Positions 1 to 64,000 of a stretch of DNA of 64,000 bases are shown here, one piece after another; the first letter of the stretch is position 1, and every line of letters starts with the position of its first letter. Source of the DNA: Amphiscolops sp. MND2022 (Eukaryota). The translations under genes and the position numbers were made by a program. The stretch spans positions 51,524,001-51,588,000 of the forward strand of contig OZ076409.1 in assembly GCA_964187785.1 (NCBI GenBank), read 5' to 3'. Below the pieces are notes generated by a model. It was not told the DNA's origin. It did not search any database and saw only the letters and a program-made list of their open reading frames with translations.

Positions 1-453
1 GAAGAGCCGACTATAGTCATGGCTTTTCGTCGGTTTTTTAATTTTTTTCGATACACCTGAAGTGCCCAAAATAGTTCTACCAAAAGTTCAACAAAATTTA
101 GCCCAGGGAACTGAACCAAAAAGGTTTCCCGTGTAACATACAATACCAGACGAGACTAAAGGATCCCCTTTTCAGTGTTTTTCGGCATTGTGAGATTTTT
201 TTGGAAAAAAAATGTTTCCCCAAAGGTCCCCTTCAATTTTTTGGATTTTTTCGACAGAATGGATGTTGAAAAATCCCAAAGGGTCCCCGTCCCCCTTTCA
301 TTTTTTTCGGCATTGTGAGACATTTCACTAAAAACAACGTTTTGCGAGCATAGAGCACTCCTTAGGATTTTGCCACTATTCCTCAATTTTTAGTTTTTTT
401 AGATGTCTTGTCTCCAGTTGGGGAAAATGTGGTTCTCAAGTCTTATGCGTATC

Positions 454-814
454 TTTTTTTAGTCGGCGCTTTTCGTAGAAAATGCAAACTATAGCAGTGA
501 CTTTTCTTTTTTTAAGACCAACGAAGTGACAAAGTTTTATAAGCTGGCTTGTACTAACATTAACTGCCACACTACTTCTACTGGCACTTGAGGTTAATTA
601 GGTATTTTTGAGGTCCCCTTTTACATTTTTCGGCACTATGCGACTTACCGGAGAACACAAAAAAATTTTTTAAAAAATTCGAAAAAATTCGGATTTTTTT
701 TTCATTTTTTTCCTCGTGCATGTGCTGTAGAAGAAAACACTTTGATACTTTGAAGTCCTTTTGCTGTTTTTGAGCCTTAGATATGGCGCCGACTTGGGCC
801 TGTCCCGGCTTGTT
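454..814 (+). mobile_element. Helentron-like non-autonomous element, family A
   Basis: 5' tttt-agtcggcgc, 3' gcgccgact followed by a small hairpin and ttgtt; many copies in the window. Confidence 0.6.
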
Positions 815-1469
815 CATTATTCATGCTAAAAAAGATGCAATTTAGCTGCACGAAATTAACAGTATTTCCATTGGCTGATTAGATATTGCATCTCAAATTT
901 TTTATGCGGTCTCTATTATGGCGGTATTTCTGCAGTCACTGGAAAAATTCTCTATACTACTTGCTGTTCTTTGGTTGTAAAAGTTTGATGAACATTATAA
1001 CTGTGTCAACTTGTATATAGACATTGAGATTCAGACATTAAAATGCGGATTTATACTACCAAAATGGTCTCCATTATAATCGTTCTGAAAATTTTCGGCG
1101 ATAACTTATATCGAAGTTTGAGAGTCATAATTTTCTTTTAAAAATGTGCCCGGCTATTATAGTGACTAGTTTTGAATTTTTCGTAAGACTACAGAATGTA
1201 TGCGAATGGTACACTTTTCAACAGTTTGTTCATACCGCCAGTAGTTAGAATGCGCGCTTCCCTAGCAGATGGTCGTCAGTTCGATGCCTTACTCGGACTA
1301 AGTATCTTTGTTTGCAAAAACCTTGACATGTCAAAGGATTCCCCTTTGGTGTTTTTTTTTCGACAGCGGCTTTTTTTACACTTGCGATAAGCAAGTGTTA
1401 TGGGAAAGTGCGGGTGCTTTATTTTTTCCGCGCGACAACTCTCTCGTTTCAGACTGCAAGTCGCATAAT

Positions 1470-1547
1470 TCAGACTTTTTTGGTCTAGCGGAAGATGCTT
1501 GCTTTTCAACCCAGAGGGTCCGGGTTCGAACCCGTGCCTATGCGCCA
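1470..1547 (+). repeat. tRNA-derived segment (Glu-like) embedded in an interspersed repeat
   Basis: tggtctagcgg A-box-like, ttttcaa loop, gggttcgaaccc B-box, ends in cca; stems poorly paired. Confidence 0.4.
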
Positions 1548-2707
1548 ATTTTTTTTTACAAAATTTTCGAAGCAGAAGATTCTCACTTTTTTCGACAATA
1601 TGAGACGCCCCCCCCCCTCCCCCTTTTCGGCTTTTTGAGACTTATTTTCGAAAATTTTTTAATGTCCCCAAAGGGTTCTCCCTTCATTTTTTTTGATATT
1701 TTGCAACAGAACGAACGTTAAAAAATTCAAAAGGGTCTCTTCTTTCAGATTTTTCGGCACTATGAGACTATTAAAAATTCGCATATTTTCCGAAGTCTCA
1801 AAATGGTCCCCCTTCAATTTTTTTGAAATATCGCAAAAGAATGGATGTTAAAAAGTTTCAAAGAACCCCCCTTTCACAGTTTTCAGCCTTGTGAGATTTT
1901 TCAAAAGTAATAATTTTTGTCTTAAAGTTAGGTTTTCTCAGGCCCAGCACGCTATTTCCGATTTTTTTTCAAAGACCGGTGTTTTTCATATGCGACTTTT
2001 TCAATTTTTTTTTCATCGAAGTCCCCCCTCAATTTTTACCAAAAATGAAACGTTTTGTGACTCTAAAGGACTCGTCAAGGTTTTCGGCACTATGCGACTT
2101 CAAAAAAATTGCCGGTGACCTTCAAAAAAATTTTTCGAAAATATTTTGGAAAAATTTCGGAAAATTTTTTGCCAAGCAGAAGGACATGGGTTCGAGTCCC
2201 GCCCTTGAACAAAATTTTTTTGTGCAAATTTTTTTCGGCTTTGTGAGACTTTTTTTCGCAAATATCTCCAAAGGGTCCACCCGTCATTTTTTTGTCTATT
2301 TTGCAAAAAATGGATGTTCAAAGACTCCCAGAGTGCCCCCTTTTACATGTTTCGGCACTATGCGACTTACCGGAAACCAAAAAAATTCGAAAAAAAAATT
2401 TAAAAAGTTCGGAATTTTTTTTCCAATTTTTCCTCAAGCGGGTACTGTAGAAGAGAATACTTGACACTTTGAAGTCCTTTGCTATTTTTGAGCCTTAGAT
2501 ATGGCGCCGACTTGGGCCGTTCCCGGCTTGTTTTAAATAGAATGGCCCACCGGGTGTTTTCAAAATGGAATGAAAACTTTTCACATGGAAATGAAATATC
2601 CTTCAAATTTTTGATATCCCGTAGTCGTGATATGCGACAATATAAAACCTTAAACAAAGTTTTAAAATTCAATTGTATTTTTTATTGAAAGTTTTATATT
2701 TCTTCAG

Positions 2708-2990
2708 GCATGTGCAGCGAGTATGCACGAAGGCTCACTTTCACTACCTGGCCCCACTATTCATACAAATGGGCCAAACCGGACTCAATGGCAAAGGCTG
2801 GTTTTTATCACATGAAGGGTGCCCACAACGGAAAAGACGGAGCCCAGTGTTTCAAATGCAGAATCAGTTTGGTCAAATGGGAGGCGAGTGACGAACCATG
2901 GAACGAGCATGAACAGCATTCTCCAAGCTGCCTCTTTCTGAAAGGCGATCCTACTCATAACGTACCTATCGCTGATACTGTTGCATTCAG
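2708..2990 (+). CDS. BIRC6: BIRC6 exon encoding the BIR domain
   Basis: RRLTFTTWPH...MAKAGFY...CFKC...WEASDEPWNEHEQHSPSC (CxxC..H..C); acceptor cttcag, donor gtgaac; phase 2 joins the exon at 22850. Confidence 0.93.
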
Positions 2991-5900
2991 GTGAACCATT
3001 TTCAACCTATTACTCAAAATTGACGATGAGCGAAGATTCAGCTGCAGTGAAGCTCATCATTCAATTTGAACTGAAGCATTTATTTTTAATCTTTTCGAGT
3101 TTTAGTCCCGCTTTTTCAAAGTGCAGACTGGTCATGACTTTTTTAAAAACCACGACGTAGCAGATTTTATAGATTTTATTGTTTCCTGCAGTCGCGGAGC
3201 ATATTCAAGGCTCAACCAAAGCCCAAATTATATACTTTTACGTTTTTTAATCGATGCTTCCGTAGAAAGAGCAAATAATAGTAGTGACTTTTCTTTTTAG
3301 TCCTCGCTTTTAAAGAAAAGTGGCCGACTCTTCCATTGGGTAGATTTTTTAGACATGTATGTAAGGTCCACTTTTTTGTTCATTTATTTAACTTGAACTA
3401 TTCCAAAACATACTCCAAACGTCAGAACCTCGTCCAAAACAAAACCGACGTCCAGAGCTTCGAAAACATACTAAGGATCCCTACTTTGGCTACCTTGGTG
3501 TTTTTAACTTTGATTTTTTTCGGCACTCAGACTTTTTTTGCAAAAATTTTTTGATTGCACCAAATGGTCTCCCCTTCAATTTTTGATAGTTTGCAACAGA
3601 ATGGATGTTAAAAAATCAAAAAGGGCCCCCTTGTATATTTTTCGCCACTGTGACACCGTTCAAAATTCTCATTTTTTGATTGTTTTGTCGAAACTTTTTT
3701 TAAAGTCCAAAGGGTCCCCCGTTCAATTTTTTTTTCACATTTTGCAACAAACTAGTTTCAAAAAGCCCAAAGGGTCTAATCGTTTTAGGGGAAACCCAGC
3801 GGTCGCGGGTTTGAGTCCTTTCAGCCAGAATTCCTTTCGTGCATTTACAATACCGGGCGAGAACAAGGTCACCCTATGTTTTTTGGCCTTGTGAGACTTT
3901 TTCGAAAAAAAAATTAATGTCTCCAAAGTTTCCCCTTCAATTTTTTTGATATTTTGCAACATAATGGCTGCTGAACATCCCAAAGGGTCCTCCCATTTAC
4001 AATTTTTGGCATTGTGAGATTTTTCACTATGATTACTTTTCGTCTTAAAATTAGGTTTTCTCATTGGCCCAGTACGCTATATCCGAATTTTGTTTTTTAA
4101 TACCGACGTTTTTATGCGACTTTTTCTGATTTGTTTTTATTGAAGCCAACCCCTCGATTTTTACAAGAAACGAAATGCATAGAGAACTCCTTAGGGTTTT
4201 CGGTACTATGCGACTTACAAGAAACCTTCATCGAATTTTTTTTCAATTTTTTGTTTTTTGAAAGTCTTCAGTTGGGGAAAACGTGGTTTTCGAGTCGAAT
4301 GCGTATCAGTAGTAATAGCAGGGGGGGGGGGTTAATGATGTTTTGGGCTCCCAACCGAAATTATTCTAAGTCAGAAACCTATCTCACTTTTAGGGCTCCC
4401 AACCGAAATTATTCTAAGTCAGAAAGGTTAAAGTTCATTATAACCATACTGAGCGGAATGTATGCCAATTGTCATGAATGTTTACTAATGCAAACTAATG
4501 ATGAAGGTGCATTCTGAATTCAATACATTTCAATAATGGTAACTGAGATTCAACTTTTATTGATTTTATCAACTAATTTTGCCATTTCCTGACAATTCAC
4601 GAAAGTTATCATAGAAAGTAGCCAAAAGAACAAAATTGAATAGAATTATAACATTGATTAAGAATTCAAGGAAACACGATATTTCTGATTGAACAACGAA
4701 AACCCTTTTATTCCTGAATTCCGAAACTTAGAAAAACAGGGTAAAATTCCATGGAAAAAAACATCGATCATAGTCTCATTCCAGATGAAAATTTTTAGGA
4801 GTCGGAAAAATTTTCGACTACTTATGCAATCGGATCGTTTTTTCTCCCGACCTTTTATGAAAATTTCAAATTTCTCAAAAACTGTCCATATGATTTTCAT
4901 GAAATTTTGCACAATCATTTTACACCGAAAGGGGCCCCTGTCTGCGCAATGGCGTCAAAATTGTATGACTGGAATGTGAGAAACATAGCCAAAAACAGCC
5001 ATTTTTCGATTTTCTCAAAAACTGTCCATACGATTCGAACGAAATTTTGTAGAGCCATTCTACACCATATCATGATCCTTTGTGTGCAATTTTATCAAAT
5101 TCGTATGACTGGTATTCGAGCGAGTCAGAAGGAAAAAGACCTAATCCGACTCCTTTACCGCATATGCGGCTCTGGTAACTATTGCTTTAGTTCAAAATCA
5201 AATGTGCGTCTTTGTGTAATTCAAATTTCGAAATTTCATGTGCATAGAAAGATTGGAACGAGACTATGATGACAAATATTCTAAACAAGGCATTCGTCTA
5301 AAATGTATTCATGCCGTGAATGTGGAAAAATTCTTGTATCACAGCGGGCCCTCACTAATCATCTCAGAACGAAACACCCCAATAGCAATAACGCAACCAA
5401 AGTCTTTCAGTGTGGCCACTGCTCTGTAGCATTCACTCAAACTAAAAATTTGCTGAGGCATTTACGCTCTCAGCATAATATGAATGAAAGCCATCGATGT
5501 CCTGCTTGTCCAACTATTTTTGGTTCACTGACAACTCTGAACGAACATGAGGAAACAGTCCATTTGCACCAACCTCTACCAATTACCCACTCAGCGTCAG
5601 CAACTGTAGAGTTTACCACTCAGGCGTTCAATTCTCGCTTTCAAATCCATCGAATGAAAATGGAAGATTCGGGGTTCATTGACCCGTTCAATTGCCTGGT
5701 GTCGTTCAAAAACGAATTACTGGCCTTTATTAATTCAAAATTGCAAGTTGCGAGAAGCGTTAGGATTGGCTTCTCAATCGCCGTTCGCCTCATGAAACCT
5801 TTACTAGATGAAACAACTGAAGCTTACTTCAATTCGAATATGGCAAGGGTGTCAGTTGAAATGACCATGGATGAATTCTTGGGTCAAGTCGATCAGCTAA

Positions 5901-8900
5901 TGTCTCAGCTGAATATGTTTGCCACTGGCGGTTCAGGCTGGGTTGTCGATAGACTCTCCCGATTGGAAATTAAAACAGCTCAGATTGCCAGCTCACCTCC
6001 TGGCACATACATTGAGACTCCTCCAATCCTTCGAAATCTCAAAAAAAGTTTATTGAACATCGTCAATAAAAAAGATAGCTTCTGTTTTTTATATTGCATT
6101 GCAGCTGCGTTATTTTCTTTTGTTGGTTCTCCATTCAGACCGAAGAGTCATATGAAAAACATTGAAAAACTGAATTTCGACCCCAAGCAAATGCCAATGC
6201 CGCTTTCGGGAATTCGCTCATTTGAAATGAGAAATAAGTGCTCGATCAACGTTTACCAACTTGAGGACAACAAACTCATCAACATTTACAGCAGCAAGAA
6301 CAAGAAGTCAAGACGCCGAGTGGATCTTTTAAGACTTGTCAATGGAAAGCGCAGTCACTATTGTCTGATAAAAAATTTCTCAAACATTATTCATCATTTA
6401 TCACGATCTCCCAAAAAACGAGAAGCGGGCCCGAAGAGCCGTTTTTGCCGCAACTGTTACCAGCCGATAGCAAAACAAAACATGCAAAGGCACTTGAAGT
6501 TTTGTGAAACTAATGTCCCTCTGGAAATTGTGATGCCCGGGCAAGGCCGAGTTGTTGAATTTGTGAATTGGCAAAAAACACAAAGATGTCCTTTTACGGT
6601 ATACGCTGATTTGGAGGCGATCAATGTGCCACAGTCGGAATCGGGCTCCGACGCAAGATCCAAAACGCGTGAAATTGAGCGACAGTACCCTGCCAGTTAC
6701 GGAGCTGTTCTAATTGACATGAGAGGTGAGTGGTTCAGTTTTGTCGTTTTCAAAATTTTTTTCTGGGCTTCAAATATTTCTTTTCAGCTGATGGTGTTGT
6801 GAAAAGCTCCTTCTATCGCGGCCAGAATTGTATCGACAAATTACTTTCTGTTCTGCGTGAATGGACACTGTGGTGTTATCATGAGAAGCAAACTTTCCGC
6901 TGGCTCCGAATTTCAAAATCGGAGCGGGAAAAATATTTATCTGGAGATTCAAAAATCTGTTGTATTTGTGGCAAGAATGCTGAAAAGTCAACTCGGGTCA
7001 TTCATCATTGCCATTTGACTGGTGAAATCTTTGGGGTGGCACATTCAAAATGCAACCTCAGAGCAAGATCATCAAACTTCCTCCCAATTTTCTTTCACAA
7101 TTTCTCTCGATATGATTCGCACCACATTTTAAAAAATCTACAGCTGAAACCTGGTGAAAAACTTTCAGCAATATCCAAGACTGATGAAACCTACACTTCT
7201 GTTAGTATTGCCGTACCCGTTGGGAGTTATAAGGACAAACGTAATCGAATAGTGTCACTATATCATTCGCTCAGATTTCTCGACAGCTTACAATTTATGC
7301 CTCAAAGTCTTGACGCTTTGGCAAAAACGTTGCAGTCTAAGGATTTCGTTCACCTTCGTGGCTACTTCTCCAACATTTCGGAGGGGTTATTCAAAAAACT
7401 CATTAAAAAGGGTTATTTTCTCTACGGTTTTTTGGATAGCTTCAGCAAGTTTGAAGCACCTTTGCCACCATATGGTAACGACTGGAAAAACTCGTTGACG
7501 GGATCAATCGATATCACTAATGAAGAGTTTGATGAAGCTGTTTCTATCTACAACGCATTCTCTTGTAAAACACTCGGCGAGTATCATGATGTTTACTTAC
7601 AAACCGACGTTTTGCTTCTTGCTGGTATTTTTGAAAACTTTAGAAGGGTTTGCATCAAGGTGTACAAACTCGATCCGGCACACTTCTTTTCAGCCCCTAA
7701 CCTCAGTTGGGACGCTATGCTCATTTCAACTGAAGCCAAGCTGGGTTTGCTGGATGATATTGATAAACTATTGTTTTTCGAACGTTGTATACGTGGGGGA
7801 GTCAATGGAATTGGTGAAATTCGTCACTTTACGGCTAACAATCCTCTATTACCGAGTTTTGCTTCCAGTGAAACTACTACTTTTGGTGCCTTTTTCGATG
7901 TAACATCCCTTTACGCGGGTACAATGCAACAATTGATGCCAAGCGGAGATTACAAATGGAACACGTCTATCACTCTACAGGAATTGCTTGATACTCCAAC
8001 TGATTCACCTCTGGGTTACTTTGTTGAAGTTGACTTTCTATATCCCAAGCATTTACACGATGCTCACAATGGCCTCCCGCTGGCACCCGAGAAAAAGATA
8101 ATTCAACAATCTTGGCTATCTGACTATGCTGAAAGCTTCGGTGTTAAGCCGAGCAAAACAGCCAAACTGATAGAGACTCTCTTCGATAAGAAAAACTATG
8201 TATGTCACTATGAAAATTTGAAATTCTACGTTAAGCACGGTCTCGTTGTAGACAGAGTGCATCGTGTTTGCGAATTCAAACAGAGCAAGTGGCTCGGTGT
8301 CTACATAGAAAAAAAACACAGTAATGCGGAAACAAGCAGACAATGATTTCGAGAAGGCTTTTTTCAAACTGATGAGTAATGCTTGCTTTGGAAAGACCAT
8401 GGAGAATCTACGGAAGCGCAGCAACTTAAAGTTTGTTTCAAGTGCAAAGCAGGCGGAATCTTTTGTTGAGAAAGCATCTTTCAAGTCTTTTCAGGTCATC
8501 AACGAAAAACTTGTGAGTGTTTCCCTCAAAATGGCTTGTGTGGTGTGGGACAAACCAACTCCGGTTGGTGCTGCTATTCTAGATCTATCAAAACTTTCTC
8601 TCTACAAATTCCACTACGAAGTGATGATTCCTCGGTATACTGCAGCCCGATTGAAACTGGCATACAAAGATACTGATTCCCTCCTATACTGTATCGAGAC
8701 AAATGACTTGTACCAAGACATGGCATGTTTCAAGCACCTACTGGACCTTTCAGATTATCCACGTGAACATTTTTTGTATGATCCTACAAACAAAAAGGTC
8801 CCCTTGACAATGACAGATGAACTGCAGGGCAAAATCCTTCGCGAGGTAGTATGTCTGAGGTCCAAACTTTATAGTATAGATTTTGTTGGAGGTAAGAAGC

Positions 8901-11900
8901 AGAGCGCCAAAGGCGTCTCCAAAACGGTTAAAAAGACTCTGCATCACGATCTTTTCAAACAATGCCTTCTATCGAAAAAGAACTTCACCAAAAGAATGAC
9001 TCAACTTCGTTCCTTCAATCATCAAATTGTTGTAAACTCTGTCGACAAAATGGCTCTCAGCTCGTTTGACGACAAGCTGTACATAATGGATGATGGAATC
9101 AATTCTCTCGCCTATGGTCATTATAAAATACCTTCATCTCTCCGAGGTTAGTTTATTCAATTTCATTGAAAGATTTGCCCAAGTGCAAAACTTTCAAAAC
9201 TTTCTTGTAGGTTCCGTTGAACCCACAAATGACGAATCTACCGACTGTGAGAGTTTGAGGAGCTCAAGCAGCAGCAGCAGTAGTAGCAACACTAGCTTTT
9301 CCTCCCCAAGTGACAGTCACGAAAGTAGTAGTGGTAGTGGTTCATCAGATGAATCGTCGGCTTCTTTACCGAGTCACAGCAGTCCCCTGAAAAGAGCATG
9401 GCAATCGGCGAGTTTCAGTGAGTAGTAGTATCGATTCCAAAGCTACATTTATTCAAGAGCCTGCACTTTTAGCATGCCAGTCTGATCTTGGTTTTCTTTC
9501 AGCTGCCCCCGATCCTGGTCTTTATCAACAAACTTCAATACCCGACGTTGATGAGCTTTCGGATATTGTTGACTGGGACAATTTGTCTGTAGACCTTGAG
9601 GCTGATGAAAACCAAGACAAGTTCAACTGCCCGTTTATCAACTACGAGGCCCAAGAGTCGAGTGGTGATGATTGTATTCAAACCAATGAGCAACTTCCCT
9701 CGAGAAAATTGAACAGTCAAAGTCGTCGTAAAATACAAATTGTAGACTATTCTTCCAGTAGCGATGAAAACGACGCGACGCTAGGCCTGGCCTAGTCTTA
9801 TGAAAATGAAAAGACGGTTGCTATGAAAGTTTATTTGTATTCAAAACACAGTATATCTGAATAATGTATTGTATTTATCATTTATGAAACGGATTATTTC
9901 AATTTCACTACATAATTTCAATTTTTCATCGATTTGAGACAATTCGTAGGGTTTTTTTGCTATATAGTGAATCAAAAAGAGACAATAGAGACCACACATA
10001 TTGGAACTAGCATTTTGAAGTTTGAGTGCAATTTGTCGATATCCCGTTTTTCCATACAATTGATTCAGGCGATTGAAAAACATTGTGTAGACAGACACTG
10101 GTTGACCCAAACAGTCCCAGACGAACACCTGCATTTTCTTTTGTCCCTGCGCAATAGTAGCGCCGAGAAGCAACCAGTGCGATCCATGTGAGTTTCGCGG
10201 GGAAGTATTTACAATTTGAAACCAAACCAATCGTTCGCTTGCGAGAAAGTTTGTGGTCGTTTCAGTTGTGACTGGTTGCAAGTTGAAGTTGTCTGCTGAC
10301 CAAATTCCCGCAAAGGCTACGCTCAGTGTGGAGTTGCGAAGGATCATGTGTTTCAGAGTTGCGTTATCCATCATATGGTCTGTTTTTCTTTATATTTCTT
10401 GCTGAATCTATAGTGACTTGACTGAACCGTTCCCCAATCAAAAATAACTCGATTGCATCGTCCAGAGCTTTTTCAAAGTACAACTTTAAGGTTAGGCTGG
10501 AACCGGTGAGTTCGGGAAAGAGCGTAAAGTTTTTGCTAGCCTCCTCTGTTGAAGTCAGGTCAAAGACAAGGAAAAAATGATTGTCCTCGTAATCCTCAAG
10601 TTTGATTCCGTTACTTTTTTCCTTAAAGCCGAGTGCTGTTATCGTATTGTAATATAACCTCACATTGTTTGTGGTGTCTAGTGGAGTTCCTGCGAGCGGA
10701 ACCCCATTTCCCCGCTGAATTTCTACTCGCTGCAAGTTGAACTTTTGATAAGAGAATGGCGTTTCATTGAGTGGAGTACTCCGGAAAAGAGAATTTTTCA
10801 CCATACACAAAGTTAGACGCCGAATGGGCTCTGTCCCAAAAATATTCTCCTTTATGAAACAATTTTGTCCAGCTTGAATGATAAAACTTTTGTTCAAGCT
10901 TTCAATATAGGGATATATTGCCTCACTTTTCAATAATGCCCTCTCGATTGACAATTTGACACTGTCAGTCACGACCACTTTTCGAACAAAGAGAGAGGCT
11001 TTTTCAACAACTGGCAGTATTTTACCGTCAAGGTTCTTGGCATCGTCGTCAGTACCTTTTAGATGGGGAACAGTGTTGTTCGGAGATCGATATAGACGCA
11101 CATGTAGAGTTACATTTGGAAGCAAAAATTTCTCACAGTCCAAAAAGTCAAGGTGGAGAGCACCGCAGAGCTGAACTTTGCACTCCTTTTTTTCTGCAAA
11201 GCTGGCAGCGAGCTTGTTAAACTGTTGATCTTTTCCACTCGACTTGGCCAAATAATGATATCCTTGGCATTCGGCCCATGAGTCTTTGCTTTCCGTGTCG
11301 GTTGAAAGTTCAGTCTCTACAAATGCTGAATGCAAGTAACAATTATTGCTGTGAGAAATCAATTTTTCATTTAGGTAAAGTTCCGCATGTGAGAAGAGAG
11401 TGTGAAGAGTGTTGTTGGAGAAAACAACGTCAACATCACCAGGTTTGGCTTTTGTCTTGCCATCTTCAAGATAAATTGCTACTTCAACGCAAAGAATGAT
11501 GCGATTCAAGTCGATTAGGTTTTTAGCTTCCGCAGCAACAAAAAAGTCCAATTGAGGTCCACGGCAACCCACGTGTGGAAAAACTTCTTGATCGTAGGCT
11601 CCTTCATAGTTGATCATAACTCCTGGTTTCTCGAAAAAGTCCAACGCACTGTGTGTCACGGGCCTCGCAATCTCGCTTGCACTGCCGACAAATAAATTGT
11701 TGACGGACGCCAGCTTGACGATTTTTTAATTGGAATATTGAATTTCAGACAAAATGTTGGACCGACTTCTTTTGGCGGCTGTTTTTCGCGAAATGCTGGT
11801 CGAACTGTTTCGTTTCCTGTTGACCAATGCTGACACTGGCCGTTCGCCGCCTCCGACGCTGCCATTCGTCACCCGTCGAGCCGCCCCCGGTTTCCGCTCG

Positions 11901-14900
11901 CTGCCGCCGCCCGGGCGAAGTGCGACGCCCGCCGGCAAGTTTTTACTCATTGTTTTTACAGCAGTCTTTTTCGCGACACTGGCCAAAAGTTTCCGATTGG
12001 GCTTCTTTTTGCCTGTCAGGACATCTCCAATTTCGGGAATTGCAGTCTCAAGCAAGTTTTTGCCAACTTGTCTTGCTACAGGCAAAACGTATTTCCTTAC
12101 TAGAGGAATGGCCACACGTCCCATACGGACGGCAAAAGCTCCCAGCCCACCTCCAGATCCCATCTGTCTTGCAGGTCCACTGTAATTGGTGTGAGCGACG
12201 ACTGATTTAATTTGCGAATCATAGTGAGCATCCATTGTGAAAGCAAGCCAATTTTGAAATTGACCACCAACTGAACCTCCCACAAGTTGGAGAACAAATG
12301 ACGCCGATTAATATTGCGGCACCGGTCGGAATGCTAAAGTAATGTTGGTGCGTCCGCAGCTCAAAAAGGGCATTTTTTGACCCATCTCATTGGCGAGGGT
12401 TAGACTGATTGACTGAAATTGAGGTTTGACGATTCGCTTCCACTGCAAGTTTGTGAAGCTCTTGTGATTCACTTCACCCATAGTTTGCGCCAAAGTTATA
12501 CTCTTGAGGGGAATGGACCTCAGGAGTGCCGTCTGCGTGTCGCCCAGCGTCTCGTTTTGTACAAAATCACAATAGAGAAACATTGTGTGACTACCGGCAT
12601 TCAGATCGATGGGCCACCGTCCGACTTGTTTCACAACTTTGGCAATTCCTGAAGCAATTTGGTCAGAAGCTTCAGTTTCGTGACGAATTTGTGATTGACA
12701 ATCGATGATTACATCGGTGCCCAAAATGTTTTTCAAATCGTCCGAAACTGCCATAATTTTGAATGCTTCGTTTTCAGCAATTGCGCTCGACTTGACATGT
12801 AATCGTCTAGTTACACTATCAATTTTCCAAGACATAAAAGAGTCATTCGTCCGAGGAGTTGCGTTCAATTGGCCATCTTTCTTGCCCAGAGCAGCTTTCA
12901 TGATGGCTTTCATTATTGCGTCGACCGATGGGTAACAACCGGGCTTTATACAAAGCGTTACAGGTTCACTGTAATTTGGTATTTGGGTTAATGCAGAGGG
13001 GACTGTCATCGAGATCAAACCGTGTTTGTGATGCCTAGGATATTTTTCAACTGGCAAAGCCGGCACTTTTTTTGAGACTGTAAACTCTCCAACAGTAACG
13101 TTTTGGACCATTGCCGGCCAAGCAATTTCAACCAGTGCCACTTGCCAATCGCCAGGCAAGGACATTGTTGTTGGTAACAGCGTCGTGAAGTTTGACAAAG
13201 AGTTTCCGGGAAAAGTAGTCATGGACGCGTTCGATACTAGGTTCATCGTAAAATCTTGACCGCCTCGGTTGCTTGTTCTGGCCATGTCTCCGATTGGTTT
13301 CAGACTAGGATGGTACTACAAACTTCACGAGTTCAGGTTCGTAAAACTTGCCCTGTATAATTTCGTTATTTCTATCCTTGACAGTGTAAGTGGGAGGGTT
13401 GCAAGTGGGAATCGAAGTTACAGTGAACAACTCTTCAGTGAATTGTATCTTATAGCCTCGATGAAATGTATCAATTTTGCGTCGAATTCGAACTTGATCG
13501 CCAATTCTGAATTTTGGTTGCCGCAGAACATTGGTGTGACAAAGCGATACTAAGTAGGGCACGTCTTTTTTGGAGACTGAAGCGGGAGCCAACTTTGTCA
13601 TGCGGTTCACGCGACGGTTAATGATGGAAACAAACTGATCAATTTCATCAATGTAAGTGTTACGGTCATGCTCGCTCGTGCATGTACTTGAAGATCAATG
13701 ATTTGAGCGATCGAATATTTCTTTCCGCTAGTGCAGACTTTGTTTCGCTTTTGGTGGAATAAATTACAATATCTTTTGACCGACAAAAACTGGCAAACTC
13801 TCCAGAAAATTCGCGGCCCTTGTCTACCCAAATCTTCTCAGGCTGATGCGTTGCACTGCAAATTTTTGGCACCGGAGGCTTTCCGTTTTTGACAATGATC
13901 CTCCTTAGAGCTTCTTTACAAGCTTGTGATGTTTTAACTTTGAGGGGTTCCACCCAGAGATAACGGCTTAGGGCGTCTACTGCCACAAACAGGTATCTAA
14001 TTCCGCTGTTGTTAGCTGCGAGTTTTTGCATATCGGCCAAATCAACTGACCAAATTTCATTCAACCTATAACTGACAACTTTCAATCGCAAGAAACGTTT
14101 CCTGGTTAGTTTGAATTTTGTGTACGTTTCGCTCAATTTGAGGTATCGATCTACATTTTTGGAAGAGCATTGGGAAGTTGTTACCAAGTTGCGTCTGCTT
14201 CCAAATGCTGCTTTACTCCTAGGATTTGTATAACTTTCGTGAATTTTCGTGAAGGAAGTAGCATAATCACGGTCAGTTTCGTCACTGAGTAAAATTCTGC
14301 TTCGATCACACTTAGAGCACAAAAAGTTGTCGTTGTATTCCTTGCTGTTCTCGAGACCGCTGCATTTGAAATGCACCCAACCGCAGACATGACACCAAAG
14401 TGAGGGAGATATTTTGGATCCTTTACCCAGAGGCGTTTTACAAGATCCACAAAACCACCGTTTCATTCTAAAAATTTGTCAACCACTGACTGCTGCTACC
14501 CTGTTCTGTGTCGAGTTTTAGCCTTTTGTAGGGAGACGCTCCGCTCGCTAAGCGAATTTGATGCTGATTTTGATTGCTTGTCTGTCTCGCGTAGGTGTTT
14601 GCCAGCAGAAATTGTGGAATTCTGAGAACTTCAACCAGGGTGAGAAATTTCTTTGGCAATTGTTTCGTATTGACTTGCAATGCTGAGAGAAACTCTACAA
14701 CACTTACTCCCGTGTCTTGTTGATCTAAATTGATGGTGTGATTTGTTTCATCTATCGTAGTTCGTTCGCAATCTTCAATCATTTTTAAAATTTGTCTCGA
14801 CCTTTCAACTTTTCCATCGGTCACGCCAGATTGTAGTAAATTTGACAAAACTTGATCAGATGGGTTTTTGTACGATTGTTTTGTCTCTACGGTGTTCGAA

Positions 14901-17900
14901 GTGCTCGAGTCTCCCGAATGGTATCGTGAATTCAAGTTCAACTGGGCAACTAATGAGTCTTCAGGTAATTCTTTGGCTGTATCGATAGTTTTGAACTGGT
15001 TTTCTTCAATGGGTTCAAAATTAGTTTGAGTAGCTTCGGCAAACTTTGAAAGTAAATGCTGTTTTTGCTTCTCACGTGCGTCTGGTGTTTTCTCTTGTCT
15101 TTTAAGAGAAATGTACTCTTCGTGAGTGATTAAGATTAGGTCACGCAGGCTACTGTTCGATTCCATGGCAACTTTTCAAATGAATTTGTACCGAGGGCAA
15201 AATCAATTTCAACAGACGCAAACCTCTCTCTGAGCCCAATACTTGGCGTTTTCGCTTCAAGGCAACTCGGCGTTTCGGACAAATTTTCTCTAGATTCACT
15301 TTCTCACGTGCCAGGAAAACAGCTTTTTCTTGCAACTTTTTGTCTAGCTTGACTTTCCCCTTTACAACGTTGAAAACACAGTCACAGAAAAACTTCAATA
15401 TGTTATCTGGACAATGTAAAATGAAAATTTTTTTCAATGTAGGTGAAAACTTTAGATATAAATCAACTGTATAGTAATTTTGTAAATTCATCATTGATTG
15501 AGATGAAAAGTTCGTCTCTCGCGCAATAAAAATGGGATGGTTCGTCGCCAGAGCAATGTGAGCAGTATCTGAGGTTCCTGCTGCTCCTCACATCCAAATC
15601 TATCAGTAAATGACCAAATGCTTCTTGAGTCGCTCTTTTATAGACCTTCAGTAGAGTAGAACGCTCGCCCAGTTGACGTCCCAAAATTCCAATTTGTTCA
15701 GAATCTCTTGGACTATTGAATAGAACAATTTGAGTCACATTCAAATCAATCGTCTTTGAGTATTTGGACTGTTGGAAAAGATTGTGCCGTAGCACCATCA
15801 GGTGAACGTTGCGATGACGGCCAGCGATCACTAGGTCCAAAAACTCCTTGCTGTTAGCAGCTTCGTCATACATGTCGTCTATAACGACGAGAGTACGTTG
15901 CTTCAAGATTTCTCCTCGCTCGACCGCATTCCACTCCAAGCCTTGAATGAGTTGCAGATCAACTTTGTTGGCAAGGCATTCTGTTTCAAGTTGTCTATAC
16001 GGTTCCTGGTAATGTTTAAAAAAGTATAGTATTTTGTCAAAGACAGGGCGAAAAATTTTTTCCTGGTTGCAAATCATCCTTCCAATCAATCGTGTCTTGC
16101 CAGAACCAGCTGGACCCACCACAGAAATGAAACAATGAGGATTTGTACTGATTCTCTTGTTCATGACTTTGGACCAGGTAAAATATGACCTATGCAAGCT
16201 GATAGAATCGCTAGAATCCCGGAGGAAACTTTGTTGTCGTTTTCACAAAGAGTTAGGAAAAGAATACAGAACGTAAAAACTGCAATAAGTATGAAATAAT
16301 GTAAAAAGACCAACACCAGCGACCTTTCGACTCGGGAATTACAACAACAAAAAGTGTAGGGTGGTCTTTCGTTGTCTGTTTGGTCGAATATGATTCTTTC
16401 AAGGTTCGGAACCGATAAATTTCCGTGATCGATTTGATCCTCTTGATCGCTTCGGTTGTTCAACGACCAGTTACTGTAGTAGCCACTAGTATGGCTCAAA
16501 TCAGGGCCGCTCATAACCTAGCGTAGTTTTGAATCAAATTGATATATCTCCACTTCAGGATGCAACTGAACGGAATAATATTCAAAGTACAAATGATTGT
16601 TAAAATGGAAAAGCATCGAAATGCTCTCGATGGAACAATTTGACGAATAACCAATATGATATTCCTGAGAAATGTCCTAGTAGCATATTGTTGTGGAAAG
16701 ACTGAGCCTTTGTGAGAGTGTAGACGTAACCTGGGCCAATTTCCTCGAAGCTGCGCATGTACCCATAAGCATCATGGAAAATTGCATGCATCCTCAAAAT
16801 TTTTGAAAACTTTAGATAATTATCCAACTTACTATCGCCTGGCCCTATCTTGCCTCCGAAAGGTGCTTTAAGGTTAACTTCCCTCAAATCAACATTCTCG
16901 TCTATATAACGACAAACTGCTAAGAAAGCGTTTTTGGTTGTGCTGTTTTTAGGAAAGCAGTAGTTAACTGCCACAAAATTTTCACAAATTTGTCTCGCAG
17001 AAAACATTACAGTTTCTCTGAAAGTTTGAATTGTAAAACAAGCCAACTGTTTTCAAATTGAAATTAATTATAAAACAAGCCAACTGTTTCCAAATTGAAA
17101 TTTTACAGAAATGAAGTATCGATTATGGTGTCTTCATTATAAGGGGAAAACAGTTGAGAGCTTGATGATGTGTTGTCGATAGCTTCGTCGAGTTGCAAAG
17201 GTTGGTTCAGACATTCAAAGCACATGCATTGAGCATTTGAGACTCCCAGATCAATATCCAATATTCTACTGTGCTCTGATAGAAAAAGTCGTCCGATACC
17301 TCGTTGTAAAAGTTCAATATAAGATATCACAGTATCCTTGAAAGGCGCATCACTTTTTTCAAGTTCCACGAGCTTTTGGAAAATGTATAAAGCCTTTTCA
17401 TTATCGGGACAGTCACCCAAGGAATTGTGTCTGTTAAGTTCCCAAACGCAGTTGAAACTACAACCCAAACTTTCAGTTGTTTTCCGAGTCATTAGACTCT
17501 TCATTATCTCCCCTTCTACAATGAGAGATCTATGACAAAAAGTTGACGTCTCTGTTTTCAGAAAGTTTTCTGGATACGAAACTGTGAGAAGTCGTACCTT
17601 TGCCCATTGTTCATTGGACAAAACTTGTGAAATGGTTTGTTTCAACATTGTTTCTGCGTTAGTTGATTGTGGGAGGTACAAGAGAACATGATGATGATTT
17701 GTAGGCATGGCTTCACAAAACTCGTCCAGCGATCCATTAGTGGAGTCCTCTTTAGTATGAACTCTTCCAATGAATTGGCATTTGTGAGAATTGGAGAGTG
17801 TTTCCAGCAATTTGGAAAGACTTGTTGATGATTTTGAGTTGCTGTCCTTCTCGTAGACATCACTGTAGATTTGGGATTCTTCCGTTGAAAACAAGAGCAG

Positions 17901-20900
17901 CCAATAATTACTCGGTATTTCGCGAAACACTGAAGTCATTTCGCGCCTAGTGGTAAGGCTTGTTAACTGTTCCGGAGACGATTTCAAGTTATAATGACGA
18001 TTTTTCTTATCACACGTATCATCAACGGTAAACATGGAAAATTCCTTTGGAAGATGCCAATGGAAAGTTCCATGTAGAAAGCACAGTTTCTAGGTTTGTG
18101 ATATCTAGATACTGCCGGCCCTGTTTTTTTCAGTTTCGGGAATCAGAATTATCTTCTAAATATATCAATGTCTCATTTTCGGAAATTTATTTATATTCCC
18201 ATTGCTGCTGCTGTCAGAGGACGAAAGGTTAGAATTTTATAGTGAATTTCTTTGCACTGCATTAATGCATGAATAAGAAGCTATTTCTTTCAATTCAAGT
18301 TTCAAATACATATAAGTCGGTCTGCTCGATAGTTTAATATCATTAGTTTGCATTAGTAAACATTCATGACAATTGGCATACATTTCGCTCGGTATGGTTA
18401 AAATGAACTTTAACCTTTCTGACTTAGAATAATTTTGGTCGGGAGCCCTAAAAGTGAGATAGGTTTCTGTCTTAGAATAATTTCGGTTGGGAGCCCTAAA
18501 AGTGAGATAGGTTTCTGACTTAGAATAATTTCGGTTGGGAGCCCAAAACATCATTAAACCCCCCCCTGCTATTACTACTCGTATCGCTTGGGGTATTTTT
18601 TGGCGCTGTAAATTAGATGAATTTTTAACAAAAGTGATCTTTTGCATATTTGAAAAACTTTGAACCATGAGCGGGGCGCCGACTTGCATTCAAAGAGTCC
18701 CTTTTTGATTTTTCGGCGCTGTAGGGTATTTGTTTCTCGAAGTTTTTTCCTGAGTATATTTTAAAGACAGCTGTTTTAACTCTGTCGACTTGGGTCTTTT
18801 CCTGCTTGTTACCAGTAGTTTTTGGTGTTTCTTGTATTATACGGTTTTTAGTATTATACGGCAATGTAAAGAAGGTCAAGTTAATTAAAGGGTCGGCGAT
18901 AGACAGTATAATCTTTGAAAAATTATTTGATTTTACTCACGATAAGATGGTAATGTCTCATACCGTCAGGTTGTTGTGTTGCTTCCGACTCAATTCTATT
19001 GACCATTACTAGTAATTTTTAAATTGTGATATTTATATTTTGATCTTACTCGGTACAAATAATGCCCAGAAGTAATATGTTGTGTTTATGACAAACAAGA
19101 CGGGAATGTCTCAAGTCGGTGCTATGCCTAGGGTTCAAAAAGCGTGTTTAAAGTTTTTAAAGTAAGCTCAAAACGTTTTTTTAAATGAAAAACTCACAAA
19201 AAAGTTTCGAAATACCCAAAGGATGCCGTTCGTGCTCGGAAAACGTTCAGAAGTTCGGATATAGCGTGCTGCGACAAATGGGAGCGCTTCAAGTTGTTTT
19301 CGAACCTTCACCTCCTCCTTAGTAAAATGCAAAGTAGTTCGGATATAACGTCAAACTTCGAATATAGCGATTTAATTGGGATAAAACGTTAAAAACTCGG
19401 ATATTATTGAACAAAAAATATTGGTGGATATTTATTGAGAACCTGATATCTGACAAACAAGCCGGGAACGGTCCAAGTCGGCGCCCCACTCAAGGTTCAA
19501 AAAAGAAAAGTATGTTAAATATGCAAAAGGATACTTTTGGTAAAATTTCATCAACTTTACAGTGCCAAAAAATACCCCAAGGGATATGCATAAGACTCGA
19601 AAACCACTTTTTCCCCAAACTGCAGACTTTCAAAAAACGAAAAATTGAAGAATTTTTTTTCGAAACTTTGAAAATTCTTTGATGAAGGTATCCGGTATGT
19701 GGCATTGTGCCGAAGACCATAAAAATTCCTGTATTTTCGCAAACATTTCGTTTCTAGTGAAAATTGAGGGGGCTTTTATATAGGCAAATTAGAGAAAGTC
19801 TCATGGAAAAACGCCGGTCTAATACAAATTCCGGATATAGCGTGCTGGAAAAACCTAATTTAAGGACGACAAACAATCGTTTTGAAAAGTCTCACAATGC
19901 CGAAAATTGTAAGAGAGGGACCATTTGGGCTTTTTAAACGTTCACTCTGTTGCCAAAGTCAAGTCAACTATTCTCCATTTCGCTGGACTTTTCATTTATT
20001 TTAGGTAAGTTTCAAGTTCTAATTGATGTTTATACAGTTGGTAGTTGTCACAGCGAGTTATTATTTTCCGACCCCACATTTTATAAATGAGGGAGGAAAA
20101 TCATGATCTGTGACGCGTTTTTTTTCAAATTTTGTCAAATCCACAATCTCCACCTTTTGATTACTTGACAATTTAAATAGCTACTAGTAACTAAAATAGT
20201 CAAGTAACTAAAATACCATACAGCGGGAATAATATCTAAAGTCAAAAAAGGGAATCAGATTTCAGGGCGGGAATAAGATCTAAAAGGAATAAGATCTAGA
20301 ATCACTAAATTTTAGATCTTATTGTCAAGATCCTATTCCCCCCTCCCAAAATAGCTGTGGCTCAGTTCGCGAAGGCGAACAGGGCGGAAAATATCCCGGT
20401 GCTTAGCGGGCGTCTTGTTTTCTACCATAACCTGCCACGATTGAAATGCAAGTTGATTGCATGTCTTTCACAGACTTTTCAAATTATGCATCAGCCTGAA
20501 TAGATATCGGCAAATGGTATACCAGTTTATCAAAGTTTGCCTCATTCTTTGGTGCCACGCCTTTATCTGGTAATTGTTTCTCAGGGTTCCCATTTTGTTT
20601 CTCAGGGTTCCCATTTTGAAAAATGCTTTTTTGTTTTTTTTTCAATGTTGTATTTCATCGCAGTTTGAACCGTATTGTTAAATCGAAAGACAATTCCCAC
20701 GTAGCAGAATGTGTCAACTCGCTCTAGTGCTTTACCATCAGCAAGGATGGGAAATATTTCCGTACTTTACGCATGGAAAAAATCATTTGTTTCAATTTTT
20801 ATAGACATTCTATTTTGCTTGCAGTATTCCAAGGTCGCCTCAACAGCTTTCTTTTGCATAATACTCTCTGTTTCGGGTAAAAGCAGTGTATCATGCACAT

Positions 20901-23900
20901 ACAGAATCACAAAAACCTTCAAGAAACGTTGTACATTTTGAACTAAGCATGTTGAAGGCCAGTGAACTTCGACGAGACGAAGGCTTGAAAGTCATTCATG
21001 AAAAACAATGAAGAGCAGAGGTGATAGATTATCACCTTGTCTAACTCCTATTCGGCATTCAAAAACATCAGTAAGCGACCCATTACCGTTTACACACGCT
21101 TTTGTTTTTAATATCTGCGATAGCAGGAATATTATTGAAATCTGAAGATGTCAGTAAAATTCTCGCACGATCTTGTTCGGCAGTGACTGTCAGCGTGATA
21201 ATTAAATTTCTCAAGCTGCCGACGACAATTCCTTTCTCGTGCGATAAAACGAGCGAGTGGTAATTATGCATTCGTATGCCGACGTCATTGAGATCAAGCG
21301 AGCGAATGTTCGTAATTGTGCTTTCGTTGCGCCGAGTCGAGTTATTGAGATGAAGCGAATGAGTGGTAATTATTCTTTCGCGGAGGGCTTCGCCTGCATT
21401 CAAATATATATTTGCTTTAGTCCGAGATTTACTACTATTACTACTAAAAGACTGAATTGATTCTAGTCAACAAAAAAGAAATACTTGATGATGTTTACAT
21501 GTACAGATGTTTTGAACAACAAATATAAAGGTGGTATAAACTGGTACAGTGAATAATTGTGCGCTAAATAATGATTAAACAGGAGTGTATTGGTCTTCCA
21601 GATATGATTCTATTATTAATGAAAGATTAAAGCAGAAATAGTGTGCCCTGTTTCGGGCCTATTTTTCATAAAGGTTCTTTGACTGACAGGACTTTCTCAT
21701 CAATCGTATATGAAGCCAGCTTCATCCAGAGTAAAGTATGATCAACACCATCGAACGCTTCCTCCTAGTCAATAAAGGTGACAAACAGCCTTTTTCTTTG
21801 GGCTAAGTAGAATGAGTCTGCCATCTAGATCTTTTTACTTTCTTTCCGCTAGAAGAGAAGTAAACAATTTATGTACACAATTTGCAAGATACTATGGAGA
21901 CATTAAAAATTCGAAAAAAAAACGAAAATTGGGAATTTTGAAGTCTCGTTGTGCCGAAAAATCTAAAAGGGTTTCCTTTGTGATTTTTAACATCCTTTCT
22001 GTTGATAAATATTTTGAAAATTAAAGTGGAATCTTCTGGAGACATAAGTTTTTCGAAAAAAGTCTCACAAAGTCGAAAAAGGGGGAAGTCTCAGTGCCAA
22101 AATTTCAAAAATTGTTTGCTTGCTTTCAATCGAGTTTTTTGAGGGATAATTATACTTAGAATCATTTCAGTGGATTTGATTTTCGCGTTTTGATTTTATT
22201 GTCGGAAAAAGTGGTAATGAATGCAAAAAATGTCAAAAATTACTTTGGGATTGGTATAATGTGATTGCTGATATTTGCTCAGAATTGCACCATCGAAAGT
22301 AGCAACATGTCATTTTTCGACGAACCTAAATGTCATTTCTCTCTCTCTCGTTCCTCAGTTTCTTTCATAAGGACTAGTTGTGCTCAATATTGATTGTTTT
22401 CAAGATATTTTGGCCAAAACTGCAGAAATCGCAATTGACCCATCTGCATCTCGAAAATGAACGACATTTAAACTGATTTGTGTGGAAGCCATTTTCGAGA
22501 CTTGGTTCATCGAAAGTAGCTAGAAATGTCACTTCTATGCAAAGTAAAATAGTTTTTTCTTCATAATTTTAAATTTTTCAAGTGAAGCATAATCGAAGTT
22601 CGTATATGTAAAATGCTTGAATTATCTTTGAAATTCCCGAGAAAATTCTAGTTTGAGTAAGAAAATGTTTCCAGCCTAGGCTACAGAGTTTGTTTTCAAT
22701 AGCCTTATGGAGAAGTTGGAGCATTCTCACGTGTAAATCTAGTTTTTCGCAATCTGGTTGGTCGTGGCCTCAACTAACACAAATTGATTTTGACGCTCTT
22801 CACGAAGTATTTTGTTGGCGATTCGATAATGCCGTTAATTGTTTTTCAGCCCTGGAGTCAAAACAACAGACAAGAAACCCATCGAGGCTGTTAGCTCTAG
22901 TAATCATCCTTTCTTCGTAGCAACTTCCTCTAAAGATGGCTCAATCCATATATGGAATTGTCACGCTGTTCCCAAACTTTACTTCAACTTCATCATTGAT
23001 TCATCGGACGAACAAATTATCAACGTTTTCAGCAGTTATCCCGAGGATTCGTCGTCAACAACTGGGTATAGCTCCAGTAAGACTCAAATGTGGGCCGGCT
23101 GTTCTCCTGCATTTTTCATGGAAGAAGTAGTTAGTGAAACTCAAGATACACTAGAAAGTAACCAAATGAAGTACGAAAACTATCCTCAAGTCACATTTCC
23201 GCCTGAAGAAACAACCGGCGCTACTGTGTCCCCCAATTTGGTGACAGTGACATCGTTGGCATTGACAGGATTCGGAGGAGTGAACCCTTCGCCGTTTGGA
23301 TGCCTGGTGATAGTCGGGTGTTTGCTCTCGGACCCGAGAAGTAATAATAGTAATCGCCCAAAAGAAACATGTGTTCTCATTTTCAAAGTTGATGTGTCAG
23401 ACTTACGAGCTGCGCGTCATGCTTTGTTCAACTCGGCACCAGATCACACCAATTTACTTCTCATGGATGACAAGTTCTCGAATTTCGGTGCATCTGAGAT
23501 GGTGACATCAATGCCCCTTTTTTCTCAAGGAATAACAGAAGAGATGATGATCACGGATGCGCATGAGGATTTAATCAACATGGATATAGATTTGCCACTC
23601 CCCGAACCCGACTTCATGTACTATGGCGATGACAGCAACTCGTATCAAGAACATGTCGATGCAGTTAAAGCGTCCATGTTTTGCGAGACTTCAGTCGCTG
23701 ACCCATTCAGCTCGAACGATTGCTCAGGTTGCCCTAACAAGTTGTACAACCTAACTGATGCCAAACTTCTCCAAGCTTTTCCTATTCAAATTGGATCCAA
23801 AGTGACACATATCTTGAATGAGCAGTGTGACAACCAATCTTTTTTGTATGTAGTGGCGTCAAAAAACACAGCGTCGTCAATTTATGTATTCCAACTGAAT

Positions 23901-26900
23901 CGTGATGTAGCTTCATCCAGGTTTGTCGATTCTGGAAATCCTGTGTTGCAATCAAAACATGGCAAAATTTTGAAACTCAATTCGAATCATCATTACACTG
24001 AAGGAGTGATCAATCATGTTTTCTTTTTGCCATCATGGCCTTTGCATGCGAATGACCTCCCGTTCTCGGTGGAAAAAAGTGTTTCTTCATCGTTTCTGCT
24101 GTGCATCGACAGCAATGACAATATTTTTCTCTTCCTTCTTCCGGGTCTCGAAATTCTTTATTTACAAACAAGTGAAAAGAAAAAACTTTTCGGTGATACT
24201 AAAATCAAAAGCGCTTCTTTTGAGTGGGGCAGTGATTGCTTGAGTGTCCTAACTGACGACGGCAAAGTTCATTTCATCGAATTACGTCAACTGGTTGGGG
24301 ACAGTGATGAGTCATCTTCTTTATGTGCCTTGGGACAAACTCCGGGGTCCTCGCAAGAAGCTGTAGTTTTAAATTCGAGCCAGCAGTCGAATGAAGCCGT
24401 CAGTTCTCAGAAAAAGTACGTGGGTAACAAATTTGATTACTTATTTGATCACAAAGGCCAAACTCCGGAATTAAACACAGCAACTTTAGACTGGATTAAC
24501 CAGATCAGTGAATGCGTGGCTCTAACTCCCCGCTATAACGTAACCGTGATACCTCCAGGATGGGTCGAAATTGAACAGGAGCAACAACAGCGAAAACTTT
24601 CAGAGCATTTACCACGCGGCGGAAGCTCTGCAATGCATACGAGAACATTCAGAATCAACAAAGACACGATGAATAAAGCGTTAATTGAATTGTCTTTGCC
24701 TTTCACCGTTGTGTTAGGCCATGTCGATTTGAAGATTCAGTTCAAAAAACCTCCACCCGCGGACCTCACTGCAGCGTTGTACAGACCTTGTACTGAGTAT
24801 TCCTCAAAAAGATCTGGCAAAGAAAAGACGCCGACTGAAAACGAAAAACTTGTTGGACCTGTCAATGTCAACATTTTTGCGTTTGGACACAACAATTGTT
24901 CTGTCAACGTTTCCTTGAGCGGTCCGAATTTGTATCTCACGAAGCACAGGGTTATTTTACTCGAACTTTTCTCATCGAATTCGTCTTTGGGCATGAACGA
25001 GGTGTCTATCACTCTCCGTCGAACGAAAAAACCACAAACACAACGAACAGTTGCCCAAATCAGAACCGTTTTACATGATCCAACGTTAGTTGGGAAGTTA
25101 CTAAAGGCTGTTAACAGTCCTGAAAGTGTCCTGCAAGTTGGTGACACTCGTGAGTTCTACATGAGTCACTCGACCATACGACATACAGCCCTTAATGTCT
25201 TGACTTGGTTGCTGTATACACACGCTGTGGATAATTCAAACAGTGAGGCGTCAAACCTGGCGACCTTCTATCTGGCATGTGCGTCGTCGGATCGTCTTGT
25301 GAAAGATCTCATCCAGACTTGCTTCATCAACGGAGATCGCAGTCTAGCTCATCTGTTTGCTAGATTTGTCTCAATGCTGCTCAGGTAAGTGAGTTTTTAT
25401 CAGCATTTTTTCGTCACCATGCAATATTTGGATTGAGAATTGCTCTACAGTTGAATCCGCCTAATTCGTGTTGCTGGGGACCAAATAAAATAATACGAAT
25501 AATGAGAAATACGAATTAACCGGATATTACTTTGGTCGTCGAGAAATGGGGGTCTCAGATACATATGAATTAAACGAAGATTCGAATTATCCGGATACGA
25601 ACCGGAGCTGACTGTTATTGCTTTTGATTTGTTACTATGAACAATTTCGGGTGATCATGAAATTTTTTTATTAATTTCATGCAATCTTGGCCACTTCCCA
25701 CGAATAAAATGTTTTCTAATCACCGTGTCTATCAGGGCTGTTACGGCTTTGAATTGCTAAAATAAGTTTTTAAATTGATTTACCGTATTAAAGACGAATT
25801 ATTCTGTTGAAACTCAAAATACACTACTTTACGTCTAAGAACCTTTTTCAGCCAGATTATTTGCAGTAGCTATTTTGTCATCCCTGAAAATATAGGTGTC
25901 ACAACAAGCCGGGAACGGGGAAGAAGTAAACAAAACAAAATAGCGAAAGAAATTGAACAACCGGAACATAGAAAAAAATGCTGGAGAGATTACCGCTTTA
26001 GTTAAATTTTATTATTAATGCATTAGTTTGTTGTTTGTTAGTGTTTGTTATTGTTTTTATTAATAATCACACTGCCTTTTTTAAGGAAACAAAATTCAGT
26101 GTTTTTTTTTAAGTCGGCGGCATATCTAAGGCTCAAAAATAGCACAAGGAATTCAAAGTGTCAAGTATTATCTTCTACAGTACCCGAAAAACATAAAAGT
26201 TAGACCGAATTGGCGTGCTAAAAGGAGGGACCCTTTCGGATTTTTCAACATCTATTATGTTGCAAAATATTTTAAAAATTGAAGGGGGCCCTTTAGTCTC
26301 GCCCGGTATTGTGTTACGCTGAAAAACAGGAACAACTTTTTTGGTCAAGTTCCTTGGGCCAAATGGTCCAATTTGACACCTTAAAATTTCGTAGAACTTT
26401 GTAGAACTGTTTTAGTCAGTTCATGTGGATTGAAAAAAGCCACCAGTATAGTCGCGTTTCACTTCATGAAGCGCCGACTAAAAATTAGGTCTTTTCCACA
26501 ATTATTGAGAAAACTCTCGTCAGTTCCGCACGACCAAAAAGTAACACTTTGACTCGGAAGTGCCGACTAAAAATGAGATAGGTAGGCAATTATCATCGAA
26601 AATTTTCATTATTATTTTCCGACCCCACATTTTATAAATGGGGGAGGAAAATCATGATCTGTGACGCGTTTTTTTTTTCAAATTTTGCCAAATCTCCACA
26701 ACCCCCTTTTGATTACTTGACTATTTTATATAGCTATTAGTAACTAAAATAGTCAAGTAACCAAAATAGCATACAGCGGGAATAATATCTAAAGTCAAAA
26801 AAGGAATAAGATCTAAAGAGAATAAGATCTAAAATTTCAGGGCGGGAATAAGATCTAAAAGGAATAAGATCTAAAATCATTAAATTTAAAATCACTGATT

Positions 26901-29900
26901 TAAAAAACGAACAATTCGGAGTAAACTGAAAATTCGTGTTTTTTTCGTGTTCTAGCTCAGATTTTCGCTCTTTTGTAAAAGCCTGTATTTTCTTCCTGTT
27001 GGAATTTAACATCCAATGTGTTTGTGTAGGTTCAAATCGATGAGAGCCGAATCGCATAAACTTCACTCTGACATGAGGAAAGCACTGATTGAACTTCTGC
27101 CCTCCAGTGTACTGTGCTCTTCACAAGGTGGAATGTACTGGTTCCATCTAGTCTTTCACGCTGTAGTGGTCCAAGGAGACTCAGAACAACCTTCGGAGCT
27201 TTTAATTTCTAACGTGACAGACACCGAATTTTCGTCTGCAAGTTTTAGCGGGGTCTTTGATTCTTGTCTTCGTCTTTTGGAATACTTAACAAACTGCAAT
27301 GAAGTTTCCCAAGATGTGTTCATCAAAACTCTACAGAGCAAGTTCCGTGTATTCTGCAATCCCTTCGAACAAAGAATCTTCACATTCCCGATCCAGACAA
27401 TTGCGCCCAATGTGATGAAGAAATCAAACAATAACAACCCAGGAGCTATAAACCAGACTGTGAATAAGTGGCTCATGCCACCTATTCCAATACCAGAGAA
27501 TGCGAATGCAAATAAAACCGCTGAAACTCTCCACATGATGTTCACTGCTCGAAGACGGTTATCAATCACCGATGAAGCTTCTCTTGGCGATGACATGTTG
27601 AACAAATCATTTGTTGATCTCTTTGTTCCATTCAGCGCCAACAGTTTTACCATGGAAAACCAGTTAATTGGATTCTTAGAAGCAGAACCTCTCCGTTTCA
27701 CGTGTCACGAAAGCAGCGATGGTGTAAAACTCCATGAAATGAGCCCAAATGTGGAATCGGGTAATCATTCCCAGACCTTGACCACAGAATATGATGACAT
27801 TTTGAATGAGCCTGGAATGTCTCCAACCTTAGTGCAACTCATCAACTTGGCCACAAATCCATCAAATCAACCAGGACTGTCGGCTCAAAGCCATGGCATG
27901 TTGTACCCCGCCAATCCTCCCACGAACGATTACCTCAGTAACCTGAAAAACACGAATCCATATTCATATTACACAGCCCACAAGGTGGGCAAAAGTTACG
28001 CTGATGCCGCGAAGTCACAGTCCAGCAGCTCCATGCAAACAAGAAGCAATGCCCCTATGAGTGACGCTATAGTGGGCTCCATTGGAGGATCATTGACTCA
28101 CACTCCCCAGCCGCAGTATATGCTCATTGACAATCTACTGGCCGGTAAATGTCGATTTCAGTATTTTAAACTTCAACGTATGTTTCCCGCGTTAGGTAAA
28201 CAAAGTGAAGCTCGCTATCAATGACTGCTTGTTCATTAATAATGAAATTTTTTGATTTTGGGGATCACTGGAGTTTTTTCTTCAATTTTGAAAGTTATTT
28301 TTACGTAGATAATTAAAACACGGGCAGCCTTTTCCGTACCAGACGCTCATAACCCAATGCTGTCTCGTAGCCTAACTCACTTTCCAGCTATGGTAGACAT
28401 TTTTGTTGACATAAAGCTAACGAATGCTCACTAATTAATCGTTCGCTGAGAGCTCCGCCTGCATTCAAAAAAGAATGCAAAAGGTCATCCTCTCTTACTT
28501 AGTTGCTTCTTTTGTTCAAGTAACAAAGCGTTTAGCCAAAGATTTGGATGCTTTCAGTCGAGTCTACTAAGTTTGCATTTTTGCAAAATTCAAAAATAAA
28601 ATTTTCAAATCTGTTCTTGTAAACGGTGTATTTTTTGCCAATATATTTGCAGTTACTGAAGTGATCCCCGAATGCGCCGATTTTTTGTAAACACTTCGTC
28701 CTATTCACCCTGATGTTTTTGAGCAGTAAGGAACAGAAGTCGGTTCAAGAACTCCACAAGTTTCGCTGGGCTGCGGATGCCCATCTTTACTGAATGAAAT
28801 GGAAGTCAAGAGTAACGCAGTCTTTTTCATGACAAATATCTTGTGAAAAAATCATACTACTAAAAAAAGTTGTGTTCCTATTGTTCGATTTGCAAATGCG
28901 CCGAGGAATGCCTTGTTATTATCGCGTATCACAGCGTGATTAATTTTTTGCAGGTGGTCGAAAGTATGTGGTGATAGACTTCGGGCGAACTGTGATGTTG
29001 ACCGATGTGTACTTGGGTCCTTGCTATGATCTTGCTTCAATTACTCTGGATTGCTGGATCAAAGGAGAAGCCATCGATTCTCTGCGAGTCACTACATCTT
29101 TGGACGTTGCTTCAGAACCCTTAGTTTTAACAGATATCCAGCCACCATTGTTCTGCAGATACCTAAAAATCAAAGTAATTGGGAGATATGGAATGCCGAC
29201 CCATGGCCAATCAAAGGTCTTGCTGCCCATCAACACTTTTTATGGTCATTCTTTGGACTACGAATACGAAACAATTTCTCGGGACAGCAAGTTCAGATGC
29301 ATTGGGGAATTGCAAGAAAAGCATTTGAAAACATTGTCTATCATTCATGAAGATTTACTTTGTCGGTACAGTCTGGCTGCGAATCATTTGAAGTCTTTGC
29401 TCAAATCTCACTCTGTTTCGCTAGCTTCTAACAGTGCTGAAGAAAAACGCTTTGTAGCTGATGTGTGCTCGAATTGCCGGGTTCTTCAAAGGCAATTGAA
29501 TGTTGTTTCCAGAGTAATTGAGCGCATCAAAGCACAGTATGTTGCCAATGAGCCTTTTACAGTCAATTCTTTGAGTCAAAAAGAGGAAGACCCGGAAACC
29601 CCTAGTCTTTCTGCAGCCAATTCAACCCAGATTTCTCACTCCACGAGGTTTATACTGATCTGCATGCTGGAAATTGCACGCCAGAACCAAGCATCAATGG
29701 TTATCCAGACGAGCAGTTGCTCTATTACTGAAGAACAATGTCGATACTTTTTTGGTGAAATTTGTATCAAGGGTCTCCCCAATAACGGGGTTCTGGCTCT
29801 CACAGTTCTCCACGCCGTGTGCCATTCCCAAAGCTGGTGGCCTAACTTTCTATCTTCTTCGTTTTTGCAATACTTCCAGGAATCAACTAGCCCAGAAATG

Positions 29901-32900
29901 TTGCTTCACATTGTCAAAGTGTTTCTCACTTTACTGTATCTTGCGAAACAAGACGGGCTGATTAATCACGTTATGATGAGTTTTATGTCTTTGCTTCTGA
30001 ATGGAACTGCACATTCAAACAGGCCCATAGTTCCGCCTGTTAACAATGCTCTGCTAACTTCGGAAACCAATGAAGCTCATATGACTTCTTCGTCAATTAA
30101 CGATATACCAACCTCAACTCCAAATTGCAATTGGTCTCAGCTCTCAGCCATTTTGATGATCATGTCTCAAGCTATGAGTGACTGTCCCACGGTGCCCAGG
30201 AAATTATCGTCCTCAAAATCATCAAACAGTTTTGCTAAAGATCTGCCAAGTCGATGGGATTTCTTTCCCAGTATTTTGAAAGCTGATTTCCTTGCGGATA
30301 AATTAAACACGGTCCCTCAGGATAAAGGACGAATGGGCTCCAGCTCCAAGAAAGACAAAAGAAGCAAATGTGCTGCCGCGTATGGAATGGCAAGAGCTAC
30401 GGCTATGAAAAAGTCAAGTGTTTGTGGAAGTAAGGACAAACCAGGAACTTTCTCTGGTCGAAGCGAAAATGAAAAGGTTAGGAGGTGATAGTTCAAATGT
30501 GCTCTAGTGCGATTCATTATTAGTATTGACTGATTCTAACAGACCATTTGGCAAGGCAATCTTCCGTTGAGCTCCACTGCAACGGAAATCTCACTCGTTC
30601 TGTAGATTAGGACTGATATTCTTCTGAATATCATTCAAAGTGGAAGAAGTATCCGATTTGGAAAAAGTATGGATGAAAAACTACTCATGGTTAACATGCT
30701 CTCTGTCTCTTCTTTAATACAATAAGACGTTACTATCTTGAAATTTATAGAGATTTGAGTTTTTCAACTGTTTCAATGCTGCACTTTTTCCTTTTTAGGA
30801 GTCGGAAAAAATTTTCGGCTACCTATGTACTCGTACTTTTTTCTCCAGACCTTTCAATGAAAATTTCAATTTTCTCAAAAATCTGTACATACGATTTTTA
30901 TGAAATTTAGCGCAGTCGTACTACACCCAAAGGTACTCCTGCGTGCGCAATAGCATCAAAATCGTATGACTGGGATCTGAGAAGCATAGCCAAAATTAGA
31001 ACAAAAATGACCAAATGACAATAAAATAGGTATTTTGTTTTTCAATATTTCAATTCGTTTCCGACTGTTTTACCGCACATGCGGCTCTGGTTTCAAAACC
31101 AATGTGTTCGGGTCTAATAGTTTCTATTTTCATAGGAAAAACATATGGGAGTGAAGAAGAGATGCGATGTGCAACTTCCTGTTGTCATTACCCATGAACT
31201 GATCACACGATTATTGTGTATCCTTCCCGAGGTTATCCGATCTCATTCCAGCGATCTTGTTGTCTTACTATGTAGACAAATTTCTCTGTTGGTTCTGGCA
31301 TGTGACACCAAGCCCGATTCGCCTCCCATTTCACTGGCCCAGTTGTTCCCTGGCAATTTGTTATCCCAAATTCTACTGAATGCCTTTGTTGTCACGTCTA
31401 ATCAGCTGACCACTTATGCAGTACAAAGTCTCCTTTCAGACCTGATTGAAGGTTGGAATGAAAATATAATTGTTTTAAAATCAATTCTGATTATAGAATA
31501 AATTATAGTAAAAGTTATAGATCAGATAACTTTCACTTAGGACGCGCAATGACCCTGTGATATATTCCATTCTCCTTACGAAATGCTCAAACACTACAAG
31601 ATCCTCGGAAAATCAAGAAGTTAATCCAAGAATCAATTTTCATTTCAAATGACTTACCATCATGTTCGTGAAATGAAACGTTTTGAATATTTTTATCTGG
31701 TATTATCAAGAAGCTATTAATTCCAAAAGGGTCGATTGGTTGTCATATTTTCTTTTTTTTTGTGTCAGGTGGAATATTTTTGAAAAGTTGGCAGTGGTAG
31801 TTATTCTGGCCGCTAAATGTCGACACACGTCCTACTCGAAGAAAAGGAGCTGAATTGTCTTTTTTTGACAGAAATGAGAATCATTTATTCAACTGTTTAA
31901 TCGTTTGTTGAGACCTTAGACTGTATCTGAAATATCCTTTCTTGCTACTTTTTGTTCAAAGGCAGGGCTTGATTTTCTTTATCATAACAAAGATTATACT
32001 CTTAGATTTAGATGCTTGCAGTGAAACTTACTAGGCTTACACTTCTTTTGCAAAATTGAAATATTGTTCTGTGTATTAATTCGGGAAATCAGTCTGAGTT
32101 TGAAAGTTTTTATGAACAGATTTTATCTGGAAAAGTTTTTGGAAATGACATCGTTTTTAGTTGGCGCATTTTCTTTTAAAGGAAAAATGCCCGACTCTGA
32201 CAGTGATCTTTTTATTCGGCTCTTTATCCTTTTAAGGAAAAATGCCCGACTCTGACAGTGATCTTTTTATTCGGCTCTTTATCCTTTTAAGGAAAAATGC
32301 CCGACTATAGCAGTGACCTTTTTTTCAGACTACAATCCTCACACTGATCGGTCCACTTTTTAGAAACAATCCTGAAACCAACTAAGGCCAAGTCCGGCCC
32401 AGGCAAACTTGCAAACTTAGTCCAAAGGTTCCCCCTTTCATTTTTTACTTTTTCAAGGAAACATACACGTCCGGACGTGCCTAAAGGATCCCCCTTTGAA
32501 TTTTTTTCGGCACTATGCGACTTTTTTTTCCAAAATTTTTTGTCTCCAAAGGGTCCCCCTTTTCATTTTTTTTACTTTTTTAACGTAACCTACAATACCG
32601 GATGTGCCTCAAGGGTCCCCCCTTTGGATTTCTTCGGTACTGTGCGACTTTTTTTGAAAATTTTTTAATATCTCCAAAGTGTCCCCCTCGAGTTTTTTGA
32701 TATTTTGCAACAGAATAAATGTTAATAAATCCCAAAGAGTCCCCCTTCAACATTTTTCGGCACTATGCGACATTTTCTGAAAGAAAATTTTTTTCAAGTT
32801 TTTTTTGTTCTCAGTTGAGGAAAAATGGTTTCCGATTTTTATCGGGCATGAAAAGCACACTTTGGGTGTCTCGAAACTGTTTTCTGAGCTTTTCATAAAC

Positions 32901-35900
32901 ACGTCCTGGGCATGTTTTAAAAACTGCGCTTTTGGAGCCTTAGATATAGCGCCGATTTTAGACGTTCTCGTCTTGGTGAAATAAGTTAGGACTTATTGCA
33001 GTTGCCAGGTTCTTACTGAGCCCTGCATAGGCCGATTGTTTTCTTAATATGTAGTGATGGCTTATTTCTAACAGGCGTTTTGTTTTTAGGCGTTTTCGAA
33101 GAGTTGGCTAGTTTTTTGTCTGATCAACGGTAATTCGTTTTTCATTTTTCATAAAAACAACATTTAAATCCGTTTCCACCAAGTGTAAAATATCTTGAAT
33201 TTCATGCCAAATCTTGAGTTTTCCTGCCAATTCCCGTTACCTCTTGAAACTCTTGATAAGATCTTGAATTATCTTGGACCGTTAAAAGTCTTGAAATTCT
33301 TGACAAGATTCCTATCAAGAAATCTGGGAGGTGAAAACTGCATTTTGCAAGGCTGTGATAATTTATGCTTTTCATCAAACACCAACCAGGAGCGTTCGTA
33401 TGGAACGAATTTTGTTTATTAAAAAAATCCAGCGGAAATATGGAACAAGCCGGGAACGGCCTAAGTCGGCGCCATATCTAAGGCTCAAAAATAACAAAAG
33501 GACTTCAAAGTGTCAAGTATTCTCTTCTACAGTACCCGTTCGAAGAAAAATTGAAAAAAAAAATCCGATTTTTTTTGAAATTTTTTAATTTTTTGGTCTC
33601 CCGTAAGTCGCATAGTCCCGAAACATGTAAAATGGGGCCCTTTGGAAGTTTTTTAACATCATTCTTTTGCAAAATAGACAAAAAAATGAAGGGTGGACTC
33701 TTTGGAGATATTTGCGAAAAAAGTCTCACAAAGCCGAAAAAAAATTGCACAAAAAAATTTTGGTCATGGCGGGACTCGAACCCATGTCATTCTGCTTGTC
33801 AGACCTCGAAAAAGCCGTAGTGGCCAATTGGCAGTGAAGTAGTGTGACACAGTTTAGTGTTAGTGCCGGTTTAGTGCCAACTTATAAAGTTTATAAAATC
33901 TGTCAGTTCGTTGGTCTTAAAAAAAGTCACTACTATAGTATGCGTTTTTCTTCGAAAAGCGCCGACTAAAAACATCCAATACGAAATCAGGGAAATTCTC
34001 CAAAAGTATTTGAAAGCCAACATGTTGAATCAGATTCATAACGTAATAATTATAAAAAACAAATTTTGGTACGAATTGGCATATCGTCTTTATAGACGGG
34101 GAGGGGAACTATAGTATACTAAAACAGTATAGTATACAGTTTACTAATTTCAGTTCACTAATTCTCAATTTTAGTGGTGTTTAAGAGTATTACTTTTATC
34201 AAAATGAATGAAAGTTAAGGTTTTTTTGCGTTTTCATCCATGATCATCCATTAATTTTTTTAAACCTCTTGCTTTTTCCCGCATCGTCTTGGGTTTTCCC
34301 GGATTTCTTGTCAAGATTCTTGGCATTTCTTGAATTTTCTTGGGTTTCTCGACAAGATTCTTGGTACTTCTTGGTTTTTCCTGAGAAGCTTTTTTTAACC
34401 TAAAACACTTTGTGTATTTTTTCGGTCGAACAAATTAGGCATTTTTCTTGAAGCTCTTGGCAAGATCTTGCAAGATCGTACATATTCTTGGCTCTCTTGG
34501 TAAGTATCTTGGCAAGTTTTATACTGGGCGACTCTTTCACTGCACATGCGGATCTGGTTTTCAAAGGTAAGTTCCCATATCTCGCCTTAAATCAATATGA
34601 ATATTTTATGACCACTTCTTAGTTTTTAAACTTTTCATTTGATTTAGCGTTTTTTTTCAGCCGAAGTCAGGGATGTATTGACAAACAGAACAACTGAGAT
34701 ATCAGCCGACAGCTGCTCGATGGAACATGAAATAGACAGCGATCGACTGTACCGAAGAAAAGATATGACAGGCTCTAGACAACTTATTCAAGTCAACAAA
34801 AAACAGTCGACTAATCAGCAGACTGAAGAATCTGATCTACCTAGCACAAGTTCAGGTAGCCTCGGCTCCGCAATTAGCTATATGGGTCCCACGAAGTGTC
34901 CTCTTTCGACACCTTTAGCCCCTTTGCATGAAGATTTCACAATGGAAATGATGGCGACTGATATGCAAGAATTGTTCCCGTCTAGCAACCCAGTTGCATT
35001 CGTCACGTCTGGAATTAGTCTAGAAAGTCTGCTCTCCGATGAAACTGCAGCACTGGACTGCAAATCAGACGAAGTTATTCAGGAGTTGTTGAAAATGGAC
35101 AATTTGTACAGCCCTGTTTTTGGACAGTCTCAGCATTATGTGAAGAAAGGCTGTGCCATTGGAAAGCCAAAAGGCGATGAAGTTGGGCCCAAGGAACAAG
35201 GCAACGGCGAAAGGTCCGGAGATTGCTTGGACGTAAGACTGGAATCTGGAATTCTGCATCATTCCGAACGCTGGCTCAACCAACTTCAAGCCTCTTTCTC
35301 GAAGTGTGTACATAAAAACTTGGCTTGTTTGAATTTTAGTTCCAATGTCAACAATTCTGAGAGAAAATTGTCTTCTCAAGCAATGCCTACTGAAGTTGAG
35401 TTCCAAAAATCGAATGTCACTCGAGCTACCATCACCTTCGAAGATACCAAAAAATTGTTACAAGCTGTTTTCAATGACCTCCTTTCTCCACGAAATCTCC
35501 CGTATTTAGATTTGAAAGAACTTTTGTTGTGTTGGTACCGAGTGAACTCTGTCAGAAGAATGAATTCTGACGGATTTCATGAAATGCGTGAACCAATGCA
35601 AATGATCATCGGCATGAGTTCGGACAACATGGCTCAAATATTCAACAAACTCACTGTCGAAAGTATTTCTGATTCGGTTGTGTGGAATTTGTTGTTCCAG
35701 TGTCTCATAATGTATGCATCATCGTCTGTAAATTATGGCATGACAACTGAAAACAGAGTGCAGCAGTCGGCACCTAGTATTCTCATCCGAAACTTGATCC
35801 ATTACCCAGTCCTCGACACTTTCCTCTCTGGGAGCTGGAGTCCCGGTGGAATCCGTAGTGAACAATGCCGAGGTCCTGGAGTTACCGAAACGTTTGGACT

Positions 35901-38900
35901 GTTTTTGGAAGAATTAACCGGCAGAAACGAAGATAAGCATCTATTGGACCAACTTTTGATGAAGCTGTTGAAGTCATTGTGTGAGTTCAGTGGAGCTATA
36001 AAGCAAGGGTACGGTCCAGTCGATTGTCAGATAGAACTGGCGAGTACAATGTTCAACTCATCTTGTCAAACTCACGACCCGAAACTAATTTGTTCGCTTG
36101 TCAACGTTATTTGCAAATTGGGTTATGACTACATTTCCAGTTACAAGACTTCTGTTACTATGACAGCCCAATCAAATGCATCGAAATTTGTGAATTATCC
36201 TCCGAATGTATGTATAACTGCTTTCGAATCTCAAGAAAATAAATTAGCCGGGGTGAAAAAGTTAGCAGCAGACCAAAATGGGAGAGAGACCTTGCTGAAA
36301 CATTTGTTTAAATTAGCCCAGAAGTTAGTTTCCAGCAAAGTAAATCCTAGTCAGTTGTCAAATATATCCGGCGACTCAACAGTGGCTGACTTCATAATCT
36401 GTGATGATCAGTTACCGGTTGTGAACACTCTCCTGATCACGCTGAGTAGTTGTTCGTTACCTTGTGCTCCTGAGCAATTGGCTGGAGGAGGAGGAAGCTC
36501 TTTCATGCAGATCGATTCCTGGCTGGAAGAATTTAGAACCAATGAGGCGGATTTTGAAGAAAAAACTTTGGGTACGTCTGTTTGTTTTTGTCACGGTTAC
36601 TAGCTTAAATAATGCTGGATTTTGTTTGGGTCAATAATATATGTCCCTTTGGTCACTTGTGACAATGTTGAATACTTTTTAAACCCTGGTTTCCCTAAAA
36701 CTCAATACTTTCTGGAATTTTAAAATTTTCCCAGAAAAGTGTATCCGTCACCAAAGGATGCCTCGATGGTATTTTTTGCCCTGCTGTTTGACCTTTTCGT
36801 TTTTCAGGTGACCACATTCTGAAATTATTGTTTTGCATTGAGAACCATGCACATGAAAGAAAAGTGTTGCATCAAAGACTGGTGCATTCTCTCAATTCTT
36901 CGGTGGCTTTCCCCTCCACTCTCTCTCAGCCTGTTCTCTTCTTTCTTCTCTACCTCCTCAAGAGTTTTGAAGAGGTCCACATGTTCGCTAGTGTTGGTAA
37001 GTACGATTCATGGCGAAACTTTTGTATTCTTTTCAAATGACTAGACTAATTTGGTCATCAATGAAATCACAGAGGTGATTTTTTGTTTGTCCATAGATTC
37101 TTCTGCTTTATGCGATTTTATAGGTAGTCTCTAACATCAGTAAAATGTTTCCTCAAACTTTTACGGCTAGGCTACCCTTATGCTTAAAAAATTGTCGTGT
37201 TTAGTAACTTGATTCCAGCACACAATTATAGTTTCATGACCCGATTTAGTTTTTGTGCGATCCTCACTCGAGTGAAATCCAATAATTTTTTTATCAAGGT
37301 GGAGTCCAAGTGTTGGTGAACAAAATAGTGCGAAATTCAGAGACAGGGCCTGGCTTCAACTTCTCCATGCAGCCGCTTCATGTTCTCCAAAAGCTAACTC
37401 AATGTTTCGAAATCGACGTGCTTGATCTCGACCTGACTGATATGCCCAAAAATATTGGACCGAAAGGTTTGTTCGTTCAATAATCGAGTTTAGATGGCTG
37501 TCTTGCTATAATGTGTTTTGGCTTTCTGTACTTAAACAATGTAGAACGAAAAACTTTCCGTGAGCGAAGCAAACCGGAACTATTTACATTATTTATTCTA
37601 AGGTACTAAAACGTTAAACTTAGTTCCCTGTCGATAAATCCCAAAGCAAATTCAGTGACTTCGTGGATTATCCATTCTTTGAAAAAAATTGAGCACTCCC
37701 GGTTAATTGGTCTGTAGTTTTGAAATCCGAGATCCTGTGGCTTCTGTAGAATTTAAGCACACCCTAATGATGAATTCGACAGGATGCAAGAATTAAAAGT
37801 TGATACTTTTCAAAAAATGATGTTTTGAACTTTCACTTCATAAAGCAAGAAAATGCAGATCACTTTTTTCCAATGCTGAATTTGCATGTTATGTTTCAGC
37901 TTCCATTTCGTGTTCGAGCGACCCAACTGCGCAGTTGCCAGATGTTCTTCTGCAAGAGAACCCTCCTCATAAAAGAGCAAGAGCAGCTGCATGGACTTAC
38001 CATTTCCCAGCTAATGATGTGCCTGGCTACTGCTCTCTCTCCATCACTCTACCCCACCTCTCAGTTCTGCATTACGTAGAAGTGAGGGTACAAGTGCCTG
38101 CTATGGGAGTCAGTCATAGTTAGTACATTTAAACCTTTCTAATTGCGTTTCTAAAAGTACAACTAATCAACGCTATAACAGTTGAGGAATTTCTGGAAGG
38201 TTCCTTTGTCCGGCGTCCTGGGACAGTTTCCGTGATAGAGCCGTTAGCCACATCCGGAAACTTCAAAAATCCGGGAGTATACCCGGTACTAAGATTTTAC
38301 CCCTCAACATTTCAAGAAATTTTAGTGATATTTCATGACCTCAAGTTTGCTTGTTTGTGGCATTTTGAATGACGTTCATGATGAAAATGTATTTGCATTG
38401 CAAATTCATTTTAGATATGCCATCATCGATAAGCATGGACATAGTTCCTTCTCGTAACCGACTGGCCGAACCCGCCAGTTGTTCCACTCCACCCTTGATC
38501 ATTGGGAGGGCAGCTGGGGGCAACAGCTCCTTCATCCAACTTCGACCCCATGAGCCGCAATTGTGTGGAAGTTTGTTGCTCAGAATCTACCACCCGCCTG
38601 ATGCAAACAGCATCGGACTCAGTCACATCGCCATTTACGCAAAACCTGTGTTGTCTGATTTATCTCAAGCTCGAGGATTTGCTGATCATTTGATTACAAG
38701 GTGAGAAGAATCATTTAGAATCTCAAGAAATGGTATTTAGAAAATTTTGCTAGTTTCCTCTGACTGACTTTCCTAACGTCAAGAAACGTTAGGTTAAATA
38801 TTTTGGTGTTTATATATGCGACGAAATCACCGAGTAAAGAGACGGTTTTGTGAAATGAATTGGAAAGAATAAATTTAAAGCCTATTTTGAGTCTAGAGTT

Positions 38901-41900
38901 ATTCCGACCGCGATAGATGAAACGTTTCTCGTAGAGATTCCGCGGTTGATGGACTGTGAAAAGAAGATAGCTGTTTTTGCCATTGAAAGTTTTGATTATG
39001 ATCTTAAAAATTACTGTATCCTGAGGAGGCTCTCTATTTCAGCTTGCATGCTTTCAAACTGATCGAACATTGTTTGGAGACGCAAGTGCAGACCCTGTCC
39101 AAACGGAGACAAACCGCCTTTCCAACCGCCTCCAGTACTGAACTCTTGAACGTGCCATCTATTCTATCCGAAGGGCTCGACGCCCCCACCCGTGACAGGC
39201 TACTGTCGTCTTGCTTGTCCCTTCTATCTCAACCCACTGCTCAGCATTTCTTCATGTCTTTGAAAAAGACAGTCTTGTGTTTGGCCACTACATCTGTTCC
39301 GGAATCGGTGGCGTCAGGTTTGTAATGGAATTAACATTTGTTGTGTCAAATTATTTTACAAAGTTTAGTTGCATATTCGTAATTGTTTAAACGTTTCTCT
39401 TTTTAACCTCGACAGTACACCGAAAAGTCGAAAAATTGACAAAATTTTGGCAAAATTTTTTCAAAGCTTCCCCGAGTTGACAACCCAGGGAAATCCATCG
39501 GTGGCCACCGATCTTCCACCACAGTTCCATCGGTGGCCACTTCGGTGGCCGTAACAGTTTTTGCGGTGGCCACCGGTGGCCCACCGGTGGGTAACGGTGG
39601 CCACCGATGGGCTATAGGTGGGGATCGGTGGGCCACCGATGGACCATCGGTGGGCTACGGTGGGCCATCGGAGGGCCGTCGATGAAAGGTCCCCAAAGGT
39701 TGGTTACCCTCAGGGTTCGGAAAAAAAAGATTCTGTAAAAATTATGTTTTCAACGTTTTAAACATAAAAATTGCTTGTCAAAAACATGTCGAAAACTCGA
39801 AATCTTGAATTCATAAACACAAAATTCTAAAACATATCTAAAATGTAAAACTCTAAACTGAAAATCACTGCAAAAGTCTGAGACAAAATGCCAATGATCT
39901 TTCATTCTCTCCACAACTACAGCTTTTTCCCAGGGACATTGTTTGCATTTGTCTCTTTCATCATCTTGTGATCGTTCAAATTCGAGCCAAATTGCATCTC
40001 GTTTTCTTCCAGTGATAACCATTGGTAAAAAGCGCTGGAATAAGATCTAAAATCCTGAAAAAAATACCGGAATAAGATCTAAAATGACTGGAAAAAACAC
40101 CGGAATAAGAGCTAAAAAGACTGGAAGTACACCAGAAAAAGATCTAAAATCACTGGAAAAAAACACCGGAATAAGATCTAAAATCCCTGAAAAAACTACC
40201 GGAATAAGATCTAAAATGACTGAAAAAAACACCGGACTAAGATCTAAAAATACTGAAAAATCACAGGTATAAGATCTAAAATCACCGAAAAAACATCGGA
40301 ATAAGATCTAAAATGACTGGAAAAACACCCGAATAAGATCTAAAATTACCGAAAACCACTGGAATAAGATCTAAAATTACCGAAAAACCACTGGAATGAT
40401 ATAAAATCATAGGAAACTACACCGGAATAAGATCTGAAATGACTGAAAACCAGTGGAATAAGATCTGAAATCACCTAAATGAAACTGGAATAAGATCTAA
40501 AATTAATGAAAAATCACAGGTTTAAGATCTAAAATCACCGAAAAAGCATCGGAATAAGATCTAAAATGACTGGAAAAAACACCGACAGTAGATCTAAAAT
40601 CCCGGAAAAAAACACCGGAATAAGATCTAAAATCACCGGAATAAGATCTAAAATGACTGGAAAAAAACCGGCAGAAGATCTAAAAAAAAACAAAACAGAC
40701 TCAGATCTAAAATCACCAAAAAATATGCCAAACGAAAACTTTGAAATAACACTGGGAACACTGGAAGCAAGCAAGATCATTAGAACAGTCCAACAGAACG
40801 AAGTGAAGACCATTCCTTTTAAAAATGTTGGATAACTACCGAGGTCCATCAGAAAATCAATTCAGAACCGCGGAAAAATCCGTTTTTATAGTCTTGGTTG
40901 GTCAACTGAAATACAGTCGACACTAGCAGGGCTACCAACGAGCAGGTGCAAGGAAAAGCCCCATCCAAGATAGAATTTAGAAGAAACAAGCAAAAATTTC
41001 AGTTCAAATATTTGTCAAGCTCCATATAAAAAGAGATCTGGCGAAGAAGCAGTTTTCAATATCTGCCTAACATAAACATTAAAACAACACTGGGAACACT
41101 GGAAGCAAGCAAGATCAATAGAACAGTCCAACAGAACGAAGTGAAAACAATTCCTTTTAAAAATTTTGGATATCTACCGAGGTCCATCAGAAAATCAAAT
41201 CAGAACCGCGGAAAAATCCGTTTTTATAGTCTTGGTTGGCCAGCTGAAATACAGTCGACACTAGCAGGGCTACCAACGAGCAGGTGCAAGGAAAAGCCCC
41301 ATCCAAGATAGAATTTAGAAAAAACCAGGAAAAGAATTCAGTTTAAATATTTGTCAAGCTCCATATAAAAAGAGATCTGGCAAAGAAGCAGTTTTCAATA
41401 TCTGCCGAACAAACATTAAAATAACACTGGGAACACTGGAAACAAGCAAGATCATTAGAAAAGTCCAACAGAAGGAAGTGAAAACAATTCCTTTTAAAAT
41501 GTTGGATATCTACCGAGGTCCATCAGAAAATCAAATCAGAACCGCGGAAAAATCCGTTTTTATAGTCTTGGTTGGCCAGCTGAAATACAGTCGACACTAG
41601 CAGGGCTACCAACAAGCTGGTGCAAGGAAAAGCCCCATCCAAGATAGAATTTAGAAGAAACAAGCAAAAAATTTCAGTTCAAATATTTGTCAAGCTCCAT
41701 ATAAAAAGAGATCTGGCGAAGAAGCAGTTTTCAATATCTGCCTAACATAAACATTAAAATAACACTGGGAACACTGGAAGCAAGCAAGATCAATAGAACA
41801 GTCCAACAGAACGAAGTGAAAACAATTCCTTTTAAAAATGTTGGATATCTACCGAGGTCCATCAGAAAATCAAATCAGAACCGCGGAAAAATCCGTTCTT

Positions 41901-44900
41901 ATAGTCTTGGTTGGCCAACTGAAATACAGTCGACACTAGCAGGGCTACCAACGAGCAGGTGCAAGGAAAAGCCCCATCCAAGATAGATTTAGAAAACCAA
42001 AAAACTACAGTTTAAATATTTGTCAAGCTCCATATAAAAAGATCTGTGAATAAAGCAGTTTTCAATGTGCCTAACATGAACATTAAAATAACACTGGGAA
42101 CACTGGAAACAAGCAAGATCATTAGAACAGTCCAACAGAACGAAGTGAAAACAATTCCTTTTAATGTTGGATATCTACCGAGGTCCATCAGAAAATCAAA
42201 TCAGGACCGCGGAAAAATCCGTTTTTAAAGTCTTGGTTGGCCAACTGAAATACAGTCGACACTAGCAGGGCTACCAACGAGCAGGTGCAAGGAAAAGCCC
42301 CATCCAAGATAGAATTTAGAAGAAACAAGCAAAAAATTTCAGTTCAACTATTTGTCAAGCTCCATATAAAAAGATCTGGCGAAGAAGCAGTTTTCAATAT
42401 CTGCCTAACATAAACATTAAAATAACACTGGGAACACTGCAAGCAAGCAAGATCAATAGAACAGTCCAACAGAACGAAGTGAAAACAATTCCTTTTAAAA
42501 CTGTTGGATATCTACCGAGGTCCATCAGAAAATCAAATCAGAACCGCGGAAAAATCCGTTCTTATAGTCTTGGTTGGCCAACTGAAATACAGTCGACACT
42601 AGCAGGGCTACCAACCAGCAGGTGCAAGGAAAACCTCATCCAAGATAGATTTAGAAAACCAAAAAACTACAGTTTAAATATTTGTCAAGCTCCATATAAA
42701 AAGATCTGGGAATAAAGCAGTTTTCAATATGTGCCTAACATGAACATTGAAATAACACTGGGAACACTGGAAACAAGCAAGATCATTAGAACAGTCCAAT
42801 CGAACGAAGTGAAAACAATTCCTTAAAAAATGTTGGATATCTACCGAGGTCCATCAGAAAATCAAATCAGAACCGCGGAAAAATCCGTTTTTTTTGTAAA
42901 TTTGGTTGGCCGACTGAAATACAGTCGATATTAGCAGGGCTACCAACCAGCAGGTGCAAGAAAAACCCCATCCAAGATAGACTTAGAAAACCAAAAAACT
43001 ACAGTTTAAATATTTGTCAAGCTCCATTTAAAAAGATCTGGTTTTCAAAAGCAGTTTTCAAAATCTGTCTAGCCTAAACATTTAAATGGGACACAATCAA
43101 GATCATTAGAACAGTTGGTAGCGAAAGCGGATTAATGATAGCACCTTTGTGACTGTAAGAGAGTTATAGGAAACAAGACGGGAACGTCTCAAGTCAGCGC
43201 TATATCTAATGCTCAAATAATGGCGACAAAAAATTCGAGAAAAAGTCGCACAGTACCGAAAAAGACTGAAAGGGGGACCCTTTACACCCTACCGGTTTTG
43301 TAGGCTACGTTTAAAAAGCAAAAAAAACAAAGGGGGAACCTTTGGGATAACCTAGATGCACTTCCGGGGTATTCGTTAGTTTCCTTTAGTTGAACATACT
43401 GAACGTTAACGTTCGTCGCTTCGAGTCTGCTTTGAAAAAAAAAAGAAACGATTGACTGTAATAGCCGGGCTCTTTTATTAATAGAAGCTCCGACTAAAAC
43501 CGATGAAACCTTCTTTCAGTAAACCGTACTCTCAGAAGTTAATCATGGCTCTTTTCTGTTTTCCCCCCACCATCAAATTTTTTGGAAAATTAGTGATATC
43601 GTATAACAAAATGACTTGAATACAAACTAAAAAGCTTCAAAGTTACATTCATTCTTGATGTGACAGTTTAGGATTCAGATACAATTTTTGTTTTTACACT
43701 TTTTCATTACGTAGTCACGCATTTTTGACGAAAAAATCAACAGCTTCCTGTTTGGAGTCATCAATAAACACTTGATACGAACACAATTATAGTCAAAAAG
43801 CGTGAACAATGTTTTGTTAAAGCAAAACACAATTCCAATAGACGTTAACTTCCCATTATGAAAGAAGGTTTTACTTTCAATTAGGCTAGTCTAAAGTTTT
43901 TAAGGAAATTTACTTCCAAAAACTTTGGTGTTGGGGGGGGGGCGAATAGAAAAGAGCCTTACTCATGAATCTCATCGATGCTTTGTTTCAAAAACTCGCT
44001 GCTGTTGAAAAAAATGAACCATCAATCTTCACATCGATAACTTGAAGTTTGATAAAGATCTCATTTTTATTGTATTCAAGCATTTCAAAAACGTCATGTC
44101 TCAAAAACGAAGAGCTTTAGTTCAAACTATACTTCAAAATACAATTATTGGATCTATACAACAGCATTTGAGTTTTTATAACTCAGGGTTAAAAAATGGC
44201 ATGGTTTAAAAATGCTCATTCTACTTATTAACCACGTGCTCGTTTTATTTGGTGTTTGAAAAATGATTTCTTGGTAGAACAATAAATTGGAATTGCCTGA
44301 ACAAAAATAAATTATTTCGAATAACGAATAATAAAAAATCTACAAAATAGTTGACTCATAGTTGACATAGTTAATCAGTTGAGAAGGAAACGACCTTTTA
44401 GAGTGCTCCACAGTTGGATCCACTATTTGTGGCCGCGAAAGAGCGGCACAGATGCTAAGTAGGGTTTGATGAGAGACCTAATGAACATTTCGGCTCAAAG
44501 TTGAACAGCGAAAAAGATTATCATCAGGACAAGTAGTTCGGTTGAAGAAGAAACGACCAAATAAAGTGCTCCACAGTTGGATGCACTCTATTTGTGGTCC
44601 AGAAACAGCGGCACAGACGCTAGATAGAGTTTGCTATGAGACTTCATGAAAAACATTTTCTCGAAAGCTGAGGCCTCGATCATATCTTCGTTTTCCGTGA
44701 ATTCGACTTCATAGAAAAATTGCCAATTCGAGAAGTTCTGAAGTGTTAAGTTGTTCTTGGCAACCATCTTTTTCACTTGAGCGAACTTGAGTCCACCAGT
44801 GTAGCTATCTTCGCCCATTATAATGAAAAACACAATCTGAGCAAAAAAAAATCCCGACTCTTTTTTCACTTTGATAAAACTATTAGGACCATCGGAACAT

Positions 44901-47900
44901 CTTTTGTAGCATAGCGAGTCAAAGTAGACACCATCCACGAACGATCTAGAAAGAATTTGGGCGTCAGGAAAAAGTTCCAAGCTTCTGTGAATCTCTGGCA
45001 GCAGTAAAACATCTTTTGAGAAATTCTTCTCAGATGGTTCTTTCAAGTTTGACCATTCTTGCAACAATTCAGCTGCCCTGTCATTCTCAACGACACACGA
45101 AGCCAGCTCTTGAGCCTCCAAATATCGTCGGCAGATTACTGCACAATGTGAATGTGTGCCTGTAAAGCTTTCACTGAGAGTTCTATTAGCTGATTCAAAA
45201 GCCATTGCGGAAAACACAAAGAGTGGACCGTACGAACGGCATTGATGAGCGAGATGCCTCAAGCAGTGCACATTGATAGTCTCTGCAGTTTCAGTTTGAA
45301 AGATGTCTGTAACTGCACTACAATATCTTTCCAGTAAACGTTCAGCTAGTTCAATATCGGTTTCAGATGAGGACTCCAGAAGAATTCTGATACCGAAAAC
45401 CAAACATAGATGATCGTACAGAAAGTCAGCCAATCGATCTTTGAAAATGATGGGACTGACAAAAAGTAGGTAATTGAAAAACTCGTTGGCTTTGAAATGA
45501 CCGATATGGAAAAGGTCACGAAGATTGCGACCGTGTTCAACTACTTCCAAGGGTGCTCGGGTATCCTGAACCTCCTTCGATACAATGATTTTTTCTTGAG
45601 TGCTCAGACCTCTCCAAAAAAAATTCAGTATTTCCTTGAAGCAACCCAGAAGCACACAATGCATGTAATCTATTCCAGCACTGAGAGGTAAGTTTTTTAC
45701 TAGTCCGAAGAAAGCACTTTTCCCTTTAACACCGCAAACATTTGAAGGTGAAGCCGAGGCAATCAACGCTTCTGCAATATCAACATGTCTATCATTAAGC
45801 TCTGGCCTCCTAATTTCAAACGATTGGTTGAAAGGATAGTACGAATGAGTTCGATTGATAGTTACGCCTTCTATATTGCAGTAATTGCACCCAAAGAAAC
45901 CGTTGTGCTGAACCATGTTGAGTAGACTGCATTTAGCTATCAAGTCAGCAACGATGCCAATGACCTCAAAATTGACAATGTAAACTGATGAGAAATAATT
46001 GATCTCAATCTTTTTTTTGAGTTCTTTGAACAATCGAGGGACTATTTCGTCCCATGGGGGCTTGGACTGACCAACAAACAAGGCTGCTAAGCAAATGTTT
46101 TTTTGCGCCATTCGGAGTTTCGGTGGTAAGTTGGCAATAGCCAGCCAGAAGGGCCATAAACTTATATTATTCGAATTGACAAAACTGACCCCATCAGTAG
46201 ATAACATCAATTGAATTTCTAGTTCCTCTGAACATCGATGAACTAGTCGAACTTTATCTAGCGGAAAATCATTTACGACTGATATCTCCTTGTGCTCAGA
46301 ATACGAAAAAAGCGCTTCCAAATTACGCTCCAGGATGTTTTTCAAGAATTCGGTGAAACCCAGATAACAAATCTCACCTTGGCTGAGTTCTTGAGCTTCA
46401 AGAGACGTTTCATTCAAATGTTTTTCATTTTGTGAATGAAAGAGAATTTAGCGGGTAAGCAATTCTCTTCCGGAAGGAGACAATTTAAAAGATCATAGAG
46501 TCTCAGCATTCCGGTATCGCTGAGGTGGAGTTTGGAGCAGAAATGTCTCAGCAGAAGAGTAGCGTTGTAAACACCTATATCAGACCCTGAGTAAAGTGGT
46601 CGGCTCATCTGCTGGAGTGAACTTTCAGCAGCTGTGGGAAGAATAAAATCACAAGCCACTGTTGAAGCAATCTCAGAAAAATGCGGACTCTCAAAACTTT
46701 TGTTGGATAATGGAGAAGAGATTTTGACTAACTCAGCTTCAAAAGTTGAAGGGGGCGGTGATCTATTCGTTAGTTCGGAACAGTGTCTGGTCATGTCTAG
46801 ATGCTGATCAAATGAGGGTTCTTCGAGTGTACAATTCAAGTTTTCTTCGGATGTGGACATATTACATAAAATATCGCTTGATTCGTAGGCATCAGCGAAA
46901 GCGCTTATTTTATCAGCCCAATATAGACGCTTTGAAGAATGTTGAGAAACTGTTTTGCTTCTTTTAATAGCTGTGTCTTGCAAGTGGCAGTCAGCAACGT
47001 CGAACAATTCTTCATTGATGAGTTCAGACAAAAGGTTATCAGCGTACAAACAGTTCAGGGTATCGAATGCAGATGATGATTTGCAAGTGGCACAATGGCA
47101 GCTGTAGCACTCAAAAAAATCGTCGGAATACTTGACCAAAATTTCAGTACCAGGAAGTATAGTTTTTAGAGATCTTAGCTTCACAACTTTTTGATCGCTC
47201 CCGAAATCATATTCCGCGTTGGGATTGCAGTCAGAATTTACGAAACGCACAGCACCCAACATAAGGAACGATACTCCTGGCGTTGATTTTTTCCGAATTA
47301 CACTCAGGTCGGTGATATTGTCAGGGATTGCAGTTAGGAAGCCGAGTGGTGACGACGGAAATAAATCTCTGGCTCGGATTTTGACTTGACCGACATAAAT
47401 CATACGATAACCTCCAAAATCATCATGCCTTATGTCATAAACACCACTGAGGCTCTTATAACTCTCCAAACAAATGGCAAAACACGTCGAAAGCAGTTGA
47501 TCTTTCTCACATTGCTTCAAAAAAGCGCCATTAGGTTTCAGCCTCAATACTGTCATTGCGTCTCGACCTCCATATTCAATGACTGCTCGAACAGCCTGTC
47601 CGTCACAGTGACTGAGCGCTCTCCAGTCCATGTCTTTGGGTAACATCAGGACTCTCAGGACTTCTCAAAGAATAAAAACTGTGTGAGAGTTCACGAACAA
47701 TCAAACCTGAATTCAAACATGAGCTCACACATGAAAAAAATAACCTAAGGATACTACTATTCGAGTGATCTCAAAACCAATTGAGGGATTTATCGTTAGA
47801 AAAAACCGGTAACGAGTACTTTCTGGGAGAAACTGAACACTACGGCAAAAAGCAACAAGTCGGAAACTTCAGCGCTTCAATCAGGAATCTTTTCTTATGG

Positions 47901-50900
47901 GAAGCTCAAATCAAAACGTTTTTCGGTAAAGTTCCGCCCATTTGGGTTCGCCTTGACTGGATTTAAACTCTCAACGTCATTAAGTAGCTGGAAAGCAAAA
48001 CTTTTCATCAACAAGTTTTACAAAAAAACAATATTCATCAGGAAACTTGATTTCAAATATGAGTTCTCACAACTGATCATAACATTTCAAAAGATTAGTT
48101 TTATCACAACTGATCGTATAAACACAAAACCACAACGAAGCGCCACAATTGGCTGCTCAGTAGTCTACAAAGCACTTTCTGCACTCTCATTCTCAAATTC
48201 TTGATTACTCGTCTCTTTCTCAGACAGCTCAGTGGATGTCAACATGGAAGACTTTCGTTTCGACCCAGAGCTTTGCCTATTCCGTGTTGCCTCGTATTTC
48301 GCCTCCGGGCCCATCTTATTTACGCTGACTTTGGCCTCTTCGTATGCCGTCAGCCATTTGTCGCCATACTTCCCACGGAAAGCTTCTGATAAAAAGCGCC
48401 AGTATGAACAAGGATGAATTGATGAACCTCATGAAATACAGAAAAATCCTTCTGAAGAAAAGTCCTCAGAAAAATGACCTTCTGAGCTTCTTTGGCCTAA
48501 AGATAGCTGTCAAAAAACTATAGGATTACCCTTTTTTGTCCAACTTCAAAATAAAAGTTTGAGGGCAATCTGTCACTCACTTTTGACACTGATATTTTCG
48601 TGTCAAAAAGAATTTTAATCATAGATCATCGATGTGTCACAAAAATATCTTGGAGTGGTCTTTTTTAGAACAATGATAACATCTCTTGATACTCGATGGA
48701 AGCGTTTTTCTCTACTTGCCTTTGAAGCATTCTTTACGTCGAGGGCTAAAATCGGGACGGCCTGTTCTTTTTTCCGGAGACATCATGCAATTCTCGATTT
48801 CGTCTTGGGAGTAAAGAGAAAGCATTATAAGGCGTCCATATGCCTTCGGATTTTTGGCCTTGAATGCCAACAAATTTTCACCCTCATGTAAAAGAACTGG
48901 CTTGTCTCCGGTATCCTCTTCGATAGGCGCAGTGAGACCAAGGCGTCGAACAGATTTTGTCTACAAAGATCGAAAACCGAGAGGTGATATCAACCAAGCA
49001 AAAATGAGCGAAAAACCATAGTTAAAATAACTTTTCACAAACCAAATCAGAGATGACCTTCTGGAATCTCGAACTCTCGTCGGCATTTTTATTGGTGAGC
49101 GTATTAAGCGACCTATTGAAAGTTTTCACAGTGCTTTCTAGTTGCCCAACTACAGATGACAAGTCCTTGACTGCATCTGAGAGCTCGTGTTCGTTGGTTT
49201 TACTGACCTAAAAAGAAACGAATCTAAACGTCTGCAACAGACACCAGATATTTAGAGAATAGGACCAACTTTCGGAGTAACCGGATCGAAGTTCTCCACG
49301 TCTAGAGGAGTCAAAACCTTCTTTTTCACGGGAGGAACGGAGCTTGGCGTTATTGTTGGACGCTTTTTCAACTGAGAACTAGTCTCCTGAGAAGATAGCC
49401 CGGGAACGTTTTCCTGAAACCACAAACATTGTCGAAATGCAGAGACCTCAAACCATTTGAGCACAAATCAGCGATTGACTGGCGCCACAATTGGCTGCCG
49501 GAAACAATTCGTTGATTCGAATATAACATAGTCCAAAGTCACCCAGCAAACTATTCAGACAGTCTTTCAAAAAATGCTCACTTCAAATTGGACGTTGTCT
49601 GAAGGTTCTACACGGTATCCCGACTGGTGGTTCAATGTAGCCATTGTCGAAACTGGGGACGAAGAGCAAACCAAGGAGAAATCAAGGTCCGGTTCACCGC
49701 TCTGCTCCTTGCAAGCCAAAGAAAGAAGTGAGAGGCATTTTTCCATGTAGGACTTCAGTCCTATGCCTTTAATCCTGCCCGTATACCTGACAACGGTAGT
49801 TTTTTCCAAAAACTTGAATGTGAAGACGTCCCCAACTTTCGCAAGCGCACGCTGAGCTAAGTTTGCTTCGGTCCCTGAGAACCCGGCAGACACAATCATC
49901 ACTTTCCCGTCTTCGAAGAAATACACTAACCAGTGTAAGTCTTTTATTTTTGACTTGAACTCCTCTTGCAAATCAGCGAAATCGTCGCTTCTGTGAGGCC
50001 TAGTTCTTCGTTCAGCAAACGAATTCATTGTTATATCTATGGTTAATTTAAAACAGAAAAATGATTACAGGACATTGATGGAAACTTCGGAAAATGAGTA
50101 CGGTGCAAGTCTTAACAAGCCGGGAACGGCCCAAGTCGGCGCCATATCTAAGGCTCAAAAATAGCAAAAGGACTTCAAAGTGTCAAGTTTTCTCATCTAC
50201 AGTACCCGCGTAAGGAAAAAACTGAAAATCGATTTTTTTGAGTTTTTATTCGAATTTTTTTGGTCTCCGGTAAGTCGCAGAGTGCTGAAAAATATAAAAG
50301 GGCTCGTGGGAGTTTTTGAACATCCACATTTCGATACATATCCCGGTAACGGACTAACAGGAACCTGCTAATTCGATTTTTGTCCAATCAGAGCGCGAAT
50401 ATTTTTTTGGAAGGTTTACACTTGTCACACATTACGCGCATTGATAGGACGTTACACTAGTTGACACAGCTTCGTACTTTGACTAGTTCACACCATTGGA
50501 TAGTACAGTAAATGTAAAAGGGGCCCTTTGGGAGATTTTCAACATCCATTCTTTTGCGAAATTGAAAAAAATGAAGGACCGTTTGGAGATATTAAAAAAA
50601 ATTGCGAAAAAAGTCTCACAAAGCCGAAAAACCTGCACAAAAATTTTTTTGATCAAGGGCGGGCGCGAACCTACGTGCTTCTGCTTGGCAGACCACAAAA
50701 AAGCTGTAACCTTCATGTCAAGTGCCAGTAGGAGTAGTGTGGCAAAGTTTAGTGTTAGTGCAAGTCAGCTTATAAAGCTTAGTTCTTTGGCCTTAAAAAG
50801 TCACTACTATAGTCTGCGTTTTTCCACGAAAGGCGCCGACTGAAAAATCGACGAGATATCCTTGCAAGCCGGAAAAATTTCCAGCAGTAGCAAAAATCTC

Positions 50901-53900
50901 CATAAAATATATTCCCGATTTGCCAACAAAATATGACCCTGGCATGATTCCCTCAAATACCAAAAATTGAAATACAAAGAGTTCCAAGAACCGACTAACC
51001 TTTTGAGCACAGTTCGACGAACCCAAGTGACGCCACATTTGGCTGCCAAAAGGGTTTTGAAAAAATAACATTGTAAAAAAGTAATTTTAAAACACTTTCA
51101 ACAATGCTTCAAAAGTTTCACAAAAGGTCTAAGATATAAATCAAAATGTTTAACTAGTTAAAGTCAAATGAATTACATATTACATTAACGTAATGACATC
51201 TTGTTCGCTCTCGTGAACTTTCTAGTTATTTAGTTTCAAAGACACATTCAACCAAACTGTATTTTTCACAAAACAAACAAATACAAGCAAACAAAAATTA
51301 TAAAAACTAATTTGTAAGCTCTTTCTGGTATTGGTTAACCTTACGCAGAGACTCTTTGATACAATAGTCAAGGAAACGTCGATAAGAACCCTCGACCAAG
51401 TGGACCCGATCCTTGGAGTACTGCAAGTCGATATCACAGTCAATAAAAAAGCTACGGAAACATTTTCTAAGTCTTCCATTCAAAAGATCACAGCCCAGTC
51501 GCCCATTGTCTCTTGAAATAACTCGAAGTACCAGTCCAATTTTTTTCTCAACACAAAACGTCATGAACTCTTTTATGGATCGGAAAGCCTCCCCGACTGT
51601 TTTGGGAATATCGGGTTTACGCGGATGGTTGGAAACATCATTGCCGCCCATCTCCACCAAAATCAAATCGAAACTGTCAATGTCATCACATTATTTTTTC
51701 CAATCAGTGGCCTTCAAACCACTTATACCTCTAAAAACAAGTTGTTCATCTGTTGAAACAAAGGCCATCCTGGCCACGTGACTGTCGCCAAATACAAGAA
51801 CACGCATCTGAAAAATTTCTATACAAGCTTGGTTCTAAGTGAAAAAAGTCGTTAATATTGACAAGCCGGGAACGACCCAAGTCAGCGCCATATCTAAGGT
51901 TCAAAAATAGCAATGGGACAACAAAGTGTTAAGTATTTTCGTCTACAGTACCCAAAAAAACCGAAACTGTAAAAACGCACGATTCGAACTAACCGAAAAG
52001 AAAACGCAAAAAGAAAACCATTAAGTAATACATGCTTTGTGAACTGTGAGACAACCAATAGGAAATACCATTTGTTAAGCAATAAAAAATCATTCATTAT
52101 AAACGAAGAAACTCAGTTTGGAGAAGCAATAAACAATCGGTCCTTAATTAGTTTTTATTTACCTCACCGCCCCTTGAGGCAGATCTACACCTTTTGCCTC
52201 GGGTTGACATTCGCAACCGTCAGCGAGGTCCATGGAACCCCCTCTGAAAAGAACAGGGCTAAGAAAAAATACTTACCTTTTGCAATTATTTCGGGGTCCC
52301 GACTGTTGACGTAGACTTCATTAAACACACTTCAGCGCGTTCATGTTAATAGAAAAAATTTTTAAAATGTTAAATGCGAGGCAAATTGCAAGAAAAGTAA
52401 ATGCAGACAGAAGAATACTTGGCCAACTTGATACCTTCAACCCTGAAACGATGACAAACCAGATTAAAAAGCGGTGGAACGTTAGATTAAGCAATAACCC
52501 AATTGCCAATTTGGTATTGAGAGTTCACGAAAAAGAAATGCTGCCGAAATGGTTGAGTAAATAGCAAATGAACCAAATGGTGCAGCTGCTGTCAGAACAA
52601 AGTCATCTTGGATTCTTCAAATTCAAAATTGGCCGGTGTTTCACCCGATTATGTACATGTATGATAGAAGATGAAACTGCAGACCACTTCTTAAAAATTT
52701 GCGCTTTTTATGAAAATTTGAGAGAACTCTGGCAGCCTAAATCAATACAAAATTTAGTTGACAACAACAAAGAAGACTGGAAAAACGCATTTAGATTTGT
52801 AGAGGCAGCGAAACGACTATAAACTTCTGAGTAAACTACCGGAGAACGAAGGAGGTGTGTGTATGATTGGATGATTACGATGATGAGAAGCGGAAGATCG
52901 ACTCGAGAAAAAAGTCCGCCGTAGAATTATAAGAAAGTCCGCTCAAATTGTGATATCTGTCATTCCTAATTAATTAATTTAATTAATTCCCAGAAAACAA
53001 AAAAATATAAATAAGGACCGTGCGAACTGGAACCATGTAAAAAAAGATCAAAAATTACCGAAAAACCAGTGGAATAAGATCTAAAATTACCGAAGGACCA
53101 CTGGAATAAGGGTGCCTATTCATACAGCAGAAAATGAAAATTTGGTCCCATACAGCCGAATTCAAATTACTAGCTTTTAGTGCTGTTACAGCCAATATGT
53201 TGGAACTTGATTTGTTTAAAAAGGTTTGAATATTTGTTGTATGGCTCGGTCGCTTCGCTCCCTTCGCCAAGTAGCAACATTGAGGCATGGCCATATGGCA
53301 CGTCGCTCCGCTTCGCTTCGCTCCTGCATTTAGGGCACTAGGGGTATGTGAACATAGCTAACTACGTTATAATAATAATTCCGACAAAATCTGACACGCG
53401 TTTTCAGCTTAGTGAATTCAATTCGATTTCAAATTTCAGCCAATCAGATTGCAACATAAAGAAATATTCTACTGTTTGAGACCAATTTTTCATTTTCTGC
53501 TGTTTGGTACTTCGGCTGTTTGGGAATTCCCCGGAATAAGATCTAAAATTACCGAAAAACCACTGGAATGATATAAAATCATAGGAAACAACACCGGAAT
53601 AAGCTCTGAAATGACCGAAAAACCAGTGGAATAAGATCTGAAATCACCTAAATGAAACCGGAATAAGATCTAAAATTACTGAAAAATCACAGGTATAAGA
53701 TCTAAAATCACCGAAGAACCACTGGAATAAGATCTAAAATTACCGAAAAACCACTGGAATGATATAAAATCCTAGGAAAAACAAAACAATTGAACCTTTC
53801 TGATTGGTTAAAAATTGAAATTCAACCTTGCGTTATTTTCTCTCTTGCGCTGAATCATTGTTACAGCCAATATGTTGGAACTTGATTTATTCGAAAAGGT

Positions 53901-56900
53901 TTGCATATTTGTTGTATGGCTCGGTCGCTTCGCTCCCTTCGCCAAGTAGCAACATTGAGGCATGGCCATATGGCACGTCGCTCCGCTTCGCTTCGCTCCT
54001 GCATTTGGGAAACCACATTCTTGATGACGAATAGCAGTCGCCGATTTGATCATACATTTACATCTAAAATTACCGAAGAACCACTAGATTATGATCAAAA
54101 TTTACCGAAAAACCACTGGAATATAAAATCACTGGTAAAAAAAGCGCTGGAATAAGATCTAAAATCTCTGAAGAAAACACCGGAATAAGATCTAAAATTA
54201 CCGAAGAACCACTGGATTATGATCAAAATTTACCGAAAAACCACTGGAATATAAAATCACTGGTAAAAAAAGCGCTGGAATAAGATCTAAAATCCCTGAA
54301 AAAAATACCGGAATAAGATCTAAAATGACTGAAAAAAACACCGGACTAAGATGTTAAATGACTGGAAAAAACACCGGAATAAGATCTAAAATCCCTGAAA
54401 AAAATACCGGAATAAGATCTAAAATGACTGGAAAAAGCACCGGAATAAGATCTAAAAAGACTGGAAATACACCAGAAAAAGATCTAAAATCACTGGAAAA
54501 AAACACCGGAATAAGATCTAAAATCCCTGAAAAAAATACCGGAATAAGATCTAAAATGACTGGAAAAAACACCGGAATAAGATCTAAAAAGACTGGAAAT
54601 ACACCAGAAAAAGATCTAAAATCACTGGAAAAAAACACCGGAATAAGATCTAAAATCCCTGAAAAAAATACCGGAATAAGATCTAAAATGACTGAAAAAA
54701 ACACCGGACTAAGATGTTAAATGACTGGAAAAAACACCGGAGTAAGATCTAAAATCCCTGAAAAAAATACCGGAATAAGATCTAAAATGACTGAAAAAAA
54801 CACCAGAAAAATCTTAAATCACCCAAAAAAAATCACTAGAGTAAGATCTAAACTCACTGGATAACCAGTGGAAAAGGTTTTCGGACACGATTTGAAACTG
54901 CAAACAGGGTTTACAGCTACTTCAGAACCGGTCCTTATAATTTTCCCATTTTGTTAGGCTTTGATGCATTAAGGTCGAGAATTTTGTCTCAAGGTATTTT
55001 GTGTACCAACATTCAGTTGCTAGAAATGTTGAACGAAATTTTCACTTTCGAAATTTTCGAATTTTCCACCGATGGTCCATCGGTGGACCACCGGTGGGAA
55101 AGCCTCCACGTTAGCTAATTTCCCCCCACCGATGGCCATTGGTGGTCCACCGATGGCCACCGATGGATTTCCCTGGGTTGTCAGTACGGGTCATTTCTTC
55201 ACAAATAATAGCCGCAGCTCCAATCGGTTTTCTGTTCCTGAAAGCCCTTTACCTAAGCTTTTAAATGCACACTAGTTAGGTCGCGAGTTGGCGCCACTTG
55301 TTGGGGTGAGAGCGCCACCCCGGCTGCGCCGGGCGTTTCAAATGTCAGTTGAACTCATAACTGAAGCTTCATTGGAAAAACTTCTATATGCGTTTTCAAT
55401 GGTGGCAAACTGTGTTACTAGAGTGGGAAGTAACTTAGCAAACAGTTACTCAGTTATTGAGAAACAAGCCGGGAACAAAGTCGGCGCCATATCTAAGGCT
55501 CAAAATTTAAAAGGGGGACCCTTCGGGCTTTGTGAAACTCCAGCTGGTTGCAAAAAATTTTTTAAAAATGAAGGGGGGACCCTTTGGAGACATGAAAAAA
55601 TATCCGAAAAAATTTTTTAATGAGATTTTTGAACAGTGTCACAGTGCCGAAAAATGTAAAAGGGGGACCCTTTGCGATTTTTTGACATCCATTGTGTTGC
55701 AAAGCATCAAAAAAAATTGAAGGGGGGACCCTTTGGGGAAAAAATTTCAATCCAAAAAGTTTCAAAAAGTCGCATAGTTCTGAAAAAAAGTGGGGATTCT
55801 TAGTGTGATTTCGAGGTTGTGGACGTCTGTTTTGTTTTTTCTTTTCGTTTTGGACGCTTCTGAGGTTGGAGTTGTTGAGGTTTGAAGTTGTGGAGGTTGT
55901 TGAACAAATGAACAAAAAGTGGACCTTTCGTGTCTCAAAAAAAAAACTACCCACTGTAATAGTCTGGCACATTTTCTACTAAAATGCGCCGACTAAAAAC
56001 GAATTTTCTGAAATGTACTTTTTTGCAATTTTTTTCAGTTACTTTTTTGCCAGTGGCTCCGAAAAAATCTATATTGACACAAATAACAATTCACACCAGA
56101 TAGTCCAATAGATTGTCGATAAGAAAAACAATTTTTCGTTTTCCTCTATGCTTTTTGCGTGTCGTAATTTATTTATTGCGAACAAAATCGCTGTCCTCAT
56201 TTGAGGACGAAATCACTGTCGAGGTTAAAAAAAATTTTGAAGCTGTTGATTTTCTATCGTTGCTGGTCATTGTCAGGTGTCACTTGCTTCTTGAAGTTGT
56301 TTGTGGTCAGAATTTTTGGTATGGTGTGAAAAGCCGAGTAGGCTCATCTTGTGTTCGAACATGATCATGAACATCTTCAAACCATGAAAAACTTTGTTAT
56401 AGATCACGGCAATTTGCAGCAAATGTCCGGTCAACTTCAAAGCGAAGAGCAGCAAGCAGAAACTGTGCAGCATGTGATTGTGTTTTTGCTGAACAGCTTC
56501 GTGAACGGAACTGAATCTCTGACTGATGTCTATGTCGATGAAGTGCTGGATCTCTTGTATTCCTTGTGTACCCAAGGAGACAACAGAAGAATTCTTTTGA
56601 ATAGGTTCATATAACTGTTTGTGAAAACTTCGGAATTCATGAGACTTTTGTTCTCTATCACTCTTCACGTGGCAGTGTTTTGATAAATGAGTTTGCTCAT
56701 GGCATAGGCAATCATTTCGAGTAAACGCCTTGATTTTGAGTTTTGACAGTTGTGGGCTTACCTTTTTTTGTTTTTGTTTCGTGATCGTGCCATGACCTCT
56801 TATTACCTAATTACTAGTCTAATCGCTTCGTTTCTATTTCAGGATGTCTGTGTTAGTGTCGTGGTTGGAAGCCAATTTAGCCACAATTTCGGAAAGTCCT

Positions 56901-59900
56901 CGAATATCCTTAGTCAGCGTGGCTCACTTGATTCATGCTATATCTGCCATCCTGTGGCAACTCCACTCCGTTTTCAGTGCATCTTTGGGCGCCTCGAATC
57001 CAATGCCCATGGTTGTGACTGCTCAAAATTTTACCAATATATGTCAACATGTTCTTAACAGTGGTCTCATTTCTGAAAACAACATATCTGCATCAACTGT
57101 TCTCAAAAACTCTTTCGATTGGCTTTTGTGTTCTTATACACACATGCATCCCTCATTCTTAAAAACTCTTTTGCGTCTGCTTGGATGTCGGGATTTGCAA
57201 ACCCAGGACTTGAACTCGACAACTGGTGGTCCCATGAGTCCTCCCTCGCCTGTACCTTCGTTTTCAGCATCCGGAGTGGTTGTGAACGATGACGCGAAGC
57301 AGCAAAAAAGTTTCCTTGCAAAGCAATGGTGGGCGAACCTCGGAAGAAGTCATTTGGCTACCTTGCATCATTGTCTTCTAGATACAAGAGTTTTGGATGT
57401 ATTCAGGAACTTTGCGCCTGTTGCGGATATGTTCTCGCTCTTGATCGATCTGTCATTGGCTGATGAATCGAAGAGTTCTTCAGCTAATGAAGACTCAACT
57501 TGCGAGCAAACGAATATGAAAACCTTAATTCGGCTCTTGGAATTTTTAACTAACATCAGTGAAAACAACCCCAGGGCAAAACGATGGCTGGGTCAAGCTG
57601 AGAAAACAAGATTCTGGTCGCCATTGCTGACATCACTATGTTACGATCAATCAAGGCAACATAGTTTGAATCTGACTGAAGCTGCTCTGCGTTTTTTCGA
57701 AACAGTGGCCGATGATAACACCAACAACCAGAGAAATTTGGCTGAAATTGTCAGCCAACTCATATCGCAGAAAAAGGACGCTTTGAACAGTTTTGTAAAG
57801 CAGTTGATTTTGAACGTGTTCTTGAAGGAAGAGAGAGTTCTGGTTGTCATCAAATCACCAAAGGTTATTGAATTTTTATGATGAAAATTGAATTCCAATA
57901 CCTTTTTGAATACAATACGGCAAATGAGTTTTCATGGGTTTCTCCAATGAGTTTTTCAAACGGCTTGAAGGATTCTCATCAAATATTGTTAGATCGCTGA
58001 CCAATCTCAATAATTCACTATCGCTATTTTTATCCGTTTCGATCATTCTAGGAAAAACTGATGAAGTGGAGTAGCGGTTTCGACCTGCCTGCGATGGGAC
58101 ACCCGAAATACGGAATTGGGCACCATGTTGTGTACGGGAAAATAGACGCAGAGTCCACAATTGAGTCTCTTGTGTTGGAGATCGTTGATCAGAACAAGTT
58201 GAAAAGCGATTCGCCCGTAATTGTCAGTGATCCTGCTTCTTCCACCTCGAAACAAGACACGGCTTCAACTAGCAGCAATACCACGAATTACACTGTGCTA
58301 TCCAAATCCAAAATGAAGTCTTCAAAGGGTTTGCTCTGAATTTTATTTGTGAAATCGTTGAATATTGACACAGAACTTCTTATAGGAAGAAACTTTAGAA
58401 AATGGAAAAGTGTCATTTATGAAATATATATAACAAAAAATGCCCGCTAACCACCGTGATATTTTACGCCCTGGTTTTTTAGCGACAGTATCTTTTCATA
58501 TTTCGAGCGTAGCCGATACACTTCGAACTTGCACAAAATGATCAGAAAAGTTGAAATTTTTGACACTTTTCAGTTCATTCCAGGCACTTTATTCCAGCAA
58601 AACCTTCGATTTCTATATCGAAGCTACAATAAGTAACTAATATTTTTCAATAAATTCTTTGGATATTCATACCCACGAAAACATGATGAAAACAAGATGT
58701 ACCAAACTTGCAAAAATGGTCGAAAATTGGAAAATTCGATTATTTCATACATATGCTACGACCCATATTTTATGGTTTTTGAATTTTGTTGAAATCATAA
58801 AACTGAAATAACGCAGCTATTTTAGTATTTTTCTTTTCCATATTGAAGTAGGGCAAAAAATAATACTCATTTAATATTAATGCAATAATCTGATGAAATA
58901 ATGGTCTCATATGCTATGCATTATTTTATGATGAGATCATGTGCCTTGACTTGTGTATTCTTCTATTGATTGAAATATCTTACTTCGAGAATTTAGTAGC
59001 TGTAAAGTATTAATTGAATCCGAAGCTCTCAGTTTTGATGTCATTCTGAAGCGGTGATATGATAATCTTATTGTCGGCAATCAATTTTCAGCTGTTTCTA
59101 GTTGGTGCATTTTGTAAAAAAAATGTACCCGACTGTTAGTGACTAGTTTTTTAGTCGGCGTTTTCGACGGAAATGCATGACTCTTACAGTGGCTAGTTTT
59201 TTTCGTCAGTTCAACGCGATCGGTCCACTTTTTCTGTTCATTCAGATTTTTTGTGTTCAGACTTTCAGAAGCAGAACGTAGGGTTCGAGTCTCACACTAA
59301 ACCACAAGTTTTTTAATGTTTCCAAAAGTAGAGGGTAGACCAAAGGGTCCCCCCTTTGGATTTTTTTCGGCATTATGCGACTTTTTTTGAAAATTTTTGA
59401 ATTCTATCAAAGGGTACTCCCTTGAAGTTTTTGAAGTTGTCGGTTTGTAAAAAAAAAACGTTTAATGAGCCTAAAGGGTCTCTTTGGGTGTTTCGGCATT
59501 ATGCGACTTTTTTTACCAAATACTTTTTTGAAAAATTTTAATTTTTGTCAAAGGCAAATTAGTTTTTTCTGATGTTTCCAGTGCAGAAAAAACTGATTTC
59601 GAGTTTCGGGGAAAACCCTTTCGGGATTTTTCGGCACTGTGCAATAAATGAGAAATTTCACAATAGGCTGAGTTTCCTTGAATATTATTGAGCCTTGGAT
59701 ATGACGCCGACTTGTGCCGTTCCCGGCTTGTTTTAAATTTCTTTCATGAGGCCACAGAATGTATGCGAATGGCCCATTTTGAACAAGAGATTTTGTTCAC
59801 GCAGCTAGTAAGTAAGAATGGGCGCTTCCCAAGCAGATAGACATCGGCTCGATTCCTGCCGCGGACGGAATATCTTTGTTTGCAAACCCTTGACGTGTCA

Positions 59901-62900
59901 AGGTCCCCCCTTTGGTTTTTTGGCACTCTGACTTTTTTTAGAATTTTTATTTCACCAAAGGGTCCCCCTGAGGTTCTCCCCGTGTTTCAACTTCCAAAAA
60001 GACGTTTTTCAAGCCTAAAGGTTCCCATCTTTGAGTTTTCGGCACTGTGACTTTTTCCAATTTTTTTCATCAATGTGGGTATTTTGTGATAATTTCATCA
60101 AGATTAAAAGCTTTTTTCGAGGCCTTCGGATATTTTTTCACACTGAAAGTTGTGAAAATTTCCCAAAAATTACCCTGAGAACTGCTCTTTTTGAGCTTGA
60201 AACGTTCCCGTCTTGTTCAAATGTTTGGTGATTGTTTTAATGAAGCTTCAGTCTTTTAAATACGACTCCCTAGGGTTAACTGTTTCTCAAGTATTTCATT
60301 CTAATCAAGGTAAAGTTTCATTTTATGTGTTGTAGTTCCTGCATCTCAAAAGCTCTGTAAAATCGAGCAGAAGAAAAAAATGCTGGAGAAGATATTCTCA
60401 GGCAAATCTTCACCCGGTCTTGTGAAGCATTTGGCTAAACATCCAACCGCCTACTGGGCCTCCAAACTGAAGACTCCTCAAAAGCTGACAGACGAACCCG
60501 GAGCATCTGTGTCTGTGGTCCAGAGTGCTTCTATCGTTAGCGTGTCCAAACTTTGGCGCTGTATTCACAAAACACTGGGTAATGACTGGCTCCCTAACAA
60601 CCTTACTTTCCGACAACTACTCAATTGTTTGAAACAAGTTCAATCCAGAGATGTCGAAGAGGGTTTCATAAAGTTGAATCTGGTGGGAATTTCTTCTCAA
60701 CAGTACGATGAAATGGATGTTGCAATTGCTGAGAGTTTGGATGCTATGAGTGACAGTCCTTTGAATTCTCAGTATTCGCACGTGCCTCGGCCTCCCCAGG
60801 TTTTCGCAAGCGTAGGGGGATTCACCAAGTTGGCTCTCAGGATACCTGTACTCAATCCTGATTTTGTAAAGTTGATGTGTGCCCATGGAAAAGAGTCATC
60901 AGGTAAGTTCTAGAACTTCCAATACTGATTATTCCCAGTAAATAGGTTCAGTGAATCAGTTAACGTTTTATTCGGAGAATAATTTTCTGAAACTTTGTCG
61001 TTCCTACTTCGTCAAAAACTCCATTCTTTGTTACGACTTTTGCTTCAAACATGCAATAAGCGAAATCGTTTGACTTTGCTTTTCAGGAGGAAACAACGTC
61101 ACTCCGACTTCCCGCGATTTGGCTGCTTTGGGGTTCCCAAACAGTGACCAATTAGATTTGAGTGATTGGGTTCTAGTGGACCCACATGCATTGGGTGGCA
61201 ACGCTTCGGCGGCTGGGAAACATGTTGGAGGATTCGGCTACAACAATGTGATAGATGTAGAAACGAGTGACGAAGAGAATTACCCTCTGGATTGGGTAGA
61301 TGAAATGGGATCGGGAGCGGGCGCTTCGGGATCCTCAGGTGCATCAAACTCAAATGCAAACACTACCGGAATAGCTGTAGTGGCTCCCCATTGTTTAGCT
61401 TTACTGGGACTTACCCTCCAGTTGCCCCTGTACGTTGAAGTGCTCTTGAGAGAAGAGAGAAAAGCAAGATTCCTGTTGAGAATTCTGTTGGGCGTGAGCG
61501 ATATTGGAGATTCAAGTTAGTGATCGTCTTGATTGATCTTAAAATTTTTACAATCCAAATTCTGAATGTCTAGAAGCTTTTGTAAAAAACCAAGAGTTCA
61601 ACAGTGGAAATGTTAGGCTCCAAAAGTTTACTACGAGACCATCAGTTCACCTCGAAACTATGCGGCCGGAAAATACTTGGTACTTCACTGCCTAAATGAT
61701 TGAATGTTAAATCTGTCAGTTCTCAAAGTCACTCGGTTTATTCACGCTCTACACCAATTTTGATGTATATTTTCTTTTGTAGATCAAGTTTTGATTCAAA
61801 GTAATTTTTTTAAAACGAAAACTATCTAAATGGCTGATAAGTAGTCAGATTTTTTTTCAGCAACCAGTATACTGTCAACCCCAGAAGCTAAAAACTTGTC
61901 AACATTGCCACTGGAAGCTTTGAGAAGTCTGTTCGACGAGTACCCTGTTAACACGGAGCTGGGCCTTGTGATCAGACAGCAATGTGTGGATGCGCAGATT
62001 TTAGATCTCCTTTTCGGTTGCTTGGCAGTGCTTACTCATCGCAACCCAAACTCGGTCGATGTCAAGAGTTACCAGTTTTTGTTTCCACCAACTTTGTTCG
62101 GGTGTCCGCCTTCCACTAATGCTCCCAAACAGAGCAACAAGTATTACGTGTCAGCAGCAGATGGGTCCATGAAACAACAGCCACAGTATTGGGCCAAAGG
62201 TACTGGGTTTGGAACTGGTTCTATGCAGAGTGGTTGGAATATGGAACAGTCCTTTTTGAGACGCAATTTCGAGGAGCAAAATTGCTGTGCCATTCTACAG
62301 GTGAGTAATTTGTTCAACGTTATTGGAAAGGAGGTACATAATCTGGGAGTTTTTGTGAGAAAGCGAAAATTCTTATTTTGTATAGACTTATCAAAAACGC
62401 ATTTAAATCAAAGTTTTTATAAATTTTTTCAATTCTTTTGTGTGAAGAATATTATTCAATTCACATTGACTTTCATCCCAGGTTTTGGCTGCTTTTATTG
62501 CTGGAACTGAAAAATCCTCACGTGACAGTTCGGGAAAAACATTGCGAGATGCGGAGAAGCCTGGGACTTCTTCCAGTGCCAATTTCATGACGGGTCCCTC
62601 CGACTGTCAGAACTCAGAAAGCATGGCCGTCGACATGTCTAACTTCAGCTGCCGTTTGCATGACCTCATATCGCAGAGTTGTCTTCTGGAAGTCCTGAAT
62701 AGCTACCTTAATAACGACTCAGTTTTGGATATCTCACGACATGTGGCCGTGTATCAAGCAGTTTTGGATGTTATAAGAAGTATGGTGACACATCGTGAAA
62801 CCTCCAATCAGCTGTTCCATTTACTGGAAGATTTCAGAGTTGATTCCAATTTGAAGGCTATTCGGTCTTGTGTGTACAATTACACTAATCAACTTTCCAA

Positions 62901-63620
62901 GTTAGCTTTTGAAAAAAAAATGGCTTCATCTTGAATTTAACTTCAATATTTTCATTCAAGGGAGAGCTTAGAATGAATCTAATAAAATGCAAATCTGAAA
63001 CTAATGCAAACGGTCATTACAGCTATTGGTATTTTCTTTTCAAATATAACAGCTTATAGTCCAAAGTTTGAATGGTTTCAATGAAACACTAAATTTGCAC
63101 TTCCGCAGTTCAGAAGTATTCATTAATTGATTTTATCACCGAAAATTCATTTGAGAAAAATGAACCTTTTGAAATTACAGCAATACTGAGCCCGAAGGTC
63201 AATTTTTGCTTTTTATTTCTACAGAAGTTTATCAAACCTTGAACTAGCAATTAAATACTTAGAATAAAAATTTGAGCGAGTGATCGGAGAACTTTCTATT
63301 TTCGTGTGTATTTTTTGTTAGGAATTTGAAGTTCATCCCGCAATCAGAGAAATCTTCGGCAGAGGCGGAAGAAACAGAAGGAATCAATCGCTTGAGTAAC
63401 CAATTAGATTCAGTTCACTCCATGGTGGAGGAGTCTAGAAAAAGTTACATGGACATGAAGCACTGGCAGGCCATGGAGTCAAGGACTGGAGTTGACTCGT
63501 CTGACAATGCAGCCAGCATTGCTGACAACCCAGAAGACAGCACTGAGACCAACCTGCAAAAAGAACCTATCAAAACACCTGAAGAACTCTACTGCAAAGT
63601 CATGAAGAATCTGCAATTCT
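2708..63620 (+). CDS. BIRC6: BIRC6/BRUCE giant IAP (BIR + E2/E3), multi-exon; partial, N-terminus and UBC domain lie outside the window
   Basis: BIR domain exon; BIRC6-typical blocks GRKYVVIDFGRTVMLTDV, LLQENPPHKRARAAAW, QYWAKGTGFGTGS and NDSVLDISRHVAVY; GT-AG junctions checked by hand keep phase except near 56277-56350. Confidence 0.92.
4308..4502 (+). repeat. Left terminal inverted repeat of the Maverick
   Basis: Reverse complement of 18339-18579; contains a G-run and a 48-bp tandem unit starting at 4345 and 4393. Confidence 0.95.
4792..5176 (+). mobile_element. Helentron-like non-autonomous element, family B, nested in the Maverick
   Basis: ttttt-aggagtcgg ... ccgactcct, then palindrome ccgcatatgcgg and ctctgg; related copy at 30792-31092. 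Confidence 0.65.
5303..9795 (+). CDS. Protein-primed DNA polymerase B with three N-terminal C2H2 fingers; predicted join 5303-6725, 6788-9146, 9211-9417, 9503-9795, with one extra A at 8309-8316
   Basis: Exonuclease motifs YADLEA, HNFSRYD and YLQTD; polymerase motifs DVTSLY, KLMSNACFGK and YKDTDS; endonuclease-VII-like CCIC..HHCH..AHSKCN; GT-AG introns join the split ORFs in frame. Confidence 0.9.
9830..9835 (-). terminator. Putative polyadenylation signal for the minus-strand virion gene block
   Basis: AATAAA on the minus strand just after the protease stop, in the gap between convergent genes. Confidence 0.4.
9841..10374 (-). CDS. Adenain-like cysteine (maturation) protease
   Basis: VNTSPRNSHGSHW, WDCLG and QNASSNMCGLYC supply the His, Asp, Gln and Cys residues. 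Confidence 0.9.
   Translation of the reverse strand: MMDNATLKHMILRNSTLSVAFAGIWSADNFNLQPVTTETTTNFLASERLVWFQIVNTSPRNSHGSHWLLLGATIAQGQKKMQVFVWDCLGQPVSVYTMFFNRLNQLYGKTGYRQIALKLQNASSNMCGLYCLFLIHYIAKKPYELSQIDEKLKLCSEIEIIRFINDKYNTLFRYTVF
10364..11713 (-). CDS. Major capsid protein (double jelly-roll); frame opens at CTG 11713
   Basis: HSALDFFE, NNTLHTLFSHAELYLNEKLIS and FFLVFDLT resemble Polinton MCP blocks; size and position next to the protease fit. Confidence 0.82.
   Translation of the reverse strand: MASVNNLFVGSASEIARPVTHSALDFFEKPGVMINYEGAYDQEVFPHVGCRGPQLDFFVAAEAKNLIDLNRIILCVEVAIYLEDGKTKAKPGDVDVVFSNNTLHTLFSHAELYLNEKLISHSNNCYLHSAFVETELSTDTESKDSWAECQGYHYLAKSSGKDQQFNKLAASFAEKKECKVQLCGALHLDFLDCEKFLLPNVTLHVRLYRSPNNTVPHLKGTDDDAKNLDGKILPVVEKASLFVRKVVVTDSVKLSIERALLKSEAIYPYIESLNKSFIIQAGQNCFIKENIFGTEPIRRLTLCMVKNSLFRSTPLNETPFSYQKFNLQRVEIQRGNGVPLAGTPLDTTNNVRLYYNTITALGFKEKSNGIKLEDYEDNHFFLVFDLTSTEEASKNFTLFPELTGSSLTLKLYFEKALDDAIELFLIGERFSQVTIDSARNIKKNRPYDG
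11726..12235 (-). CDS. Basic virion core / membrane-active protein with a GxG cleavage-like site
   Basis: QMGSGGGLG, then an amphipathic helix and a K/R-rich tail; lies between mCP and MCP; first ATG at 12235. Confidence 0.65.
   Translation of the reverse strand: MDAHYDSQIKSVVAHTNYSGPARQMGSGGGLGAFAVRMGRVAIPLVRKYVLPVARQVGKNLLETAIPEIGDVLTGKKKPNRKLLASVAKKTAVKTMSKNLPAGVALRPGGGSERKPGAARRVTNGSVGGGERPVSALVNRKRNSSTSISRKTAAKRSRSNILSEIQYSN
12308..13285 (-). CDS. Minor capsid protein (penton-like)
   Basis: FTMNLVSNAS..FPGNSLSNFTTLLP..LPGDWQVALVEI and LYCDFVQ..LGD..LLRSI are typical Polinton mCP motifs. Confidence 0.85.
   Translation of the reverse strand: MARTSNRGGQDFTMNLVSNASMTTFPGNSLSNFTTLLPTTMSLPGDWQVALVEIAWPAMVQNVTVGEFTVSKKVPALPVEKYPRHHKHGLISMTVPSALTQIPNYSEPVTLCIKPGCYPSVDAIMKAIMKAALGKKDGQLNATPRTNDSFMSWKIDSVTRRLHVKSSAIAENEAFKIMAVSDDLKNILGTDVIIDCQSQIRHETEASDQIASGIAKVVKQVGRWPIDLNAGSHTMFLYCDFVQNETLGDTQTALLRSIPLKSITLAQTMGEVNHKSFTNLQWKRIVKPQFQSISLTLANEMGQKMPFLSCGRTNITLAFRPVPQY
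13305..14466 (-). pseudogene. Retroviral-like (c-)integrase with N-terminal PHD finger, frameshifted
   Basis: DDE motifs WSVDLADM, WVDKGREF and AERNIRSLK; C-terminal PKFRIGDQVRI..GKFYEPEL; 4-bp duplication at 13671-13678 splits the ORF. Confidence 0.9.
14468..15166 (-). CDS. Maverick hypothetical protein (232 aa)
   Basis: ATG-initiated ORF packed tightly between neighbouring element genes. Confidence 0.65.
   Translation of the reverse strand: MESNSSLRDLILITHEEYISLKRQEKTPDAREKQKQHLLSKFAEATQTNFEPIEENQFKTIDTAKELPEDSLVAQLNLNSRYHSGDSSTSNTVETKQSYKNPSDQVLSNLLQSGVTDGKVERSRQILKMIEDCERTTIDETNHTINLDQQDTGVSVVEFLSALQVNTKQLPKKFLTLVEVLRIPQFLLANTYARQTSNQNQHQIRLASGASPYKRLKLDTEQGSSSQWLTNF
15150..15494 (-). 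CDS. Small basic Polinton-type protein
   Basis: FFCDCVFNVVKGKVKL..KRKRQVL..GLRLLKLILP resembles a small ORF often found downstream of Polinton ATPases. Confidence 0.6.
   Translation of the reverse strand: MMNLQNYYTVDLYLKFSPTLKKIFILHCPDNILKFFCDCVFNVVKGKVKLDKKLQEKAVFLAREKVNLEKICPKRRVALKRKRQVLGSERGLRLLKLILPSVQIHLKSCHGIEQ
15463..16164 (-). CDS. A32/FtsK-HerA family genome-packaging ATPase
   Basis: Walker A GPAGSGKT, Walker B LVVIDD, and GRHRN; likely ATG at 16164. Confidence 0.92.
   Translation of the reverse strand: MNKRISTNPHCFISVVGPAGSGKTRLIGRMICNQEKIFRPVFDKILYFFKHYQEPYRQLETECLANKVDLQLIQGLEWNAVERGEILKQRTLVVIDDMYDEAANSKEFLDLVIAGRHRNVHLMVLRHNLFQQSKYSKTIDLNVTQIVLFNSPRDSEQIGILGRQLGERSTLLKVYKRATQEAFGHLLIDLDVRSSRNLRYCSHCSGDEPSHFYCARDELFISINDEFTKLLYS
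16161..16514 (-). CDS. Small two-pass membrane protein
   Basis: CCC..RS, then two hydrophobic stretches ending CIGHILPGP. Confidence 0.7.
   Translation of the reverse strand: MSGPDLSHTSGYYSNWSLNNRSDQEDQIDHGNLSVPNLERIIFDQTDNERPPYTFCCCNSRVERSLVLVFLHYFILIAVFTFCILFLTLCENDNKVSSGILAILSACIGHILPGPKS
16600..17007 (-). CDS. Phospholipase A2-like protein (viral/parvovirus type)
   Basis: GKIGPG loop and AIFHDAY His-Asp dyad; first ATG at 17007. Confidence 0.5.
   Translation of the reverse strand: MFSARQICENFVAVNYCFPKNSTTKNAFLAVCRYIDENVDLREVNLKAPFGGKIGPGDSKLDNYLKFSKILRMHAIFHDAYGYMRSFEEIGPGYVYTLTKAQSFHNNMLLGHFSGISYWLFVKLFHREHFDAFPF
17103..18035 (-). CDS. Maverick hypothetical protein (310 aa)
   Basis: Long ATG ORF next to the right TIR; contains NHHHVLLY and CMCFEC. 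Confidence 0.65.
   Translation of the reverse strand: MFTVDDTCDKKNRHYNLKSSPEQLTSLTTRREMTSVFREIPSNYWLLLFSTEESQIYSDVYEKDSNSKSSTSLSKLLETLSNSHKCQFIGRVHTKEDSTNGSLDEFCEAMPTNHHHVLLYLPQSTNAETMLKQTISQVLSNEQWAKVRLLTVSYPENFLKTETSTFCHRSLIVEGEIMKSLMTRKTTESLGCSFNCVWELNRHNSLGDCPDNEKALYIFQKLVELEKSDAPFKDTVISYIELLQRGIGRLFLSEHSRILDIDLGVSNAQCMCFECLNQPLQLDEAIDNTSSSSQLFSPYNEDTIIDTSFL
18339..18579 (-). repeat. Right terminal inverted repeat of the Maverick
   Basis: Inverted match to 4308-4502 with one extra 48-bp unit. Confidence 0.95.
20060..20348. repeat. Interspersed repeat with ggaataagatct units; second copy about 26610-26890
   Basis: attattttccgaccccacattttataaatg... shared by both loci. Confidence 0.7.
20760..21810 (-). 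pseudogene. Degraded non-LTR retrotransposon reverse transcriptase, interrupted by an insertion at about 21106-21660
   Basis: Minus-strand translation gives LFVTFID*EEAFDGVDHTLLWMKL, GVRQGDNLSPLLFI and ILYVHDTLLL (decayed YADD). Confidence 0.8.
22850..25384 (+). CDS. BIRC6: BIRC6 exon
   Basis: Long ORF; WD-like ATSSKDGSIHIWN; PPGWVEIEQEQQQRK..HTRTF; tttcag / gtaagt boundaries. Confidence 0.9.
25448..25614. mobile_element. Possible Tc1/mariner-pogo type MITE
   Basis: ta|cagttgaatccg ... cggagctgactg imperfect inverted ends with internal cgaatta repeats. Confidence 0.35.
27030..28144 (+). CDS. BIRC6: BIRC6 exon
   Basis: GGMYWF, GFLEAEPLRFTCHESSDG; splice phases consistent. Confidence 0.88.
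28954..30476 (+). CDS. BIRC6: BIRC6 exon
   Basis: GRKYVVIDFGRTVMLTDV..CRYLKIKVIGRYG. Confidence 0.9.
30792..31092 (+). mobile_element. Helentron-like element, family B, second copy
   Basis: tttttaggagtcgg ... ccgcacatgcggctctgg, similar to 4792-5176. Confidence 0.6.
31136..31451 (+). CDS. BIRC6: BIRC6 exon
   Basis: catag / gttgga boundaries, phase 0 to phase 1. Confidence 0.78.
32175..32310. repeat. 55-bp tandem repeat (about 2.4 copies) inside a family A-like element
   Basis: ggaaaaatgcccgact at 32181, 32236 and 32291. Confidence 0.85.
33444..33972 (-). mobile_element. Helentron-like element, family A
   Basis: aacaagccgggaacggc..agtcggcgcc to gcgccgactaaaa. Confidence 0.65.
34661..36571 (+). 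CDS. BIRC6: BIRC6 exon
   Basis: Long ORF; LDVRLESG and GYGPVDCQ; splice phases consistent. Confidence 0.87.
36808..36996 (+). CDS. BIRC6: BIRC6 exon
   Basis: ttttcag / gtaagt, phase 1-1; LSQPVLFFLL. Confidence 0.8.
37299..37466 (+). CDS. BIRC6: BIRC6 exon (not in the ORF track)
   Basis: Continues FASVG as GGVQVLVNKIV...IGPKG; open frame, phase 1-1. Confidence 0.7.
37900..38118 (+). CDS. BIRC6: BIRC6 exon
   Basis: PTAQLPDVLLQENPPHKRARAAAWTYHF. Confidence 0.88.
38415..38700 (+). CDS. BIRC6: BIRC6 exon
   Basis: LRIYHPPDANSIGLSHI; tttag / gtgaga. Confidence 0.82.
39043..39317 (+). CDS. BIRC6: BIRC6 exon
   Basis: tttcag / gtttgt; frame continues from the previous exon. Confidence 0.72.
39494..39680. 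repeat. Left subterminal repeats (ccaccgatgg / ccatcggtgg) of the CMC element
   Basis: Many direct and inverted copies in a GC-rich patch; mirrored at 55065-55167. Confidence 0.85.
39711..40022 (-). pseudogene. hAT-like transposon remnant with BED zinc finger
   Basis: GRKRDAIWLEF..KCKQC..ERMKDH; hAT-like terminus cagggttcgg at 39711. Confidence 0.55.
40026..40715 (+). repeat. Minisatellite, about 33-bp unit (ccggaataagatctaaaa core)
   Basis: Visible tandem copies. Confidence 0.92.
40745..43113 (+). repeat. Tandem array, seven units of 329-338 bp plus a partial eighth
   Basis: actgggaacactg at 40751, 41089, 41426, 41764, 42093, 42427 and 42757. Confidence 0.95.
44588..46417 (-). CDS. CMC/EnSpm DDE transposase core
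   Basis: LSTDG, SLWP..IANLPPKLRM, IVADLIA, GCNYC, DYMH, FKANEF, NVHCLRH, YGPL and AFESAN. Confidence 0.92.
   Translation of the reverse strand: MNETSLEAQELSQGEICYLGFTEFLKNILERNLEALFSYSEHKEISVVNDFPLDKVRLVHRCSEELEIQLMLSTDGVSFVNSNNISLWPFWLAIANLPPKLRMAQKNICLAALFVGQSKPPWDEIVPRLFKELKKKIEINYFSSVYIVNFEVIGIVADLIAKCSLLNMVQHNGFFGCNYCNIEGVTINRTHSYYPFNQSFEIRRPELNDRHVDIAEALIASASPSNVCGVKGKSAFFGLVKNLPLSAGIDYMHCVLLGCFKEILNFFWRGLSTQEKIIVSKEVQDTRAPLEVVEHGRNLRDLFHIGHFKANEFFNYLLFVSPIIFKDRLADFLYDHLCLVFGIRILLESSSETDIELAERLLERYCSAVTDIFQTETAETINVHCLRHLAHQCRSYGPLFVFSAMAFESANRTLSESFTGTHSHCAVICRRYLEAQELASCVVENDRAAELLQEWSNLKEPSEKNFSKDVLLLPEIHRSLELFPDAQILSRSFVDGVYFDSLCYKRCSDGPNSFIKVKKESGFFFAQIVFFIIMGEDSYTGGLKFAQVKKMVAKNNLTLQNFSNWQFFYEVEFTENEDMIEASAFEKMFFMKSHSKLYLASVPLFLDHK
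46414..47646 (-). CDS. Suv4-20(KMT5B/C)-like SET domain followed by the N-terminal part of the transposase
   Basis: DLSVI..LMLGAVRFVNSDCNPN..ILPGTEILVKYSDDFF..CHCATC; C-terminal PLYSGS..LHLS..LLPEENCLP is a CACTA transposase N-terminal motif. Confidence 0.82.
   Translation of the reverse strand: MLPKDMDWRALSHCDGQAVRAVIEYGGRDAMTVLRLKPNGAFLKQCEKDQLLSTCFAICLESYKSLSGVYDIRHDDFGGYRMIYVGQVKIRARDLFPSSPLGFLTAIPDNITDLSVIRKKSTPGVSFLMLGAVRFVNSDCNPNAEYDFGSDQKVVKLRSLKTILPGTEILVKYSDDFFECYSCHCATCKSSSAFDTLNCLYADNLLSELINEELFDVADCHLQDTAIKRSKTVSQHSSKRLYWADKISAFADAYESSDILCNMSTSEENLNCTLEEPSFDQHLDMTRHCSELTNRSPPPSTFEAELVKISSPLSNKSFESPHFSEIASTVACDFILPTAAESSLQQMSRPLYSGSDIGVYNATLLLRHFCSKLHLSDTGMLRLYDLLNCLLPEENCLPAKFSFIHKMKNI
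48165..50028 (-). CDS. Five-exon BEN-domain protein; exons 50028-49582, 49413-49270, 49207-49043 (or 49058), 48960-48720, 48385-48165
   Basis: Hand-spliced open frame of about 400 aa with a basic NLS-like segment, a coiled coil and YGRLIMLSLYSQDEI..RPDFSPRRKECFKEAFRGKYG..KVSVNKMG. Confidence 0.72.
50114..50847 (-). mobile_element. Helentron-like element, family A, nested in the CMC element
   Basis: Same termini as other family A copies. Confidence 0.65.
51307..51807 (-). pseudogene. SGNH/GDSL hydrolase with one in-frame stop (TAA at 51691-51693)
   Basis: MRVLVFGDSH (block I), GISG (II), MGGND (III), DRVHL (V). Confidence 0.82.
52320..53045 (+). pseudogene. 3' fragment of a non-LTR retrotransposon (C-terminal CCHC region, 3' UTR and short A tail)
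   Basis: HLGFFKFKIG..CTC..ETADHFLKIC; in-frame stop at 52562-52564. Confidence 0.65.
53045..54860 (+). repeat. Minisatellite of the same ggaataagatctaaaa family, interrupted by a duplicated segment (about 53186-53330 and 53860-54007)
   Basis: Tandem copies with higher-order repetition matching 40026-40260. Confidence 0.9.
55065..55167. repeat. Right subterminal repeats of the CMC element
   Basis: ccaccgatgg copies next to the right TIR. Confidence 0.85.
55463..55999 (-). mobile_element. Helentron-like element, family A
   Basis: aacaagccgggaac ... gcgccgactaaaaa. Confidence 0.62.
56277..56604 (+). CDS. BIRC6: BIRC6 exon, 5' boundary uncertain
   Basis: 3' part VLDLLYSLCTQ splices in phase 2 to 56843; frame at the 5' end is unresolved. 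Confidence 0.6.
56843..57863 (+). CDS. BIRC6: BIRC6 exon
   Basis: AISAILWQ, FWSPLLTSLC, NQRNLAE. Confidence 0.87.
58052..58328 (+). CDS. BIRC6: BIRC6 exon
   Basis: HPKYGIGH; splice phases consistent. Confidence 0.8.
59147..59734 (+). mobile_element. Helentron-like element, family A
   Basis: ttttttagtcggcg ... cgccgacttgtgccgttcccggcttgtt. Confidence 0.62.
60336..60902 (+). CDS. BIRC6: BIRC6 exon
   Basis: LPNNLTFRQLL, QVFASVGGFTKLA. Confidence 0.85.
61087..61515 (+). CDS. BIRC6: BIRC6 exon
   Basis: PHCLALLGLTLQLPLYVEVLLRE..LLRILLGV. Confidence 0.87.
61861..62300 (+). CDS. BIRC6: BIRC6 exon
   Basis: QYWAKGTGFGTGS. Confidence 0.92.
62482..62900 (+). CDS. BIRC6: BIRC6 exon
   Basis: SCLLEVLNSYLNNDSVLDISRHVAVYQA. 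Confidence 0.9.
63322..63620 (+). CDS. BIRC6: BIRC6 exon just before the UBC region
   Basis: EELYCKVMKNLQF; splice phases consistent. Confidence 0.85.
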
Positions 63621-63637
63621 GTTAGTTTTTAGCTGGA

Positions 63638-63752
63638 GTGTATCAAGCAGTTTAAGATGTTATAAGAAGTATGGTGACACATCGTGAAACCTCCAATCAG
63701 CTGTTCCATTTACTGGAAGATTTCAGAGTTGATTCCAATTTGAAGGCTATTC
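63638..63752 (+). repeat. 115-bp intronic duplicate of BIRC6 exon sequence 62749-62863
   Basis: Near-identical sequence; TTG changed to TAA. Confidence 0.92.
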
Positions 63753-64000
63753 TGTTTTCAGGTGTATCAATTTTGAAAATTGTGAGGTAATTCAAAACTC
63801 ATCTGCAGGTGAATAGAGAGAGTTTACTAAATGAAATATCCATCCATTGAATGACGTAAAGTTTAGTACAGTACATTGTCACTTTCTACCGACGCTAAAG
63901 TTGATAAGGAGATATTACGTTTTCTGAAAATTTAGGTCTCTATATAACAGTGAATTAGGTCGCTTGTAGCGAAAGCGCAAAAAAAAGCGAAAGCGACGTA

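Follow-up and report, generated by a model that had tools for sequence, protein, structure and literature searches.

A SUV4-20-type SET domain fused to the transposase of a giant CMC-type DNA transposon in Amphiscolops sp.

The transposase of a 15.7-kb CMC-type DNA transposon in the genome of Amphiscolops sp. MND2022 is fused to a SET domain of the SUV4-20 type, and in intact copies the two form one open reading frame (ORF). This fusion is the strongest result of the analysis. The element lies in a 64,000-nt stretch of contig OZ076409.1 (the window) and is a member of a large family in this animal genome. Capture of SET domains by DNA transposons is already known (HarbingerS, MuDR, Plavaka). 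Literature searches gave no description of a fusion of SUV4-20 with CMC that is in frame and clade-wide; cases may exist in Repbase reports or among the 823 chromatin-TE fusions tabulated in 10.1101/2021.11.30.470311 (Supplementary Table 6). Chromatin enzymes carried by transposons have so far mostly been recorded as annotations. In this animal genome the SUV4-20 domain has been retained on the transposase throughout a whole CMC clade, across families with saturated synonymous sites. Two active-site positions have changed systematically and intact copies exist, which provides a directly testable case of how a DNA transposon may use H4K20, a mark that governs the choice of repair and reflects the state of replication.

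Boundaries and gene content of the element

The element begins with CCCGAG and ends with TACGGG, TC flanks it on both sides and CCACCGATGG-type subterminal repeats are present at both ends (Table 1). A reading made from the sequence alone (hereafter the sequence-only reading) had proposed these termini, the TC duplication, the subterminal repeats and three genes all on the minus strand, and each was borne out. It had also described imperfect terminal inverted repeats (TIRs) of about 35 bp; they are imperfect, and their length is 51 nt at 84% complementarity; none of the other inverted pairs in the region 38000-57000 (207 in all) is as long. The first 34-mer of the left TIR has 144 genome matches and a 34-mer of the right TIR has 98, while the reversed controls have none. 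The 25-base junction of the empty site was detected 331 times with at most two mismatches and six times exactly (control, 0). Two of these loci have the flanks directly joined, with the 2-bp target-site duplication (TSD) as their overlap, as predicted for an empty allele. Short TIR pairs carry a 2-bp TSD in 20/20 cases and a 3-bp TSD in 0/20.

Eight complete elements with TIRs and a 2-bp TSD were found in four divergent families (A, B, C and G), and the gene order SGNH, BEN gene, SET-transposase is common to all of them. Ends of the CCCG..CGGG type are found in these families and in family D, one element of which has flanks that do not match. Nested repeats lie between the TIRs and the genes and had cast doubt on their linkage, which is now accepted because all three genes lie inside TIR- and TSD-bounded elements in four families. 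These common boundaries, with the gene order, rule out separate nested insertions with other termini or independent of one another. Together, the ends, the TSD, the empty site and the shared order establish the mobility of the element and the linkage of its genes.

A copy designated C13 is 98.9% identical to the window copy over 15.8 kb. The copy in the window is broken: its SGNH gene contains a premature stop, and a 1-nt frameshift lies between SET and transposase. The dN/dS values suggested as a check were obtained between two family-A copies and amount to 0.23 for SET, 0.17 for SGNH and 0.25 for the N-terminus of the accessory gene; in comparisons between families synonymous sites are mostly saturated. 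Purifying selection acts on all three genes.

Table 1. Features of the element copy in the window (positions counted from the first letter of the window)
Feature	Positions	Strand	Basis or remark
Left TSD copy (TC)	39469..39470	.	Sequence; empty site in genome
Left TIR, CCCG terminus	39471..39521	+	51 nt, 84%; 144 matches to first 34 bases
Left subterminal near-palindromic repeats, CCA-N4-TGG type	39495..39684	.	Predicted BEN-binding sites (putative binding)
32-33-bp tandem repeat, 18.8 copies	40037..40641	+	Unit recurs at right end, direct orientation
338-bp tandem array, 7 copies	40736..43087	+	Element component; related array in family D copies
SET-transposase fusion gene, ~1020 codons	44585..47646	-	1-nt frameshift at 46424 in this copy
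SUV4-20/KMT5B-type SET and post-SET zinc cysteines	47068..47646	-	N-terminal part of fusion
Accessory (BEN) gene	48165..50028	-	Exon model: 50028-49582, 49413-49270, 49207-49043, 48960-48720, 48385-48165
Nested high-copy repeat, between SGNH and accessory genes	50114..50847	.	Common to family A copies
SGNH/GDSL hydrolase gene (GDS, G, GGND, DxxH)	51307..51807	-	Stop 51693-51691 in this copy; open in C13 and C4 copies
Right-hand arrays, 32-33-bp repeat	53044..54859	+	Repeat analysis
Right subterminal repeats	55058..55166	.	Sequence
Right TIR, CGGG terminus	55140..55190	-	98 genome matches
Right TSD copy (TC)	55191..55192	.	Sequence

The SET-transposase fusion and its active site

In the SET-transposase ORFs of the window, Pfam detects SET (28.6 bits), Transposase_21 (30.1) and DUF1258 (41.7), each above its cut-off. 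The SET/transposase junction is in frame in the C13 copy, both parts lie in one 1028-aa ORF in family B, and five loci have single ORFs of 945-1099 aa with SET and transposase Pfam domains. Examination of 20 further CMC-transposase loci revealed a SUV4-20-type SET just 5' on the same strand at every one; 14 of them had been without a SET match in an earlier listing. One family (L140, L151) carries a second, degenerate SET copy.

The 1028-aa protein contains the motifs TDG 491, D575, CxxC 594, HxxxH 803 and FES 826, and thus has C(2)C and H(3-4)H located after the second D and ahead of the final E, as described for CMC/CMCT transposases. With the DDE transposase, Transposase_21/DUF1258 and the 2-bp TSD, the CMC assignment of the sequence-only reading is supported. 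By the account in PMC12730594, CMC/CMCT elements (EnSpm/CACTA, Mirage, Chapaev) encode a DDE transposase whose last E is preceded by C(2)C and H(3)H motifs, and have TSDs of 2-5 bp and usually, not obligatorily, CA..TG termini. The present element has this transposase and a 2-bp TSD in common with them, as well as subterminal repeats that accompany short TIRs, a second gene for DNA binding and many non-autonomous derivatives. It differs in its CCC..GGG ends and in the addition of an N-terminal SUV4-20-type SET and an SGNH cargo gene.

A profile of nine SET sequences was compared with the PDB. Its ten best matches were SUV420H1/H2 (E 1.5e-15 to 1.6e-14) and the next family followed at 1.3e-6, which agrees with the SUV4-20 (H4K20) type proposed earlier. 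The element SET matches the host SUV4-20 gene with E 4e-19; the host genome has one canonical SUV4-20 motif match, in which the equivalents of His183 and Phe191 are both kept. An AlphaFold model of the SET from six sequences had a pLDDT of 42 and was set aside.

Residues were tallied by pattern count in the 58 readable motifs of 64 SET loci (six were not readable). The equivalents of Ser161 and Tyr217 are each kept in 52/58 and the post-SET zinc cysteine motif in 49/58; Asn182 is also kept. The His183 position is replaced in 52 of the 58 (Ser in 41, Ala in 10, Pro in 1) and is His in the other six, and Tyr occupies the Phe191 position in 50. The roles of Ser161, Phe191 and Tyr217 are those given for SUV4-20 in PMC3874154, which reports that the equivalent Phe-to-Tyr change sharply reduces SUV4-20h1 activity. 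On these residue counts, canonical H4K20me2/3 writing by the element SET is therefore doubtful, and the domain may use another substrate, or none. Nucleosome anchoring of SUV420H1 is ascribed to arginines after the SET (10.1101/2023.03.17.533220). Basic patches also follow the element SET; they do not allow an alignment and might instead serve as nuclear localisation signals.

The BEN accessory gene and the SGNH cargo

The accessory gene is predicted to have five exons encoding 406 aa with no internal stops, the fourth intron of the model being GC-AG. Its product consists of a conserved N-terminal domain, a middle part that looks coiled-coil-like by eye and a C-terminal domain whose assignment as BEN is supported indirectly, by homology and fold. 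Pfam gave no match on single exons of the gene, and a homolog search with the BEN exon found no protein. The profile of the window-side BEN exon matched BEND6 best in the PDB (E 0.1), a match lost with a broader profile. For the fold comparison a family-H relative was used, which is only 25% identical to the window exon (model pLDDT 82.7). The four best of 48,161 chains in VIA were BEN domains, with Z 6.8-7.2 (all below 8) and rmsd 2.8-4.0 over 85-101 aligned residues. Foldseek E values were above 0.001; Atlas gave 0.93, with 18/30 matches in clusters with 12-25% PF10523 members and a recognition score below the strong range. The subterminal repeats are of the CCA-N4-TGG type and differ between families; Drosophila Insv is described as binding CCAATTGG palindromes (PMC4281564).

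The SGNH blocks Ser (I), Gly (II), Asn (III) and Asp-x-x-His (V) are present in families A, B, C and G. Pfam PF00657 exceeds its cut-off of 23.6 only in the family-B relative, at 27.1; the C13 copy, which is 99% identical, reaches 17.8 bits. The gene is exchangeable, optional cargo, because the canonical form occurs in 23/64 SET loci and an unrelated gene takes its place in 10/64 (families D and F). The two were never found together, and the alternative gene gave no Pfam or convincing PDB match. Cargo ORFs of families E and H resemble SGNH in motif spacing by eye, with hhalign E of 0.13 and 0.61, HMM E of at least 0.68 and no usable Atlas match. SGNH genes also form tandem arrays lacking the other two genes (L109 and L126, 12 copies). 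No tie of SGNH to chromatin was found.

Transposon-borne SGNH/GDSL esterases with intact catalytic residues are described in retroelements (ZfL2-1 ORF1p, PMC3905857; bdelloid LTR and Penelope-like elements, PMC5408684), and ZfL2-1 ORF1p is reported to bind lipids. Those elements have RNA intermediates, whereas the gene here is stand-alone, often tandemly duplicated and carried by a DNA transposon. No description of SGNH in a DNA transposon was found in the literature, where Repbase reports and the supplementary table cited above may again hold cases; its cargo range is extended here from retroelements to DNA transposons.

Possible roles and relatives of the fused SET domain

The reading that we prefer, with no better than even confidence, is that the copy in the window, itself defective, belongs to a cut-and-paste element of autonomous, CMC/EnSpm-like type whose SUV4-20-derived SET likely docks the transposase on nucleosomes via histone H4 lysine 20, its methylation activity being probably altered or weakened. 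The SET would act in cis wherever the transposase acts, in donor or target chromatin, and the H4K20 state would govern nucleosome access and break repair at those sites. The BEN protein may bind the palindromic subterminal repeats and help to pair the ends, like TnpA in En/Spm. The active-looking SGNH, an optional cargo, would have a separate job, most likely binding or hydrolysis of lipids or small esters, as for retrotransposon esterases.

An unlikely alternative, although the best of those considered, is a fully active writer whose H4K20 methylation around excision and insertion breaks would favour 53BP1/NHEJ repair or damp the element's own expression. The retained Ser161, Tyr217, Asn182 and zinc cysteines fit it, as do the six loci with His, the reported recruitment of 53BP1 by H4K20me2 (PMC13639273) and the precedent of SETMAR, whose SET is said to aid NHEJ (PMC2847698). 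The changes at His183 and Phe191 argue against it, and NHEJ at the donor site would presumably forfeit the copy gain offered by sister-chromatid repair. Somewhat less likely still, the fused SET could read H4K20 that is not methylated, which marks chromatin just after replication. Excision would then occur only after the fork, the sister chromatid would restore the donor, and the element would time its copy number by a histone-based clock, in an animal whose DNA carries little methylation.

The SET may also act on a non-histone substrate. It is improbable that transposition is switched on and off by SET-dependent methylation of the transposase or of the BEN protein: a remodelled methyl pocket with the lysine channel kept is compatible with it and a cis fusion might favour self-modification, but no target motif was identified and no precedent was found in the literature.

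The sequence-only reading had viewed the trio as a toolkit in which BEN targets the element while SET and SGNH remodel chromatin and lift silencing like plant VANC proteins. It is true that the three genes are linked and that families A, B, C and G conserve them, and TnpA of Spm and VANC are reported to mediate anti-silencing in plants (10.64898/2026.08.24.746577), so that an anti-silencing role of BEN only is possible. A joint role of the trio was not supported and we consider it quite improbable: SGNH is swapped in families D and F, the transposon esterases already known bind lipids, and the SET sits on the transposase, not on the sequence-specific BEN protein. Moreover, the literature connects H4K20 methylation by SUV4-20 with heterochromatin and the choice of repair (PMC13639273; 10.1101/2023.03.17.533220), not with activation. 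An exon-by-exon search of the genome gave five DNA-methylase matches (four examined) with no DNMT1/3 among them, and two such genes on chromosomes resemble DNMT2. With these matches and a CpG observed/expected ratio of about 0.9 (0.91 in the element), there is no evident substrate for VANC-style DNA demethylation. The 1.2-1.8-fold excess of CpG transitions between copies in long comparisons is inflated by the site definition and was not counted as methylation evidence.

Least probable of all is a SET that merely stabilises or oligomerises the transposase N-terminus as a structural relic, with SGNH as hitch-hiker: loss of the canonical His, the degenerate second SET and the SGNH-only arrays would suit it, but families whose synonymous sites are saturated still share the Ser and Tyr that face the substrate, and SGNH has a dN/dS of 0.17 and intact catalytic residues.

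Among known systems, SETMAR/Metnase likewise has a SET fused N-terminally to a DDE-type transposase; it is described as a host gene that arose by domestication, contains a mariner domain and acts on H3K36 (PMC2847698), whereas the present SUV4-20-derived fusion resides on mobile, multi-copy CMC elements, as its mobile mirror image. HarbingerS, Phytophthora MuDR and SET-bearing Helitrons, compared here through the descriptions in PMC12730594 and 10.1101/2025.02.11.637652, are also DNA transposons with a SET methyltransferase domain. They belong to other superfamilies, and in HarbingerS the SET is by description an accessory gene, not in frame with the transposase. Closer in layout is the red-algal Plavaka with PAG1-3, a giant (17-19 kb) EnSpm-lineage element in which several genes form a conserved cassette, a SET domain and a protein predicted to bind repeats among them (10.1101/2025.02.11.637652). 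As described there, PAG2 is a separate gene combining an N6-adenine methylase with SET, the binder is ParB-like instead of BEN, SGNH is absent and the host is an alga, not an animal.

Homolog searches returned two and three unnamed proteins only, at 62-98% identity. In a viral scan, five of 258 candidates had SET alone and none had the transposase; in a metagenome scan, one of 35 candidate stretches carried a SET-transposase, on a contig of 1.7 kb; it is frameshifted and, over the aligned segments, 40-58% identical to family E. In an unrooted SET tree, families A-H are grouped (94/92), tyrosine-recombinase-linked SETs are grouped (96/96) and the host gene lies on a long branch. A second, tyrosine-recombinase-like element group with SUV4-20-type SET domains is present in the same genome.

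Boundaries and gene linkage

The element ends in 51-bp terminal inverted repeats (TIRs) flanked by a TC duplication. The ends and the duplication proposed in the sequence-only reading were confirmed; that reading had put the TIRs at about 35 bp. The insertion site is a high-copy repeat, and the joined empty site gave 331 matches in the genome. At two of these the match extends into the flanking sequence on either side, where the two flanks overlap by 2 bp, which supplies the predicted empty allele and shows that the element boundaries are exact. On C13 a further full copy (98.9% identity over 15.8 kb) has its own target-site duplication (TSD), CT, and a third copy, on C4, has CA. In the 1.07-Gb genome, 34-mers of the TIRs gave 144 (left) and 98 (right) matches and the reversed controls 0; most of the left/right pairs listed are spaced 0.2-1.9 kb apart. 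All 20 short pairs picked from the match lists have a 2-bp TSD and none contains gene sequence. They are therefore non-autonomous derivatives.

The element lies between host-gene exons at about 34648-39317 and 56342-58339 of the window (plus strand), whose match to BIRC6 is weak (PF12356, E 0.0014, under the cut-off). The high-copy repeat around the element is also interrupted by a second insertion at about 55468-55994. A broken ORF at 52325-52822 (plus strand) looks by eye like the 3' end of a non-LTR retrotransposon; a Pfam search with it gave no match.

All three genes lie on the minus strand, as had been claimed. The C13 copy reads in frame across the SET/transposase junction that is frameshifted in the window copy and carries a separate 7-nt frameshift further downstream. 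The complete fusion is a single 1028-aa ORF in a family-B copy.

Genes of the window copy
Feature	Position	Strand	Remark
SGNH gene	51807-51307	-	premature stop at 51693-51691
Accessory gene		-	predicted five-exon model, 406 aa, stop-free
SET-transposase	47646-44585	-	1-nt frameshift at 46424

Genome searches gave 38 SGNH and 151 SET matches, many loci carrying both, a few kb apart on one strand. The fetched loci group into families, with SET identities to family A (that of the window copy) of 26-66%. Eight elements, from families A, B, C and G, are delimited by TIRs with 2-bp TSDs and share the gene order SGNH, accessory gene, SET-transposase. The linkage of the three genes is thereby established, and these common boundaries and gene order rule out separate nested insertions. 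Subterminal repeats are family-specific: CCACCGATGG (A), CCACCGGTGG (B), CCATCGATGG (C, G) and CCATGCATGG (E).

Family A has three occurrences of the motif GCAGCCAA(A/T)TGTGGCG (window 48156, 49498 and 51046, minus strand): past the SGNH gene, inside the first accessory intron and ahead of the SET gene. In family B, related CAGCCAAT sites lie ahead of all three genes. Either could be a promoter or a BEN site.

Core genes and cargo

A transposase search of the genome returned 152 matches. SET lies directly upstream of the transposase in all 20 further loci fetched, 14 of which had no SET match in the earlier genome search for SET. Four long ORFs tested each contain both domains (SET above the cut-off in two). 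Cargo was counted in 64 SET-bearing loci picked from match lists, over 9-37 kb per locus and with some profile seeds taken from the counted loci themselves. Transposase was found in 60/64, the accessory gene in 54/64 and canonical SGNH in 23/64. An E- or H-type ORF, whose homology to SGNH is unproven, was present in 12/64 and an unrelated gene in 10/64, never together with SGNH (0 among 64); 19/64 had no recognised cargo, which may fall outside the examined stretch. The core pairs the SET-transposase fusion with the BEN gene, and SGNH is a frequent, exchangeable passenger.

SGNH keeps its catalytic Ser, Gly, Asn and Asp/His in families A, B, C and G, has a dN/dS of 0.17 and is frequently duplicated in tandem. 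Known transposon SGNH proteins come from retroelements and bind lipids (PMC3905857, PMC5408684). Nothing was found linking SGNH to histones, and its proposed role as a chromatin-modifying esterase was not retained.

Eight SGNH genes in tandem precede a decayed element (L104-L105, C8:5312000-5331999), and 12 stand in tandem at L109+L126 (C4:74918000-74937999) with no other module gene within 20 kb. In families D and F the place of SGNH is taken by an unnamed gene with two exons and roughly 180 aa, often duplicated (for example L115:3198-3533, L046:1338-1709); by eye only, it appears RRM-like. One family (L140, L151) has two SET segments before the transposase, the second degenerate.

SET domain and BEN protein

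In the PDB, all ten top-ranked matches to the SET profile are SUV420H1/H2. The host genome has a single canonical SUV4-20 motif match; this gene lies on C12, has several exons and retains Ser, Trp, His, Phe and Tyr. Work on Suv4-20h2 assigns substrate-nitrogen binding to Ser161, a place along the lysine channel to Tyr217 and the methyl pocket to Phe191; in Suv4-20h1, Phe to Tyr sharply lowers activity (PMC3874154). Among 58 element SETs with readable motifs, which come from related loci and do not count as independent events, Ser and Tyr are each retained in 52, the zinc motif in 49 and His183 in 6; 50 have Tyr in place of Phe191. The SET domain is under purifying selection. A lysine channel that is kept next to a changed methyl pocket suggests that the domain probably still recognises its substrate while its chemistry is altered.

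Multi-copy elements at L055 and L057-L060 (for example G000:C12:24718800-24728799, C1107:197000-206999, C9:54500-64499) carry a SUV4-20-type SET in which the His is retained. The ORF after this SET looks by eye, from its R..K..HxxR..H..Y spacing, like a tyrosine recombinase; it has no tyrosine-recombinase Pfam match. Their SETs group separately in the SET tree, and they are possibly Crypton-like.

The second gene of En/Spm-type elements is expected to be a TnpA-like partner. Single accessory exons gave no Pfam match. In family H the accessory domain lies in one ORF, and its predicted fold (pLDDT 82.7) has as four best structural matches the BEN domains of NACC1, BEND6, BANP and Bsg25A. Foldseek placed Insv and BEND6 on top, but with E above 0.001, and Atlas agreed with BEN at moderate strength. 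The window exon shares 25% identity with this domain, with Arg, Glu and Pro positions in common, and the accessory profile of families A-E has BEND6 as top PDB match (E 0.1). Since Insv is reported to bind CCAATTGG (PMC4281564), binding of the BEN protein to CCA-N4-TGG repeats is a reasonable prediction by analogy.

Known relatives and possible mechanism

The SET-transposase element is real, and it shares SET carriage with published HarbingerS, MuDR, Helitron and Plavaka elements (PMC12730594, 10.1101/2025.02.11.637652); SET-transposon fusions were also counted in a 172-genome survey (10.1101/2021.11.30.470311). A literature search found neither a clade-wide in-frame SUV4-20-transposase fusion nor SGNH cargo in a DNA transposon. 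Beyond the host genome, searches turned up only protein relatives (62-98% identity) and a single short contig.

Most likely, the transposase would engage nucleosomes through H4K20 by its fused SET, assisted by the BEN end-binding protein, with SGNH doing a separate job. H4K20me0 is described as the mark of new histones, favouring homologous recombination, and me2 as recruiting 53BP1 (PMC13639273). If SET reads H4K20me0, excision would be timed after replication and copy number would rise; if it is a writer, repair would be pushed toward end-joining. The data fit both versions alike.

The suggested analogy of the toolkit with plant VANC anti-silencing is weak, because both DNA-methylase genes found on chromosomes look like DNMT2, CpG is not depleted and the SET enzyme does not sit on the sequence-specific protein. 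The methylase search went exon by exon and could miss a DNMT1 (4 of 5 matches examined). Beside these two genes, the methylase loci (L123, L124, L125) include a third match on a small contig, which is possibly foreign DNA (50% GC vs roughly 39% in the window).
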